Part shown: piece after piece, positions 1 through 57,181 of the stretch
Numbering within the stretch: position 1 is the first letter of the stretch
How the letters are laid out: every line of letters begins with the position of its first letter
Origin: Bacteroidales bacterium
GTDB lineage: Bacteria; Bacteroidota; Bacteroidia; Bacteroidales; UBA10428
Length of the DNA: 57,181 nucleotides
Assembly (NCBI GenBank): GCA_016926375.1
Contig: JAFGOR010000101.1
Coordinates: 1-57,181, forward strand
Reading direction: 5' to 3'
Translations under genes and position numbers: made by a program
Notes under the pieces: model-generated
What the model was told of the DNA's origin: nothing
Seen by the model: the letters and a program-made list of their open reading frames with translations, nothing else
The model's database searches: none

Positions 1-52
1 AAATAAACATCTTACAACTTATAACATCTTCATTATTAACGATAAATGAGCA

Positions 53-69
53 TTAGCTTGACGGCTATG
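53..69 (+). mobile_element. Isolated terminal-repeat copy of the MITE family seen at 16388-16480 and 48708-48768
   Basis: TTAGCTTGACGGCTATG matches TTAACTTGACAGCTATG (16463-16479) at 15/17 positions. Confidence 0.45.
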
Positions 70-191
70 CCTCCAAAGGGGGATAGCACATTTTCAGAGC
101 TCATCTCAAATAAGAAAAGTAAGTGCCTTGGTCTTAAAAATAACTTCTTAAACTGACAGCTATGAAAAACCCCTTTTAGGATAGTCATATG

Positions 192-226
192 AAAAAAAAG
201 TGCCGGAGAAATACATCCCCGGCACT
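192..226 (-). terminator. Intrinsic terminator of the RND operon
   Basis: Minus strand AGTGCCGG...CCGGCACT stem followed by a T8 tract, 31 nt after the last gene. Confidence 0.8.
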
Positions 227-257
227 GAATAATTCAACTTATGAGGAAGGAATTATA

Positions 258-551
258 TCATGCTGTTTTCTCAATACTCCACACAAAGGCCCTTACACCA
301 ACCTCAAGGTTGATGGCATCCATCTTTTTCACCTTCTCGAGCACCATATCTGCCATATTGTCTTCCACAATGGTGAGGGTGGCTGAATTCACCTCGGGCC
401 AGGTGTGTGTTCCCAGCCTTGGCTCACCGGTATTTGTTCCGGCACCTGTTACCAGTGGCCATTGTGTGTACCCTTTGATGGCCAGTTTCTCAAGCATGTA
501 CTCTACCTTTTCGGTGAGTGCCTGGTTGTATATAATCATTATTGCTTTCAT
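258..551 (-). CDS. PII-like (PG0541-type) transporter-associated protein, 97 aa
   Basis: Start reassigned to MKAIMII. Contains GYT-W...G-G...GEPRLGTHTWP, a PII-like T-loop region, and lies directly after the RND permease. Confidence 0.75.
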   Translation of the reverse strand: MKAIMIIYNQALTEKVEYMLEKLAIKGYTQWPLVTGAGTNTGEPRLGTHTWPEVNSATLTIVEDNMADMVLEKVKKMDAINLEVGVRAFVWSIEKTA

Positions 552-561
552 ATTCTTGTTA

Positions 562-3500
562 TTAAGCTTCCATAAAATCGAGTTCCTCAGTTTCTCCTGA
601 TTTGCGCTGCTCACTTCGGCGTACCACATAGCGGTAAATTACCGGAACGATGAGCAGGGTTACAGCTGTGGATACCAATAATCCTCCGATAACCGCAATA
701 CCCATTGGCCTCCAAATCTCAGACCCTTCGCCCTGGCTTAAAGCCAGTGGTAACATGCCCAATACCGTGGTGGCAGTGGTCATCAATACCGGCCGCAAAC
801 GCGAACGGCCTGCACGTTTTATGGCATCATCCAGTTCGTAATTCCGGTCGCGGTTCAGGTTGGTCATGTCGACCAGCACAATGGCGTTCTTCACCACAAT
901 ACCAACCAGCATAATGGCCCCAAGCATGGCTATCACACTCAACGTGGTGTTGGTAATCAGCAGGGCCAGTATTACTCCGGTAAAGGAGAACGGAATGGAA
1001 GCCATGATGATCAGCGGCATTTTTAACGATTCAAATTGGGCTGCCATCACAATGTAAACCAAAATCAGACTTACCATGAGCAACATAATCAGGTCGGTAA
1101 TGGATTCTGTAAGATCTTCATAAGCACCGCCCACATCAACCATTACGCCACTGGGGATGTCCATTTTGGCAATTTCAGCCTTCACATTGGTGGCCATTTC
1201 ACCCAGGGGAACCTTGTAAGGTGTAACCGAAACGGTAACCACCCTTTCACGCCGCTTTCTTTCCACGTTAGGCGGCGACCAGAATTCCCCGATGGTGCCA
1301 ATTTCACCCAAACGTACTGTTCCGGAAATCGTTGGTATGGCGATGTTCTGGATGTCGCTGATGGAATTCCGGAAGTTTTCATCAAACCGGACCACAATAT
1401 CATATTCATTACCCGATTCGCGAAACTGCGAGGACGTAAGACCTACAATACGGTTGCGGATCATGGTAGATACAGTTGCTGTGTTCAGGCCGTGTTGCGA
1501 CATCTTATCCTGATCGAGCGAAATGCGCAATTCGGGTTTTGATTTTTCGCGACTGATGGAAACTTCCCTGGCTCCTTCGATCTTTTTGATTCGCTCGGCC
1601 ACGTCATTGGCAAGTGCCGTTGTTTCATCAAAATTGTATCCATAGATTTCCACATCAACGGTATTTGTTGATCCGCCCATGCCCTGGTCGCCGGTAGTAA
1701 TGCTGTATTTAACAATTTCAGGAAGGGTGGCCAGGTAATTACGCATTACCTCAGCTATTTCCAGGTCGGTTCTTTCTCTTTCCGAAGGCTTGCTTATCGA
1801 CAGGGTCACATTGATGATGTTGGAACCTGAATTCTGAAAGAGCGCAGTGAATCCGGCGTTATCGTCGGAACCCGCAGATACAGAGGCTATGTTTTTTTCA
1901 GGTATGTGCTCATCAATATAGGCATCAATCTTGTGTGCAACTTTGGCTGTTTCGTCAAACCGCACACCTGCCTGCAACTCAATTTCTGCCGTAATCTGGC
2001 CCTGGTCGGATTGCGGAATGAACTCGGTTTTCAGTAACATGACGGCCAGTAAGAGCGAGAAAGCGAACAGCCCTATAGAACCGAAAACCACAGTTCGTTT
2101 GTGATGAAGGCACCAATTCAGCGTTTTGGCATAGAATTCATCAATCCAGTTGAGAATGGGCAGAACAAGTTTTTCATGACTGTATTTTCCGGGTTTGTTT
2201 CTTTTGGATTCCAGTTTCAGCAGTTTCGAACTGAGCATGGGGGTGATTGTAATGGCTGCCAGAGCCGAAGCACCGATGGTGATGGTTACAATCCAGCCCA
2301 ACTGCTGAAACATCACACCCATCATGCCCGAAACCATGGTCATGGGGAAGAATACTGCGATGATGGTAAGCGTGGCTGCAATAACTGCAAGCCAGACTTC
2401 ATTGGTTGCATAAATGGCTGCTTCCCTGGGAGTGCTCCCGCGCTCGATATGTTTGCTGATGTTTTCGAGCACCACAATGGCATCGTCAACCACCATACCA
2501 ATGGCAATAGACAATGCTGAAAGTGAAATGATGTTGATGGTGTTGCCCGAAACCATCAGGTAAATGAATGCGGCAATAAGCGATATGGGGATGGTGAGTA
2601 CTATAATAAAGGTAGCCCGCCATCTGCCCAGGAAAAATAACACCACCAGCACCACGAAAATAAAGGCAAACATGAGCGTCTCCGTGAGGTTGTTGATGGA
2701 GTCGGTAATGAAATCACTGGTATCCCAGATTACACTTATTTTAACGTCAGAAGGAAGCTGTTTCTCCAGTTCAGCAAGTTCCTTGCTGATCTCCCGGGCA
2801 ATTTTCACCGTGTTGGCGCCCGACTGCTTCTGGACCATCATGCTGATACCGGTTTTCCCGTTGATCTTTTCCTCATACTTCATGTCAACGATGGAATCGC
2901 GCACCGTGGCAACATCTTTCACCCGGATGATCTTTCCCCGGTAGTTGCCCAATACCACATTTTTTATCTGATCGCTTTCGGCAAATTCACCCTGTACACG
3001 CAGCGGATAACTCATTTCTCCCATTTCCACAGTACCCGAAGGCGTGTTCAGGTTTTCAGCAGCAAGCACCGAGCCGATTTGTTCAATGGTCAGATTGTAG
3101 GCTTCCAACCTGCGTGGGTCAATGTTGATGGCTACCTCACGCGTAGGCACGCCCAGGAGGCTTATTGCACCCACACCTTCAATACGGTTTAGCGGGTTTA
3201 CAATTTTCTCATCCAACATATCTTCAATACCGGCGTAGCTGTCGTCAGCAGTAACCGCGTAGAACAGGATGGGCATCATGTTCGTATTGAACTTGAATAT
3301 CACCGGTTCCTCAGACCCTTCGGGAAGAAAAGAACTCACCAGCGACAATGCATCGCGCACGTCATTGGCGGCTGCATCGAGATTGGTGCCGTACTCAAAT
3401 TCAAGAGTTACTACTGATACATTATCACGCGATGTGGAGGTGATCTGCTTTATATCACTCACCGTGTTCAGGCTGCTTTCAAGCGGTTCTGAAATATTCC

Positions 3501-3681
3501 GTTCCACATCCGAGGCATTGGCTCCCGTATAACTGGTGAAAACCATGATTGCCGGGAATTCCATCTCAGGGTAAAAGTCAATAGGTAGCTTTATCAGCGA
3601 ATAGAGCCCGAATACAATCACCCCCAGAAACAACATGAGGGTGGTAACAGGCTTCTTTACAGCGCTTCCGTAAATACTCAT
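562..3681 (-). CDS. RND efflux permease (AcrB/AcrD/AcrF family)
   Basis: 1039 aa with GMVVDDAIVVLENI, GIVVKNAIVLVD and SRLRPVLMT motifs. Confidence 0.95.
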   Translation of the reverse strand: MSIYGSAVKKPVTTLMLFLGVIVFGLYSLIKLPIDFYPEMEFPAIMVFTSYTGANASDVERNISEPLESSLNTVSDIKQITSTSRDNVSVVTLEFEYGTNLDAAANDVRDALSLVSSFLPEGSEEPVIFKFNTNMMPILFYAVTADDSYAGIEDMLDEKIVNPLNRIEGVGAISLLGVPTREVAINIDPRRLEAYNLTIEQIGSVLAAENLNTPSGTVEMGEMSYPLRVQGEFAESDQIKNVVLGNYRGKIIRVKDVATVRDSIVDMKYEEKINGKTGISMMVQKQSGANTVKIAREISKELAELEKQLPSDVKISVIWDTSDFITDSINNLTETLMFAFIFVVLVVLFFLGRWRATFIIVLTIPISLIAAFIYLMVSGNTINIISLSALSIAIGMVVDDAIVVLENISKHIERGSTPREAAIYATNEVWLAVIAATLTIIAVFFPMTMVSGMMGVMFQQLGWIVTITIGASALAAITITPMLSSKLLKLESKRNKPGKYSHEKLVLPILNWIDEFYAKTLNWCLHHKRTVVFGSIGLFAFSLLLAVMLLKTEFIPQSDQGQITAEIELQAGVRFDETAKVAHKIDAYIDEHIPEKNIASVSAGSDDNAGFTALFQNSGSNIINVTLSISKPSERERTDLEIAEVMRNYLATLPEIVKYSITTGDQGMGGSTNTVDVEIYGYNFDETTALANDVAERIKKIEGAREVSISREKSKPELRISLDQDKMSQHGLNTATVSTMIRNRIVGLTSSQFRESGNEYDIVVRFDENFRNSISDIQNIAIPTISGTVRLGEIGTIGEFWSPPNVERKRRERVVTVSVTPYKVPLGEMATNVKAEIAKMDIPSGVMVDVGGAYEDLTESITDLIMLLMVSLILVYIVMAAQFESLKMPLIIMASIPFSFTGVILALLITNTTLSVIAMLGAIMLVGIVVKNAIVLVDMTNLNRDRNYELDDAIKRAGRSRLRPVLMTTATTVLGMLPLALSQGEGSEIWRPMGIAVIGGLLVSTAVTLLIVPVIYRYVVRRSEQRKSGETEELDFMEA

Positions 3682-3728
3682 TTTTTTTATTCTTTAATGC
3701 TGTTAAAAATTCTTTCTGTAAAAACTTA

Positions 3729-4790
3729 TTACTGAACGATGGTGATCAGTGATTTGTCCATCAATTTATCCTGCCCTGCAAAGATTACCTGGTCGCCTTC
3801 TTTCAGTTCTTCAGATATAATTTCAAGTTTATCGTCGAAGCGCTGTCCGATTTCAACCTTGATCTTCCTTGTGGTATTATCTCCATTGGCCAGGAACACG
3901 TAGCGATCATTGGTGCCTTCCTGCTTAACTACTGCAATTGCGGGCAGAATCAATGCATCAATCTGACCCATGTTTATTGAAACTCGCGAAAACATTCCCG
4001 GCCGCAACACTTCATCGTTGTTGTTGATTACAATTTCGACTTCAAAGGAACGTGTATCAGCACTTATGGTAGGGTATATGCGGGATATCTCTCCTTTGAA
4101 AGTCCGGTTCGGGAAAATGTCAACCTTTACATCGGCTTTCATGCCCTTTTTGGTCAGTGGGAAGTATTTTTCGGAAATACTCACTATTGCCTTCATCGGG
4201 TTGATCTGCATGAGCGTTACTATAGCCGCTTTTCCGGCAGGGGTGTTGGGAGCACCTGAATAGAGTTCACCTCCTTCAAAGTACTTGCCGGTAACAATGC
4301 CGTTAATGGGCGATACCAGAAGTGTGTTCTTTTTCAGGAAGTCGTAACTTGATTTGCTCACTTCGTATTGTGTTTTGGCCCCTTCATAAACCTGTTCGGA
4401 TATGCTGTTGAGTTTGTAAAGCGTATCCATACGTTCAAAATTCGACCGGGCATTTTCATATTGCTCCTTGGCCTGCTGCAATTGTGTGGCTTCCATACGG
4501 GCAATAACCTGTCCTTTACTTACGCGAGTGCCTATTTCAACCATGATTTCTTCAATCCTGCCCGGGGAAGCCGGTGCGTAGTTGATTTCTTCGTAAGGCA
4601 TTAAATTGGCATTATATTCAACCGGCCGGGCAATTTTCTGTTGGGCAAGTGTCATAACCTTCACTTTGTAAACGGTTGTATCGGCAACAGCTTCTGTTGT
4701 TGCAGGGTCTTCAACGGATGTTTTTTTTCCGCACGAAACAACAACCAAAGCAACCAGCGATAACGCGAATAGAATTTTAATCTGTTTCAT
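3729..4790 (-). CDS. RND periplasmic adaptor (MFP) lipoprotein
   Basis: Lipobox VVSC; lipoyl-like halves (G-RV-KGQ, SPINGIV); LRPGMF motif; operon position. Confidence 0.93.
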   Translation of the reverse strand: MKQIKILFALSLVALVVVSCGKKTSVEDPATTEAVADTTVYKVKVMTLAQQKIARPVEYNANLMPYEEINYAPASPGRIEEIMVEIGTRVSKGQVIARMEATQLQQAKEQYENARSNFERMDTLYKLNSISEQVYEGAKTQYEVSKSSYDFLKKNTLLVSPINGIVTGKYFEGGELYSGAPNTPAGKAAIVTLMQINPMKAIVSISEKYFPLTKKGMKADVKVDIFPNRTFKGEISRIYPTISADTRSFEVEIVINNNDEVLRPGMFSRVSINMGQIDALILPAIAVVKQEGTNDRYVFLANGDNTTRKIKVEIGQRFDDKLEIISEELKEGDQVIFAGQDKLMDKSLITIVQ

Positions 4791-4814
4791 TGTATTATTT
4801 GTTTATGAATGTTC

Positions 4815-6200
4815 TTAAATGGTATTATACAATTTTTCAAGAGCGGTCTGAGCTTGCAGCAATGTCATCAGGGCCGACATGTAATTGCTTTCAGCCGTAA
4901 GGTAATTGGTATTGGCCTGGGTCAGGTCGAGACTTGATACCAGCCCCTCCCGGTACTTATTTTGAATACTTTTCAGCACCCTTCCGGCAACCTCCACGTT
5001 TTCTTTTTGTGTGTTGTAGTTTTCAAAAGCACTTTCGTAGTTGAACAGCAACTGGTTCTTTTGAATCTCAAGCTGTTCCTTTACCATCTCCTGGTTGCGC
5101 TGCGCCATATCCAGGTTTATTTTAGCCTGATCAAGCTGGGCCTTGCGCATGCCGCTCGAAAAAATGGGAACTGTAGCGGTAATACCTGCCAGGTGGTTCG
5201 GCGTCATGTCGAAACCGGTGGTCAGAATCTTTTTGGTATAGCTGTAAAAACCGGCAATGGTCGGCGCATAAGCCCAGTTCCGCATGTCTACCTGCTTTTT
5301 GCTGATCAGCGTTTGCGATTCCATCATCTGGTAATTGATGTTGTTGGCTACGTTAAATGCCGGATCCAGAGCAACCTGCGGGTTGATGCGGGTCATCAAC
5401 TGTTCGATGTTATCGGCCAGTTTGATACTGGCATCGGGTGCTACACCCAGCTGGAAACGCAGCATGTTGTAATTCAGCTGAACTGCTCGTTCCAGCGATT
5501 TCTGGCTGTTTTTCAGCTGACTCACCGTTATTTTCAGCTGGTCTACATCGGTTTTTTCTGCCACACCTGCCTTGTACATATTGGTAGTGTGTTCCAGCAT
5601 GGTATTCAGGTTTCTTAGGTTTTCCCCGATGATTTTCAGATTCTGCTCGGTGATCAACGTCATAATGTATGAATTGGTGATGCTTTCTTTTACATCCAGT
5701 TCATTCATCACCACATTCTGGTCAGCCAGTCTGCGTGCAATTTTGGCTGTCTGCAGCCCGATCCAATACTGTCCGTTAAAAATTAACTGTGAAACCTGTC
5801 CGGAGGCACTCATTTGATTGTCCATGACTATGGGCTCCGAAGAGCCTCCCATCATGGCAGCAAGATAACCGGCAAGCACTCTGTCACCAGCATCAAAATC
5901 GGGATGATCTATTACAGGTGGTTCACCACCACCACCAAAACTAAAATTGAGTTCATAATTAAAATAGGTCATGAAATCCACACCCCCATCAATCTGCGGT
6001 AAACCCTGAGCCCGGGCTTCACGAAAGGCATATTTGGAAGAGGTTACCTGGTCTCTTGCATTGAGCAGGCTTTTATTATGCTGCAATGCATAATCGCATG
6101 CCTGGTCGAGTGTTAACGTATGGGCTTCCTGTTGTGCCCAGGCCATGCTGCATGATAATGCCATGGCTGAAAAAACGAACGTTTTGATCAATTTCATCAT
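4815..6200 (-). CDS. TolC family outer membrane protein
   Basis: Signal peptide from MMKLIK; LTLDQAC..AL..N and Y..G..S.LDL motifs; operon position. Confidence 0.9.
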   Translation of the reverse strand: MMKLIKTFVFSAMALSCSMAWAQQEAHTLTLDQACDYALQHNKSLLNARDQVTSSKYAFREARAQGLPQIDGGVDFMTYFNYELNFSFGGGGEPPVIDHPDFDAGDRVLAGYLAAMMGGSSEPIVMDNQMSASGQVSQLIFNGQYWIGLQTAKIARRLADQNVVMNELDVKESITNSYIMTLITEQNLKIIGENLRNLNTMLEHTTNMYKAGVAEKTDVDQLKITVSQLKNSQKSLERAVQLNYNMLRFQLGVAPDASIKLADNIEQLMTRINPQVALDPAFNVANNINYQMMESQTLISKKQVDMRNWAYAPTIAGFYSYTKKILTTGFDMTPNHLAGITATVPIFSSGMRKAQLDQAKINLDMAQRNQEMVKEQLEIQKNQLLFNYESAFENYNTQKENVEVAGRVLKSIQNKYREGLVSSLDLTQANTNYLTAESNYMSALMTLLQAQTALEKLYNTI

Positions 6201-6253
6201 GTTGTTGCTTATAATCGGTTGTTTGTAAACTATATGGTAATTCCTGCGGAGCC

Positions 6254-6721
6254 TCATTTTTGCGATATGTATTCTTTTTTCAATTCCTCAAACTTGTTCA
6301 GAAAGAAGTTCAGCATATCAATCATGTCTCTGATGAGAACGGCATTTTCCGACTGCTTATCGGCTTTCAGTTCCAGTGTTCGCTCCAGATAATTCAGCGC
6401 ATCTGTGAGTGTAACACGGTGCTCGTCGATGAGTGCAAACTTGTCGCGCTTTTTGAGCTGAAAATACCTTTTCCGGTCGCCCGGGACAGTGATGTAATCA
6501 ATTGCCCCTGATATTTCAAGCAAGCGCAATGCGTTGCTGGCCGAGCTTTTGCTGATTTGAAGATCTTCCACAATCTCATCAAAGGTATACTGCTCTTTGT
6601 CCATTACGGTGAGCAATCCCACAATACGACCGGCAATGGGCTGCAGACCCTTTTTCTCGTAAAACCTGCCGGCCATTTCCACCATTTCTTTCTGTCGCCT
6701 GATTCGCTCTTCTGTTGTCAT
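6254..6721 (-). CDS. GbsR/MarR family transcriptional regulator
   Basis: G..P.AGRI, TFDEI...LQISKSSASNALR and PGDRKRYF winged-helix motifs; start taken at MTTEE. Confidence 0.88.
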   Translation of the reverse strand: MTTEERIRRQKEMVEMAGRFYEKKGLQPIAGRIVGLLTVMDKEQYTFDEIVEDLQISKSSASNALRLLEISGAIDYITVPGDRKRYFQLKKRDKFALIDEHRVTLTDALNYLERTLELKADKQSENAVLIRDMIDMLNFFLNKFEELKKEYISQK

Positions 6722-6739
6722 TTTATAATAATTAAGGCG

Positions 6740-6784
6740 CAAATATAGGAATTAGTTCTTTTAGTTCGGTAAATTATAAACTAA
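6740..6784 (-). promoter_or_regulatory. Bacteroidota -7 box plus candidate autoregulatory operator
   Basis: TATATTTG (minus, 6740-6747) fits TAnnTTTG; inverted repeat TTAGTT-N12-AACTAA at 6761-6784. Confidence 0.55.
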
Positions 6785-7047
6785 AAAAACTAATAAAAAA
6801 TATCCTTTTTCCGTATTCCCTGATGGTTTAACCATAAAATAAAGAACTCCGGGTTCGGCTTGTTATGAAAAGATTGACTTTACAAAACTAAATCCATCTA
6901 AGGGAATTGTAAAACAATAATCGGTAGATGGCAGGTATTTTTCGGTGAATGGCTAAAATGTGCCGAAAACCCGCTTAACAATAACTTGATCTTGTTGTAT
7001 CGTTTTTGTTACATTGCTTTAATGCCTTTAGAGAAAGTCGGATAGCA

Positions 7048-7188
7048 ATGAAAAACCGGATGAAACATATTGAGCAGCAGTTGCACCCCTATCGTGAGGA
7101 TATGGAATACCTGTTATTCGTGGGCGTACCGGCAGGGTTGCTGATGGTACTTTTTTCAGAATGCATGAATTTCCTTCAGTTGTTTTGA
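7048..7188 (+). CDS. Possible small membrane protein, 46 aa
   Basis: Basic N-terminus followed by one hydrophobic stretch (YLLFVGVPAGLLMVLF); fills an intergenic gap. Confidence 0.35.
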   Translation: MKNRMKHIEQQLHPYREDMEYLLFVGVPAGLLMVLFSECMNFLQLF

Positions 7189-7198
7189 AGAGCCAGGA

Positions 7199-7264
7199 AC
7201 CTAGCACCTAGCACCTAGCACCTAAAACCAAAAGCCTACCCGCCTTCGCTGAAGCTACGGCGGG
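7199..7264 (+). repeat. (ACCTAGC)x3 heptamer array plus REP-like hairpin CCCGCCTTCGCTGAAGCTACGGCGGG
   Basis: Read directly. The hairpin recurs inverted at 23482-23507 (21/26). Confidence 0.8.
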
Positions 7265-7272
7265 CGAAGCTC

Positions 7273-7461
7273 CTAATACTTCTGAAAATACAGCTTGAAT
7301 TCCATTAGGGAGAAGCTCCTGAAACAACTGAAATCATGATACACTCTGTATGAAGGCGGATGCTGGGCCATGGGCGGTGTGTATTCGAAATGATAAAAGC
7401 TATTCTCGCTGAACTTCACCTGAATGTCGTCAAATTTCTTGATGCACTTACACTTATACAT
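7273..7461 (-). CDS. Small hypothetical protein, 62 aa (MYKCKCIKKF...)
   Basis: ATG lies about 27 nt downstream of a full-consensus Bacteroidota promoter. Confidence 0.55.
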   Translation of the reverse strand: MYKCKCIKKFDDIQVKFSENSFYHFEYTPPMAQHPPSYRVYHDFSCFRSFSLMEFKLYFQKY

Positions 7462-7488
7462 GAGGGCAGGTTTTGGAATTGATCGATG

Positions 7489-7520
7489 CAAAAGTAACAT
7501 TTCATTTGAATGATGGCAAA
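7489..7520 (-). promoter_or_regulatory. Bacteroidota primary-sigma promoter
   Basis: TTTG-N20-TACTTTTG on the minus strand. Confidence 0.7.
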
Positions 7521-7546
7521 TAAATTTGTGAACGGGAGAAGACACA

Positions 7547-7636
7547 AGCCATTAGCTTTTGGCTTTTAGCTATTAGCCAACAACCCTGCCTGCCTGCCGG
7601 CAATAGCCAATGGCCAACAGCCAATGACTAACGACG
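7547..7636. repeat. Inverted heptamer arrays (TAGCTTT / CAATAGC type) around a partial CCTGCCTGCCGGCA core
   Basis: Read directly. Confidence 0.7.
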
Positions 7637-7694
7637 AATTAACCATCTTGTTCAAAAAAGTTTTTCTTCCATGGGGTAATATCATCTAAGTTTA

Positions 7695-7702
7695 TATATT
7701 TG
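7695..7702 (+). promoter_or_regulatory. -7 box upstream of the DHS homologue
   Basis: TATATTTG fits TAnnTTTG. Confidence 0.55.
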
Positions 7703-7755
7703 TCCGGAAGAAGCATGTATTTTATTTGAATGATAATCAACAAGTATTAAACGAG

Positions 7756-8778
7756 ATGACAGCCAAACGAGAATTATTGAAAGAGACCATCGAGCACATT
7801 GATATCAAATCATTCGATGCCACTCCAATTATTGATTCGATGAAAAAGATGTCTTTTTCATCACGTGACACCGCCAATGCTGCTGATATTCTCCTGAAGA
7901 TGGTTCGGGATAAAGAATGTACCAATATACTGACGCTTGCAGGAAGCACCAGCGCCGGTGGTTGTATGCAGGTATACGTGGATATGGTGAAGAGCCATAT
8001 GATTGATGTGATTGTAGCTACAGGTGCCAGTATCATTGACATGGACTTTTTCGAAGCCATCGGGTTCAAGCACTATATTGGCCGCACGGATGTGCCGGAC
8101 AAAAAGCTCAGGGATTACTATATCGACAGAATTTATGATACTTTCATTGATGAGGATGACCTGCAGGTTTGTGACGGAACCATCAAGCTGGTTGCCGACA
8201 CACTTCAGCACCGCCCTTATTCCTCCCGTGAATTCATCTGGGAACTGGGCAAATACCTGGTTAAAAATGCTGTGAAGAAGGACTCATTGATCCAGGCCTG
8301 CTATGAAAATGGTGTTCCCATTTTCTGTCCTGCGTTTTCCGACAGCAGTGCCGGATTCGGACTGGTCAAGCACCAGTGGGAGAATCCCGACAAACATGTA
8401 ACCATTGACTCAGTGCGTGATTTCAGGGAACTGACCATGATCAAAATGGAAGCTGAAACCTCCGGACTCTTTATGATCGGCGGAGGTGTTCCTAAAAATT
8501 TCGCACAGGATACCGTGGTTTGTGCCGAGATTTTGGGAAAATCGGTGCCCATGCACAAATATGCAGTGCAAATCACAGTTGCAGATGCGCGTGACGGAGC
8601 CTGCTCTTCATCAACACTCCAGGAGGCTTCTTCATGGGGCAAGGTAGATACCAAATATGAACAAATGGTTTATGCCGAAGCAACCACAGTACTTCCCCTG
8701 ATTGCATCTTTTGTATACCACAGCGGGGCCTGGGAAAAGAGAAAACCAAAGGAATGGAGCAAGTTGTTTCAGAAGTAA
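7756..8778 (+). CDS. Deoxyhypusine synthase family protein (possibly a homospermidine-pathway aminobutyltransferase)
   Basis: DRIYD, PIFCPAFSDS, GGGVPKNF and EASSWGK (catalytic Lys) motifs; start at ATG 7756 or TTG 7726. Confidence 0.9.
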   Translation: MTAKRELLKETIEHIDIKSFDATPIIDSMKKMSFSSRDTANAADILLKMVRDKECTNILTLAGSTSAGGCMQVYVDMVKSHMIDVIVATGASIIDMDFFEAIGFKHYIGRTDVPDKKLRDYYIDRIYDTFIDEDDLQVCDGTIKLVADTLQHRPYSSREFIWELGKYLVKNAVKKDSLIQACYENGVPIFCPAFSDSSAGFGLVKHQWENPDKHVTIDSVRDFRELTMIKMEAETSGLFMIGGGVPKNFAQDTVVCAEILGKSVPMHKYAVQITVADARDGACSSSTLQEASSWGKVDTKYEQMVYAEATTVLPLIASFVYHSGAWEKRKPKEWSKLFQK

Positions 8779-8789
8779 CGGTTTGAAGA

Positions 8790-8860
8790 AAGATACAAGA
8801 GCCAAGACCTGCCTGCCGGAGCGGCAGCGCAGGCAGGTCCAAGATCTGGGATTCAAGATT
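8790..8860 (+). repeat. CAAGA(T/G) heptamer array with inserted 30-bp CCTGCCTGCCGGAGCGGCAGCGCAGGCAGG hairpin
   Basis: 8807-8841 is identical over 35 bp to 21120-21154. Confidence 0.85.
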
Positions 8861-8873
8861 CTATTGAGTAGTT

Positions 8874-8908
8874 CGGCTCAGGCATTGCCTGGGCCGTTTT
8901 TGTTTTTT
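8874..8908 (+). terminator. Intrinsic terminator after the DHS homologue
   Basis: CGGCTCAGGC...GCCTGGGCCG stem followed by TTTTTGTTTTTT. Confidence 0.7.
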
Positions 8909-9245
8909 CAGGCTGCGCCTGATAATGAACTGGCACGTAAACCTGCCCGATTTGCTTCTCCTGCATTTTCACGCAGAAAAGTTGCCTTTTTCTGTTTTCC
9001 GCAATGAAATATGCTGTTGATCCGGTTGTGGCATGGAATGCTGACAACCTTTACCGGAGCGGCTTTCAGGAGGAGACTTGCCGGTTGAAATGGTTAATAA
9101 AACGTTGGCAACTTTTTTTTTCTGCTGCGTATAACGTTCAAAAATGAATTAACATTAGCAAAGATTTTTAAGACAATTGTTGGTCTTAACATAATAATAG
9201 GTATATAAGTTAAACTTTTAACACTACAGTCACTTTAACAAAAAA

Positions 9246-10511
9246 ATGAACGAAAAACTTATCGAGGAATGCATCTCTGCAGAAGGTGATGTCCCGCTTG
9301 TGGTCCCGGACAACCTTGTAATGTCCGGTTATCTGAAAAACAGTCTTCCCAAAAACAAGCATCCCGAATTCTCAACAATCAGCCCGAACACGAGAAAGTT
9401 TATCAACAGACATTTCCCCGGTGTCAGCGATGAGCAATGGAATTCATGGAGATGGCAGATAAAAAACAGTTATATATCTTTCAGCCAGTTAAACAAGATT
9501 ATTGATTTCCGCAGGGTTATCGATGATCAGTCGATTCTTGATAACGACAAGCTCCCTTTACGAATTACACCCTATTATGCCAGCCTGATTGAAGGCGCAG
9601 GTGCCAACCATCCGATTGTCAAAGGAGTTGTTCCCAGCATCAAAGAGTTGTACCAAACTCCTGGTGAAGCTTCAGATCCCCTTCATGAGGAAAATTGTTC
9701 GCCTGTTCCGAACATTGTACACCGCTACCCCGACAGGGTGCTGTTCCTGGCCACCGGTTTTTGTTCAACTTATTGCAGGTACTGCACCCGTTCACACATG
9801 GTTGCAAAGGACAAAATGCATTATGGGAAGGCTGCATGGCAACCCGGCCTTGAGTATATCAGAAACAACAAAGCTGTCAGGGATGTGTTGATATCCGGAG
9901 GAGACCCGCTTACCATGCCTGAAGCACACCTGGAATACCTGCTGGAAAGCTTGCGTGCAATCCCTCATGTTGAAATCATCCGGATTGGCACCAAGGTGCC
10001 TGTGGTATTACCGCAACGAATAACCAGCAGTTTTGTCAACATGTTACGCAGATATCATCCTTTGTTCATGAGCATTCATTTCATGCATCCATTGGAACTT
10101 ACTCCCGAGGTTCATGAAGCCTGCACCAGGCTGGCCAATGCCGGAATACCTCTGGGAAGCCAGACGGTGTTGCTCAAAGGTATCAATGATTCTGTTCCGG
10201 TTATGACCAAACTGATGCAGGGTTTACTGCGCAACCGCGTGCGGCCGTATTATATTTACCAGTGCGATCCCATTCTTGGATCGGGACATTTTCGAACCAC
10301 TGTTAAGGCCGGTTTGGACATAATTCGCGGTATGCGCGGATATACCAGTGGTTATGCCATACCTCATTTTGTAATTGATGCCCCCGGTGGAGGAGGCAAG
10401 ATTCCGCTTCTACCCGAATATGCCCTGGGGCATGAAGGAGATAATCTGGTTCTTCAGAATTATGAAGGGAAGCGCTTTTACTATCCCGATGTGGTTGATA
10501 CTGCGGACTGA
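9246..10511 (+). CDS. kamA: KamA family radical-SAM/PLP aminomutase (lysine 2,3-aminomutase-like)
   Basis: HRYPDRVL, CSTYCRYC, SGGDPL, YYIYQCD and VIDAPGGGGK (PLP Lys) motifs. Confidence 0.92.
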   Translation: MNEKLIEECISAEGDVPLVVPDNLVMSGYLKNSLPKNKHPEFSTISPNTRKFINRHFPGVSDEQWNSWRWQIKNSYISFSQLNKIIDFRRVIDDQSILDNDKLPLRITPYYASLIEGAGANHPIVKGVVPSIKELYQTPGEASDPLHEENCSPVPNIVHRYPDRVLFLATGFCSTYCRYCTRSHMVAKDKMHYGKAAWQPGLEYIRNNKAVRDVLISGGDPLTMPEAHLEYLLESLRAIPHVEIIRIGTKVPVVLPQRITSSFVNMLRRYHPLFMSIHFMHPLELTPEVHEACTRLANAGIPLGSQTVLLKGINDSVPVMTKLMQGLLRNRVRPYYIYQCDPILGSGHFRTTVKAGLDIIRGMRGYTSGYAIPHFVIDAPGGGGKIPLLPEYALGHEGDNLVLQNYEGKRFYYPDVVDTAD

Positions 10512-10532
10512 AGAAGCTTTCAAATAATAAGC

Positions 10533-10563
10533 AGCGATCCCCCAGGGGATCGCTTTTAATTTA
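10533..10563 (+). terminator. Intrinsic terminator after kamA
   Basis: AGCGATCCC..GGGATCGCT stem followed by TTTAATTT. Confidence 0.65.
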
Positions 10564-10618
10564 TGTTTCCTTCACATTTGCTTTCAACGTGAATCAGAAT
10601 TTTAATTAGTGATTAATA

Positions 10619-11605
10619 ATGGAAATAGGACTGACCTACGACCTGCGGACCGATTACCTGAATGAAGGCTTTACACCCGAAGAAACAGCAGAGTTTGATA
10701 AGGAAGAAACCATTGAAGGAATTGAAAATGCCTTGCAGAGCCTGGGATATCAAACAGCACGCATTGGTCATGCCCGTAAACTGATGAGCGAATTGCTGAC
10801 CGGAAAACGCTGGGATATGGTTTTCAACATATGTGAAGGAATGTACGGAGACAGCCGTGAGTCTCTCATTCCTGCCCTGCTTGACGCCTACCGCATACCT
10901 TATGTTTTTTCGGGTGCGGTAACCCTGGGTATTTCACTGAACAAAGCTTTTGCTAAAAGAATTGTCAGGGACGCGGGTATCAATACGCCCCCTTTCATGG
11001 TGGTTAACCATACTGATGATGTAAAACATTGTCAGCTTGCTTTTCCTTTGTTTGCCAAGCCTGTTTCGGAAGGAACCGGAAAAGGAGTTGAAGATCGCTC
11101 TGTGATTCACGATGCCCGACAACTGGCCGATATGTGCGATTGTCTTCTGGAAAAATTCAACCAGCCTGTGCTGGTTGAGGAATACCTGCCGGGACGTGAG
11201 TTTACTGCAGGAATTGTGGGAAACGGGACGGATGCCCGTGTTATCGGAGCTATGGAAGTTATTTATGGCAAGGGCGTCAGTGACATTTATTCGTATTTCA
11301 ACAAGGAAAATTACGAAGGGCGTATTCATTACACACCTGTAACCGGTGAATGGCTCAGACATTGCGAGGATATTGCACTTAAGTCGTGGAATGCCCTGAA
11401 TGCAAACGATGGCGGAAGGGTGGATCTCCGGGTTGACAAATTTGGTGAAATAAGCTTTATTGAAATCAACCCGCTGGCCGGATTGAACCCGGTTCATTCC
11501 GATTTGCCCATACTTTGCCGGATGAATGGTATTGAATATGTTCAGTTAATAGGCATGATCATGGATGCAGCTCTTAAAAGAATCAACATGCCGAATGGAA
11601 AATAA
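10619..11605 (+). CDS. D-Ala-D-Ala ligase-like ATP-grasp peptide ligase 1 (non-canonical)
   Basis: FPLFAKP..EGTGKG, VLVEEYLPGREF, RVD and FIEINPLAG motifs; lacks the Ddl GGxSxE motif. Confidence 0.88.
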   Translation: MEIGLTYDLRTDYLNEGFTPEETAEFDKEETIEGIENALQSLGYQTARIGHARKLMSELLTGKRWDMVFNICEGMYGDSRESLIPALLDAYRIPYVFSGAVTLGISLNKAFAKRIVRDAGINTPPFMVVNHTDDVKHCQLAFPLFAKPVSEGTGKGVEDRSVIHDARQLADMCDCLLEKFNQPVLVEEYLPGREFTAGIVGNGTDARVIGAMEVIYGKGVSDIYSYFNKENYEGRIHYTPVTGEWLRHCEDIALKSWNALNANDGGRVDLRVDKFGEISFIEINPLAGLNPVHSDLPILCRMNGIEYVQLIGMIMDAALKRINMPNGK

Positions 11606-12566
11606 AAAGGTCATTATTCTTCATAATGCTGTTGCCGGGAACAGCAACCCCGATGAGGCTGATGTGCTGCATCAGGTGGAGCTGGTTTCAAAAGCACTGA
11701 CCGTTTTAGGATATCACCCCATTGCATTCCCGTTACAGGATGACCTTATTCAGGATATGAAGTCCATTGAGAAAAGTGAGCCCCTGTTTGTATTCAACCT
11801 GGTAGAAGCTGTATTCAATAAAGGAGAATTGCTGTATATGGGTCCGGCTTTGCTGAATGCCCTGAAAATTCCCTATACCGGAGTTCCGGTTGAAGGTTTG
11901 TTTTTGACCACCAATAAGGTGCTTACCAAAAAAATCCTGGAGTACAACCACATTCCCACCCCAGGTTATTTCACCACCAATGAAGTTCACAGGTTGAAGT
12001 CAGGCACCCGGTACCTGCTCAAACCGGTAAGCGAAGACGGTTCAGTGGGTCTGGATGAAGATGCGGTTTTTACAGTTGAACAAACAGCCATTACCTGCAA
12101 CATCAGCCGGCAACCAGCTTCTCATTATTTTATTGAAGAGTACATCGAAGGACGTGAGTTTAATATCAGCATTCTGGGAGGAAAGGGCAAGAGAGACGCA
12201 CTGCCTGCTGCCGAAATGATTTTTAATGATTACCCGGCAGGTAAGCCACGCATACTGGGCTATAAAGCCAAATGGGATGAATCGTCGGCAGAGTTTAAAA
12301 ACACCACCCGCGCATTCAATACGCTATCGCAGGAATCGCCTTTATACCGTGAACTTGTGCAATTAACAGAGGCATGCTGGGATTGTTTTAACCTGAAAGG
12401 TTTTGCACGGGTTGATTTCCGGATTGACCAAAATGAGCAGCCATATGTTATTGAAATCAACGGAAATCCATGTATTTCACCCGACAGTGGTTTTATAGCG
12501 GCAGCTAACCAGGCGGGACTTTCCAGTGCTGATGTAATTGCAAGAATAATTGAAGAATTGACATAA
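11595..12566 (+). CDS. D-Ala-D-Ala ligase-like ATP-grasp peptide ligase 2 (non-canonical)
   Basis: IPYTG, LKPVSEDGS.G, IEEYIEGREF, ARVDFR and IEINGNP motifs; start MENKK overlaps the upstream stop. Confidence 0.88.
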   Translation: MENKKVIILHNAVAGNSNPDEADVLHQVELVSKALTVLGYHPIAFPLQDDLIQDMKSIEKSEPLFVFNLVEAVFNKGELLYMGPALLNALKIPYTGVPVEGLFLTTNKVLTKKILEYNHIPTPGYFTTNEVHRLKSGTRYLLKPVSEDGSVGLDEDAVFTVEQTAITCNISRQPASHYFIEEYIEGREFNISILGGKGKRDALPAAEMIFNDYPAGKPRILGYKAKWDESSAEFKNTTRAFNTLSQESPLYRELVQLTEACWDCFNLKGFARVDFRIDQNEQPYVIEINGNPCISPDSGFIAAANQAGLSSADVIARIIEELT

Positions 12567-12593
12567 CGCCATATTGATAAATAGTTGAACAGT

Positions 12594-13076
12594 ATGATAA
12601 CATTTCGGGAGCAACTGGTACCTGAAGACATCCGGAAAATAGGCGAGGTGTTGGAATCAAGCGGCTTCTTTCATTCCTATGAGGTTGATGTGGCCAGTGA
12701 ACTGGCTTCTATAAACCTCGAAAAGGGAGCAGCAACTTCCGGATACCATTTTATAATTGCCCACGAAGCGGATACCCTGCTGGGCTATTGCTGTTATGGC
12801 CCCAATCCGTGTACCGAATCAAGTTACGACCTTTACTGGATTGCGGTTCACAAAAGTCATATGAAAAAGGGCCTGGGCCGGAAACTGATGTACCTTGCCG
12901 AACAGGGTGTTCTGAAATTGGGCGGAACCATAGTCTGGGTAGAAACTTCAGGACGCGCTATATATGAATCAACCCGGAAGTTCTATCTTACGCTGAATTA
13001 TGAAAGGGTAGCCACACTCCCCGATTTTTATGCCCCGGGAGACGACAAGATTGTGTTTATGAAAAGAGTAGGGTGA
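12594..13076 (+). CDS. GNAT N-acetyltransferase
   Basis: LYWIAV...KKGLGRKL acetyl-CoA motif; FY; DFYAPGDD. Confidence 0.88.
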   Translation: MITFREQLVPEDIRKIGEVLESSGFFHSYEVDVASELASINLEKGAATSGYHFIIAHEADTLLGYCCYGPNPCTESSYDLYWIAVHKSHMKKGLGRKLMYLAEQGVLKLGGTIVWVETSGRAIYESTRKFYLTLNYERVATLPDFYAPGDDKIVFMKRVG

Positions 13077-13097
13077 ACGGGTTGATGCTTTTGTGTA

Positions 13098-13598
13098 TCA
13101 AAGTTGTTTCTCGTAGCAAACAAACGGAATTTTCTGGTAGGCGGCCTGAAACGAGGCAACTTCTTTAAACGATTGTTTTTCGTATAACTGCCGGGCATGA
13201 TCGCTGGGTTTGAACACATCCAGCCGGATACAATCGAATCCCTTTTCTTTTGCCAGTTTTTGGGAAAATTCAATCATCAGTTTGGCAATCCCCATACCCT
13301 GCCACCTGGGATGCACAGCCATGTGCTGAAGATAAAGCGGCTTGCGGTTTTCGGATGGAAGATTCAACTGCTTATAATCTTCAGGCTCATTTGTATTTAG
13401 CGTAACCATTCCCTTGCATACGCCCTTTTCTTTAACCAGGAAAATGGAGCCGGAATCAAGATCCTTTTGTATGGTGTCGGCCCCGGGATAAGCACTGTTC
13501 CAGTGTTTCATCCCTTTTGCATTCATGTCGAATATACAAATCCTTAACAGGTATAAAATTTCAATAAGATCAGTCGGCCTGGCCTGAATAATTTCCAT
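13098..13598 (-). CDS. GNAT N-acetyltransferase
   Basis: MAVHPRWQGMGIAK, RLD and A..LYEK motifs; own -7 box TATATTTG at 13639-13646 (minus). Confidence 0.88.
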   Translation of the reverse strand: MEIIQARPTDLIEILYLLRICIFDMNAKGMKHWNSAYPGADTIQKDLDSGSIFLVKEKGVCKGMVTLNTNEPEDYKQLNLPSENRKPLYLQHMAVHPRWQGMGIAKLMIEFSQKLAKEKGFDCIRLDVFKPSDHARQLYEKQSFKEVASFQAAYQKIPFVCYEKQL

Positions 13599-13796
13599 CT
13601 GGATCTAATTTCTCATTTCTGTAAATAAACCGTGAGGACAAATATAAATAATAATAAAAGACGATCATTACTGTTATAATGATGCTTTTGAATAAACTAC
13701 TATTTTTACATAAAAATAATCAGTTTTTTTAAATTTAGAATATCTTTTCATATTCATTTGTTGTTCCAGTAACAGGCATTTATACCAGTTTTCATC

Positions 13797-15257
13797 ATGT
13801 CATGCATCCGCTTTTTGTTGTTCAGATCTGTTTTCGCCATATGCTGTATTCCTTTACTGGTAATACTTGCGTTGTCATGCAATCACGATTTGCTCAACCC
13901 CGATCCGGATGCGCTTCCTGGTTTTTCTACTGACACTGTTTCTTTCGATACGGTTTTCACTACAATAGGTTCCGCTACCCTGTATTTTAAAGTTTACAAC
14001 AAAGACAACAGGCCCTTGCTGATCCGGTCGATTGAATTGGGTGGCGGGAACAGTTCTTTTTTCCGATTGAACATTGATGGTGAACCGGCATTAAGGGTTA
14101 CCGATGTAGAGATAGCGCCCAAAGACAGTATGTTCATTTTTGTTGCAATTACCATTGATCCGCTGAATTCCAACAATCCCGTAATCATCAGCGATTCGGT
14201 AGTTTTCAATACCAATGGCACCTTGCAGCATGTGAAGCTGCTGGCATATGGCCAGGACGTTCATCTGTACAAGAATACATTTATTGGAACAGAAACCTGG
14301 ATCAACGACAAGCCTTACCTGGTTTACGGTAACCTTGAAGTGGATTCGGGCCATGTGCTTACCATTGAACCGGGAGCGCAAATTTACTTTCACCGCAATT
14401 CAAGCATGGTGGTATGGGGAACTCTGGTTGTAAACGGTACCAGTGAAAACTGCGTTGTTTTTCAGAACGACCGTCTTGAAGCGTTTTACGACATCATCCC
14501 GGGTCAGTGGGGCACCATTTTCTTCGCTCCCTATAGCCGGGGTAACAGAATCAACCACGCCATCATCAGAAATTCAATAGCCGGGTTGCAACTTGGATTC
14601 CCCGCAGATCCACGGATTCCTGAATTGGAAATTTCCAACAGCATCATACAGAACATGTCCTTTGCCGGTATTTATGCCTTTGGAGCAGAACTTCTTTGCT
14701 ACAACACCGTTATTGCAAACTGCGCCGGCCCTGCTGCTGCATTGCTGCAAGGAGGGAACTATGAATTCTACCATTGTACCATTTCCAATAACGGTGTGCT
14801 GGGAACATCGCGTTCCAGCCCTTCCCTGGTGATGACAAATTACTTCGACAATATTGAGGAGGGCGCTTATGTAAGATATACCCGCGATTTGACAGCCGGA
14901 TTTGTGAACAGCATTATTTACGGAAGTAATTTGCATGAACTTCAACTGCTGAACTCCCAGGCAAGCCAGTTCATTTACCGTTTTGATCATTGCCTTTTGA
15001 AGGCTTCGGCAGATTCAATTGATTTAACCAATACTGCCGTTTTCAGTGAAATTATACTCAACAGGGACCCAAACTTTGCCAACGATTCCGACAGGTACCA
15101 TCTCAATTACAGCCTTGATACGCTCTCACCGGCTAAAGACTCAGGTGACGCACAATTAATAGAAATTTTCCCGTATCTCGAATACGATATTATGGAGCAA
15201 TCCCGCAAATACGATGGTAAACCTGACCTGGGCGCATTTGAAAGAAAGGAAGACTGA
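13797..15257 (+). CDS. Lipoprotein with Ig-like and right-handed beta-helix regions
   Basis: Lipobox ALSC; FSTDTVSFDTVFT; LTIEPG..I.F; C-terminal SPAKDSG...PDLGAFE. Confidence 0.7.
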   Translation: MSCIRFLLFRSVFAICCIPLLVILALSCNHDLLNPDPDALPGFSTDTVSFDTVFTTIGSATLYFKVYNKDNRPLLIRSIELGGGNSSFFRLNIDGEPALRVTDVEIAPKDSMFIFVAITIDPLNSNNPVIISDSVVFNTNGTLQHVKLLAYGQDVHLYKNTFIGTETWINDKPYLVYGNLEVDSGHVLTIEPGAQIYFHRNSSMVVWGTLVVNGTSENCVVFQNDRLEAFYDIIPGQWGTIFFAPYSRGNRINHAIIRNSIAGLQLGFPADPRIPELEISNSIIQNMSFAGIYAFGAELLCYNTVIANCAGPAAALLQGGNYEFYHCTISNNGVLGTSRSSPSLVMTNYFDNIEEGAYVRYTRDLTAGFVNSIIYGSNLHELQLLNSQASQFIYRFDHCLLKASADSIDLTNTAVFSEIILNRDPNFANDSDRYHLNYSLDTLSPAKDSGDAQLIEIFPYLEYDIMEQSRKYDGKPDLGAFERKED

Positions 15258-15273
15258 ATAAACCGGGCTAATC

Positions 15274-16335
15274 ATGGGTTATCCTTTTACAGTTGCTTTA
15301 TTGATCCTGGTTTTCAATTCGGGAATGTGGTTTGATACCTTCCCGGAGCCGGGAAAGCAAATTGCGCCACAGCGCCCGTTGCACCACAGGATCATGTTTT
15401 ATAACGTAGAAAACCTGTTTGATACCAGGGATAATCCCAATACAGATGATGACCTGTTCACTCCCGCAGGTGGTATGCACTGGACTTACAAGCGCTACAC
15501 GGCCAAACTGACAAATATCTGCAAGGTGCTTGTTGCTGCAGGCGGGTGGCAACCTCCTGATATCATTGGTTTTTGTGAAGTTGAAAACGATTCTGTATTG
15601 ATAGATCTGTTTGAAAATACGTTGCTTTCCAAATACCGGTACAGGGTAGTGCATTATAACTCGCCCGACCACAGGGGAATTGATGTTGCCCTGGCATACA
15701 ACAGACAGCTGGTTGAATGCCTGTATAGCAGAAATATCAGGGTAAGCAGTGGCGATCTGCTGACAAGAGATATTTTATACATTAAAGCATTATTGGGCGG
15801 GGATACTTGTCATTTCTTCATCAATCACTGGCCTTCGCGATCTTCCGGTCAACTGGATACGGAAAGGTACCGGTTTGCGGCTGCCGGTTTGCTCAGGCAG
15901 GTAACAGACAGTATCCTGTTGCTGAATTCCGCAGCAAAGATTTTAATAATGGGCGACTTCAATGACGAGCCTGGCGATGAAAGCCTTGCTGTGAAGTTAA
16001 ACGCAAAAGTGAACAGGGAGGACCCTTTGCTGGCAGGACTTTACAATCTTACCGGCAATAAAACTGCAGGGGAACAGGTACAGGGGACGTTAAAATACCA
16101 GGGAGTCTGGAATGTTTTTGATCAGATTATCGTGTCATCCGGCATGCTTAACAATACAGGCGGAATTTATGTAAAACCTGATGGCTTTACCATTCTGAAT
16201 GATTCTTTTTTACTGGAACCCGATGTGACTTACACAGGATACAAACCCTTTCGCACATACAGCGGTTTTATATACAGGGGCGGATTCTCCGACCATCTGC
16301 CGGTTTATGTTGATGTGTTTGTAGGGAAGGAGTAG
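15274..16335 (+). CDS. Endonuclease/exonuclease/phosphatase family protein
   Basis: FYNVENLFD, CEVEN, NHWPSR, MGDFND, FDQI and SDHLPV motifs. Confidence 0.9.
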   Translation: MGYPFTVALLILVFNSGMWFDTFPEPGKQIAPQRPLHHRIMFYNVENLFDTRDNPNTDDDLFTPAGGMHWTYKRYTAKLTNICKVLVAAGGWQPPDIIGFCEVENDSVLIDLFENTLLSKYRYRVVHYNSPDHRGIDVALAYNRQLVECLYSRNIRVSSGDLLTRDILYIKALLGGDTCHFFINHWPSRSSGQLDTERYRFAAAGLLRQVTDSILLLNSAAKILIMGDFNDEPGDESLAVKLNAKVNREDPLLAGLYNLTGNKTAGEQVQGTLKYQGVWNVFDQIIVSSGMLNNTGGIYVKPDGFTILNDSFLLEPDVTYTGYKPFRTYSGFIYRGGFSDHLPVYVDVFVGKE

Positions 16336-16387
16336 GTTTTTATTCTGTTTCGTATGTTTTTTTCAATTGCGCCGGCCAGGCTGGCTA

Positions 16388-16480
16388 CCATAGCCATCAA
16401 GCTGAGAAACGCTTACGCCCCTGCCTGCCGGCAGGCAGGGGCGTAAGCAATTGATCAAATCCTTAACTTGACAGCTATGG
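16388..16480. mobile_element. MITE-like element with 19-bp imperfect TIRs and an internal perfect 38-bp palindrome
   Basis: Ends match at 15/19; palindrome at 16411-16448; the right part recurs at 48708-48768. Confidence 0.7.
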
Positions 16481-16527
16481 GCAAGCCCGGGGCTACTGAA
16501 GCCTGGGCAATTAGGGATTCAAATCCA

Positions 16528-17547
16528 TCAAACAATATTTACCTCCATCTCCAGCCTGATGGCAAAATGATTCATCACCGATTTTTGTATCTTTTGGGCA
16601 CAATCATAAATTTCTTTTCCGCTAGCACCACCCCGATTGATGATGATAAGCGGTTGCTTTTTGTGTGTAGCCGCTTTTCCGCATGACCGTCCTTTCCATC
16701 CGCACTGATCAATCAGCCATGCTGCAGAAAGTTTAACAGAACCATCTTTCATGTTGTATTCCGGCATGGTGGGATAAAACGGTTTCAGTGATTCGGACTG
16801 GGCTTTTGTTACCACCGGATTCTTAAAGAAACTACCTGCATTGCCCTGCTCGGCAGGATCAGGAAGCTTGTTTGTCCTGATGGTAATGATGGCCTTGCGG
16901 ATATTGGCAACAGTGGTTTCATCGTAGTTATTGAGTTCTTTCTCAAGATCAGGATAACGTGTGTTAAACAGGGGCTTTTTGCGCAACCTGTAACTGACTC
17001 TTGTAATGATCACATTGCCCTTTAATTCTGTTTTGAATATGCTGTTCCGGTATGAGAACCTGCAGTCTTTTGCTTTTAATTTGAATGGCTTGCGTTCTTT
17101 GATGTATAAACCCTCTACAGTGTCGATGAAGTCCATCACTTCAACACCATAGGCACCGATATTCTGCACCGGAGATGCGCCTGTAGTGCCCGGAATTAAG
17201 GAGAGGTTTTCGATGCCCCCCCAGTTGTTTCTTACACAGTAATCCACAAAGTCATCCCAATTTTCACCAGCACCGGCACGTACTACAACATGATCGACTC
17301 CCTCGCTGACCAAATCAATTCCTTTGATTGCCGGATGCAATATAACACCATCAAAGTCACCCGTAAACAAAACATTACTCCCCCCGCCAAGTATAAAAAG
17401 ACTGTTCCCTGCTGCGAGATCCGATGCCAGGAATTCGTTTACTGAATCAATATCACTGATTTCAACAAAATAACGTGCTTTAGCCGCTACATGAAAGGTG
17501 TTTCTATCAAATAACTCTGCGTTTTCCTGTATCTCAATCATGTTCAT
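16528..17547 (-). CDS. murB: UDP-N-acetylenolpyruvoylglucosamine reductase
   Basis: LGGGSN, PVQNIGAYG, F.YR.S.FK, GNAGSFFKNP and LE.EV motifs; -7 box at 17560-17567. Confidence 0.95.
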   Translation of the reverse strand: MNMIEIQENAELFDRNTFHVAAKARYFVEISDIDSVNEFLASDLAAGNSLFILGGGSNVLFTGDFDGVILHPAIKGIDLVSEGVDHVVVRAGAGENWDDFVDYCVRNNWGGIENLSLIPGTTGASPVQNIGAYGVEVMDFIDTVEGLYIKERKPFKLKAKDCRFSYRNSIFKTELKGNVIITRVSYRLRKKPLFNTRYPDLEKELNNYDETTVANIRKAIITIRTNKLPDPAEQGNAGSFFKNPVVTKAQSESLKPFYPTMPEYNMKDGSVKLSAAWLIDQCGWKGRSCGKAATHKKQPLIIINRGGASGKEIYDCAQKIQKSVMNHFAIRLEMEVNIV

Positions 17548-17645
17548 GGGTTAGGTAAACAAATATAATATCTCCCGGTTATTAAATCAATTGTAATGAA
17601 AGAATCTTTAATTTAGTGCAATCTAATATCAATCAGGGCCTGCCG

Positions 17646-18770
17646 ATGCGAATTATTCTCTGTGTTACCAATGATGTTGTCACCGATTGCAGGATTGGCC
17701 GGATAGCTGCTTCATTATTGAAATTGCCGGCCGAAGTTGCCATCATCGGGTTGTTGCTTCCGAATTCCCCTGCACTGCCTGAATACGCTTATAAAACCAT
17801 ACGTATCCGAATGATGTTCAGAAAAGGCCCTTTGTTTTACGCTGAATACAATACCAGGCTTTTCTTTAAACTCCTTTTCTGCTCTGCTGACCTGCTTGTT
17901 GCCAACGATCTGGATACACTTGCAGCTGTGTATGCGGCTTCTTTTTTCAAACGACTGCCGGTTGTTTACGACAGCCATGAATATTTTACGGAGTTGCCCG
18001 AGTTGGTTAACAGACCCTGGGTGAAAAAGGCCTGGGGTATGCTGGAATCGTTCCTGCTGCCGCGCATGAGGTATGCATCTACCGTAAGCCCTTCCATTGC
18101 TTCAGAATACCGGCGCAAATACGGAGTTAACATGCATTTGGTGAGGAATCTTCCTTACCGGATGGAGCATCTGCCCATACCTCAAATTTCCCTGCGCCGG
18201 CACCAGGAAAAAATTATCATGTACCAGGGATCGCTTAACTCCGGAAGGGGGTTGGAAACAGCAATCAGGGCCATGCAGTTCACAGAAAACAGCACACTGG
18301 TCGTTGCTGGATCCGGTTACCTTGAGGGTGAGCTTCGCGAACTGGTTAACTCACTTGCGCTTCATGAAAAAGTAAAATTCCTGGGCAGGGTTCCGCCTGA
18401 AGTTCTCAGAGAATACACAATACAGGCCGATCTGGGTATATCACTCGAAGAAAACTTGGGGCTGAATTACTTTTATGCTTTACCCAACAAATTGTTTGAT
18501 TACATTCAGGCACGCGTGCCTGTGCTGATTTCCGGGTTGCCCGAAATGACGGCAATAGTTAAAAAATACGAAGTCGGAATGACTACAGATATCCATGATC
18601 CGGCCCAGCTGGCAAATGTGTTTTCTTTAATGCTGGAGGATAATTCACAGCGGGAATTTTGGAAAGCCAGGCTGGAACTTGCTGCTGCCGAGCTTTGCTG
18701 GGAAAACGAGGAGCCTGTCCTGCTTGATCTGTACAAAAGGGTTATATCTGGCGATTGCCAGGCCTTATAA
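17646..18770 (+). CDS. Glycosyltransferase family 4
   Basis: ANDLDTL, VYDSHE, YQG.L...RGLE and ALPNKLFDY motifs. Confidence 0.88.
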   Translation: MRIILCVTNDVVTDCRIGRIAASLLKLPAEVAIIGLLLPNSPALPEYAYKTIRIRMMFRKGPLFYAEYNTRLFFKLLFCSADLLVANDLDTLAAVYAASFFKRLPVVYDSHEYFTELPELVNRPWVKKAWGMLESFLLPRMRYASTVSPSIASEYRRKYGVNMHLVRNLPYRMEHLPIPQISLRRHQEKIIMYQGSLNSGRGLETAIRAMQFTENSTLVVAGSGYLEGELRELVNSLALHEKVKFLGRVPPEVLREYTIQADLGISLEENLGLNYFYALPNKLFDYIQARVPVLISGLPEMTAIVKKYEVGMTTDIHDPAQLANVFSLMLEDNSQREFWKARLELAAAELCWENEEPVLLDLYKRVISGDCQAL

Positions 18771-19565
18771 ATCTCTTTTCCTCAGTAACAGATTGATCAG
18801 GTAAATGAAAAGAACCATGTAAAGTAACACAATTGCTGTTTCCTTTAGCGAAACATAATCCTGGACCTCGCGCAATGCATATTTCCCAAAAGGCATGTGT
18901 ATCAGGTTGTTGATTGCTTTTATCGGGAAGAGCCCCTTTACCCAGGCCACATCAATCCGGAGAACAACAATGGGCTCTATGATTATGGTGTACAGAAACA
19001 TCAGTCCCATGGCCAATCCAGTTCTTTTGATAAGCAGGCCAATGAGCAGTGCAAATATCAGGTAGGCAGTCAGCAACAGAAAATAGGCAGGAACAAAGCC
19101 GGAATATTTAATGAGGTAGTGAAGCTGGATGTCGGGTGTGCTCAACATTCCGATGACCAAGCCGGCAATAAAAATAAAAAGGGTTGAGGCCAGGGACAGC
19201 AGCACAACCAGGAACAATTTGGATTTAATGAAGTCGGCCCTGCTCAAACCGTTCATGATATTCTGCCTGAGCGTGCTGTAACTTATTTCGCTGGTTATGG
19301 AAATGATCACATATATTGCCAGAATGAACTTGAGGTATCCGGCCACATATGTGATGTTGTGCCATATGTCGGGAAATTGGTAGATGGGTATGTTGGAAGG
19401 GTCAACCAGTTTGGAGAAGGATTCGCCGTTAAGCGAAATGGACTTGAGGAACATCTTGCCGCTCAGAATAACCAGCAGAACAATGCCGACATGCAGGCTG
19501 GTAAGTACCCAAAATGAGGCGTTGGATTTAATTTTTATCAGTTCAATTCGGAAAAGCCTTTTCAT
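18765..19565 (-). CDS. ABC-2 type transporter permease
   Basis: About 6 hydrophobic helices; E...T.RQNI..GLSR; C-terminal KRDL. Confidence 0.85.
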   Translation of the reverse strand: MKRLFRIELIKIKSNASFWVLTSLHVGIVLLVILSGKMFLKSISLNGESFSKLVDPSNIPIYQFPDIWHNITYVAGYLKFILAIYVIISITSEISYSTLRQNIMNGLSRADFIKSKLFLVVLLSLASTLFIFIAGLVIGMLSTPDIQLHYLIKYSGFVPAYFLLLTAYLIFALLIGLLIKRTGLAMGLMFLYTIIIEPIVVLRIDVAWVKGLFPIKAINNLIHMPFGKYALREVQDYVSLKETAIVLLYMVLFIYLINLLLRKRDL

Positions 19566-20491
19566 GCCGGTTCATTTAATATTTCAAGGAATTGTGTTTC
19601 AAGTGATTTTTTCAGAGAAACCAGGTGGGTAATGAAGATGCCGCGTTCAAAAACAAAGCGGCTGACTTCACCAATCTGAATCGCTCCCGGCAGGGTTATG
19701 GTAATTGTATCACCGGTGGTTTCAATTTTTTTTGTACCAGGAAAACTTTCCAGAACTGTCTTCAGGTTGGTCATGTTTTCAGCAGCCATTTCCAGGCGTT
19801 GTTCATCCAGTTTGGTTTCGTTAACCGGACCGGAATGCAAGAGCTGTCCTTTGTTCAGCACAGCAAAATGGGTGCATACTTTCTGAACCTCATCCAGCAA
19901 ATGGCTGGCCAGGATAATTGTTTTACCCCGGGCGGCAATATCCCGGATCAGTTCCCTGATTTCGGCTATCCCACGGGGATCCAAACCGTTAGTTGGTTCA
20001 TCGAGTATCATCACCAGGGGGTCGCAAAGCAGCGCAGATGCCAGGGCCAGTCGTTGCTTCATGCCCAGCGAAAAAGTGCTGAAGGCACTGTTCCTGCGGT
20101 CATACAAGCCTGTAATCTGCAATACTTCATGGATATTCTCATACCCGATGGCTTTGATCTCAGCTACAATCTTCAGGTTATCCACAGCCGAGAGATAGGG
20201 GTAAAATGCCGGTGTTTCAAGTATTGAGCCAATTGTCTGCCGGGTTTCCTTATCGGGCTTTTTCCCAAACCAACTGTAGGATCCGCTGGTTGGATTAATC
20301 ACATCCAGCAGCATGCCCAGTGTTGTGGTTTTGCCACTGCCGTTGGGGCCCAGGATTCCGAAAACACTTTTTTCAGGAATGCTCAATGTCAGCTTGTCAA
20401 CAGCCTTTATTACCCCGTAATATTTGGTAAGGCCATTGGTGGTTACAACGTTGTTCAAATTATTTGTATTAGGATGGTTTTCAGGTTGCAT
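19562..20491 (-). CDS. ABC transporter ATP-binding protein
   Basis: GPNGSGKTT, FSLGMKQR, LDEPTNGLDP and SHLL motifs. Confidence 0.93.
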   Translation of the reverse strand: MQPENHPNTNNLNNVVTTNGLTKYYGVIKAVDKLTLSIPEKSVFGILGPNGSGKTTTLGMLLDVINPTSGSYSWFGKKPDKETRQTIGSILETPAFYPYLSAVDNLKIVAEIKAIGYENIHEVLQITGLYDRRNSAFSTFSLGMKQRLALASALLCDPLVMILDEPTNGLDPRGIAEIRELIRDIAARGKTIILASHLLDEVQKVCTHFAVLNKGQLLHSGPVNETKLDEQRLEMAAENMTNLKTVLESFPGTKKIETTGDTITITLPGAIQIGEVSRFVFERGIFITHLVSLKKSLETQFLEILNEPA

Positions 20492-20960
20492 TTCCTTTGC
20501 GTAAATCAATTTTCTCCTTTAACGCCATAAATTTCTTCACATCAATCGATCCGATCAGGTCAACAAGTACCAGGCTTTCGTGGTTTTCAATCACAGCAAC
20601 AAATCCAATGGTTTTGCCTTTTTTCTCACGGTTGTACAGGTTAACAACATTGCCCTTTTCATTGATCATCATGATAACCTGATATTCTTCATCGGTAAGT
20701 GATTTTTTCAGTGCGGCTATATCCTTGGTGCTTACACTGACTGTTGCCTTACTGTAATTCAGCACCCTGATTTCTTCAATGTCTTTGATAATGTCGGCCA
20801 ACTCCGGGCTATTTTCCGCGTTCAGCATTTTTAGGGTACTGCTGTAGAAAAACATGTTGGAGGTTTCCTTAAAGTCCGATCTGAACCGGGTAATGCTTTT
20901 GCTTTGGCCACATACGCCAATAGTGACCGCCAACAAAAGCAGCATGAAAGCATATTTCAT
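20481..20960 (-). CDS. Exported protein, DUF4252-like
   Basis: Signal peptide; I.EIRVL and LVLVDLIGSID patterns typical of DUF4252. Confidence 0.6.
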   Translation of the reverse strand: MKYAFMLLLLAVTIGVCGQSKSITRFRSDFKETSNMFFYSSTLKMLNAENSPELADIIKDIEEIRVLNYSKATVSVSTKDIAALKKSLTDEEYQVIMMINEKGNVVNLYNREKKGKTIGFVAVIENHESLVLVDLIGSIDVKKFMALKEKIDLRKGNAT

Positions 20961-21041
20961 AACAGCTATTTTAATAGTAAGACGAATGAACCTGGTGAAA
21001 ATTACAAAAAATATTCAAATAAAAACCAAGACTGAAGATAT

Positions 21042-21158
21042 TGGCAGTAGCAGTGGCAACGGCAGTAGCAGTCAACTCCCAACTCCCACGCATCCAGTAT
21101 CCAATATCCAGTATCCAGTACCTGCCTGCCGGAGCGGCAGCGCAGGCAGGTCCAGCAA
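21042..21158 (+). repeat. Hexamer (TRGCAG) and heptamer (ATCCAGT) arrays with inserted 30-bp CCTGCC hairpin (21121-21150)
   Basis: Read directly; the insert is identical to 8808-8837. Confidence 0.85.
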
Positions 21159-23441
21159 CTACAACCTGATAATTTCCCTGGTGCAGGTTTGTGCGTCAAT
21201 GACTGTGATGGCTGCCATGTTCACTATTTCGCGCACCGAGCTTGCCATTTGCATTACCTGGATTGGTCTGTTAAGCCCCGTAAGAATCGGTCCGATTACT
21301 TCTGCACCTCCCAGTTCCTGCATCATTTTATAGGCAATGTTTCCCGAATTCAGATCGGGGAAGATTACGGTGTTGACATCCATATCGCCCAGCTTGCTGA
21401 AAGGGAATTTCTCCTGCCTTAGTTTTTTGTTGAACGCATAATTGGCCTGCATTTCGCCGTCAACAATCAATTCGGGGTAATCGCGATGCAGTATGGCAAC
21501 AGCCTCACGAACCGTATCCGGACTTTCATGGCGGTTTGATCCGAAATTGGAATAAGACAGCATGGCAATACGCGGTACCATGTCGAACTTTTTAACCTCA
21601 TTGGCTGTAAGTAACGTGGTGTCGGCCAGCATACGGGCAGTGGGGTTGATGTTTACGGTTGTGTCAGCAAAGAAGAAAGGTCCCCTTTTAGTAAGTACAA
21701 TATACATGCCGGCTATGTGGTTCAGACTGTTATTGGTGCCCGCAACCTGAAGCGCCGGCCTGATGGTGTTTGCATAGCGGCTTGAAAAACCGGCAAGAAA
21801 TCCGTCTGCTTCACCTGATTCCACCATGATCACGCCGAAGTAATTCGGATCATGCACCTTTTCCAATGCTTCTTCATAGGTCATCCCTTTCCGCTGCCTT
21901 TTTTCAAAAAGGATTTGCGCGTAGCGTTTTCTTCTGTCTTCTTCAACCGCACTATGAATGTCAATAACAGGGACTTCTAATTCAATATGATGGCTCAGGG
22001 CAAGCTCCCTGATTTCTTTTTCATTTCCCAACAGCACAGGGTTGGCAATTCCTTCGTTAATCACATTCTGAACAGCTTTCAGTACTTTCAGGTTGTTGGC
22101 ATCGGCAAAAACAATAGTCTTCGCAGTCTGCCGTGCACGGTTTCTGATGTCGTCCACCAGTTTATCATACAGGCCCATTCGTTTCATGAGCTCAATTTCG
22201 TATGCCTTCCAGTCGGTAATGGCTGTACGTGCTACTCCGGTTTCCATGGCAGCGCGGGCAACAGCAGGGGCAACTCTTGTGATCAGCCGCGGGTCAAGAG
22301 GTTTGGGTATAAGATATTCTCTGCCAAATTGCAGGTTGCTTACTTTATAAGCTGTGTTAACCTGTTCGGGAACAGCTTCCTTGGCAAGACCGGCCAATGC
22401 ATACACAGCGGCCAGTTTCATTTCTTCGTTAATGGTTTTGGCGCGCACATCAAGGGCTCCCCTGAATATAAAAGGAAAACCCAGTACATTGTTGATCTGG
22501 TTCGGATAATCGCTCCTTCCGGTGGCAATGATCACATCTTTTCGGGCATCAACCGCATCTTCGTATGATATTTCCGGGGTGGGGTTGGCCATGGCAAATA
22601 CAACCGGGTCAGAAGCCATGGAACGCAACATATCCTTTGTCATTACATTTCCTGTTGAGAGTCCAAGGAACATGTCGGCACCCTTTAAAGCCTCAGCAAG
22701 CGTGGATATGTTAAGGTCCCGGGCGAATTCCAGCTTGTATTTGTTCAGGTCAGTCCGGCTTGTGGAACATACGCCTTTGCTGTCGAGCATGGTGATGTTT
22801 TCCGGCCTAACACCAAGTTTCTTGTACAAACGGGCGCAGGAAATGGCAGAAGCACCGGCCCCGTTGATCACCACCCTGATATTTTCAATCTTCTTGCCGG
22901 TAATTTCCAGTGAATTCAACAATCCTGCCGCGGAAATAATGGCTGTACCATGCTGGTCATCATGAAAAACAGGGATATCAAGCTCTTTTTTCAACCGTTC
23001 TTCAACCTCAAAGCATTCAGGAGCCTTGATGTCCTCCAGGTTAATGCCTCCGAAGGTGGGGGAAATGGCCCTGATCGTTGCGATCAGCTTTTCAACATCT
23101 TTCTCGTTTACCTCGATATCAAAAACATCCACGTCAGCAAATACCTTGAAAAGCAATCCTTTTCCTTCCATAACGGGTTTTCCGGCCAGTGTTCCTATAT
23201 CGCCCAGACCCAGCACTGCCGTGCCGTTTGAAATTACGGCCACCAGGTTGCACTTGGATGTATAGATATAGGCATCATCCGGATTTTTCTGGATTTCCAG
23301 GCAGGGTTCGGCAACTCCCGGGGTATAAGCCAGGGACAGGTCGTATTGCGTATTGTACGGCTTGGTAGGAATCACTTCTATCTTTCCGGGCCTGCCGCAT
23401 GAATGGTAATGCAGCGCTTCTTCACGGGTTACTTTTGGCAT
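21159..23441 (-). CDS. maeB: NADP-dependent malic enzyme with PTA-like C-terminal domain
   Basis: [25 protein letters not shown] and [10 protein letters not shown] motifs; PTA-like DGEMQ..GNIAYK; 760 aa. Confidence 0.95.
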
Positions 23442-23481
23442 GGTTTTATAGGTTATATGTTGAATGATGTATGTTGTTTCA

Positions 23482-23546
23482 CCCGCCTAAGCTTTAGCGG
23501 AGGCAGGTCTTTTAAGTCTACTAAGTCTACTAAGTCTACTAAGTCT
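23482..23546 (-). repeat. REP-like hairpin (inverse of 7239-7264) followed by (TAAGTCTAC)x3+
   Basis: Read directly. Confidence 0.75.
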
Positions 23547-23635
23547 TTTACGACAGGAAACCTTGGGTAAGGTTGTGAGATAAGTTACGAAAAATTAAAA
23601 GATAAAGAAAGGATATTTGTCTGGTCAGGTTAATG

Positions 23636-23738
23636 GAGCCAGGCTTGCCTGCCGGCGGGCAGGAGCCAAGCCTGCCTGCCGGCAGGAGCCAATGGCTAAC
23701 CTGCCTACCGGCAGGCAGGTAGCTAATAGCCAATAGCT
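23636..23738 (+). repeat. Three CCTGCCTGCCGGCAGGCAGG-type palindromes within an AGCCAAT heptamer array
   Basis: Copies at 23644-23663, 23671-23686 (partial) and 23700-23719. Confidence 0.8.
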
Positions 23739-23745
23739 GGTGATG

Positions 23746-26700
23746 TCAGGGATTGACTTCCAGCAGCTTCAGGTAGCCGTTGTTAATGGCAAACAGCAAC
23801 CCTTCTTTTCCGGAGGCCAGCTTGATTTTTCCTATAGCCTTTACCTCTCCCCGCACACACAAGCCGCTTTCAGCCGGTGGAATGGCTCTGATGTTCCCTT
23901 TGGAATCTGCCTTCAAAACAAGCCCTATACTGGCATCATTCCGGGGTGTTGCGCTTTCCGATGCATAAAAATTGCCGGCAATAACAAATGCAGTTTCATT
24001 ACCGTCATAATTAATTGCTGCCGTTGCATTCACCGAAGAAATTTGAGCCCAGTTGGGCAATGGATGCATTGAGAAGTTGCCATTTCCCTGATTCTCAATC
24101 CAATAATGCGCAAATGTATTGGTTGTGTAGTGCAATGAGGCATTCAGCATGACTTCACCATAAATATCCTCAAGCGTAGCACTGGCAAAATCCTTATAAG
24201 TGGCAAACCTGAGTTTGACTACAGGTATCTGTTTGGATGTGGCATCAAAATCATGCGCGGGGTAACGTGTTCCGTTCTCCCCGTAAGCCATAACGATATC
24301 ATTTCTTCCATCCACGTCAAAATCATTGATAAAGACTTCAAAAGGCTCTTCTTTACTTGTTTTATATTTATAATTCAAACCCAGGTTACCGGCTACAAAA
24401 TCTGTGTCGCCATCCTTGTCCATATCGATGGATTGAATGCTGTACCACCAGCCAACGGTTTCACCAAAGCCTTTTTTTATGGTTACATCTGTAAATCCGG
24501 CATCAGTATTCTCAAAAAAGCAGATTTTCATCCATTCACCCACCACAATCAGGTCCATATCCTGATCGCCATCGAAGTCGTTCCATAAGGCATCGGTCAC
24601 CAGCCCGATCTGACTTAATGCCGGTGCCACCTGACTGGTCACGTTATCAAACCTCAGTTCCGATCCTTTTTTGCCATTATTTCTCAAAACATAACTGTTG
24701 GCGGGGTAAGGGTAATTTCCGGGCACTATGCGGCCGCCCACAAACAGATCCAGATCACCGTCGCGATCATAATCAGCAGCTTTTACGCATTTTCCGCTTA
24801 TATTCAAATCTGCAGGAAGGGCATTTGAGCTCTTTTCAAACCCTTTTCCTGTGTTCAGGTACAATCTGTCCTGATAGAATTCCGTAGGCTTTCTGATATC
24901 GTTTCCTCCGCTTACCACATATAAGTCTGTTTTGCCGTCACCATCTGCATCAAACAGCAATGCTCCCGTATCTTCAAAGTTTTTATCGTTGTTCCATGGT
25001 CCGGACATTTCCTTAAAGGCACCTGTTTCTGTTTGCAGATACATGGCTGCTTTTGACCCCTGGGCATTGCCGATAAAGAAGTCGTCAAGGCCGTCACCGT
25101 TGACATCACCGGTAGCCAGTCCGGGACCCATTTGCGAGTTTTTATGGGGTAGGAGTTCTTCAGTCAGAAAATCATCAAAGTCATCCTCCGTGTGCCTGAA
25201 GTTGATCCCGGATGCAATGGTAATGTCTCTGAAGTGTTGTTTCTTTTCAGGAGCAGCCGGCTTAACCTTATCGGCATTTTTATAGGATAATTTCAGGGTT
25301 TGGTTTGCCTGTATATTTTTAAGAATCTGCATTTTGTTGTCGGGCCAAACTATGGTTAACTCATCAATGGTGTCGTGCTGAGCCAGGCCAAAATGCAGGG
25401 TTGCAGGCACACTCGACTGGTATCCGCGGGTCAGGGTCAGTTCCTGGTATTGCGTTATATCTTTGGTTTTCACCGTGATGATGCTTCCCAGGCCAAATAA
25501 ATTGTGATCGGGACCAGCCAGGTTGATTTTGATAAAATGGTTATTGGTACTGTTTGCAGCCCTGTTTTCATAAATGGCTGAAACTTCATTCACATTGCAG
25601 ACCACAACATCCAGGTCTCCGTCGTTGTCGAAGTCGGAATACGACATGCCGTTGGCAAGTGTTGGCTCCTCAAAACCCCATGCTACTGAAACATCAGTAA
25701 ATGTAAGATCACCATTGTTTTTGTAAACATAGTTTCTCACGGGCGTACTGGGAAAGAGTTCGGGCCGGTATTCTTTAACCTGCCTGAAGTATTCATTTTC
25801 CATAGGATCGCGAAGTATGTCGCGATCATTGATGTCTTTCAGCACGCCATTAGCAACAAAGAGATCCTTATAGCCGTCGTTATCCAAATCCAGAAAAGTT
25901 CCGCCCCAGCTCCAGTCGGTATAAGCCGTACCGGCAAACAGGGTGATGTTGCTGTAAACCGGGATGCTGTCGAAAATGCCGTTGTTGATCTGCAGTGAGT
26001 TCTGCATATACTGGTAATGAAAGCCGAATCCAATACTTTTATTGAATGTTTCACGTCGCATGGGCATCACATTCACAACCCTGCGGAAATGATCCTCCGG
26101 GGTCATGTCTATCTGGAACATGTCAACCAGTCCGTCGTTATTGACGTCGGCTGCATCGAAACCCATCCCGAAAATAGATGTTTGAAAGGTAGCCTCTTTC
26201 ACCACTTCCCTGAATGTGCCGTTGCCATTGTTCAGGTAAAAGCGATCGGGCGGATTGAAGTCATTGGAAATATAAAGATCCTTCCATCCGTCGTTGTTAT
26301 AATCCATAGCCACAACACCAATCGACATACCGAAATTTCTCACGCCGGCTTCATCAGTGACATCAGTGAAGGTCCCGTTCCCGTTGTTTCTAAATAAGTG
26401 GCCTGATTCTTCCAAATTATTCTCAGTGACTTTATTATAATAGAAATCAGCACCTTGGCTCACCAGAACAATGGGGTAATTGGCCACAAAAAGATCAAGA
26501 AAACCATCGTTGTTATAGTCAAAGAAGGTTGCCTGAACTGAAGAGCTATTGTCGTTGATGCCGTATGTTTTGCCACTTTCCGTGAAGGTGTTGTTTTTGT
26601 TGTTGATAAACAATAAATTATCCGAAGGCGGGTATTTTCCTGAAACGCAAACGTATATGTCGAGCCAGCCGTCGTTATTTACATCGGCCATGGTTGATCC

Positions 26701-27033
26701 GGTAAACCACTGGTGATTACCCATAATTCCCGCTTGCTCGGAAATATCTTCAAACTTCATATTTCCCTTATTCAAATAGAGCCTGCTGGGAACAAGGTTG
26801 CCTGTGAAGAAGATATCATCGAGTCCGTCGTTGTTGATATCGCCCACCGAAACGCCGCATCCCATATACATGTATGGAAAAATGGTGTAGTTCAGGGTGT
26901 CATTTTCAATCAACTCATTCAGAAAGTCAATACCTGTTTTGGATGGGGAAAGTTTTTTGAATGGTTCTTTGGAAAACTTATCACACGACAACAGCAAAAG
27001 ACAAGTAAGGAGTATGATGAAAGAGGACTTCAT
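23746..27033 (-). CDS. FG-GAP/VCBS-repeat lipoprotein with central ASPIC/UnbV domain (CRTAC1-like), copy B
   Basis: Lipobox LLSC; many DxNxDGxxD repeats; RGYQSS...LHFGL...IVWPD ASPIC motif. Confidence 0.88.
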   Translation of the reverse strand: MKSSFIILLTCLLLLSCDKFSKEPFKKLSPSKTGIDFLNELIENDTLNYTIFPYMYMGCGVSVGDINNDGLDDIFFTGNLVPSRLYLNKGNMKFEDISEQAGIMGNHQWFTGSTMADVNNDGWLDIYVCVSGKYPPSDNLLFINNKNNTFTESGKTYGINDNSSSVQATFFDYNNDGFLDLFVANYPIVLVSQGADFYYNKVTENNLEESGHLFRNNGNGTFTDVTDEAGVRNFGMSIGVVAMDYNNDGWKDLYISNDFNPPDRFYLNNGNGTFREVVKEATFQTSIFGMGFDAADVNNDGLVDMFQIDMTPEDHFRRVVNVMPMRRETFNKSIGFGFHYQYMQNSLQINNGIFDSIPVYSNITLFAGTAYTDWSWGGTFLDLDNDGYKDLFVANGVLKDINDRDILRDPMENEYFRQVKEYRPELFPSTPVRNYVYKNNGDLTFTDVSVAWGFEEPTLANGMSYSDFDNDGDLDVVVCNVNEVSAIYENRAANSTNNHFIKINLAGPDHNLFGLGSIITVKTKDITQYQELTLTRGYQSSVPATLHFGLAQHDTIDELTIVWPDNKMQILKNIQANQTLKLSYKNADKVKPAAPEKKQHFRDITIASGINFRHTEDDFDDFLTEELLPHKNSQMGPGLATGDVNGDGLDDFFIGNAQGSKAAMYLQTETGAFKEMSGPWNNDKNFEDTGALLFDADGDGKTDLYVVSGGNDIRKPTEFYQDRLYLNTGKGFEKSSNALPADLNISGKCVKAADYDRDGDLDLFVGGRIVPGNYPYPANSYVLRNNGKKGSELRFDNVTSQVAPALSQIGLVTDALWNDFDGDQDMDLIVVGEWMKICFFENTDAGFTDVTIKKGFGETVGWWYSIQSIDMDKDGDTDFVAGNLGLNYKYKTSKEEPFEVFINDFDVDGRNDIVMAYGENGTRYPAHDFDATSKQIPVVKLRFATYKDFASATLEDIYGEVMLNASLHYTTNTFAHYWIENQGNGNFSMHPLPNWAQISSVNATAAINYDGNETAFVIAGNFYASESATPRNDASIGLVLKADSKGNIRAIPPAESGLCVRGEVKAIGKIKLASGKEGLLFAINNGYLKLLEVNP

Positions 27034-27089
27034 GTTTATTGTATATATTGGGTTGCGAGGGCCGAATATATTACAATTATTTTGAAAAA

Positions 27090-28727
27090 TCAGTATCCCG
27101 GATTCTGATCCTCCTTGTTTATGTTAGGATTCAAATCAATTTCAGATTGTGGAATGGGCCAGAGCTCATGTATGGCCGGATCAAAGTCTATGGCATCCTT
27201 ATGATATCCTGGTAAAAAAGGCTTTATTTCGTTGTTGATGAATGCTTCAAGCCTGCGCCATCTTACCAGGTCATCGAACCGGACTTGTTCACTGCAAAGT
27301 TCCACTTTACGTTCATGTTCAATGGCTATTCTGATCTGTTCTTTGGTGGAAACAGGATAAATGTTATCCATTGCCGGGGTTCCGTAATTGGGCATCATGA
27401 CATCTGCTCTGTTTCTAACCTGATTTATATAATCCACCGCTGCATCAAGATTACCCAATTCGTTTTCTGCCTCAGCCATCATCAGGCATACATCGGATAA
27501 CCGGATTACCTTAGTATTAATTCCTGATGTATTATTTTCATACGGTCTTTTATAGTAATTCTGGTATTTCCGCCAAGCATATCTCGTATAGTGATCAACC
27601 CGCATCGTATCGGCCTCCCAATAATAAAAATCAAGAACAGGTATGTCCAAGGTTCGGGTGTTATTATCATACAAGTCACCTGTTGAATAAATGGAGTAAC
27701 CTCTTCGCGGATCAGTTTTAATTCCGTTATCGGCATCTGTTTCAAATTCATCGAAGGTGTTATGGGTGACAAAAACATTGAACCAGTTATTTACACCATA
27801 TTCCATTCCCCTGAATGTACCTTCGTTATATCCCGAACCGTCATCGGCTGCCCATATATCAGCAGTACCCAGTTCCGGTTGGAATTCAACTTCGAAAATT
27901 GATTCAATTCCATGTTCGGTTTCTTCTTCGAAATTATTCAGATAACGGTCTTCCAACCGGTAATTCACATTGTCGCTCAATACCTGAATAAAGGCATTCC
28001 TGGCAGCAGCATAATCCGCCTCACTGTTCGACTCGTTGGCCTGAAACAAATGGACTTTCCCCAAAAGAGCCCATGCTGCACCGGATGTTGCCCGTCCCTT
28101 TTCTTCAATACTCTTGGCCAGGCAATGGTTTGCTGCAATTTCCAGATCTTCTTCAATCTGGCTCCAGACTTCGGCTATTGGAGATCTTGGGAAACCTTTT
28201 TCATTTGCATTGGGGTTGACCGTAAGTAACGGAACATCACCAAACCTTGTTACCAGCAGGAAATAGTAAAGTGCCCTTAAAAAGTGTGCTTCGCCAATGT
28301 ATTTATCTTTCAATGTCTGTGACAGCTCATTTTTTGGAATCTGTTGGATGAGGCCTTCGTTATGAATAACAAAGTTGGCCCGGTTAATACCTCTGTAACA
28401 GTTTTTCCAATATTCCCCGATGGCGACGTGAGTTGCATCGAATGAAAATCGGCTATATTGCAATTTATCAGCTTCAGCCGAGGGATTCATCAACTGTTCC
28501 TGGGCCATATTATCCAGTGCAAAAAAAAGATTGCGCTGATACAATCCCCTGGTTTGCAAATTGGCATAAATAGCATTTACTGCCTGTTGAACCTGCAATT
28601 CAGTTTTAAAATATATCTCCGGGGTTAACTGGTTTGGGTTTGTTAATTCCAGTTTATCTAAATTGCACCCAAACAAAGAGAAAAGCATTAAAGCAGCAGT
28701 TGCAATAAACAAATGCTTTTTTTTCAT
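27090..28727 (-). CDS. RagB/SusD family lipoprotein, copy B (no adjacent SusC)
   Basis: Lipobox LFGC; GEAHFLRA.YYF.LV..FGDVPL, GRAT, HERKVEL and QNPGY motifs. Confidence 0.92.
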   Translation of the reverse strand: MKKKHLFIATAALMLFSLFGCNLDKLELTNPNQLTPEIYFKTELQVQQAVNAIYANLQTRGLYQRNLFFALDNMAQEQLMNPSAEADKLQYSRFSFDATHVAIGEYWKNCYRGINRANFVIHNEGLIQQIPKNELSQTLKDKYIGEAHFLRALYYFLLVTRFGDVPLLTVNPNANEKGFPRSPIAEVWSQIEEDLEIAANHCLAKSIEEKGRATSGAAWALLGKVHLFQANESNSEADYAAARNAFIQVLSDNVNYRLEDRYLNNFEEETEHGIESIFEVEFQPELGTADIWAADDGSGYNEGTFRGMEYGVNNWFNVFVTHNTFDEFETDADNGIKTDPRRGYSIYSTGDLYDNNTRTLDIPVLDFYYWEADTMRVDHYTRYAWRKYQNYYKRPYENNTSGINTKVIRLSDVCLMMAEAENELGNLDAAVDYINQVRNRADVMMPNYGTPAMDNIYPVSTKEQIRIAIEHERKVELCSEQVRFDDLVRWRRLEAFINNEIKPFLPGYHKDAIDFDPAIHELWPIPQSEIDLNPNINKEDQNPGY

Positions 28728-28826
28728 CTTCAATATTTCAATTAATATTACCCTAAAGTTATAAATATTATTCTGATATCTAATACTGTATGTGCTTAAT
28801 GAATATTGGGGGCCCTTATAGATCTG

Positions 28827-31800
28827 TTATTTAATTTGGAATATCTGTATTTCACTGTTGTTATTTCCTACCAAAACAGCAGATTTGCTTTCATTGTCAT
28901 TAAGGCGGATCAGTGAAAGTGCCTTGACATCTCCCGGAACAAAAAATCCGGAAAGGGCAGGGGCAACTGTTGAGAAATTGCCCTTGCCATCACCTTTTAA
29001 AAATGTACCCACTCCGGCATCGTTTCTGGGTGTCGCCACTTCCACGTTGAAAAGATTACCTGCAGCAAGGATATCCTGTTTTCCATCCCTGTCAAAATCT
29101 TCAAGAATAATTCCGTTTGTGGATGACAACTGTGCTTCATTGGGCAAAGGATGCGGTATAAATTTACCATCACCGGTGTTTTCGAAGTAGTAACTGGCAA
29201 AGGTTTCAGCCTGAAGGTGCAAAGACTTCTCAAGCAAATCATTGGTGAATATATCTGAAACTGTGGCGGCACCAAATTCCGCGTATGTAGGAAATTTAAT
29301 GGCAATCCAGGGATTCTGGCTGACGAAACAGGATCTTCCCCTAAGCGGATATTGCTTTTCTTTCTGATAATAGCTGAGGACAATATCAGATCCTCCGTTA
29401 TTATTAAAATCTCCTGCATAAACGTCAAAAGTGTTGCCGGGTTTTGCCTGGTATCTGAAATTCAGGCCCAAATTTCCTGCCACAAAATCGATGTCCCCAT
29501 CCCCATCCATGTCGGCGCCTTCCACGCTGAACCACAAGCCACGGGTTCCTTCCAGAATATTCTTTTTAAATTTCCCGTTATGGTTTATAAAATAGCAAAT
29601 GGGCATCCATTCTCCTGCAACAACCAGGTCGGGCCATTCATCCCGGTTAATATCCATACAAACTGCCGAGGTTACCATGCCGATTTCCTTGAGATCCGGA
29701 GCCACTTTGGATGTAATATCTTCAAACCTTACCTGGCCATCGGCTGACTTATTTTCAAGGATATAGCTATCGGCAGGATAAGGATATTTCCAGGGGATTT
29801 GCCGTCCGCCGACAAACAAATCCAGGTCTCCGTCTTTATCAAAGTCAATTGGCTTCACACAGGAACCGCTTGAATAAATCCGGGGCAATCCATTTTCATC
29901 CTTGTGAAAATTGCCTTTTCCGTCATTGATGTATAACCGGTCGGCATATTCTGTTGACCCTGCCGGGAATTCGTAACCACCGCTCACCACATACAGGTCA
30001 AGGTCTTCATCTCCGTCTGCGTCAAAAAATAAAGCACCGGTAACATCCGTTTCAATATCTTTTTCCCAGGGTCCTGAATGATTTACAAAAGTTCCATTTT
30101 TCTGTTGCGTAAACAAAGCCGCCGGACTTTTCGCAGCATTGCCGATAAAGAAGTCTTCAAAGCTGTCGTTGTTGATGTCACCAACGGCAATGGCCGGACC
30201 CAACATCGACATTTTGTGAGGCAACAGCACCTGCTTCTGGTAATCATTAAAAGCATTTTCCCTATGAACAAAAACAGGATGACCCTGATTGGTTACTTCA
30301 TCAAATAGGGGCATCTGTTTTACTGACCGGGGAACAGCAGGTAATGCATCCGTGTGTTTTACAACAAGTTTCTGGTTGACACTGACATTCAGGAGCAACT
30401 GGTTTTTTCCGTCGGGCCATTTAATCAAAAGGGAATCAATCTCTTCATTTTGGGCGAGTCCGAAATAAAGTATAGGTTCCACTGAAGATTGATAACCCCT
30501 TGACAACGTAAGCTCGGCACATTGCATTTTCCCTTCGGTCCATAGAGTTACTTCCGATCCTATGCCCATTTTGTTTTTATTGGTTCCTTCAAAAGAAATT
30601 TTCAAATAGTTTCCGAGTGATTGTTCAAGAGCATTATTATTATATATAAATGCTTCTGCATCAATATTATTTACGATTAATTCGAGATCACCGTCATTAT
30701 CCAGGTCGGCATAAGCCATACCATTTGAATAACTCGTTTCAGTAATGTTCCATTCCTGGTTCACCTGCGAAAAGGTAAGATCGTGGTTATTCCGGTACAA
30801 ATAATTCGTCAGTGGCTTATAGGGCATTTTTTTGAGGAAGTACAGGTTTCTATCCTTTCCTTTAATGGTTTTCTGATCCGCAGTTTCTTCTATTTCGTTA
30901 AAAAAATCAATATTATTGATATCCCTGCGAGAGCCATTGGTAATGTATAAATCCTTCCACCCATCCAGATCAAAATCTGCAAACAGTGCTCCCCAGCTCC
31001 AATCGGTGGATGTTACACCTGCAATCCAGGCTGTATTGGAGAAGTGTGGCAGTCCGTTTTTATGAATACCTCTGTTCAATTGCAGCGTGCTGTAACGATA
31101 TTGAAAATTGAGACCTTGCTGGATCATCTCCTCAAAATCAGCCAGGGGCATACTGGTCATATTTTCTTTGGCCCGTTGATTATCTTCCGGAGCCATATCG
31201 ATTTGGAGGATGTCCTGCAAACCGTCATTATTAATATCAGCAATGTCAGCTCCCATTCCATAAAAAGAAGTCTGTGAGGCCATTTCCAGGCACCGGTCGG
31301 TGAAAGTGCCATTACCATTGTTCATATAAAAAAAATCGGGACTTGTAAAATCATTGGAAACATAAAGGTCCTTATATCCGTCCTGATTCAGGTCGCTGAC
31401 CGTGGCACTTAAAGTAAGGCCAAAATTTAACAGGCCAGCCTGTTCCGTAACGTCCGTAAATTTGCCATTACCTTCATTACGGTATAAATGGCTCGACTTA
31501 CTGTGTTGTGCATTACGCATCATCTGGCGGTAAAAATAGGGAGTCATTTGAAAATGGGTGATGGGGTAATTGGCCACGTATAAATCAAGATCACCATCGT
31601 TATCAAAATCAAAAAAAGTGCTGTGGGTGCTTTTGCCGTTATCGTCAATGCCATATTTTGCAGCTTCCTCGATAAAAACAGGGATGCCCACATGATTGTT
31701 ACCCTGGTTGACAAACAACATGTTCCTGCACATATCGGTAACGCCTGACACACTGATATAAATATCCGGCAGTCCGTCATCATTGATGTCGCAAACAGTT

Positions 31801-32171
31801 GATCCGAGCATCCAGCGGCCATCGCCCCCGGTTTGAGATATTTCGGTCACATCTTTGAATTTGAGATTGCCCTGGTTCAGGTAGAGCCTGTTGCTTACCA
31901 TGTTGCCGGTAAAATAGATATCAGTAAGCCCGTCGTTGTTAAAATCGGCCACTGAAACCCCGCCTCCCATATACATGTATGGGAACAGAAAGTAATTGAA
32001 AGTGTCGGTTTCGGTGAGCGTGTTTTGAAAGGTGACGCGTGTAAAAGAAGTGGGGAGTTTCTTAAAAAGTTTCTTCTTACCTGTAAATGAATTGCATGCA
32101 GAAAGTATCATGAACAGAATAATCAAGCCGGCAGGAAAGGAAAGTCTTTTACTAGAGTAGAGAATTGTCAT
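28827..32171 (-). CDS. FG-GAP/VCBS-repeat lipoprotein with ASPIC/UnbV domain, copy A
   Basis: Lipobox LSAC; DFNNDGLTD-type repeats; SRGYQSSVEP.LYFGL..IKWPDG. Confidence 0.88.
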   Translation of the reverse strand: MTILYSSKRLSFPAGLIILFMILSACNSFTGKKKLFKKLPTSFTRVTFQNTLTETDTFNYFLFPYMYMGGGVSVADFNNDGLTDIYFTGNMVSNRLYLNQGNLKFKDVTEISQTGGDGRWMLGSTVCDINDDGLPDIYISVSGVTDMCRNMLFVNQGNNHVGIPVFIEEAAKYGIDDNGKSTHSTFFDFDNDGDLDLYVANYPITHFQMTPYFYRQMMRNAQHSKSSHLYRNEGNGKFTDVTEQAGLLNFGLTLSATVSDLNQDGYKDLYVSNDFTSPDFFYMNNGNGTFTDRCLEMASQTSFYGMGADIADINNDGLQDILQIDMAPEDNQRAKENMTSMPLADFEEMIQQGLNFQYRYSTLQLNRGIHKNGLPHFSNTAWIAGVTSTDWSWGALFADFDLDGWKDLYITNGSRRDINNIDFFNEIEETADQKTIKGKDRNLYFLKKMPYKPLTNYLYRNNHDLTFSQVNQEWNITETSYSNGMAYADLDNDGDLELIVNNIDAEAFIYNNNALEQSLGNYLKISFEGTNKNKMGIGSEVTLWTEGKMQCAELTLSRGYQSSVEPILYFGLAQNEEIDSLLIKWPDGKNQLLLNVSVNQKLVVKHTDALPAVPRSVKQMPLFDEVTNQGHPVFVHRENAFNDYQKQVLLPHKMSMLGPAIAVGDINNDSFEDFFIGNAAKSPAALFTQQKNGTFVNHSGPWEKDIETDVTGALFFDADGDEDLDLYVVSGGYEFPAGSTEYADRLYINDGKGNFHKDENGLPRIYSSGSCVKPIDFDKDGDLDLFVGGRQIPWKYPYPADSYILENKSADGQVRFEDITSKVAPDLKEIGMVTSAVCMDINRDEWPDLVVAGEWMPICYFINHNGKFKKNILEGTRGLWFSVEGADMDGDGDIDFVAGNLGLNFRYQAKPGNTFDVYAGDFNNNGGSDIVLSYYQKEKQYPLRGRSCFVSQNPWIAIKFPTYAEFGAATVSDIFTNDLLEKSLHLQAETFASYYFENTGDGKFIPHPLPNEAQLSSTNGIILEDFDRDGKQDILAAGNLFNVEVATPRNDAGVGTFLKGDGKGNFSTVAPALSGFFVPGDVKALSLIRLNDNESKSAVLVGNNNSEIQIFQIK

Positions 32172-32206
32172 ATGATAATTAGCAAAAATAATTTTGGCAA
32201 TATAGC

Positions 32207-32242
32207 AAAAAAAAAATGGCCCGTATAAAGGGCCATTTTTTT
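32207..32242 (-). terminator. Bidirectional intrinsic terminator after the first susD
   Basis: A10-TGGCCC-loop-GGGCCA-T7. Confidence 0.8.
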
Positions 32243-32264
32243 ATTAGACTATTTCAGGAAGATA

Positions 32265-33914
32265 TTATTGTGCATATCCTGGATTCTGATCAGTAGTCTC
32301 GATATTGGTATTGCGATCGATTTCAGCTTGTGGAATGGGCCACAGGTGATTTCTTGCAGCAGAATATACCAAACCGGCCTGTTCAGTAATCGGAAGCCAG
32401 CTACCGTCTCCGTTATTGTCCCATGCGGGATCAATATTGGGATCGCTTACAAGCTGAGCGATGAATGCATCCAACTTGCCCCACCTTAAAAGGTCGTCAA
32501 AGCGGATTTGCTCACCGGCTAACTCAACTTTACGTTCATGTTCCAATGCATCCATAAATTCTGTCAGGTTTCCAACAGGATAAATGGCATCCATTTCTGG
32601 TGTGTCATAAAGAGGCATATCCACATCACCTCTTTGTCTTACCTGATTCATTAAAGCAATTGCAGCATCCAGATCACCACTGGGTCTGTTGGCTTCACAT
32701 TCAGCCATCATAAGCAGCACGTCTGCATAACGGATCACTTTCATATTGATACCGGAAGACATGTCAACAACGTTGGCTTGTTTGTAGTATGAATGGTATT
32801 TGTTCCAGCCCTGGCGTGTAACAATTTCAGTTTCACCACCCAAAACAGTAGTTACATCAGCTATTTCTACAGTACCGCCGAAATAGGTATCGCCATTCTG
32901 ATAAATGGTAAAGCCAAGTCTTGGGTCAGTTTTCACACCATTATCAGCAGCAGTCTCATATTCTGCGGTGAGATTATCTGAAGGATAAACATTGAACCAG
33001 TCACGCCAGCCGTATTCCTGATCTCTAAAGCAAGCCTCGTTCAAACCTACATCGGATCTGTCAGAATTCCAGCGAGCTGAATATCCTGCTTCTCTGCTGA
33101 ACTGAACTTCAAAAAGAGATTCAACACCATTTTCGGTTTCTTCTCTGAAATTGTTGGAAAAAACAGGTTCGAGGGAATATCCTTCTATTTCATTGAAAGC
33201 GTCTAAAGCCGACTGATATTTTTCCTGATATAACCTGGCTTTTCCAAGCAATGCCCATGCAGCACCTTTTGTTGCTCTGCCAAGTTCTTCATCGGCTTTG
33301 TTCAATAATAATGTTGTAGCATCAACAAGGTCTCGTTCGATAAGTTCCCAAACTTCGGCAACATCAGTACACCTGGCCTTGCCAACATTATCTGCCGGAG
33401 CGATTTCATAAATCGGAATTCTTCCGTACCTGTTCACAAGCATGAAATAATACAGAGCACGCATAAATTTTGCTTCACCAATGAATTTGTCCTTCCTTTC
33501 CTGAGGAGTTACACTTTCGGGTATCAAAGCTATTTTTTCGACGTTGTTAATCACAAAATTAGCTTTATTAATACCCCTGTAGCAACTTTCCCAGAAACCT
33601 TCAATAGCACCATGAGAAGCGTTAAAAGTAAAATCGAGATATTCTCTCTTATCTGCTTCTAATTGAGTGTTGCCTGAGGTTTCATGTGACATGTTATCAA
33701 GTCCGAACCACATATGGCGGTTGTACAAACTGGTTGTCTGTAAACTTCCGTAGATGGAATTGACAGCAGACTGCAACTGAGCATCTGTGGTAAAATAGGT
33801 CTCAGGAGACAGATCGTTAGGATTCTTGAGCTCAAGTTTATCCGCATCGCAAGAATTTATTGCCAATGCACCAAGGACCAGTGCAGGAATAAATAATAAC
33901 TTATTTATTTTCAT
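32265..33914 (-). CDS. RagB/SusD family lipoprotein, copy A
   Basis: Lipobox INSC; GEAKFMRA, GRATKGAA, IRYADVLLM and HERKVEL motifs; directly after SusC. Confidence 0.93.
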   Translation of the reverse strand: MKINKLLFIPALVLGALAINSCDADKLELKNPNDLSPETYFTTDAQLQSAVNSIYGSLQTTSLYNRHMWFGLDNMSHETSGNTQLEADKREYLDFTFNASHGAIEGFWESCYRGINKANFVINNVEKIALIPESVTPQERKDKFIGEAKFMRALYYFMLVNRYGRIPIYEIAPADNVGKARCTDVAEVWELIERDLVDATTLLLNKADEELGRATKGAAWALLGKARLYQEKYQSALDAFNEIEGYSLEPVFSNNFREETENGVESLFEVQFSREAGYSARWNSDRSDVGLNEACFRDQEYGWRDWFNVYPSDNLTAEYETAADNGVKTDPRLGFTIYQNGDTYFGGTVEIADVTTVLGGETEIVTRQGWNKYHSYYKQANVVDMSSGINMKVIRYADVLLMMAECEANRPSGDLDAAIALMNQVRQRGDVDMPLYDTPEMDAIYPVGNLTEFMDALEHERKVELAGEQIRFDDLLRWGKLDAFIAQLVSDPNIDPAWDNNGDGSWLPITEQAGLVYSAARNHLWPIPQAEIDRNTNIETTDQNPGYAQ

Positions 33915-33934
33915 AATTTCTTTGGTTTTTAAAA

Positions 33935-36900
33935 TTAGAATGTAAGCTGAATACCTGTTGTGATAGATTTCGGCGTCGGGTAATTACCATAATCGATACC
34001 ATTGGAGAAGTTAACTGCAGCTCCTCTTCCGCCAATCGAGTTAGCACCAGCTCCGTTAACTGAATAAGCACCTATTTCAGGATCAAGTCCTTCATATTTG
34101 GTTAATGTAATCAGGTTCTGACCGCTGACATAAATTCTTACTTTGGTAATTTTGTTTTTCAGAATACTGGAAGGAACGGTATATCCAAGGGTAAGGTTTT
34201 TTAACCTGGTATAGGAACCATCCTGTACAAAGCGGGTTGAAGGATCGGTATTGTTTGCATGGATACCGGCTCTCGGTATGGTGTTGGACGGATTGGTCGG
34301 TGTCCAGCGGTCCAAAACAGCGGTACCGGCATTGAACAAGCGGTCCATACCTTCCAGGTCCCAGATATTGGTATTGTAAATGTCCTGGCCATAAGCACCG
34401 GCAATGAAAAGATTCAGGTCAAAACCCTTATAAGATGCATTCACATCAAGACCAAGAGTCATTTTCGGGAATGGATTCCCAATGTTACCTCTGTCAGAGC
34501 TGCTGATGGAACCATCGCCATCTGTGTCAACAATACGGAAGTCACCGGCTGCAGCTCCACCAACAGTGGCCTGTGAGCCGTCCAAATAGTCAAGAGCTTC
34601 CTGATCCGTCTGGAAAATACCGTCAAATGTATATCCATAGAAGAAGAAGGCGGGTTCACCAACTTCGCAACGGGTAAGGTTATCACCTTCAAATCCACCA
34701 CCTTCAATTACAGTTGCCTTACCTAATGACAAGATTTCGTTTTTAGCGGTACCAAGATTCAAATTGGCTGACCATTGGAAGTCGCCTTCAAAATCATTAT
34801 AACCGAATACAAATTCAAAACCTTTGGATTCTACTGAACCGGCATTTTCAGAAATGCTTCCGGTAAAATCGCCTAATGAATTAGCCAAAGGAGCAGGCAT
34901 CAGCAGGTCATCACTTTTGTTGATGAAATATTCAGCAGCAAGGGTGAATCTGTTTTGGAACAGGCCTAAGTCAATACCGACGTTGGTCATGGTTGTTTCC
35001 TCCCACTTCAGGTCAGGATTGGCAGCTCCCCGTGGAGTGGTACCCTGAACAGCTAAATCATTAATAACATAGTACATATCGGAAGTAAGCGTTGCAGAAT
35101 AAGCATAGTTTCCAATCTTGTCGTTACCTGCTTTACCCCAGCTACCTCTCAGTTTTAAATTGCTGATTGCAGCGATATTTGACATAAAAGCTTCTTTATT
35201 GATATTCCAGCCCAAAGCAACAGAAGGGAAAGTACCCCATCTGTTATTGGCACCAAACCGGGAAGAAGCATCTTTTCTGATTGATGCAGCCAACAAATAT
35301 TTCTGATTGAAATTATAGTTCAACCTTCCCAGGTAACCAATACGGCCATACTCAGATAAATTGGAGCCGGCTGATAAATTCAACTGTGAAAGCTGTCTTA
35401 CTTCGTCGGTTATTGAGTTTTCACTGGAAACATTTTGAGTTCTTGTTGTAATCTCACTGTTTTCAATAACTCCCAGCAATTCGAAATTATGTTTCTCAGC
35501 CAAAGTTTTGGTATAGGTTAAGCTGTTGGTAAACAGAATTGAATTATAGTTGGAAGTATTCTTACGTATGATGGCATTGGGTGCATTATGTGTGGCATCA
35601 ATATTGTCATCATCGTAGGAGGGTTGGAACTGATCGTCAAGAACCCTAACCACTTCATAACCCACCAATGATTTAAATTTTAAACCGTTGATAATTTCCA
35701 ATTCTGCATATAAGTCACCAATGATACCTGTTGAATTTGATACCCAATGGTTTAATTTCATAATGCGAACCGGGTTTTCAGCATCCTGACCGTCAACACC
35801 GGAATTCGGGCCCTGGAAACCACCTTTATTATCGGGATTGTAAACAGGCAGATATGGAGCCGATTTAATGGCATGTTCAATAAGCGAACGGCCACCAGAG
35901 TTCAGTTCAGGGCGTTGCCTGGCGAATGAAATACCGATGTTTTCACCGATTTTCAAACGGCCAATCTTAAAGTCGCTATTTGCACGTACGTTATAACGCT
36001 CATATCCCGTATTGATGAAAATACCTTCCTGATTTAAGTAGCCTGCGGATACTCTGAAGCTTGCATTTTCTGTACCACCGGAAGCGCTTAAGTTATAATT
36101 TTCCATTTTACCTTTTTGGAAAATCTCATCCTGCCAATCGGTTTCGCCACCTTCAGGTCTGCCGGGGAGAATTCCGTTGAGACGGTCTGCATAAACAGGA
36201 TTATTGAATACCGCTGCACCGCCCCAAGCTTCAACAGCATATTGTTCATACTGATCATTATTCATAACATCATATCTTGCATTTGACCACTGCGTACCAT
36301 AATATGCATCAAAGCTGATTACTGATTTTGCAGCTGAAGAACCTTTTTTGGTGGTAATCATAATGACACCATTGGAACCTTGCGATCCGTAAATTGCAGT
36401 TGTGGAAGCATCTTTCAGAATTTGCATTGATTCGATATCATTGGGGTTGATACCTGCAATTGAAGAAGCTATTACACCATCAACAACATACAAGGGGTCA
36501 TTGTTGTTTACAGTATTAATACCTCTAACACGCATGGTAGGAGCAGTACCAGGAGCACCATTGTTGATAACTGTTACACCAGCTGCACGGCCCTGTAATG
36601 CCTGATCAAGAGTTCCTGTAGGTATGGCAGTAAGTTTTTCTGAAGTAACGGATGTAACGGCACCGGTTACCTCAATTCTCTTCTGTGTACCATATCCAAC
36701 TACAACAACTTCTTCGAGGCTCTGAACATCGGGTGCCAAAGCAACGTTGAGAACAGTCTGGTTGGTAACGGTAATTTCCTCAGGCATATAACCAATAAAG
36801 CTGACAACCAAAACGTCACCTGCTTTAGCGTCAATGGAGAAATTTCCATCTACATCAGCAACAGCGCCGCGGGTTGTACCTTTAACCTGAACATTGGCGC

Positions 36901-37333
36901 CCGGAAGAGGTTCCTGTGTACTGGCATCAGTAATGGTACCCTTTATGGCAACCTGCTGCAGATTGGTCTTCGGAGTTAATACTACAAGGTTGTCATTGAA
37001 TACCTTGTAAGTAATGTCTGAAGTTTCGAAAAGTTTTTCCAGAATCTGCTCAACATTCTGATTTTCAATATTCATACTGACAACATTGTCAATATAATTG
37101 AAATCGTCGTTGTAGAAGAACCTGAACTGACTTTGCTGCTCCAGGATCTGGAAAACCTCACGTACAGTTTTCCCGTTCAAATCCAGGCTGAATTTGGTAT
37201 TCTGTGAATACACAGATGCGCCCAGATTCAAAGACAAAGCAATTGAAAATAGCGTAGTTAGTTTCATAATTAGGATTAGTTTTTTAAGTCTCCTTTTGTG
37301 AGGGGAAACTTCATCACAAAAATTGTTTTTCAT
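33935..37333 (-). CDS. SusC/RagA TonB-dependent transporter with N-terminal signalling (STN) extension
   Basis: LEEVVVVGYGTQ, LKDAS.TAIYG..G.NGVI.ITTK and NPDLKWE motifs; C-terminal F; long N-terminal extension. Confidence 0.95.
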   Translation of the reverse strand: MKNNFCDEVSPHKRRLKKLILIMKLTTLFSIALSLNLGASVYSQNTKFSLDLNGKTVREVFQILEQQSQFRFFYNDDFNYIDNVVSMNIENQNVEQILEKLFETSDITYKVFNDNLVVLTPKTNLQQVAIKGTITDASTQEPLPGANVQVKGTTRGAVADVDGNFSIDAKAGDVLVVSFIGYMPEEITVTNQTVLNVALAPDVQSLEEVVVVGYGTQKRIEVTGAVTSVTSEKLTAIPTGTLDQALQGRAAGVTVINNGAPGTAPTMRVRGINTVNNNDPLYVVDGVIASSIAGINPNDIESMQILKDASTTAIYGSQGSNGVIMITTKKGSSAAKSVISFDAYYGTQWSNARYDVMNNDQYEQYAVEAWGGAAVFNNPVYADRLNGILPGRPEGGETDWQDEIFQKGKMENYNLSASGGTENASFRVSAGYLNQEGIFINTGYERYNVRANSDFKIGRLKIGENIGISFARQRPELNSGGRSLIEHAIKSAPYLPVYNPDNKGGFQGPNSGVDGQDAENPVRIMKLNHWVSNSTGIIGDLYAELEIINGLKFKSLVGYEVVRVLDDQFQPSYDDDNIDATHNAPNAIIRKNTSNYNSILFTNSLTYTKTLAEKHNFELLGVIENSEITTRTQNVSSENSITDEVRQLSQLNLSAGSNLSEYGRIGYLGRLNYNFNQKYLLAASIRKDASSRFGANNRWGTFPSVALGWNINKEAFMSNIAAISNLKLRGSWGKAGNDKIGNYAYSATLTSDMYYVINDLAVQGTTPRGAANPDLKWEETTMTNVGIDLGLFQNRFTLAAEYFINKSDDLLMPAPLANSLGDFTGSISENAGSVESKGFEFVFGYNDFEGDFQWSANLNLGTAKNEILSLGKATVIEGGGFEGDNLTRCEVGEPAFFFYGYTFDGIFQTDQEALDYLDGSQATVGGAAAGDFRIVDTDGDGSISSSDRGNIGNPFPKMTLGLDVNASYKGFDLNLFIAGAYGQDIYNTNIWDLEGMDRLFNAGTAVLDRWTPTNPSNTIPRAGIHANNTDPSTRFVQDGSYTRLKNLTLGYTVPSSILKNKITKVRIYVSGQNLITLTKYEGLDPEIGAYSVNGAGANSIGGRGAAVNFSNGIDYGNYPTPKSITTGIQLTF

Positions 37334-37456
37334 AATTTCGAGTTGTTTTTAGAGTTAGACATTTATTGATGCAGGTTTAATTCGATTAACAATGCATTAT
37401 TGATGTTTTACTAGATGATTCAGGGAGCAGATGTCATGGTCTGTTCCCTTTTTTTT
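37333..37456 (+). ncRNA. Candidate cis-antisense sRNA to the susC leader (DonS-like)
   Basis: TAATTTCG (-7-like, 1 mismatch) overlaps the susC ATG; + strand terminator AGGGAGCAGA...TCTGTTCCCT-T7 at 37422-37456. Confidence 0.5.
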
Positions 37457-37526
37457 ACTTTTAATTCATCATGGGCACTTTTTGTTAAAAGGTTAATAAT
37501 AAGGTTATACAGGTTTACTTTTATCT

Positions 37527-38681
37527 TCATTTCTTTTTCAGGTGATCACTGAATTTCTTGGTCATCTGTTGGTTTTCAAATATTTTAACTGTCTTCCCCT
37601 CCAGTTCATAATCAATGGGGGCAGACAGTTTAATTACATCCAGCACCTGTGTAAGGGTTTCATCTTCCAGGGTGCCGGTAAAACGAAAATGCCTTATAAT
37701 ATCTGATTCATACGAAAAGGTAACGTCGTATTTGCGTTCCAATTTAGTCAAAATATTACCGAATTCTTCACTTTTGAAAACAAGTTTGTTATCTTTCCAT
37801 GAAATGATAGGATCAGGATTGATCTCAGCAGCTAAATAAACAACTCCCTTTTTCAGTTTGAGCACTTCAGGTTTGACTTCCCTGATGACAACCATTTCCT
37901 GAATCGTCAGCTTGCTGTCTTCCTTAATATAAACTGCTTTTTGAAGGGGTTTCAGTGAGATTGCTTCTGATTTTTTCTGCTTCAGCTTGTTGTGCCAGAT
38001 GGAAACACTGCCTTCAATCAGGGTGGTTTCAACAAAGTCTTCGTCGCCGTATGCTTTTACGTTGAATTCTGTTCCAACTGCAACTATGTTAAGATCAGCG
38101 GTTTTTACATTGAAGGGGAGCCGGGCATTTTTAGCAACAATAAAATAAGCTTCGCCCTCGAGCAGGATGTCTCTGTTTTTCTTGTTGAAAATATCGGGAT
38201 ATTTGATTTTACTTCCGGCATTGAGCCAAACTCTGGATCCGTCAGGGAGCAGTACCTCTGACCTTGCACCGAGCGGTGCTTTGATTTCATTATAGGAAAC
38301 AGCAACTGGTTGTTCCGGCCTGTTAAACATAAGAAAAGAGAATACCCCTCCTCCTGTAAACATGAGCAAAAATAAAGCGGCAATCCGCAAAAACTGCCAC
38401 ATTTTTTCTTTGTGAAACAAATTGGCTTTACTTTTTTCCGTATCGGAAACCGGCAGGGAAGTTTTGATATTATTAAAAATGTGTCTGAAATCAACATCTC
38501 CTTGAATGGATTTGTTGACATGGTAAGCATTCAGATCTTCCAATAACCATTCTTTAATCAAACTTTCATTTGTTGAATCGGCAAGCCAGTCCCACAATTT
38601 CCTCAGCTCACTTCCTGTACACTCCTGCCTGTTAAACTTCATGAAAAGTTCTTTGTATTCAATAATACCCATGCGCACCAA
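37527..38681 (-). CDS. FecR family anti-sigma factor
   Basis: One TM helix; LPDGS.VWLNAGS, L.GEAYF.V, GTEFNV and FTG motifs; exact start uncertain. Confidence 0.92.
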   Translation of the reverse strand: MVRMGIIEYKELFMKFNRQECTGSELRKLWDWLADSTNESLIKEWLLEDLNAYHVNKSIQGDVDFRHIFNNIKTSLPVSDTEKSKANLFHKEKMWQFLRIAALFLLMFTGGGVFSFLMFNRPEQPVAVSYNEIKAPLGARSEVLLPDGSRVWLNAGSKIKYPDIFNKKNRDILLEGEAYFIVAKNARLPFNVKTADLNIVAVGTEFNVKAYGDEDFVETTLIEGSVSIWHNKLKQKKSEAISLKPLQKAVYIKEDSKLTIQEMVVIREVKPEVLKLKKGVVYLAAEINPDPIISWKDNKLVFKSEEFGNILTKLERKYDVTFSYESDIIRHFRFTGTLEDETLTQVLDVIKLSAPIDYELEGKTVKIFENQQMTKKFSDHLKKK

Positions 38682-38817
38682 TAATACGTGAACATAATTT
38701 TTCCTGCCCTATTAATACATCTATGTGACATGAAGTACTCACAAGAAATTAAAAAAAAATTAAAAAAAGATTAAAATGCTGTTAACAAGAAGCGGGTAGA
38801 TGATCATAAATTGCAGA

Positions 38818-39387
38818 TTACTGCTCAGTTAGGAGATATTTTTCATTCAGGTGCTCCTTGAGGTATCGGAGTGCCCTGTATATCTGATTCTCTACCGATC
38901 GTACCGACAATCCCAGGCGATCGGCAATTTCCTGGTGCGACAGGCCTTCCTGCCTGCTGAGCCGGAATATCATCTGCTGCCTTAACGGAAGATTTTCGAT
39001 TAGTGTGTCAAGCATGCCCTTTAAGTCGTTAAAATAAACAGTCTGCTGGGCATGGTCATCTTCCAGTGAATTCTGAACGATTACCTGTTCAATGTATCTT
39101 TGCTTTACAGCCTTGTGCTTGAAGTAATTATAAATTCTGTTGGTAACCGCTTTGTAGAGGTAATTTTTAAGCGAGTTGTCTTCCTCCAGGTTCAAGCGGT
39201 TTTCCCAGAGTGCAACAAACAATCCCTGGATGATTTCTTCAGTTTCTGCTACAGAACGCACATAACCCAAAGTAAAGAAATACAACTTTTCCTTATACTC
39301 ATCAAAGACCAGCTCAAAGGCTTCAATATCCCCATTCTTGAGCTTTGTGATCAGGTGCAGTTCTTCTTTTATGAACTTGGAACTCAA
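38818..39387 (-). CDS. ECF RNA polymerase sigma-70 factor
   Basis: GD..AF; EEIIQ.LF..LWE; LP.RQ..IF.LSR.EGLS..EIA..L..S.R.VE; TTG start; -7 box at 39430-39437. Confidence 0.92.
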   Translation of the reverse strand: MSSKFIKEELHLITKLKNGDIEAFELVFDEYKEKLYFFTLGYVRSVAETEEIIQGLFVALWENRLNLEEDNSLKNYLYKAVTNRIYNYFKHKAVKQRYIEQVIVQNSLEDDHAQQTVYFNDLKGMLDTLIENLPLRQQMIFRLSRQEGLSHQEIADRLGLSVRSVENQIYRALRYLKEHLNEKYLLTEQ

Positions 39388-39675
39388 AGTCTAATTAGTT
39401 AGGGTTAATTAGCTTGTTTTCGACCAGAACAAATATACTATTTTATCAGATAATAATACAATAATATCAAAAAAGTAATTGTAAAAAGTACAAATACCCG
39501 CGTACTACTTATTAAATTACAGAATAAGAGACAGATATGAAATAGTAAAATTCCAGGCAGGGTCGTAAAACGCATATTCCCGGATTGTCATCCTGACTAA
39601 AAGGCGGTTCGGTTGGAACCGTTAATCGGACATCCGAAAGCGTATGGTTTTGGTTATATTTTTAGTCAAAAACTG

Positions 39676-39827
39676 TTGGAAAATTCCGGTTTATTTTATA
39701 CCTTTATTTAAGATTTATATGCAAATCCCATAGAGATTTGCTCTTAAATTAGGTCTTATTGACCTGTACAGCGCAACTGGTTTTGCGACTGTTTTATGCC
39801 CGGCACTTTTGCCGGGCTTATTATTTT
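39676..39827 (+). ncRNA. Candidate ~115-nt four-hairpin small RNA with promoter and terminator
   Basis: TTG-N20-TACCTTTA promoter-like sequence; hairpins GCAAATC/GATTTGC, AGGTC/GACCT, ACAG.CGCAA/TTGCG.CTGT and GCCCGGCA/TGCCGGGC plus T-rich tail; no + strand gene feeds the terminator. Confidence 0.45.
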
Positions 39828-39946
39828 CTGCCCATAAAGTCCCATTTGGTTCGTTACGCTTGTCCGAAAATTGCTCATTTACAAGTAGTAAACTCCGCAT
39901 TTTCGGACTGCGCAAGCCTTGCAAATGGAACTCTCTGAGCAGACTC
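39828..39946. mobile_element. ERIC-like palindromic repeat/MITE, copy 1
   Basis: 104/110 identical to 57072-57181; long imperfect hairpin; ERIC-like core motifs. Confidence 0.75.
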
Positions 39947-40009
39947 ATGTTCAATTTAGCATGCTGCTTGTTTTATTCACCTAATTATTTATTGAGGAAT
40001 CTGATCAGG

Positions 40010-40384
40010 CTAAATATTACCCTGATAAGATGCGGCAAGTTCAAACGCTTTTCCTTGTAACTTATTAACGAGCAATTCAATAAGTTTTACATAGATCCGG
40101 ATTGATCTTTTGGATTTGAGCAGTCCTGCCAGTGCAAAAATTCCTGCATTTCCAAATGCATACCGGACATTGTTCAGATGCATACGTTCCTCGCAGTTCA
40201 AAGCAAGCATAGCCTCCTCCGGAAAAAGATCTGGGTTTGATTCAACCAGCCTGTAAATGGTTTCCGTATCTGTTTCAAACAATTCAGCAATATCAGAATC
40301 AATGAATACCTCCTTGTTTCTGATTACCTTAACACGTTCGGCAATAAATGAATCCAACCCCATAACTGAGATATTTTCTGTCAT
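40010..40384 (-). CDS. ORF6N domain-containing protein
   Basis: I.VIR..EV.ID.DIAELF..T......V..N...FP and YAF...G...LAG.LKS patterns; -7 box TACCTTTG at 40403-40410 supports the MTENI start. Confidence 0.75.
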   Translation of the reverse strand: MTENISVMGLDSFIAERVKVIRNKEVFIDSDIAELFETDTETIYRLVESNPDLFPEEAMLALNCEERMHLNNVRYAFGNAGIFALAGLLKSKRSIRIYVKLIELLVNKLQGKAFELAASYQGNI

Positions 40385-40609
40385 AATGGTTTTGGTGTTG
40401 ACCAAAGGTAATTAAATATTTTCACAAGGGAAATTTATCAAATATTAATCTTACATTTCTTGTTATTTACTGTTTGGGATTGATAACCACATCAATCCAC
40501 ATCCTTGGTTATCTGTAACCCGAAGAAAAATGGAAACCTGTTCGCATGACTTTTATTATGAAATGAAACGATGCTTTTTAATACATTTGATCAAACGTGA
40601 TGATTTGCC

Positions 40610-42667
40610 ATGATCAATAAATTCTTAATCAGTCCGGACAGCATTGTAGTGGTTGGGGGTTCAAACAACCTGAGAAAGCCGGGAGGCAGAATTCTGCAGA
40701 ATATGCTGTTGGGGGGCTATGCCGGCCGGCTTTATGTGGTTAATCCAAAGGACGAGCTGGTTCAGGGTATCAGGTCTTACGCAGACATGAATGGGCTCCC
40801 TGATGTGGAACTGGCCATTTTGGCCATCGCAGCACAACAATGTGTTGATGCCGTGAGGATTCTTTTGGAGCAGAAGAATACAAAGGCCTTTATCATACTT
40901 TCAGCCGGTTTTAGCGAGGATAGTGAAGAGGGCCGTTTAATGGAAAAGGAAATTGTAGCCATGGCAGAGAAAGCAGGGGCCTGTGTTATTGGTCCCAATT
41001 GCATTGGGGTGATTACCCCGGCCTATAACGGGGTGTTTACCACTCCGGTTCCCAGGCTGAGTGCCGGGGGTTGTGATTTTGCTTCCGGCTCTGGAGCAAC
41101 TGCTGTTTTTATAATTGAGTCTTCACTTCCCAAGGGACTTACATTTTCAAGTGTTTTTTCGGTAGGCAACAGCGCACAAACCGGGATTGAAGACATTCTG
41201 GAATACTGGGACAATTCATACCGTCACGGAATAAGCTCGCCAATCAAGCTGCTCTATATCGAAAACATAAAAGAACCGGATAAGTTGCTGCATCATGCTT
41301 CATCGCTGATACGCAAAGGTTGTCATATTGCTGCAATAAAAGCCGGAACCACCGAGGCCGGAAGCCGTGCTGCATCTTCCCATACCGGCGCCATGGCATC
41401 GGCAGATTCAGCTGTTGAAGCACTTTTCAGAAAGGCTGGAATTGTCAGGTGTTTTGGAAGGGAAGAACTCACCACGGTGGCTTCTGTTTTTACCCACAAG
41501 CCGGTGAAAGGCAAAAATATTGCCATCATCACCCATGCAGGCGGGCCGGCGGTTATGCTTACCGATGCCTTATCGGCCGGCGGGTTGAGCATTCCCCGGA
41601 TTACCGGCGAGCACCACGAAAAAATGCTGGGCATGATGAATCCCGGAGCATCGGCTGACAACCCGGTAGATCTGATTGCCACTGCAACACCTGAGCAACT
41701 GGGCAATGTGATTGAATATGCCGACAAGCATTTGCAGGAGATTGACAGCATCATGGTCATCTTTGGCAGCAATGGCATGGTTGATATACAAGAAATATAT
41801 GAATTGCTTCACCGGAAAATCAGGGAATGCACCAAACCCATATTCCCAATCCTTCCATCGGTTACGAGCACACGGGAGGAACTGGAATATTTTATGAATT
41901 TGGGGAATGTGAACTTTCCTGATGAGGTTGTTCTGGGTCGTGCGCTGACAAAGATTTTCAACACGCCGTACCCTGCTGAAGAAAAGATTCATGCAGACGA
42001 TGTCAATCTTCCGGTGATACGGATAATAATCGAACAGGCACCAAACGGATACCTGGAGCCGGGAATCATTCAACAACTGCTTTCGGCAGCAGGCATACCT
42101 ATGGTTAAAGAAGTCGTGGCATCCAACACGAGGATGCTGAATAAACTGGCAGGTGAAATTGGTTACCCAATGGCACTGAAGGTTGTGGGTCCGGTACATA
42201 AATCGGATGTGGGCGGGGTTACCCTGAATATCAAATCAGATGCCCACCTGAAAGCGGAATTCAAACGCATGACGAAAATCAAAGGAGTTCATGCTGTGCT
42301 GATGCAGAAAATGCTTCACGGAACAGAACTCTTTATTGGCGCCAGCTATGAACCCCGGTTCGGGCATGTAATCCTTTGCGGATTGGGAGGAATCTTCGTT
42401 GAGGTACTGGGAGATGTGTCGTCAGGCCTGGCACCCCTTACATTTGATGAGGCACAATCGATGATCAGAAGTTTGCGCGTATACCGGATCATTCAGGGTA
42501 CCCGGGGAAAGCCGGGAATCAATGAGAAAAAATTCACGGAAATCATAGTCCGGTTGTCCACCCTGTTGCGATACGCAACTGAAATAAAAGAAATGGACCT
42601 GAATCCCCTCATTGGAAATGCCGATGAGATAACGGTTGTGGATGCACGAATCCGGATTGAAAAGTGA
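40610..42667 (+). CDS. ADP-forming acetate/acyl-CoA ligase (fused alpha-beta)
   Basis: GPNC.G, SHTGA (phospho-His), NPVD, HKSDVGGV and MDLNP..DARI motifs; -7 box at 40582-40589. Confidence 0.9.
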   Translation: MINKFLISPDSIVVVGGSNNLRKPGGRILQNMLLGGYAGRLYVVNPKDELVQGIRSYADMNGLPDVELAILAIAAQQCVDAVRILLEQKNTKAFIILSAGFSEDSEEGRLMEKEIVAMAEKAGACVIGPNCIGVITPAYNGVFTTPVPRLSAGGCDFASGSGATAVFIIESSLPKGLTFSSVFSVGNSAQTGIEDILEYWDNSYRHGISSPIKLLYIENIKEPDKLLHHASSLIRKGCHIAAIKAGTTEAGSRAASSHTGAMASADSAVEALFRKAGIVRCFGREELTTVASVFTHKPVKGKNIAIITHAGGPAVMLTDALSAGGLSIPRITGEHHEKMLGMMNPGASADNPVDLIATATPEQLGNVIEYADKHLQEIDSIMVIFGSNGMVDIQEIYELLHRKIRECTKPIFPILPSVTSTREELEYFMNLGNVNFPDEVVLGRALTKIFNTPYPAEEKIHADDVNLPVIRIIIEQAPNGYLEPGIIQQLLSAAGIPMVKEVVASNTRMLNKLAGEIGYPMALKVVGPVHKSDVGGVTLNIKSDAHLKAEFKRMTKIKGVHAVLMQKMLHGTELFIGASYEPRFGHVILCGLGGIFVEVLGDVSSGLAPLTFDEAQSMIRSLRVYRIIQGTRGKPGINEKKFTEIIVRLSTLLRYATEIKEMDLNPLIGNADEITVVDARIRIEK

Positions 42668-42751
42668 ATTGCAAATACTTTTTTAGGTATACCGTTATCT
42701 ATTTTTTTTACATTTGAACTTTTTTATACAGAATTTATAAAATTTCAGGTT

Positions 42752-43177
42752 ATGATTATTCACCAGCTGTCTGTATTCCTCGAAAATAAATCGGGAAGGC
42801 TTACCGAAGTGCTCAATGCACTCGGAAGTGAGAATATCCGGATAACGGCGTTGAGTGTGGCCGACACTTCTGAATTCGGAATACTCAGGATGATTGTTTC
42901 TGATCCGCAGAAAGCCAGAGATATCCTGAAAAACCGACAGTTTGCGGTTAACCTTACCGATGTCATCTCCATTATGGCGCCCAGCGAAGCCAAATACTAT
43001 GCCATGGTATTAAAAATTCTTTCTGACCTGGAAATCAGCATTGAATACACCTACGCTTTTTCAGTAGGTGAAAAATCAGTCATCATTCTTCGCAGCAGCA
43101 ATACCGACGAGGCAATCAAAGCATTGAAGGCACACGAGATGGAATTAATCAAGGCAAGTGACTTGTATAAAATATGA
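42752..43177 (+). CDS. ACT-domain amino-acid-binding protein
   Basis: QLSVFLENKSGRL..V...NI.ALSVADTSEFGILRMIV; -7 box at 42709-42716. Confidence 0.9.
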   Translation: MIIHQLSVFLENKSGRLTEVLNALGSENIRITALSVADTSEFGILRMIVSDPQKARDILKNRQFAVNLTDVISIMAPSEAKYYAMVLKILSDLEISIEYTYAFSVGEKSVIILRSSNTDEAIKALKAHEMELIKASDLYKI

Positions 43178-43182
43178 TATAA

Positions 43183-44484
43183 ATGGAGATCTGGAACAGA
43201 CATTTCGAATGCATGGAACGTGATGAACTGAAAAAGGTTCAGAGCGAAAGACTTAGAGAAACGATTGAACGTGTGTATTACAATGTGCCTTTTTATCGCA
43301 ACAAAATGCAGGCAGCCGGACTGGGTCCTGAAAGCATCCGGACGACCGATGATCTGCACAAGCTGCCTTTTACCACCAAGCAGGATTTGCGCGACAATTA
43401 TCCCTTCGGGCTTTTTGCCGTTCCCATGAGTGAGATTGTGAGGGTTCATGCATCTTCGGGCACTACGGGCAAGCCTACTGTTGTTGGCTACACGCGCCGG
43501 GATATTTCAACATGGTCGGAGGTAATGGCGCGCACATTAACATGTGCAGGTGCCGACCGCAACGATTTTATACATATTGCCTATGGCTATGGCCTGTTCA
43601 CAGGTGGCCTGGGGCTTCATTACGGGGGTGAAAAAATTGGTGCTTCGGTTATTCCGGTATCAGGGGGCAATACAATCAGGCAATTACAATTGCTGGTTGA
43701 TTTCGGCGGCACCGTGCTCGCCTGTACTCCTTCATATGCCCTTTTTCTGTCCGAAGCTATTGAGGAAGCTAAAATCAACAGAGACGATCTGAAACTCAGG
43801 GTAGGGGTCTTTGGTGCAGAGCCGTGGACCGAAAATATGCGCCGCGAAATTGAAGAGAAACTTCGAATCAAGGCTATTGATATATACGGGTTGAGTGAGG
43901 TTATCGGACCCGGTGTGGCCAGTGAATGCCTCATTCAGGATGGACTTCACATCAGCGAAGATCATTTTTATCCGGAAATCATTGATCCGAACACCCTTGA
44001 GGTATTGCCCGAGGGGAAAACCGGGGAACTGGTTTTTACTACCATCACCAAGGAAGGGTTGCCACTGATCCGGTATCGCACACGCGACCTGACCCGACTT
44101 CGTTATGAAAGATGCCGGTGTGGCCGCACTACGGTAAGAATGGAAAAATGCCTCGGACGCAGTGATGACATGCTGATTATCCGTGGTGTCAATTTGTTCC
44201 CGTCGCAGGTTGAAAGCGTGCTGCTTGAAATGAGTGAAATCAAACCCCATTACCTTTTGGTTGTAGACCGGGTGAATAACCTGGATACCCTGGAGCTCCA
44301 GGTTGAGGTGGATGAAGCCTTTTTCCAGGATAAGATCAGCCAGCTTCAGACGCTCCGTCAGAAAATTCAGACAAACCTGGAAAGCACCCTTGGGCTGGGT
44401 ATTAAGGTAAACCTGGTGGAGCCAAAAACTATTGAAAGAAGTGAAGGCAAAGCCAAAAGGGTAATCGACAAACGTAAGTTATAA
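43183..44484 (+). CDS. paaK: Phenylacetate-CoA ligase
   Basis: [39 protein letters not shown] and GKAKR motifs. Confidence 0.92.
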
Positions 44485-44499
44485 GAGTTTTCAACTTGT

Positions 44500-45819
44500 A
44501 TGATGGTTAAAAGCTTTCCAATACCTGACGATTTGATCAACAGGATCGCTGCTGAATCAGGGATATCTTCCCCGGGCAAGGCTTCAATCCGCGAAATTGT
44601 TCATCTCGCCAACCGGCTTGAAAAAGAAACAGGTGTCCGGTTTATCCGCATGGAGATGGGTGTGCCCGGTCTGAAGCCTCCTGAAATTGCTACACAGGCC
44701 GAAACAAATGCACTTAAACAGGGAGTGGCATCTATATACCCACCCATTGAAGGAGTAGCTTCACTGAAGGCTGAAACCTCAAGATTTCTGAAGCTTTTTC
44801 TGGATATCGACGTGAAAGCAGAAGGCTGTATCCCCACATGCGGTTCCATGCAGGGTTCATGTGCCGGCTTCCTTACGGTTAACCGAACCAACAGGAATAA
44901 GGAAGGTACCTTGTTCATTGATCCGGGTTTTCCGGTTCATAAGCAGCAATGCCGGGTGCTTGGACATGATTTTTATTCATTTGATATATATGATTACAGG
45001 GGAAGTAAGCTCAGGGATAAATTAAAGAGTTATCTTGATACGGGCAAGATATCGAGCTTGTTGTATTCCAATCCAAACAATCCTTCGTGGATTTGTCTGA
45101 ATGAAGAGGAACTTTCCGTGATTGGTGAAATGGCCAATCAGTATGATGTAGTTGTAATGGAAGATCTGGCCTACTTTGGTATGGATTTCCGCCGGGATAT
45201 TTCAAAGCCGGGAATGCCACCCTTTCAGCCCACCGTTGCAAAATATACCGATAATTATGTTCTGCTGATATCCACATCCAAGGTTTTTAGCTATGCCGGA
45301 CAGCGTATGGCCATGATGGCTGTGGCGGATAAAATTTTCCATAAGAAATTTCCCGACCTGTTGCGTTATTTTTCAACTGATATACTGGGACATAGCATTA
45401 TTTATGGTGCCCTGTATGCTTTATCAGCAGGGGCGTCTCATTCGGCTCAACTGGCTGTGGCGGATCTTCTGAAGGCAACAAATGATGGTGTGTACAATCC
45501 ATTTAAGGAGATCAGAAAATACGGGGAATGGGCATCGCATATGAAGGAGTTGTTTACAACCAATGGTTTCAGAATTGTTTACAATATGGATATGAATGTT
45601 CCCATTGCCGATGGCTTCTATTTCACGGTGTCGTATCCGGGCCTCAGTGGTTCACAATTGCTCGAAGAGTTATTGCGTTATGGCATCAGTGCCATTACGT
45701 TGGATATTACCGGCAGCACACGAACAGAAGGTCTGCGGATTTGCGTGTCGCAGTTCAGCGATGAACTGGTTCCGGTGCTTGCAGAAAGACTGAACAGATT
45801 TGGCAGGGATCATAGTTGA
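44500..45819 (+). CDS. PLP-dependent aminotransferase class I/II
   Basis: NPNNP, ED.AY and S.SK..S.AGQR motifs. Confidence 0.88.
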   Translation: MMVKSFPIPDDLINRIAAESGISSPGKASIREIVHLANRLEKETGVRFIRMEMGVPGLKPPEIATQAETNALKQGVASIYPPIEGVASLKAETSRFLKLFLDIDVKAEGCIPTCGSMQGSCAGFLTVNRTNRNKEGTLFIDPGFPVHKQQCRVLGHDFYSFDIYDYRGSKLRDKLKSYLDTGKISSLLYSNPNNPSWICLNEEELSVIGEMANQYDVVVMEDLAYFGMDFRRDISKPGMPPFQPTVAKYTDNYVLLISTSKVFSYAGQRMAMMAVADKIFHKKFPDLLRYFSTDILGHSIIYGALYALSAGASHSAQLAVADLLKATNDGVYNPFKEIRKYGEWASHMKELFTTNGFRIVYNMDMNVPIADGFYFTVSYPGLSGSQLLEELLRYGISAITLDITGSTRTEGLRICVSQFSDELVPVLAERLNRFGRDHS

Positions 45820-45943
45820 TTTTTGTTATTTTTGGAATTGTCAAAAACTGACTTTAAGCTTGTTTTTTCTGGTTTAAGATTTGGAAATTTGGCTGACAAA
45901 CTTTTTTGGTTCGATTTTGTTCTTTTAATAATGAGATAAACAC

Positions 45944-46174
45944 ATGGCGAAAATAAAAGGTGCTATAGTCATCGATATTGAAAGGTGCAAAGGATGTGAA
46001 GTGTGCATCGTTTCTTGTCCCACCGGAGTCATCAGGCTCGAAAAGAAAGTAAATGGCAAGGGCTATCATTTTGCATACCCGGCATTGCCGGATAATTGCA
46101 CCGGTTGCGCAAATTGCGCAGTAGTATGCCCCGACGGGGTGATTACGGTTTACCGAAAAAAAGTAGAAGAATAA
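45944..46174 (+). CDS. 2[4Fe-4S] ferredoxin subunit of 2-oxoacid:ferredoxin oxidoreductase
   Basis: CKGCEVCIVSCP and CTGCANCAVVCP motifs. Confidence 0.92.
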   Translation: MAKIKGAIVIDIERCKGCEVCIVSCPTGVIRLEKKVNGKGYHFAYPALPDNCTGCANCAVVCPDGVITVYRKKVEE

Positions 46175-46186
46175 ATTACAAACTCT

Positions 46187-47257
46187 ATGGGAGAAAAGAA
46201 ATTAATGAAGGGCAATGAGGCATTTGCTGAGGCCGCCATCAGGTCGGGATGTGATGCTTATTTTGGGTACCCCATTACTCCCCAGTCGGAAGTTATGGAA
46301 TACCTGGCTGCACAACAGCCTCATTTGCGCACAGGCATGGTTTTACTGCAGGCCGAAAGCGAAGTAGCCGCAATTAATATGGTATACGGAGCCGCCGGAA
46401 CAGGGAAAAAAGTGATGACATCCTCATCAAGTCCGGGTATCAGCCTCAAACAGGAAGGCATTTCCTACCTGGTAGGAAGTGAATTACCCTGCCTGATACT
46501 CAATGTAGTTCGTGGTGGTCCCGGACTGGGAACCATTCAGCCCTCACAGGCAGATTATTTTCAGTCGACCAAAGGCGGAGGCCATGGCGATTACCGGATG
46601 ATAGTACTGGCCCCGGCCTCGGTGCAGGAAATGTCGGATTTTGTTAAGTTGGGGTTTGACCTGGCTTTTAAATATAGAAATCCTGTTTTAATGCTGTCAG
46701 ATGGCATTATCGGCCAGATGATGGAACAGGTTGAGCTGTTTGAACAGATGCCCAGGGCCACCGAGTTTGACCAAACCTGGGCGACAACAGGTAAAACCCC
46801 TGACAGGGAGCGCAACATCATCACCTCGGTGAATCTTGATCCTGCAGTTCAGGAAAGGCACAATCACAAGCTTCAGGCTAAGTATCAGAAAATGCAACAG
46901 GAAGAAGTCAGATATGAGTCTTTTGATTGTGAAGATGCAGATTACCTCCTGATTGCCTATGGTTGTTCTGCACGAATTTGCCAGAAATCAGTTAAACTGG
47001 CACGAGCCAAAGGTATTAAAGCTGGTTTGCTGCGTCCCATAACGCTGTTTCCTTTTCCTACTGTTGAAATAAAGCGGCTTGCCGGCAAGGTAAAGGGTAT
47101 GATGGCTGTTGAACTCAGCGCCGGCCAAATGGTTGAGGATGTAAGACTTGCTGTCGACGGCAGGGTTCAGGTTGCATTTTATGGCAGAATGGGAGGGATG
47201 GTGCACTCACCTGAGGAAGTTGTGGATGCTTTAATAAAACATTTTTCAATTGGTTAA
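46187..47257 (+). CDS. vorB: 2-oxoisovalerate/2-oxoacid:ferredoxin oxidoreductase alpha-type subunit (VorB)
   Basis: MKGNEA, GYPITPQ, QAESE, TSSSSPG and KGGGHGD motifs. Confidence 0.88.
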   Translation: MGEKKLMKGNEAFAEAAIRSGCDAYFGYPITPQSEVMEYLAAQQPHLRTGMVLLQAESEVAAINMVYGAAGTGKKVMTSSSSPGISLKQEGISYLVGSELPCLILNVVRGGPGLGTIQPSQADYFQSTKGGGHGDYRMIVLAPASVQEMSDFVKLGFDLAFKYRNPVLMLSDGIIGQMMEQVELFEQMPRATEFDQTWATTGKTPDRERNIITSVNLDPAVQERHNHKLQAKYQKMQQEEVRYESFDCEDADYLLIAYGCSARICQKSVKLARAKGIKAGLLRPITLFPFPTVEIKRLAGKVKGMMAVELSAGQMVEDVRLAVDGRVQVAFYGRMGGMVHSPEEVVDALIKHFSIG

Positions 47258-47259
47258 TT

Positions 47260-48069
47260 ATGGAAACAAATGCAATAAAAACCAACATGCTGGTCAGCCC
47301 GGAAAACCTGGTTTATACCAAAACCCCGCTGATGACAGACAAGCCGCTTTCGTATTGTCCGGGTTGCGGACATGGCACGGTACATCGGATGATCATGGAA
47401 GTAGTTGATGAAATGGGAATTCAGGCCGACACCATTGGCATTGCTCCGGTGGGATGCTCTGTGCTGGCTTATGAATTTATGAACATCGATATGCAGCAGG
47501 CAGCACACGGGCGTGCACCGGCTCTTGCAACAGGCATTAAGCGCTGCTGGCCCGATAAATATGTGTTCACCTATCAGGGCGATGGCGACCTGGCGGCTAT
47601 TGGAACTGCCGAAACCATTCATGCCTGCAACCGCGGTGAAAACATTGCCATTTTCTTCGTTAATAATGGCATTTATGGCATGACTGGCGGCCAGATGGCC
47701 CCGACTACCCTGCCGGGTATGCGTTCATCCACAACCCCTTATGGCAGGGATGTTGCGCTTATGGGAAATCCGCTGAAAATTACGGAACTGGTGGCCATGT
47801 TACCGGGCACTTTTTATGTATCGCGACACAGTGTTCATACCCCGTTGAATGTAAGAAAATTTAAGAGGGCAGCCCGGATGGCATTTGAAAATCAAAAGCT
47901 GAACAAGGGCGTGTCTTTTATTGAGATTGTTTCCAATTGCAACTCGGGTTGGAAAATGTCTCCTGTTGACGCAAATAAATGGATGGAAGACAATATGTTC
48001 CCTTTTTATCCGCTGGGCGACATTAAGGTCAATGGCGAAATGGTGAGTAAACCAACCAAAGCAGAGTAA
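47260..48069 (+). CDS. 2-oxoacid:ferredoxin oxidoreductase TPP-binding beta subunit
   Basis: YCPGCGH, HGRA and GDGD...NNGIYGMTGGQ motifs. Confidence 0.92.
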   Translation: METNAIKTNMLVSPENLVYTKTPLMTDKPLSYCPGCGHGTVHRMIMEVVDEMGIQADTIGIAPVGCSVLAYEFMNIDMQQAAHGRAPALATGIKRCWPDKYVFTYQGDGDLAAIGTAETIHACNRGENIAIFFVNNGIYGMTGGQMAPTTLPGMRSSTTPYGRDVALMGNPLKITELVAMLPGTFYVSRHSVHTPLNVRKFKRAARMAFENQKLNKGVSFIEIVSNCNSGWKMSPVDANKWMEDNMFPFYPLGDIKVNGEMVSKPTKAE

Positions 48070-48086
48070 TTTCAAATAGAAAAATC

Positions 48087-48632
48087 ATGAATGAAGAAAT
48101 TATAATTGCCGGTTTCGGCGGACAAGGCGTTCTATCCCTGGGTAAAATTCTGGCCTACTCCGGAATGATGCAACAAATGGAAGTAAGCTGGATGCCCTCC
48201 TATGGTCCCGAAATGAGGGGCGGAACAGCAAACGTTACCGTAATTCTGAGCGATGAGCGAATCAGCAGTCCGATTCTTAAACAATATGACACGGCCATTA
48301 TTCTGAATCAGCAATCAATGGACAAGTTTGAATCCTCTGTAAAACCGGGAGGCATTTTGATTTATGATTCAAATGGCATCACCCGGCATCCGCAGCGGAA
48401 AGATATTCAGATTTATGTGATTGATGCGGCTTCTGAATCTGCAAAGATGTCTTCTACCAAAACTTTTAACATGATTGTGCTGGGAGCCTACCTGAAAATT
48501 AAACCTGTAGTTACTATCGAAAACGTGATCAAAGGTCTTAAAAGCTCCCTTCCGGAGCGGCACCACCACCTGATTCCTGAAAATGAAGAGGCTATTAAAC
48601 GCGGAATGGAATATATTAAGAAAGTGGCCTGA
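48087..48632 (+). CDS. 2-oxoacid:ferredoxin oxidoreductase gamma subunit
   Basis: AGFGGQG, SYGPEMRGG and NMIVLGA motifs. Confidence 0.92.
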   Translation: MNEEIIIAGFGGQGVLSLGKILAYSGMMQQMEVSWMPSYGPEMRGGTANVTVILSDERISSPILKQYDTAIILNQQSMDKFESSVKPGGILIYDSNGITRHPQRKDIQIYVIDAASESAKMSSTKTFNMIVLGAYLKIKPVVTIENVIKGLKSSLPERHHHLIPENEEAIKRGMEYIKKVA

Positions 48633-48657
48633 GAAAAGTATCGTTTCGATTATAAAT

Positions 48658-48692
48658 AATTGCGGCGCAGTTAAAACTACGCCGCAATTTTT
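48658..48692 (+). terminator. Intrinsic terminator after the VOR operon
   Basis: AATTGCGGCG.AGTT / AACT.CGCCGCAATT stem followed by a T-tract. Confidence 0.75.
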
Positions 48693-48707
48693 GCTCTGAA
48701 TGCTGCG

Positions 48708-48768
48708 CCTGCCTGCCGGCAGGCAGGGGCGTAAGCAATTGATCAAAGGCTTAAGTTGACGGCAATGG
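48708..48768 (+). mobile_element. Partial (right-half) copy of the 16388-16480 MITE
   Basis: CCTGCCTGCCGGCAGGCAGGGGCGTAAGCAATTGATCAAA is identical to 16420-16459, followed by the TIR. Confidence 0.75.
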
Positions 48769-48812
48769 CCAGGAGACTACGCCCATATTTTATTTCCCAT
48801 GGCCTGATTTTA

Positions 48813-49703
48813 TCAGGCAATGATTTCTGTGCGGATTGCACTGATGTGTTTATTGATTTCTGCTACCTTGCTCAGGAAATCGTTCATTGTTTTCTTGCCA
48901 TCGGGAGTAGTCGGATCAAAATCGCTTTTGATATTGACCACGAATGAATCAAACACGGGCTGCAATTGTTTCAACATGATCAAATTCTTATTGATATCCT
49001 GGTCACTATTGTAATCGCTCAGCATGCCTATCAAATTGGTCAGTGAAATCCGTTGCTCAGCCAGTCTTTCAATTACCTCAATATCTTTGGTAGATGATGC
49101 TACGTAAGTGGCAATGTAAATAGCTTCAACCCATCCGCCCATGATAATCTGTGCAGATGTTGCATACCGTTCATTTTCCCGCAGGTAATCGTCAGAGGCC
49201 ATGTAAACTTCATTTGCTATCTTGATCAGCGAATCTTTATTGTCGATATTCCTGTCAAAGCGCTCAGCAGTATTTTTAAAGTAATCAGCAGGTATTCCCA
49301 TCTCTTCTGCCATGCGTTGCATGGCATTAAAATACCTTCCGGCTGTTTCAAGCTGCTCACTGACCTTGGCATAACTCAGGTCCACTGCATAAACGCCCAA
49401 ATTCAGGGCTTTCTTGGAACTTGTAACGTAATTCGACATTCTGTCGGGTGAATTGAGCAAATCACCTTTATAAACAGCACCCGACGACTGGAACAACGAA
49501 GTCATTTCAACGGAAAGATACATGTTATAAAAAATCGGTAATCCCGTGCCCAGCGAATCTGTGTTATGCACCAGAGGAGCTATTTCACTCAGATCTATAC
49601 TGTCAATCCCTTCAGTACCGGCTGTTCTTCCTGACTGCCTGCAAGAAACAACACACAGCATCAGGGTAGCAAACAACACAATACCAAACCGATATGTTTT
49701 CAT
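48813..49703 (-). CDS. Hypothetical helical lipoprotein
   Basis: Lipobox VVSC; KALNLGVY.VDLSY and GGWVEA.YIA segments; function not recognised. Confidence 0.7.
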   Translation of the reverse strand: MKTYRFGIVLFATLMLCVVSCRQSGRTAGTEGIDSIDLSEIAPLVHNTDSLGTGLPIFYNMYLSVEMTSLFQSSGAVYKGDLLNSPDRMSNYVTSSKKALNLGVYAVDLSYAKVSEQLETAGRYFNAMQRMAEEMGIPADYFKNTAERFDRNIDNKDSLIKIANEVYMASDDYLRENERYATSAQIIMGGWVEAIYIATYVASSTKDIEVIERLAEQRISLTNLIGMLSDYNSDQDINKNLIMLKQLQPVFDSFVVNIKSDFDPTTPDGKKTMNDFLSKVAEINKHISAIRTEIIA

Positions 49704-49855
49704 AATAGCAGAGGTTAAATTTGAAAAGGTCAATTAATTAACAAAAATAAAGCTATTAATTATTTCCATTGGTTATTCTCTGCCATTCCTAATTTTGTCA
49801 TCTTTTTTTAACAATTGGTCAATTATGAGGTGACCGGCATAGCGGTTTTTGGTTT

Positions 49856-50839
49856 CTATAAGTATTTCCCGGTGGTTTTTTTCATGAACTGCAGCCGCTC
49901 GAATGCTGCGGTGTTTTCTTCATTTTTTGCTACCAGTCCTCTGAAAGCAGCCAGGTTTGAATAGCCTTTTTGCATCATCCATTTTTCCATTTCGTCAAGC
50001 AGTGTGCTGATGTATGGGATTCCGTTTTTATAAAGCGTGGAACAGATTTGGACGGCCGAAGCACCTGCCAGTAACTGCTTAATAACACCCTGATAATCAT
50101 GAATTCCGGTTGCGGCAACCAGTTCTTTCTGGATGTGTCCGTAAAGCAATGCAATCCAGCGAAGTGACAGGGTGATTTCATGTGGTGAACTGTATACATT
50201 CTGCGCCACCACCCTGAGGTTTTCAATATCAATATCAGGCCGGTAATAACGGTTGAACAACACCAGGCTGTTTACATCCATACTGCTCATCTTGTATAGC
50301 ATCCGGTAAAGGCTTGTGAAATAGAACCCAACCTTTACAGCTATCGGGATATTTACATTTTTTCGCACTTCATGGATGATATCCACATAGGATTCCTCAA
50401 TCTGATAACCTGTAAGATTGATATTGGTAGGCGGAATGAAGATGTTCAGTTCAATTCCGTCGGCTCCTGCCTTTTCTATCTCTTTCGAAAATTTCGGCCA
50501 TTCCCTGGGCGTTACACAGTTAATGCTCGCCATTACCGGTATGGATACGGCTTTTTTGGCCGATTCAATCAATTTCAGATAAGCAGCGGTTCCTTCTTCT
50601 TTTGAAAAGGAATTTACAAATTCCATTGCTTCAGGGTACCAGTAATACATTTCATCCTGACTGATCAGCTTGCTTTTTGGGGTGATCAGTTGTTCTTCAA
50701 ACAGCGATTTCAGCACAACTGCACCCGCTCCGTTGTCGGCACATTCCTTAACCTTATCGGCATTGCTTGTCAGGCCTGAACTGGATACGATGAGGGGGTT
50801 GGCAATTTTGATGCCCATGAATGTTGTTGACAAATCCAT
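49856..50839 (-). CDS. Dihydroorotate dehydrogenase-like flavoprotein
   Basis: NPLIVSS, GAGAVVLKSLFEEQ, ELN, LFNRYY and LLAGA..VQ motifs; lacks the canonical DHOD NxSCPN. Confidence 0.85.
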   Translation of the reverse strand: MDLSTTFMGIKIANPLIVSSSGLTSNADKVKECADNGAGAVVLKSLFEEQLITPKSKLISQDEMYYWYPEAMEFVNSFSKEEGTAAYLKLIESAKKAVSIPVMASINCVTPREWPKFSKEIEKAGADGIELNIFIPPTNINLTGYQIEESYVDIIHEVRKNVNIPIAVKVGFYFTSLYRMLYKMSSMDVNSLVLFNRYYRPDIDIENLRVVAQNVYSSPHEITLSLRWIALLYGHIQKELVAATGIHDYQGVIKQLLAGASAVQICSTLYKNGIPYISTLLDEMEKWMMQKGYSNLAAFRGLVAKNEENTAAFERLQFMKKTTGKYL

Positions 50840-50846
50840 ATCTGTT

Positions 50847-51314
50847 TTATTTTGAGTTTTCAATAAGATATTTCTTGAGATAATCAGTTGCCTGGTTCAG
50901 GTTCTTCTTTGCCTTTTCGCTCATCTCGCCCATGAATTCCCATTCATACCCTTTGATATGAATCAGGAAGGCTTCGGGTTCCCTGTTGAAAGCCTGCCTG
51001 CTCAGGTGCAATACAAATGCCGGTGAAACAGAATGCATGGTAAATTCCGATTTTGCCGATGCTTCCAGGGGTTCCATGATGAAAGTATCGATGTCCTCCC
51101 GGGAGGCATCTGCAAAAATGACCAAATCGTGTTTTGCAAGGGTATCAGCATCTTCAATATTGAGTTGGTAGTTGGAATCGGTATGAATGTTATGGAAACC
51201 TTTTTCAGCTGACCACCGCTCTATTTCCTCAGCCAGCATTACACCGAGTCCGTCATCCTGCCGTCCCGGATTTCCATACCCGTATATGAGTATTTTTTGT
51301 GTTTTTCCGGTCAA
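50847..51314 (-). CDS. hoxW: Hydrogenase maturation protease
   Basis: GYGNPGRQDDG.G, IFADA and H motifs; follows hoxH with 4-nt overlap. Confidence 0.85.
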   Translation of the reverse strand: MTGKTQKILIYGYGNPGRQDDGLGVMLAEEIERWSAEKGFHNIHTDSNYQLNIEDADTLAKHDLVIFADASREDIDTFIMEPLEASAKSEFTMHSVSPAFVLHLSRQAFNREPEAFLIHIKGYEWEFMGEMSEKAKKNLNQATDYLKKYLIENSK

Positions 51315-52765
51315 TGTTTGAATTTTCTGTCTATCAGGTTGTTATAGGCATCATAAACCTCAAATTCAAGCGGCATTTGACCCAGTGCATGCGTTGCACA
51401 ACTCAGACAGGGGTCGTAGGCCCTGATGGCTACTTCCACGGCGTTCATCATGCCTTCGGTGATTTCCTTCTGTCCGGTCATTACCTTTACCGCCACCTGG
51501 TTAACGGCTTCATTCATGGGCTGGTTGTTGTTGGTAGTGGAAACAATGAGGTTGGCCATGGTTATCATGTCATTTTCCCCGATTTTGTATTGGTGGAATA
51601 GCGTGCCTCTTGGTGCCTCAATAAGACCTACACCCTCAAGTTTTTTGGTGCCCCGGGTTACCAGTTCGCCTTCCATCAGGTCCGGATCATTCAGCAATTC
51701 TTTGATTTTTTCAGCTGAATGCAGAATTTCGATCAACCTGGCCCAGTGTGAATGCATGGTTTTGTTGCTGGGCTTACCGCCATTATACTTTCTGAATTGT
51801 TCAAATTCCTTTTGTGCCAACGGTGTATCTATAAATTCAACCGTATTCATCCTGGCCAGGGGGCCAACAGAATACCAGCCTGTTTTTTTACCGATTTCTT
51901 TCAGGTAAGGAAACTTCATGTAACTCCATGATTTAACTTCTTCGTCGATGTAACGGTCATATTCCTGGTAGTCCACATCATGGAGTATCTTTTTTCCTTC
52001 GGAATCCACAGCTCGCAGCACACCGTGATACAGATCAAGTGCACCGTCTTTACGCACCAGGCTGAGGTAACTCGACGGGAATTCGGCAAAGTGGTCAATT
52101 ATGGCCTTGTTATTCTTGTGGTAGTCTTTGAAGAACTCAAGAGCATCCTGTGACCAGCTGATCATTTTGTCAATATTCATATAATCATCGCCATGCAGCA
52201 GGTAATCCCGTTCTTCTTCTGTGAGGTGCTTGTTAATACCTCCCGGTATGGCACCGGTTCCGTGTATTTTCTTCCCTGCCGTGACTTTGATTACTTCCTG
52301 TCCGTATTTGCGCATCATCACCCCCTGAACGGCCAGGTCCTTGTTTGCCAGGGCCACGCCAATTATATTGCGCTTGATTGGATCTGAATCAACACCAAAT
52401 AGCAGGTCGGGTGATGCCAGGTGAAAGAAATGGAGTGAATGCGACTGGAACATTTGCCCGTAATGCATGAGCCGGCGCATTTTTTCACCGGTAGGCGTCA
52501 GTCCGTCACCGGTTCCCGCCCCCACAATTACATCAAGGGCTTTGGCTGCGGCCAGGTGGTGGCTGACAGGACAAATTCCGCAAAGGCGCTGAACCAGCAC
52601 AGGCATTTCCCAGTAAGGACGTCCCTGAACAAAGCGTTCAAATCCTCTGAATTCAACAATATGCAGGCGTGTCTGTTCTATTTTTCCTTCATTGTTGAGA
52701 TGTATGGTAACCTTTCCATGACCTTCCACACGGGTTACCGGTTCAATGGTGATCTTTTGTCCCAT
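51311..52765 (-). CDS. hoxH: NAD-reducing [NiFe] hydrogenase large subunit (group 3d-like)
   Basis: RVEGH, L1 RLCGIC, EAPRG and L2 DPCLSCATH motifs; 25-aa cleavable tail. Confidence 0.92.
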   Translation of the reverse strand: MGQKITIEPVTRVEGHGKVTIHLNNEGKIEQTRLHIVEFRGFERFVQGRPYWEMPVLVQRLCGICPVSHHLAAAKALDVIVGAGTGDGLTPTGEKMRRLMHYGQMFQSHSLHFFHLASPDLLFGVDSDPIKRNIIGVALANKDLAVQGVMMRKYGQEVIKVTAGKKIHGTGAIPGGINKHLTEEERDYLLHGDDYMNIDKMISWSQDALEFFKDYHKNNKAIIDHFAEFPSSYLSLVRKDGALDLYHGVLRAVDSEGKKILHDVDYQEYDRYIDEEVKSWSYMKFPYLKEIGKKTGWYSVGPLARMNTVEFIDTPLAQKEFEQFRKYNGGKPSNKTMHSHWARLIEILHSAEKIKELLNDPDLMEGELVTRGTKKLEGVGLIEAPRGTLFHQYKIGENDMITMANLIVSTTNNNQPMNEAVNQVAVKVMTGQKEITEGMMNAVEVAIRAYDPCLSCATHALGQMPLEFEVYDAYNNLIDRKFKH

Positions 52766-52776
52766 AGTATTGCGAT

Positions 52777-53325
52777 TTAATCGAATTTCAAAACTTCGTA
52801 AGGTAATTTCATCTCGTCCCCGGTAACCAGCGCCACCAGGGCCTCCCATATGAGATCGGCCCGGGGAGGGCATCCCGGCAAAAAATAGTCGATCTTGACG
52901 ATTTCGTGGCATGGATAAACCTTGTCGAGTAACATGGGTAATTCAGGGTCGTTGGGGATAATGCCTTCTTCATTGCCTACTACTGTTGGACCGTTTAAAT
53001 AGGCTTCTTCCAGGCATTCGCGAATGGGTATTCCGTTTCGCATGGCCGGCAATCCGCCCATAATGGCACATTCACCAACAGAAACCAGTATTTTGCAGTG
53101 CTCCCTGAAATCCCTGAGCACATGAACATTTTCGCTGTTGCAACATCCGCCTTCAATCAGTCCGATATCACATTTCTTGGTAAACTTTTTGATATCGTTA
53201 ATGGGTGATTTATTGAATTCAACCAGCTCAATCAGTTCCAGGATTCTTTCATCAATATCCAGAACTGACATGTGGCATCCGAAACATCCTGCCAACGATG
53301 TAGTGGCTACAATTGGTTTGCTCAT
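52777..53325 (-). CDS. hoxY: [NiFe] hydrogenase small subunit
   Basis: GCFGCH, EG, GECA..GG and PGCPP motifs; short single-cluster form. Confidence 0.9.
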   Translation of the reverse strand: MSKPIVATTSLAGCFGCHMSVLDIDERILELIELVEFNKSPINDIKKFTKKCDIGLIEGGCCNSENVHVLRDFREHCKILVSVGECAIMGGLPAMRNGIPIRECLEEAYLNGPTVVGNEEGIIPNDPELPMLLDKVYPCHEIVKIDYFLPGCPPRADLIWEALVALVTGDEMKLPYEVLKFD

Positions 53326-53338
53326 GGAATGGGATATT

Positions 53339-54052
53339 TTAGATTTTCGAAATTTGCATGCTTTCAATATCGCTGCCAATGGGTGATTTGTCATACCTCC
53401 TGGCGCCAATGGGAACATTAAATCCTTTTTCTTTCACCAGGATTGACCCAACAGGACATATGTCCATTGCTTTCTGGGCAAGTTCGTCTGTGAGTTGCTT
53501 TCCTAACTTGGGATCCACAACTACTTCCACGCCAATGCCCCGTTTCCGGTAGGCAAATATGCTTCTTCCGCTGTCATCAGTAATGGCCCGGATGCATCGT
53601 TTACAAAGGATGCACCGGTTATGATCCTTGATGATCTTTGGGTGGGAAGCATCAACGCTCCGGTAAGGGAACTGAAAGGGAAACCGGGGTACGAGCATTT
53701 TAAAACGGTAGGCCAGAGCCTGCAGTTCACAACTTCCGCTTTTTTCACATGCCGGACAAAAATGATTGCCTTCCACAAATAACAGCTCGATGATCGACTT
53801 TCTCAGGTCGTTTATTTCAGCCGATTCATTTTCCACGTTCATTCCTTCGGCTACAGGAGTGGTACAGGCAGTCATCAGCTTACCATTTACTTTAACAGTA
53901 CAAATGCGGCAGCTGCCTTTGGGTTTGACTCCCGGATAATTACACAGTGTGGGAATAAAGATGCCGTTTTCCCTGGCAGCATCAACCAGGTATTGACCCC
54001 GGGTGGCCATGCACTCGATGGTGTCAATGGTGAATTTTACAAACTGGCTCAT
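53339..54052 (-). CDS. hoxU: Diaphorase Fe-S subunit
   Basis: IPTLC..GSCRIC...AC, HFCPACEKSG.C and CILCKRC...CPVG motifs. Confidence 0.9.
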   Translation of the reverse strand: MSQFVKFTIDTIECMATRGQYLVDAARENGIFIPTLCNYPGVKPKGSCRICTVKVNGKLMTACTTPVAEGMNVENESAEINDLRKSIIELLFVEGNHFCPACEKSGSCELQALAYRFKMLVPRFPFQFPYRSVDASHPKIIKDHNRCILCKRCIRAITDDSGRSIFAYRKRGIGVEVVVDPKLGKQLTDELAQKAMDICPVGSILVKEKGFNVPIGARRYDKSPIGSDIESMQISKI

Positions 54053-54064
54053 GGTGAAAATTCT

Positions 54065-55867
54065 TTAAAAATTAGGTACTCTGCCGGTTGCTTCACACGA
54101 TTCCTTAACCGCCTGGCCAAGGTCGAATCCGCTATCGTATTCTTTGTTTTTCTGAATCTTCTTTTCGTACAGGTGTCTGAAGTTTTTGAGACTGGAAAGC
54201 ATGGGATTGGCTGCAGTTTGCCCGAGGCCGCACCGGCTGGCTTTCAGTATTTTGCCCCAGGCAACGATGTCGTCTATATCCTGTTTAACACCCCGGGCAT
54301 CCAAAATTTTCAGCAGCTTATTCCTCAATAGGGTGGGGAGTATCCGGCAGGTCGAACAGCTTCCGCAGGATTCGTCAATAAAAAATTCCATGAAATTCAG
54401 CACAATGTCAGATAAGATATCGCGGTTGTGCCCAATGATAATCAATGATCCCCCGGTGGCCAGATCTTCGTAACCGAGAATCCGGTTAAACTCATTCGGA
54501 CCAATGATGGCGCCTGATGGCCCTCCAACTTGTACGGCCTGAACATCTTCAGCGTGAGCTCCTACCATATCCAAAATATCATTCACCGAAAATCCCCATA
54601 CTACTTCATATACACCGGGAAACTTGCAATCGCCCGAAACGCTCAGCAGTTTGGTTCCTGTTGATTCGGTGGTGCCGAATGATTTATACCAGTCGCCCCC
54701 GTTGAGCACAACTTTAACTACTGCACAAAGGGTTTCTACGTTGTTAACAACTGTAGGCATGTCGAGATAGCCCTTCTCAACAGGGAACGGAGGCCTGTCG
54801 CGCGGCTCACCGCGTTTTCCTTCTGCCGATTCAATTAATGCCGATTCTTCACCGCAAACATAAGCTCCTGCACCAAACTGGATGCGGATATCAAAATTGA
54901 AACCTTTTTTACCCAGTATGTTTTTCCCAAGGTAATTGGCTTCCCTGGCTACCTTTAGTATGGATTCAAGATAAGCCTGCAGGTATTTGTATTCATGGCG
55001 TAAATAAAGTATGCCTTCGTCTGCACCCACTGCGTAACCGGCAATCACCATGCCTTCAAACAACAACCGGGCCCTTTCGGTAAGGATAACCCTGTCTTTA
55101 AAGGTTCCCGGTTCGCCTTCATCGGCATTGCAGAATATGTATTTTTTTGGACCGGCTGCGTTTCGGCAGAACTCCCATTTCATACCTGTAGGAAAACCAG
55201 CTCCGCCTCTTCCCCGCATATTGGATTTCTTGACTTCGTCAATTACCTGCTCCGGCGTCATTTTGGTAATCTTCTCAATGACCTGTCCGGGCTTGAAGTT
55301 GCGTTCGAGAATGGGACCGATTTTTCGTATGTTGTTGGCCACAACGGATTTAATCAGGTCTGAGCTGTTCTGACCATCTCCATAATCGGCTACAACCATA
55401 TCGTGTATGCTTTTGCCTTCGCGGATATCCCGCACTATTTCCTTAACCCGGAATGGTGTAAGCCGGGTGAAAATCTGGTTGTTGATAATAGCAGCAGGCT
55501 CCTGGTCGTTCATGCCAATGCAGGAGGTGTCAAACAAACCAACCAATCCGTCGGAGGTAACCTCGCCAAAACGGATCCCCAGCTCTTTCATGAAGGTATG
55601 GGCTACCTCTGCCCTTCCCATCATGTTGGCAACGGCACTGTTGTTCAAAAAGATATGGTACTTTCCGGTAGGCTTCTGCGAAAAGAAATGGTAAAACGAG
55701 ATGGTCTGGTCCACGTCGACCTCCGACATACCCAGATCTTCCGCTATCTGCACGGTAATCTCATGCGGAATATAGCCGTATTCCGTCTGAACATCAATCA
55801 GGATATCCATAAGCCTGGTTTTATCCTTGCCGTACTTTTCCACAATTTTTTGAACACCTGTTTTCAT
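54065..55867 (-). CDS. hoxF: Diaphorase FMN subunit with fused NuoE-like N-terminus
   Basis: RGRGGAGFP, NADEGEPG, GAGAYVCGEE and SCGSCSTCR...CGLG motifs; about 600 aa. Confidence 0.9.
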   Translation of the reverse strand: MKTGVQKIVEKYGKDKTRLMDILIDVQTEYGYIPHEITVQIAEDLGMSEVDVDQTISFYHFFSQKPTGKYHIFLNNSAVANMMGRAEVAHTFMKELGIRFGEVTSDGLVGLFDTSCIGMNDQEPAAIINNQIFTRLTPFRVKEIVRDIREGKSIHDMVVADYGDGQNSSDLIKSVVANNIRKIGPILERNFKPGQVIEKITKMTPEQVIDEVKKSNMRGRGGAGFPTGMKWEFCRNAAGPKKYIFCNADEGEPGTFKDRVILTERARLLFEGMVIAGYAVGADEGILYLRHEYKYLQAYLESILKVAREANYLGKNILGKKGFNFDIRIQFGAGAYVCGEESALIESAEGKRGEPRDRPPFPVEKGYLDMPTVVNNVETLCAVVKVVLNGGDWYKSFGTTESTGTKLLSVSGDCKFPGVYEVVWGFSVNDILDMVGAHAEDVQAVQVGGPSGAIIGPNEFNRILGYEDLATGGSLIIIGHNRDILSDIVLNFMEFFIDESCGSCSTCRILPTLLRNKLLKILDARGVKQDIDDIVAWGKILKASRCGLGQTAANPMLSSLKNFRHLYEKKIQKNKEYDSGFDLGQAVKESCEATGRVPNF

Positions 55868-56402
55868 CCGTATATGATATTTATTTGTAAGAGTCGGATG
55901 CCGGTCCTGCCCCTTGCAGGAAAACACCCTTTAATCTGTTTGTGCGCTCCGGTTGTTGGAGTTCCCCTTTTATATGGTTACCACAAACCCCTATTAGCCA
56001 GTGAATACAAAATCCCAGCAATTCAAGAAGCTACTAATAAAGGCTTTTTACAATTGTTAATTATTTCACAACTAAAATATAATAGAAAAATAAGATTAAC
56101 AAGGATATTTGACAATTTAGAATGAGTTTAAGTAAATAATGCAATGCATCATTAAATAATTGATGCTTGTATCATGAGGTTTTCTGAGGTTTGACGTGAA
56201 CTGAGTTGAGGAAGTAACCAGTTAATTGCGATGATCTTTGGGAACCTTTACAGCCCGATAGTAACAAAATTACCCGGTTTATTGTTATGAATATAACACA
56301 TTTTCTTGTGTTTACAGCTGTCTGGCAGTCCCCAATGAGGATCTTTTAATAACTTTAACAGGCAAGCCGATCAATTGTCAATGGCGGAAGCAAACCAACG
56401 AC

Positions 56403-56828
56403 TCAAAAGTCGGTTTCCCTGGCGCCATAGTCGTATTCCTGGTAAAAACTGGTTAGTGTCGTATAGATATCTTCAAACGACACGTAATGCTTTTCGCATC
56501 CCACTCTGGAGCAAAAGTGCACAGTTCCGCCTTTTTCCACACTGAAATCAATAATGGGAGCACCACACAAGTCGCAGACCTGTTTACCTATGAGTTCCTT
56601 TTTGCAATGCATGCACATCAGTTTGGCAATTTCCCCATTTACCAGTTCCACACTACTCTGCTTATCAAAGCATCCGTATGTGGAACAGAGATTCAAAATG
56701 CCCTGATTGCCATTCATATCAACCCTGACCTTGATACTGGGTTTTGCATTCAGAAACAACGTATGATCCATAAGTGATCTGTCACAGTGCGGACATTTTA
56801 CTTTCAGTGAAATCAGATTCTTGGCCAT
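56403..56828 (-). CDS. Cys-rich hypothetical protein (probable Zn or Fe-S binding)
   Basis: 10 Cys: CPHC, CSTYGC, CMHC, CDLC, CSRVGC. Confidence 0.75.
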   Translation of the reverse strand: MAKNLISLKVKCPHCDRSLMDHTLFLNAKPSIKVRVDMNGNQGILNLCSTYGCFDKQSSVELVNGEIAKLMCMHCKKELIGKQVCDLCGAPIIDFSVEKGGTVHFCSRVGCEKHYVSFEDIYTTLTSFYQEYDYGARETDF

Positions 56829-57067
56829 AAATCCTCCTTTCAGTTATTGTAAATAATGCATAAGTTACAACAATTACCTGTCAATATCAAGTAATTTCAA
56901 CCTGTTAGCGAATTAACAAACGGACTGTCACAGATATGCCATGAAAAACCTGAACAGCTTGCCTGCTTTACGAGATCCCCTGCTCGACGATACTGATCAA
57001 AATCATAGCATATATCAGGGCCATTATCTTATTTTGATATGGGAACCTGTAAATCTGACTGTAATTA

Positions 57068-57181
57068 GTGTCTGTCCATAAAGTCCCATTTGCCGCGTTA
57101 CGCTTGTCCGAAAATTGCTCATTTACGACTAGTAAACTCCGCATTTTCGGACTGCGCAAGCCTTGCAAATGGAACTCTCTG
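57068..57181. mobile_element. ERIC-like palindromic repeat/MITE, copy 2 (truncated by the window end)
   Basis: 104/110 identical to 39828-39937. Confidence 0.75.

Follow-up and report, generated by a model that had tools for sequence, protein, structure and literature searches.

A Four-Gene Cassette of an Aminomutase, Two Ddl-Derived Ligases and an Acetyltransferase in Anaerobic Bacteria: a Putative Route to an Acetylated Beta-Lysine Amide

Organization of the Locus

The DNA analysed here (the window) is a stretch of 57,181 nucleotides from a Bacteroidales bacterium. Four open reading frames, all on the + strand, lie at positions 9246–13076 in the order KamA, Lig1, Lig2, GNAT1. The first (9246..10511; 421 aa) is, by profile and by alignment to PDB 2a5h, a radical SAM/PLP lysine 2,3-aminomutase. 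The second (Lig1, 10619..11605; 328 aa) and the third (Lig2, 11565..12566; 333 aa) are identified by Pfam and alignment as Ddl-derived ATP-grasp amide ligases, the former with an acidic substrate pocket. The fourth (GNAT1, 12585..13076; 163 aa, TTG start) is a small acetyl-CoA-type N-acetyltransferase, as judged from Pfam and PDB 2r7h. As called, the two ligase genes share 41 nt. This shrinks to 11 nt if Lig2 begins at Met11 (nt 11595), probably the true start because residues 1–10 have a pLDDT below 50. These coordinates agree with the first-pass annotation, which had described four co-oriented genes with overlapping ligases. It had also reported the window to be free of epmA, efp and kamDE, and no genes of these kinds were detected among the 38 larger open reading frames of the window that were scanned.

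Upstream of the cassette, a terminator-like hairpin on the + strand (8874..8896; 10-bp stem, 8 of its pairs GC, then the T-run TTTTTGTTTT) appears to end a deoxyhypusine-synthase-like gene, and would set the 5′ limit of the cassette transcription unit. A second terminator-like hairpin on the + strand (10533..10554; 9-bp stem with 6 GC pairs, then TTTAATTTAT) lies between KamA and Lig1, which are 107 nt apart, and is a candidate attenuator; it could be due to chance, because the hairpin scan found 8 terminator-like sites where 5.8 were expected in this region. RNA-library contigs of identical sequence match KamA (10017–10213) and Lig2 (11907–12108 and 12095–12335); the study that produced them is also that of the probable source sample, and they may reflect DNA carry-over, so they are a weak indication.

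KamA and the Identity of the Beta-Amino Acid

KamA matches the Pfam families LAM_C and Radical_SAM, and aligns with 2a5h over residues 56–415 (405 bits), with both the CxxxCxxC motif of the radical SAM cluster (CSTYCRYC) and the PLP-lysine motif GGGGK present. It scores 333 bits on the NCBIfam model of the KamA subfamily (TIGR00238, cut-off 199). On the models for particular members of the family its scores are 448 bits for the AblA equivalog (cut-off 525), 408 for glutamate aminomutase (cut-off 650), 348 for arginine aminomutase (cut-off 600) and 240 for EpmB (cut-off 369). The acidic residues of “YQCD” and “VIDAPGG”, noticed in the first reading of the sequence, are indeed retained: in an ungapped alignment they fall on Asp293 and Asp330 of 2a5h, which bind the ε-ammonium group of lysine. 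These lysine-type residues, together with the higher score on the AblA than on the arginine model, make beta-lysine likelier than beta-arginine as the product. Thus, where the first-pass annotation had proposed either compound, beta-lysine is favoured and beta-arginine recedes.

Two Ligases with a Ddl Core and an Altered Substrate Pocket

Both ligases match the Pfam family Dala_Dala_lig_C (Lig1 93.5 bits, Lig2 71 bits), and all NCBIfam models for Ddl and Van ligases score them far under the cut-offs (best Ddl model: Lig1 144, Lig2 112, cut-off 243). The predicted structures have AF2 pLDDT values of 89 (Lig1) and 88.5 (Lig2). Among the Foldseek matches listed for the Lig1 model all are of the Ddl family, at 17–23% identity, and one is a D-Ala:D-lactate ligase.

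Twenty-one positions of E. coli DdlB were compared across 64 Lig1 and 64 Lig2 family members. K97, K144, E180, E187, K215, R255, D257 and N272 do not vary in either family; at E270, Glu is found in 64/64 Lig1 proteins, and Glu or Asp in Lig2 (Asp in 14/64). Changes occur at other positions. His63 is replaced by Glu in both families, the Tyr216 position is missing from Lig1 and holds Trp in Lig2, and Leu282 has become Asp in Lig1 and Gly in Lig2 (64/64 in each case). Gly276 is Cys in Lig2, and Ser150 is Thr in Lig1 and Gly or Ala in Lig2. Several of these belong to the set that binds D-Ala in DdlB, i.e., the GGxSxE motif with Glu15, Ser150, Tyr216 and Ser281-Leu282. The ATP-grasp motifs and the missing GGxSxE motif of both ligases had already been pointed out; the canonical Ddl of the same genome, on another contig, does carry it (“GGRSAEHEVS”). 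Profile alignment refines this picture, as the invariant Glu E21 of Lig1 falls at the position of Glu15, and D30/E31 of Lig2 lie beside it. Probably, then, the Gly-Gly-x-Ser part has been lost and an acidic residue at or near the Glu15 site has been kept. The acidic N-terminal stretch of Lig1 that was singled out earlier (EETAEFDKEET) proves to be a real feature of the family, with E21, A24, E25, D27 and T31 invariant in 27 orthologues. Invariant acidic residues are abundant in the Lig1 pocket, as would suit a cationic substrate, for instance beta-lysine, another basic amino acid or a diamine. Substrates are read here from alignment to DdlB and from the roles of the DdlB residues.

In a phylogenetic tree, Ddl (support 100/99), Lig1 (98/100) and Lig2 (88/89) form three separate clades, so the ligases do not group inside true Ddl; a position inside Ddl had been named by the first-pass annotation as fatal to its proposal. 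The Lig1 and Lig2 trees have matching locus groupings, which fits co-inheritance. Proteins of both families are labelled Ddl in databases. A function as the cell-wall Ddl was considered and rejected, given the model scores below cut-off, the changed D-Ala residues, the separate clades and the retention of a real Ddl elsewhere in the genome, both in the source organism and in 5/5 other carriers tested. Together, residues and phylogeny support Lig1 and Lig2 as ligases that would be catalytically intact and descended from Ddl, while not being Ddl.

GNAT1 and an Optional Deacetylase

GNAT1 is above the cut-offs of Pfam Acetyltransf_7 and Acetyltransf_1 and carries the sequence “KKGLGRKL”, which we take to be the acetyl-CoA pyrophosphate-binding loop (motif R/Q-x-x-G-x-G/A). 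Its NCBIfam matches are weak and comprise RimI, the best family, and one generic GNAT model; the AblB model gave no match to it among the NCBIfam models at E<=0.001. An orthologue of GNAT1 is PDB 2r7h (E 4.9e-40, 156 residues aligned), deposited as “Putative D-alanine N-acetyltransferase of GNAT family”, a name that the depositors themselves marked as putative. In the open-access literature, as far as its text could be searched, a single paper citing 2R7H was found, on another subject.

Some cassettes carry an additional deacetylase, whose nearest relatives are acetylpolyamine amidohydrolases (240 bits to 9gkz) and which is fused to GNAT1 in two cases. Such an enzyme suggests that the acetyl group sits on the primary amine of an alkyl chain, e.g., the N-ε of beta-lysine, and that it is turned over or removed as a protecting group.

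Conservation, Fusions and Distribution

The first-pass annotation had called for a survey of gene neighbourhoods, and this shows that the four-gene set recurs. Among 80 loci with a relative of Lig1, the full order and strand is preserved in 49 of the 53 that have flanking sequence on both sides; KamA is upstream of Lig1 in 62/63 loci with upstream room, and Lig2 is downstream in 71/74 with downstream room. Fusions are frequent: 81 long matches included 71 Lig1-Lig2, 4 Lig2-GNAT1, 1 Lig1-Lig2-GNAT1 and 1 Lig2-KamA fusions, and Lig2 and GNAT1 are fused in 51 of the best 150 representatives of the GNAT1 family. The joint working of the two ligases, proposed at the outset, is backed by the Lig1-Lig2 fusions, and modelling of the pair as a heterodimer lent it weak support.

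Exceptions exist. In two Syntrophomonadales loci, a YheC/D-type ATP-grasp gene is followed by KamA and then Lig1; one of these (L037) has a different GNAT after Lig1, and in the other (L024) no GNAT was seen. In L037, this non-orthologous replacement of parts leaves the overall scheme, two ligases and an acetyltransferase, in place. The GNAT is missing at two further loci (L026, L068) and an adjacent KamA at one (L073), so a four-step scheme is not universal.

The record titles of the carriers bear some seven phylum labels (Bacteroidota, Pseudomonadota, Clostridia, Thermodesulfobacteriota, Fusobacteria, Acidobacteriota/Aminicenantes and Chrysiogenetes). The cassette is accessory: it is present in 47/301 genomes of the order, and in 0/2 relatives of the same genus and 0/1 of the same family. 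Pfam scans of the neighbouring genes found no transporter or regulator common to its range. Overall, gene order, fusions and co-inheritance support the four genes as one conserved functional unit that is found in many anaerobic bacteria.

Comparison with Known Systems

In methanogens and some bacteria, AblA and AblB produce N-ε-acetyl-beta-lysine, and B. subtilis has yodP-kamA. An ablA-ablB pair has been predicted in a Pelobacter genome, according to the accessible part of that report (PMC3543383). As in the cassette, an AblA/KamA-type aminomutase adjoins a GNAT and beta-lysine is the committed intermediate; unlike AblA/AblB, the cassette has two ATP-grasp ligases in between, often fused to the GNAT, its GNAT1 is outside the AblB family, and its KamA does not reach the cut-off of the AblA equivalog.

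Ligases of the Ddl/VanA type share with Lig1 and Lig2 the fold and the residues for ATP, Mg and catalysis, from which the same acyl-phosphate chemistry is expected; they differ in the GGxSxE motif, in His63, Tyr216 and Leu282, and in their clade.

In the pyrrolysine route, the radical SAM enzyme PylB (methylornithine synthase) rearranges lysine, and PylC, an ATP-grasp enzyme of the Ddl-like class, makes an amide. The logic of a radical SAM rearrangement of lysine followed by an ATP-grasp amide bond to another amine is shared with the cassette, but PylB is not of the KamA type, and the pyrrolysine route has a single ligase and, where the cassette has a GNAT, a dehydrogenase. PylC was not among the PDB sequence matches of Lig1 or Lig2.

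N-acetylated dipeptides are made by GNAT and ATP-grasp enzymes in the cases of NAGGN (Ngg/AsnO) and NAAG (NAT8L with RIMKLA/B). There too an acetyltransferase acts with at least one ATP-grasp ligase, in some cases as a fusion, to give a small capped peptide without ribosome or NRPS; however, those ligases are of the RimK/cyanophycin-synthetase type, the building blocks are alpha-amino acids (Gln, Asp, Glu) and there is no aminomutase. No description of the cassette was found in the searchable open-access literature, in keeping with the earlier remark that no characterised product of the gene set is known.

Proposed Pathway and Alternatives

The first step, which is well supported, would be the conversion of L-lysine to beta-lysine (3,6-diaminohexanoate) by KamA. 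Lig1 and Lig2, probably working side by side as a hetero-pair, would then each form one amide bond via an acyl-phosphate, and GNAT1 would acetylate an amine that is still free, a step probably coupled to Lig2 in view of the frequent GNAT1-Lig2 fusion. Beta-lysine has one carboxyl and two amino groups, and there are three group-modifying enzymes, which fits a product derivatised at all three: an acyl or aminoacyl group on one amine, an acetyl, and an amine or amino acid joined to the carboxyl. The most likely product is an amide or peptide of beta-lysine that bears an acetyl group. We lean towards a putative role as a stress-protective or nitrogen-rich soluble compound. Many carriers are labelled as coming from lakes or groundwater, and this speaks against a solute that is related to salt alone; the gene context gives no support to a role in the envelope.

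On balance, the evidence tips towards an operon that is self-contained and horizontally mobile and that makes a small metabolite from beta-lysine, in which two amide bonds would be formed at the expense of ATP and an acetyl group added. A more specific version may be offered tentatively, as a possibility short of even odds: Lig1 and Lig2 would be an obligate hetero-pair (a pseudo-dimer when fused), forming with KamA and the GNAT a minimal assembly line free of ribosome and NRPS, which caps beta-lysine at all three groups by two amides and one acetyl. The products would be a new family of accessory metabolites, widespread in anaerobes and recycled or activated by the optional acetylpolyamine-amidohydrolase-type deacetylase.

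It is unlikely that the ligases instead build an oligomer or polymer of beta-lysine, or a polymer branched with it, which the GNAT caps or regulates, as a nitrogen store or polycation. Two distinct ligase activities would recall cyanophycin synthetase, to which Lig1 has a weak match (E about 0.003), the very acidic Lig1 pocket would suit a polycationic chain, and the deacetylase could mobilise a capped store. However, that similarity is marginal, both ligases are Ddl-sized (~330 aa) and devoid of the extra primer-binding domain that cyanophycin synthetase has, and the genes around the cassettes include no recurrent, dedicated hydrolase or peptidase.

There is a slim chance that a protein or carrier receives the beta-lysine, as with RimK or LysX or through ATP-grasp enzymes that take the place of EpmA on EF-P, and that the GNAT acetylates the adduct. 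ATP-grasp enzymes of the RimK and LysX types modify proteins, and beta-lysine is the modifier of EF-P in E. coli. The RimI match of GNAT1 points the same way, as does the EpmA model, which found nothing above its cut-off of 287 bits in the 86%-complete genome (best 247, a 588-aa frame that is probably LysRS). Yet the patchy distribution of the cassette is unlike that of a translation-factor modification, the ligases are of the Ddl type rather than the RimK/LysX type, and KamA scores far better on AblA than on EpmB. Furthermore, there is no conserved small gene for a precursor, carrier or target in or beside the cassette, the widest family of small open reading frames being found at 11 of about 80 loci, inside a flanking gene.

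Very improbably, the product is just N-ε-acetyl-beta-lysine, made by KamA and the GNAT after the logic of AblA/AblB and yodP-kamA, with the ligases unrelated or, as their database labels have it, ordinary Ddl; GNAT1 lacks an AblB match, and the ligases lie between KamA and the GNAT in 49/53 loci, occur in fusions with the GNAT and, in one case, with KamA, score far below the Ddl models with changed substrate residues, and form clades apart from a Ddl that the source genome and all five tested carriers retain.

Significance

If the favoured reading, a capped beta-lysine metabolite, is true, metabolic maps would lack a beta-lysine compound made by several hundred mostly uncultured species of anaerobes from many phyla. 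With its four genes in 3.8 kb, the cassette is small enough to be expressed, and mass spectrometry could then reveal the product directly. Two large protein families that are routinely annotated as D-Ala-D-Ala ligase would be mislabelled, with consequences for the annotation of cell-wall synthesis and vancomycin-type resistance in metagenomes, and the toolbox of biocatalysis would gain ligases for amides of beta-amino acids.

Gene order and genomic setting

Four open reading frames lie together on the + strand, with the common orientation and the ligase overlap described in the first-pass annotation, and each is supported by Pfam and NCBIfam matches: a KamA-family radical SAM aminomutase (KamA, 9246–10511, 421 amino acids), two proteins with a D-Ala-D-Ala-ligase C-terminal (ATP-grasp) domain (Lig1, 10619–11605, 328 amino acids; Lig2, 11565–12566, 333 amino acids), and a GNAT acetyltransferase (GNAT1, 12585–13076, 163 amino acids). 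The reading frames of Lig1 and Lig2 share 41 nt, or 11 nt if Met11 is the true start of Lig2, which is likely because residues 1–10 of the structural model have a pLDDT below 50. The 107-nt gap between KamA and Lig1 contains a terminator-like hairpin (10533–10554; 9 bp, 6 GC pairs, T-rich tail) that might uncouple expression of KamA from that of the ligases; in most other phyla the spacing is a few bases. The study that supplied the probable source sample includes two metatranscriptome libraries whose contigs match parts of KamA (10017–10213) and Lig2 (11907–12108 and 12095–12335) exactly. This is a weak hint that the cassette is transcribed, at low depth and with DNA carry-over possible; stretches without RNA-contig cover are uninformative.

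Directly 5′ of the cassette is a deoxyhypusine-synthase-like gene (7726–8778, + strand), which matches the NCBIfam equivalog model for 1,9-bis(guanidino)-5-aza-nonane synthase (581 bits, cut-off 500). That synthase belongs to an agmatine-based polyamine pathway, and a link between polyamines and a beta-lysine product is possible. The gene was considered as a member of the operon and rejected: it adjoins the cassette only in the window and its three closest relatives (L004, L006 and L008), and it is a separate unit because a strong terminator-like hairpin with a T-run (8874–8896) follows it. On the other side, a second small GNAT gene (13098–13598, − strand) is convergent to GNAT1 at a distance of 21 nt; its place beside the cassette is conserved in just the four nearest relatives (L004, L005, L006 and L008). 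No riboswitch or leader 5′ of KamA came near its gathering score in 6500–14000, the top match being L20_leader (24 bits, against 58.7). A perfect palindrome with an 11-bp stem (GACCTGCCTGC...GCAGGCAGGTC) lies in intergenic DNA at 8806–8841; in the probable source metagenome many contigs stop there, and the summed contig depth is about 3134 compared with about 20 in the flanks, which suggests a palindromic repeat element present in high copy.

As contig C136, the window belongs to a genome of 3.43 Mb in 294 contigs (86% complete), and its closest relatives carry the label Bacteroidales. The remainder of the window holds SusC/SusD pairs, an ECF sigma/anti-sigma pair, a 2-oxoacid:ferredoxin oxidoreductase and NiFe-hydrogenase-related genes, a content that fits an anaerobic member of the Bacteroidota. 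Within it, 23746–39387 (− strand) is a polysaccharide-utilisation-like locus of the trans-envelope-signalling type: two tandem units, which each pair an FG-GAP/ASPIC-repeat protein of about 1100 amino acids with a SusD-like protein, are followed by genes for an STN-domain, SusC-like TonB receptor, a FecR-type anti-sigma factor and an ECF sigma factor.

Conservation and distribution

Scanning a single genome for each species gave 186 stretches that encode a Lig1 relative, of which the best 80 (51–92% identity) were kept; synteny was counted at those among the best 80 of 186 with enough flanking DNA. In 62 of 63 such loci KamA precedes Lig1 on the same strand, Lig2 follows Lig1 directly in 71 of 74, and the full set of four keeps its order and strand in 49 of 53. 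Thus, the four genes are one unit, and the proposal that they belong together is borne out by their co-occurrence. The four exceptions are two loci without the GNAT gene (L026 and L068), one without an adjacent KamA (L073), and a variant (L037). By record title, the loci come from Bacteroidota, Pseudomonadota, Clostridia/Syntrophomonadales, Ilyobacter, Acidobacteriota/Aminicenantes, Chrysiogenetes and Thermodesulfobacteriota (Syntrophaceae, Desulfonatronovibrio and Desulfovibrionaceae), and the identity of Lig1 across these phylum labels is 51–63%. The trees of Lig1 and Lig2 give the same groupings of loci, which fits movement of the cassette as a block by transfer.

The cassette is accessory and patchy. 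A Lig1 orthologue (E<=1e-60) is present in 47 of 301 sampled genomes of the same order, and in 41 of the 260 high-quality ones; none was found in two genomes of the same genus (99% and 97% complete) or in one of the same family. Over the 80 loci there is no conserved extra neighbour beyond a fusion of GNAT-like and deacetylase domains (11/80), and other recurrent neighbours are lineage-specific (alpha/beta hydrolase, PspC/LiaF-like protein, TatC, ABC ATPase, CorA, and a radical SAM protein). At one locus labelled Desulfonatronovibrio, a sigma-54 activator gene (L057:5402–6376) is directly 5′ of KamA.

The aminomutase

KamA aligns without gaps to the Clostridium lysine 2,3-aminomutase PDB 2a5h (405 bits, residues 56–415 against 8–367) and has the CxxxCxxC motif and the GGGGK lysine. 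The acidic residues of YQCD and VIDAPG reported at first reading are indeed kept: counted along this alignment, the Asp of YQCD corresponds to Asp293 and that of VIDAPGG to Asp330. In 2a5h these two residues bind the epsilon-ammonium of the lysine substrate, and glutamate 2,3-aminomutase has other residues in their place. Of five family models, only that of the KamA subfamily (TIGR00238) is passed (333 bits, cut-off 199); the others rank as AblA-type lysine aminomutase (448 bits, cut-off 525), glutamate aminomutase (408, cut-off 650), arginine aminomutase (348, cut-off 600) and EpmB (240, cut-off 369). Given the lysine-binding Asp pair and this ranking, beta-lysine is the likely product, and beta-arginine, offered at first on equal terms, is less likely. 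The same genome has a second, more divergent KamA-family gene (G000:C155:19871–20698, also L086:1438–2334), ended by a contig edge, which scores 189 bits over 245 positions on the AblA model. In this genome (86% complete), no EpmA scored over the cut-off.

The two ligases

In a residue map of 64 Lig1 and 64 Lig2 family members aligned with E. coli DdlB (K-12 record) and the canonical D-Ala-D-Ala ligase (Ddl) of the same genome, the roles of the positions are those described for DdlB. Lys97, Lys144, Glu180, Glu187, Lys215, Arg255, Asp257 and Asn272 are kept in all members of both families, and Glu270 is Glu in all Lig1 and either Glu (50) or Asp (14) in Lig2. His63 is Glu in every member of both. 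The families differ from DdlB and from each other at Ser150 (Thr in Lig1, Gly or Ala in Lig2), Tyr216 (deleted in Lig1, Trp in 64/64 Lig2), Gly276 (Gly in Lig1, Cys in 64/64 Lig2) and Leu282 (Asp in 64/64 Lig1, Gly in 64/64 Lig2).

The GGxSxE motif, said at first to be lost, is missing as such from both proteins; its acid is another matter. Profile–profile alignment (probability >99.9% for both) places the invariant Glu21 of Lig1 on DdlB Glu15, and Asp30/Glu31 of Lig2 beside it; therefore, the acid that binds the amino group has probably survived, in a reshaped loop of greater acidity, where E21, E25 and D27 of Lig1 are invariant. Read from the alignment, the invariant acids of Lig1 (E21, E25, D27, E73 and D295) would suit a cationic donor and acceptor. 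Trp237, Cys303 and Gly309 of Lig2 would make for a site with more room and less charge, which might accept the larger or acetylated intermediate.

The AlphaFold models of Lig1 and Lig2 are confident, with pLDDT values of 89 and 88.5. Foldseek with Lig1 gave only Ddl-family ligases among the matches listed (17–23% identity), and the ESM Atlas gave only "D-alanine--D-alanine ligase family" clusters. The best NCBIfam Ddl/Van scores are 144 for Lig1 and 112 for Lig2 against a cut-off of 243, and all models are far under their cut-offs. In a maximum-likelihood tree of 44 rows, two of which were wrong frames and were disregarded, Lig1 (19 rows, 98/100), Lig2 (16 rows, 88/89) and canonical Ddl (7 rows, 100/99) form three separate groups. 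The canonical Ddl of the same genome, with GGRSAEHEVS, is on contig C118, and five of five other carriers (by record title a Proteobacteria MAG, Syntrophomonadales, Ilyobacter, Acidobacteria and Aminicenantes) have a Ddl with a Pfam-model score of 154–231 bits, where Lig1 reaches about 100 and Lig2 about 75. Judged from sequence, Lig1 and Lig2 are Ddl-derived but not functional members of the Ddl family, in line with the non-canonical, Ddl-like ligases of the first-pass annotation, neither grouping inside true Ddl in the sampled tree. The genome labelled Ilyobacter has two Lig1–Lig2 pairs on separate contigs (C3:32555–34094 and C2:425697–427236), and these cluster together in the tree.

The suggestion that the ligases form a heterodimer fared less clearly. 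The model scored 0.46 (runs 0.34, 0.46 and 0.54; contact agreement at least 69%, partner pLDDT at least 80), above the best control (0.00), with a verdict of weak support. Of 157 solved complexes 116 reach the mark, as do 2 of 215 mismatched pairs; scores of 0.60 or lower hold only 18 of the 157 and both mismatched pairs that passed. Solved Ddl homodimers exist, so the pass may come from the memory of the predictor.

Fusions and variant cassettes

Among 81 longer relatives of Lig2, 71 are Lig1–Lig2 fusions in that order, four are Lig2–GNAT1, one is Lig1–Lig2–GNAT1, one is Lig2–KamA, and three combine a more distant Lig1-like domain with an M20 peptidase domain. These three (P0201–P0203, about 715–726 amino acids; 31–33% identity in the Lig1-like domain; PF01546) likewise join a ligase to a deacylase, in a separate family. 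With GNAT1 as query, an exhaustive search gave 118 representatives at E<=1e-30; the best 150 representatives include 92 stand-alone proteins and 51 Lig2–GNAT1 fusions, and two deacetylase–GNAT1 fusions were found.

The extra gene of 11 of the 80 loci, mostly between KamA and Lig1, encodes about 580 amino acids. The N-terminal part of the product is weakly GNAT-like, and it also has a domain of the histone-deacetylase fold whose nearest solved structures are acetylpolyamine amidohydrolases (9gkz, 240 bits; also 6phr and 3q9b). It was not seen in the genome of the window (86% complete).

Two Syntrophomonadales loci (L037:5454–9915 and L024:4640–8152) have a YheC/D-type ATP-grasp gene (470 amino acids) followed by KamA and Lig1, and lack Lig2 and GNAT1. 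In L024, two small ORFs after Lig1 have no Pfam match. In L037, a different GNAT (249 amino acids) follows Lig1 and a class-V aminotransferase lies upstream; here unrelated proteins of the same enzyme classes have taken the places of the second ligase and the acetyltransferase, which argues for a pathway that requires two amide-forming steps and one acetylation.

Proposed pathway and product

The route of AblA/AblB leads to N-epsilon-acetyl-beta-lysine, and GNAT-plus-ATP-grasp routes lead to small capped peptides such as NAGGN and NAAG; the cassette resembles a combination of the two. A precedent for pairing a radical SAM enzyme with a Ddl-like ligase is PylB/PylC of pyrrolysine synthesis, in which a lysine rearrangement precedes the ligase. 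The cassette is neither an AblA/AblB nor an EpmA/EpmB system. Full-text searches of open-access papers and preprints gave no paper describing the four-gene set; the papers with both "beta-lysine" and "ATP-grasp" were, by title and abstract, reviews or natural-product papers. A solved orthologue of GNAT1 is PDB 2r7h, named by its depositors a putative D-alanine N-acetyltransferase, and the one open-access paper found to cite 2R7H is, by its title and abstract, on another subject.

From the gene anatomy, we infer a scheme in which KamA would convert lysine to beta-lysine, Lig1 and Lig2 would each form one amide bond via an acyl-phosphate, and GNAT1 would acetylate a remaining amine, probably coupled to Lig2. 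With one carboxyl and two amino groups on beta-lysine, and exactly three group-modifying enzymes in the cassette, a fully derivatised beta-lysine would be the most economical product. A small molecule is the reading that we favour, by a little over even chances. Two ligases could instead make a polymer, which we regard as improbable. Modification of a protein is rated slightly lower again; no conserved precursor-peptide or carrier ORF was found in or beside the cassette, where there are only lineage-specific shadow ORFs. Least probable of all is that only acetyl-beta-lysine is made or that the ligases are true Ddl; against the latter, they lie outside the Ddl clade, score far under the NCBIfam cut-offs, and occur in carriers that keep a Ddl of their own. 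The accessory enzyme, being of the amidohydrolase type, points to an acetyl group carried by a primary amine of an alkyl chain, e.g. the N-epsilon of beta-lysine, and to turnover or deprotection.

Follow-up and report, generated by a model that had tools for sequence, protein, structure and literature searches.

Two large FG-GAP/UnbV lipoproteins in a Bacteroidales SusCD locus: candidate periplasmic partners of a putative xylan-type oligosaccharide importer

What do two large FG-GAP/UnbV lipoproteins do in a SusCD locus that carries no recognizable carbohydrate-active enzyme (CAZyme)? The question arises from the window analyzed here, a 57,181-nucleotide stretch of DNA from a Bacteroidales bacterium. 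The answer we favor, tentatively and at somewhat below an even chance, is that the locus forms the uptake-and-signaling half of a split system for xylan-type oligosaccharides, in which the two proteins, U1 and U2, act as periplasmic accessory lipoproteins that take up imported sugar in a conserved propeller pocket instead of capturing it on the surface.

The locus consists of seven ORFs on the minus strand. ORF calling and Pfam/NCBIfam searches confirm the order given in a preliminary description (ECF, FecR, SusC with an STN domain, SusD, terminator, U, SusD, U), with 23746 and 39387 as the ends of the U2 and ECF genes. The ECF sigma factor is of the Bacteroidota type (38818–39387; TIGR02985, 157 bits against a cut-off of 126) and is followed by a FecR-type anti-sigma factor (37527–38681; FecR and FecR_C domains, PF04773 and PF16344). 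The SusC-like TonB-dependent transporter (33935–37333; TIGR04056, 886 bits against a cut-off of 368) has an N-terminal STN domain (PF07660) and is placed by its tree in a clade of transporters from xylan loci. Only 20 nt separate susC from susD1 (32265–33914; PF07980/PF14322), giving the adjacent susC–susD pair of a Sus-like locus. Downstream lie U1 (28827–32171; 1114 residues, Cys26), the SusD1 paralog SusD2 (27090–28733; SusD domains, 48% identity by alignment) and U2 (23746–27033; 1095 residues, Cys17, same architecture as U1). Stacked GC-rich inverted repeats just 3' of U2 (23635–23720, no strand assigned) are a putative end-of-operon structure. The flanks are housekeeping genes: malic enzyme below, and above the locus an acyl-CoA synthetase together with an ORF6N gene.

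The ECF sigma factor, the FecR anti-sigma factor and the STN domain on the transporter are together the components of ECF/anti-sigma trans-envelope signaling, and the locus is a genuine outer-membrane nutrient-import gene cluster. By analogy with known trans-envelope signaling, ligand binding would be relayed from the STN domain to FecR and on to the ECF sigma factor. The terminator proposed for the susD1/U1 gap is also real, as an intrinsic-terminator-like hairpin with a T-run (32210–32242, minus strand) that is kept in orthologs. A similar hairpin occurs 3' of SusD1 at 17 of 17 orthologous 3' ends, a count that leaves aside two frameshifted SusD1 genes represented by N-terminal fragments, and 3' of SusD2 at 0 of 9. 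The hairpin may lower expression of the genes behind it.

U1 is composed of a predicted seven-blade FG-GAP propeller (residues ~32–515), an UnbV/ASPIC domain (536–602) and a second predicted seven-blade propeller (~618–1114), with the domains FG-GAP_3 (PF13517) and UnbV_ASPIC (PF07593) called and a predicted model at pLDDT 95. U1 and U2 are 46% identical. The DxDxDG blocks described on both sides of the UnbV domain are found as seven DxD/NxD-type repeats before and seven after it in U1, and as seven and six in the same pattern in U2. The first propeller and UnbV domain superpose on CRTAC1 (PDB 9ETN) with Z 38.5 and rmsd 2.5 over 462 residues at 22% identity, and the CRTAC1 profile matches with E 6e-32. 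The best fold matches are non-enzymes (LGI1 has Z 30.8), and Foldseek likewise returns CRTAC1 first, then generic multi-propeller proteins. The second propeller superposes on that of aldos-2-ulose dehydratase (PDB 4A7K), also a seven-blade DxDxDG propeller, with Z 29.4 and rmsd 3.3 over 358 residues, at 11% identity and with no catalytic residues demonstrated in common; no other carbohydrate enzyme is among the best 50 matches of either VIA fold search. The Pfam and Foldseek checks suggested in the preliminary description yield no known CAZyme domain for the U proteins: no glycoside hydrolase, polysaccharide lyase or carbohydrate esterase catalytic domain is matched in Pfam/NCBIfam or tops the PDB profile or fold searches. 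Both are candidates for an unrecognized binding or enzyme class.

The motifs FPYMYMG, DWSWG and TPRNDA, pointed out earlier as conserved, are present in both U1 and U2, while only the DWSW part is invariant across the family. In an alignment of 113 sequences, the non-repeat residues D274, M306, M326, W391, S392 and W393 are 100% conserved, and D325, D390, D422, W120 and Y67 are conserved at 92–99%; "pocket" residues among them are assigned by blade position, not by model coordinates. The histidine columns of the first propeller reach 52–68% and are absent in U1, and those of the second reach 88% (H636) and 66% (H652). In aldos-2-ulose dehydratase, a conserved histidine metal site lies in the channel.

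We compared 29 SusC–SusD–U triples. The identities of SusC and SusD correlate (rho 0.80), while those of U correlate with them at 0.21 and 0.15, and at only 0.12 and 0.03 for distant pairs; the triples were chosen by U similarity, which narrows the U range and weakens the test. Over the same loci, median identity is 41% for U, 31% for SusC and 25% for SusD. U identity does not track that of SusC and SusD, and the correlations point to a substrate-independent job for U after import.

The strongest rival explanation, possible though on balance unlikely, is that U1 and U2 represent an undescribed class of periplasmic enzyme. Such enzymes would carry out the same reaction (hydrolysis, elimination/dehydration, anomer or redox chemistry) on many different imported sugars, with the invariant Asp, Trp and Met residues of the first propeller as the active site. 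The invariant acidic and aromatic residues are non-structural, the higher conservation of U fits such an enzyme, and frequent neighbors of U genes are of a chemistry-related periplasmic type: gluconolactonases, GFO oxidoreductases, 3-keto hydrolases and, at 21 of 79 U loci, proteins resembling vanadium haloperoxidases. The VCBS superfamily, besides lectins, includes the enzymes aldos-2-ulose dehydratase and RGL11 lyase (PMC8023676), and JGI names many U homologs "enediyne biosynthesis protein E4". Against this, the top fold match is never an enzyme, 4A7K ties with generic seven-blade propellers, and no histidine column of the first propeller exceeds 68%. This locus has no linked haloperoxidase-like gene and none was found in the 86%-complete genome, where a control search was equally without a match. 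Strong conservation regardless of substrate, together with invariant aspartates, would be expected of a binder and of an enzyme alike, and we place a holding or relay role only narrowly ahead of catalysis.

The family is widespread. Of 401 Bacteroidota genomes, 107 have a match to U, as against 0 of 87 in one large family, and the homologs of U form at least 7,993 clusters; a scan of the genome collection with U1 alone as query returned only three loci. ESM Atlas returns only the same unnamed family. U genes are listed in 19 published polysaccharide utilization loci (PULs) in the accessible supplementary tables of PMC6298971, with predicted substrates α-glucan, trehalose, galactan and xylan, a range in keeping with a generic role; "ASPIC" occurs only in those supplements and 0 times in the main text as available. 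Since U occurs in so many genomes and in these published PULs, the SusC–SusD–U cassette is no special rarity, and the copy described here is an ordinary one. The family names have no match in the accessible supplements of PMC11892949 and PMC11885536, and the visible rows of a table in PMC11036162 list VCBS/FG-GAP proteins without establishing a link to U. We found no functional study of the family in the largely open-access literature covered. A bolder version of the enzymatic explanation, which we consider still less probable, makes the double-propeller U proteins the missing periplasmic stage of SusCD systems in roughly one in four Bacteroidota genomes. They would be a new class of enzymes, freely swapped between loci, whose single conserved active site chemically processes any oligosaccharide that the adjacent SusC brings in. 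On that account they would have escaped notice for want of a copy in the large family to which the gut models probably belong.

A tandem duplication of a SusD–U unit is rejected as regards U (AU test, p 7e-7 for the whole protein and 0.003 for either half; quick trees under LG+G4 with 26 and 25 chosen rows out of 127). By these trees, U1 and U2 are no recent duplicate pair, and U2 is not the sister lineage of U1. SusD1 and SusD2 form sister clades in the FastTree phylogeny, with SusD2 arising within the genus. Of 14 congeneric copies, 6 lack SusD2 and 2 have only a degenerate version, yet all 14 retain both U genes, which rules out a fixed one-to-one SusD–U partnership; SusD2 is dispensable. 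A tract of differing ancestry (30640–36500, ends approximate, minus strand) covers the SusC barrel, SusD1, the terminator and the first U1 propeller, and the barrel, SusD1 and this propeller look to have been swapped in by recombination. In one sediment metatranscriptome, contigs 90–99% similar to susC/susD1 are present and none on U1/U2 is among the matches listed. Genes cannot be ranked from such contigs, and the mosaic may account for the pattern, to which we give no weight.

Lipoproteins of PULs are usually assumed to be surface proteins, and surface glycan-binding proteins (SGBPs) in the SusE position, encoded by a lipoprotein gene directly behind susD, are part of Bacteroides utilisomes. 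U1 and U2 are lipoproteins encoded behind a susD gene. Across the family, 39 of 89 long U genes lie directly behind SusD and 11 directly behind another U. The possibility that U1 and U2 are such surface glycan-binding utilisome subunits nevertheless appears improbable to us, even with lectins among the VCBS relatives (PMC8023676) and a swapped tract that joins the first U1 propeller with the SusC barrel and SusD1. That swap is one event, and U does not co-diverge with SusC/SusD. Three of the eight non-congeneric loci in the same SusC clade have no U, and in one of these a CBM4-type, signal-bearing SGBP is present instead. The acidic lipoprotein export signal is absent: net charge after the lipid Cys is +1 in U1 and 0 in U2, while both SusDs carry the signal (SusD1 at Cys22, with net −2 over the next six residues). 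After 60% dereplication, export-signal-like N-termini occur in 10 of 63 U and 47 of 64 SusD proteins, and a net negative N-terminus is present in 17 of 63 U and absent in 17 of 64 SusD. The signal is found in 0 of 16 haloperoxidases, 0 of 10 DUF255 proteins, 2 of 8 GH3 lipoproteins and 2 of 2 SGBP-type proteins of related loci; all these counts apply a statistical rule from other genera to sequences that are partly related and not independent. Since U resembles periplasm-type lipoproteins in lacking the signal and differs in this from SusD and the two SGBP-type proteins, U1 and U2 likely face the periplasm, which weakens the surface slot first proposed for them.

A periplasmic location, with a median of 11 residues from Cys to the first strand, also agrees with U proteins being scaffolds or assembly helpers on a conserved periplasmic part of SusC or on the TonB/BAM machinery, making no sugar contact. 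The N-terminal extension and plug of SusC are candidate docking parts. Protein-binding propellers are the top fold matches, and U is exchangeable between SusC clades. We regard this role too as doubtful, a shade more so than surface binding: same-clade SusC/SusD work without U in some genomes, one large family has no U match at all, two diverged U copies are kept for one SusC, and single-propeller relatives of U occur far from any SusC.

Pfam/NCBIfam searches of the seven proteins call no glycoside hydrolase, polysaccharide lyase, carbohydrate esterase, sulfatase or peptidase domain, in agreement with the preliminary description, and no CAZyme is co-located in the locus or its flanks. "CAZyme-free" is a local property only, true of this copy and its flanks and not of all congeneric loci or of other contigs. 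Of the 12 congeneric loci that include a flank, 6 have GH9 behind U2, some adding GH3, GH43-CBM6 or GH51, and three congeneric copies are flanked instead by opposite-strand GFO and 3-keto-hydrolase genes. Other contigs of this genome encode GH43, GH8, GH3, GH115, CE6/CE1, CE15 and GH10 homologs, unlinked to the locus; a close ortholog of the linked GH9 was not found in the 86%-complete assembly (best 52–54%).

Phylogenetic placement of SusC, as had been suggested, groups it with transporters of predicted xylan loci, inside a 20-row clade with FastTree support of 99, and the SusD tree is concordant. GH8, GH10 or GH43 is carried by 7 of 8 non-congeneric loci of the clade, although their xylan assignment is itself predicted and 5 of the 8 come from one genus. 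As a control, only three of the 79 U loci from metagenomes have such enzymes, and one of the three belongs to the clade. Pointing away from xylan, the nearest solved SusC structure is 8AA4 (594 bits), which we take to be a dextran transporter. The closest non-congeneric SusC (55%) and SusD (49%) found belong to a locus (G355) ordered GH10-MFS-GH43-U-SusD-SusC-MFS, as in the published "xylan" PUL 372. Given a transporter clade found next to xylan enzymes, the GH9, GH3 and GH43 genes linked to congeneric loci, and the unlinked xylan enzymes of this genome, a xylan-type oligosaccharide is the most likely substrate, though cello- or xyloglucan oligosaccharides are another possible reading of the linked GH9. 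The same evidence makes import of a non-glycan nutrient handled by U1/U2, as first raised, very improbable, even though CAZymes are lacking here and in the three congeneric copies which, like this one, lie next to the malic enzyme gene.

In our preferred reading, SusC and SusD1 would import an oligosaccharide whose nature is suggested by the clade neighbors, and the lipid-anchored U1 and U2, with the first propeller ~11 residues from the membrane and probably on the periplasmic side, would hold it for GH3, GH43, GH8 and esterases encoded on other contigs. For a widespread family, the locus suggests both a possible substrate (xylan-type oligosaccharides) and a possible location (the periplasm, contrary to the usual surface assumption), and it yields a short list of invariant residues. 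If catalytic, U would be a new carbohydrate-enzyme class; if it only binds, it would be a periplasmic relay absent from the current utilisome model.

In the accessible tables of PMC6298971, PUL 372 of Zobellia amurskyensis and PUL 271 of Muricauda share the SusC–SusD–ASPIC/UnbV core with this locus, which differs in its ECF/FecR control, second SusD, two U genes, lack of a linked CAZyme and Bacteroidales host. A related locus (G047; SusC 49% identical), without a U gene in the stretch fetched, resembles FjXylUL, a putative xylan locus of Flavobacterium johnsoniae, in its GH43s, CE6-CE1, GH115, GH8, HTCS and MFS (PMC7110780), a likeness of gene sets. Loci of the FjXylUL type differ from the present one in using an HTCS and in having their enzymes linked. 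Compared with SusE-position SGBPs, U has neither the export signal nor the Ig-like tether and CBM architecture, is far more conserved than SusD and does not co-diverge with SusC/SusD. With CRTAC1 (mouse structure 9ETN), U shares a seven-blade FG-GAP propeller followed by UnbV/ASPIC (PF07593). The vertebrate protein is secreted; U is lipid-anchored and additionally has helical inserts and a complete second propeller.

The locus reads along the minus strand as ECF sigma factor (38818-39387), FecR (37527-38681), SusC with an STN domain (33935-37333), SusD1 (32265-33914), U1 (28827-32171), SusD2 (27090-28733) and U2 (23746-27033), where U denotes the family of double-propeller FG-GAP/UnbV (ASPIC) lipoproteins. 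Gene and domain calls bear out this order, as given in the preliminary description, together with its claim that none of the seven proteins carries a CAZyme, sulfatase or peptidase domain. Pairwise identity is 46% for U1 and U2 and 48% for SusD1 and SusD2. By domain calls in the window, the flanking genes are housekeeping; the host genome comprises 294 contigs at 86% completeness. A small ORF6N-domain gene (40010-40405, minus strand) lies upstream of the ECF sigma gene, likewise in related loci L001, L002 and L172. Between U2 and a malic enzyme gene are a 9-base tandem repeat in four overlapping copies (23507-23551) and stacked GC-rich inverted repeats (23635-23720). Elsewhere in the window, a lysine-2,3-aminomutase-like radical SAM gene precedes two D-Ala-D-Ala-ligase-type ATP-grasp genes (9246-12566, plus strand), and a NiFe hydrogenase large subunit with NADH-dehydrogenase-like subunits (51311-55927, minus strand) is consistent with an anaerobic lifestyle.

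SusC falls in a 20-row clade (support 99; FastTree, 79 rows) of 12 congeneric or near rows and 8 others, and SusC/SusD trees are described as grouping by predicted substrate (PMC6298971). GH8, GH10 or GH43 occurs in the fetched flanks of seven of the 8 non-congeneric clade loci, five of these 8 being from one genus. In the control, such enzymes stand in at least 3 of the 79 metagenome U loci, of which one lies inside the SusC clade; the count is a lower bound because annotation of the neighbours covered cluster representatives and 68 of the 144 singletons. Among 15 congeneric copies (versions of the locus in other genomes of the genus), 12 have a visible downstream flank, which holds a co-oriented GH9 gene in 6, a convergent GFO/3-keto-hydrolase cluster in 3 and, as in the window, a directly adjoining malic enzyme gene in 3. 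The four intact GH9 proteins are 79-89% identical to one another. The 850-aa GH9 group linked to the locus in congeners (L159, 5283-7838; homologues in L162, L166 and L190) is related only weakly to a solved structure (6DHT, E 3.5e-4), and its activity would help pin down the substrate. Elsewhere in the host genome, unlinked to the locus, are homologues of GH43 (up to 77%), GH8 (60%), GH3 (80%), GH115 (50%), CE6/CE1, CE15 and a GH10, together with a gene pair whose motifs suggest xylose isomerase and xylulokinase. The SusC clade neighbours, the congeneric GH9 and the unlinked xylan enzymes are best explained by a split system for hemicellulose, with uptake as the half encoded here. The most likely substrate is xylan-type oligosaccharides, with cello- or xyloglucan oligosaccharides ranked next; the non-glycan substrate suggested earlier is highly improbable.

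SusD1 and SusD2 are sister clades within the genus in the SusD tree, whereas sisterhood of U1 and U2 is rejected (AU p 7e-7), which rules out a simple tandem duplication of the locus. Of 14 congeneric copies, 6 have a whole SusD2, 2 a degenerate one and 6 none, and both U1 and U2 are retained in all. A hairpin stands behind SusD1 in 17 of 17 cases and behind SusD2 in 0 of 9. In the spacer after susD2 (27034-27089), six bases match the left arm of the hairpin behind susD1 and lie about as far from the stop; 3 congeneric copies share this match, which is perhaps a decayed duplicate terminator. Trees place ECF, FecR, SusD2, U2 and the rear part of U1 (UnbV domain and second propeller) with comparison genome G775, whereas the SusC barrel (AU p 4e-76), SusD1 (p 5e-4) and first U1 propeller (support 99) fall with genomes G758/G755. 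The latter three form a tract of different ancestry from its flanks at approximately 30640-36500 (minus strand), its right end at the propeller/UnbV boundary of U1. Since this chimera is the sole case among 123 U1-like sequences, the mosaic is one event, and it could be an assembly artefact. The tract suggests allele exchange of a transporter cassette within the genus.

The locus is a genuine, ordinary example of a widespread and functionally unstudied cassette, to which the present analysis contributes a substrate assignment, evidence against a surface location and a list of conserved residues. The family has at least 7,993 homologues, drawn from 7,996 scored candidates. At E 1e-50, U matches occur in 107 of 401 Bacteroidota genomes and in 0 of 87 from one large family, at a guess a gut family. 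SusC or SusD is present in 54 of 79 metagenome U loci and a vanadium haloperoxidase-like gene in 21; 39 of 89 long U genes there directly follow a SusD. Apart from Sus genes, what most often lies beside U is a gene for a haloperoxidase-like lipoprotein (DUF6851 + VCPO; 25 proteins across 24 loci, including L037, L039, L041, L093, L094 and L120). Supplementary file 7 of Kappelmann et al. (PMC6298971) lists ASPIC/UnbV genes in at least 19 PULs, with predicted substrates 'unknown' in 11, xylose-type in 4, trehalose in 2, alpha-glucan in 1 and galactose in 1. The literature searched yielded no functional study of U; subscription papers and bioRxiv supplements, outside its coverage, may bear on it. 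In L063-L066, L087 and L059, U genes adjoin oxidative sugar pathways (gluconolactonase, gluconate permease, 6-phosphogluconate dehydrogenase, GH94); L059 also has a set of dehydratase and FAA-hydrolase genes beside GH10. A separate host-genome cluster without SusC (L191, contig C255, 2944-18550) encodes three FG-GAP/UnbV proteins, of which one has TPRs. Its other products are a YncE-like propeller, a protein with a hydrazine-synthase-alpha-like domain, two periplasmic binding proteins, and one protein each of DAHP-synthase-family and asparagine-synthase-like type.

Across 29 SusC-SusD-U triples, identity in SusC goes with identity in SusD (rho 0.80), whereas U barely tracks either (rho 0.21 and 0.15); median identities are 41% for U, 31% for SusC and 25% for SusD, and both correlations and medians are biased, the loci having been picked by U similarity. 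U is missing from 3 of 8 non-congeneric loci of the SusC clade. Thus, U looks like an optional, exchangeable module whose job is independent of the substrate.

Bacteroidota surface lipoproteins are reported to carry an acidic export signal behind the +1 cysteine (PMC5080379), given in a 2026 preprint as net negative charge across the six following residues (10.64898/2026.10.03.756453). The signal is present in SusD1 (net -2) and SusD2 (net -1) and absent from U1 (+1) and U2 (0). A lipobox was detected in 113 of 127 U; after dereplication at 60%, a stricter signal (two acidic residues plus net negative charge) occurs in 10/63 U versus 47/64 SusD, and 46/63 U have a net N-terminal charge of zero or more. 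Haloperoxidases (0/16), DUF255 proteins (0/10) and GH3 lipoproteins (2/8) show the U-like pattern, and two SGBP-type proteins of related loci carry the signal. Because U1, U2 and most family members lack it, unlike most SusD, U likely faces the periplasm by this sequence rule.

From N to C terminus, U1 and U2 comprise a lipoprotein cysteine, seven calcium-blade repeats, the UnbV/ASPIC domain and six or seven further repeats. Leaving the calcium loops aside, 113 U sequences all share D274, M306, M326 and W391-S392-W393, and D325, D390, D422, Y67 and W120 are 92-99% conserved; in the second propeller, S655, R790, W880, N900, N904, Q1014 and N1039 reach 95-100% (108 sequences). Judged by blade position, these residues should lie on the propeller top faces.

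In the mechanism we propose, SusC/SusD1 would bring in an oligosaccharide and pass a signal through STN, FecR and ECF, as their domains suggest, while the hairpin after SusD1 would lower U1, SusD2 and U2 levels. U1 and U2 would be located close to the membrane on its periplasmic face, where their conserved predicted pocket may accept the imported sugar for enzymes encoded elsewhere. This holding or relay role is the leading reading, though a tentative one. That U1 and U2 are instead a new periplasmic enzyme is only slightly less probable. Binding at the surface, the slot given to them in the preliminary description, is unlikely, the missing export signal counting against it, and a scaffold role ranks after it as similarly improbable.

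The AlphaFold model of whole U shows two propellers bridged by the UnbV sandwich (pLDDT 81, pTM 0.81), and that of the first half reaches pLDDT 95. In fold searches, the first half resembles mouse CRTAC1 (Z 38.5, rmsd 2.5, 462 residues). For the second propeller, LGI1 (Z 30.6), a KICSTOR subunit (Z 29.7) and aldos-2-ulose dehydratase (Z 29.4) fit about equally well.
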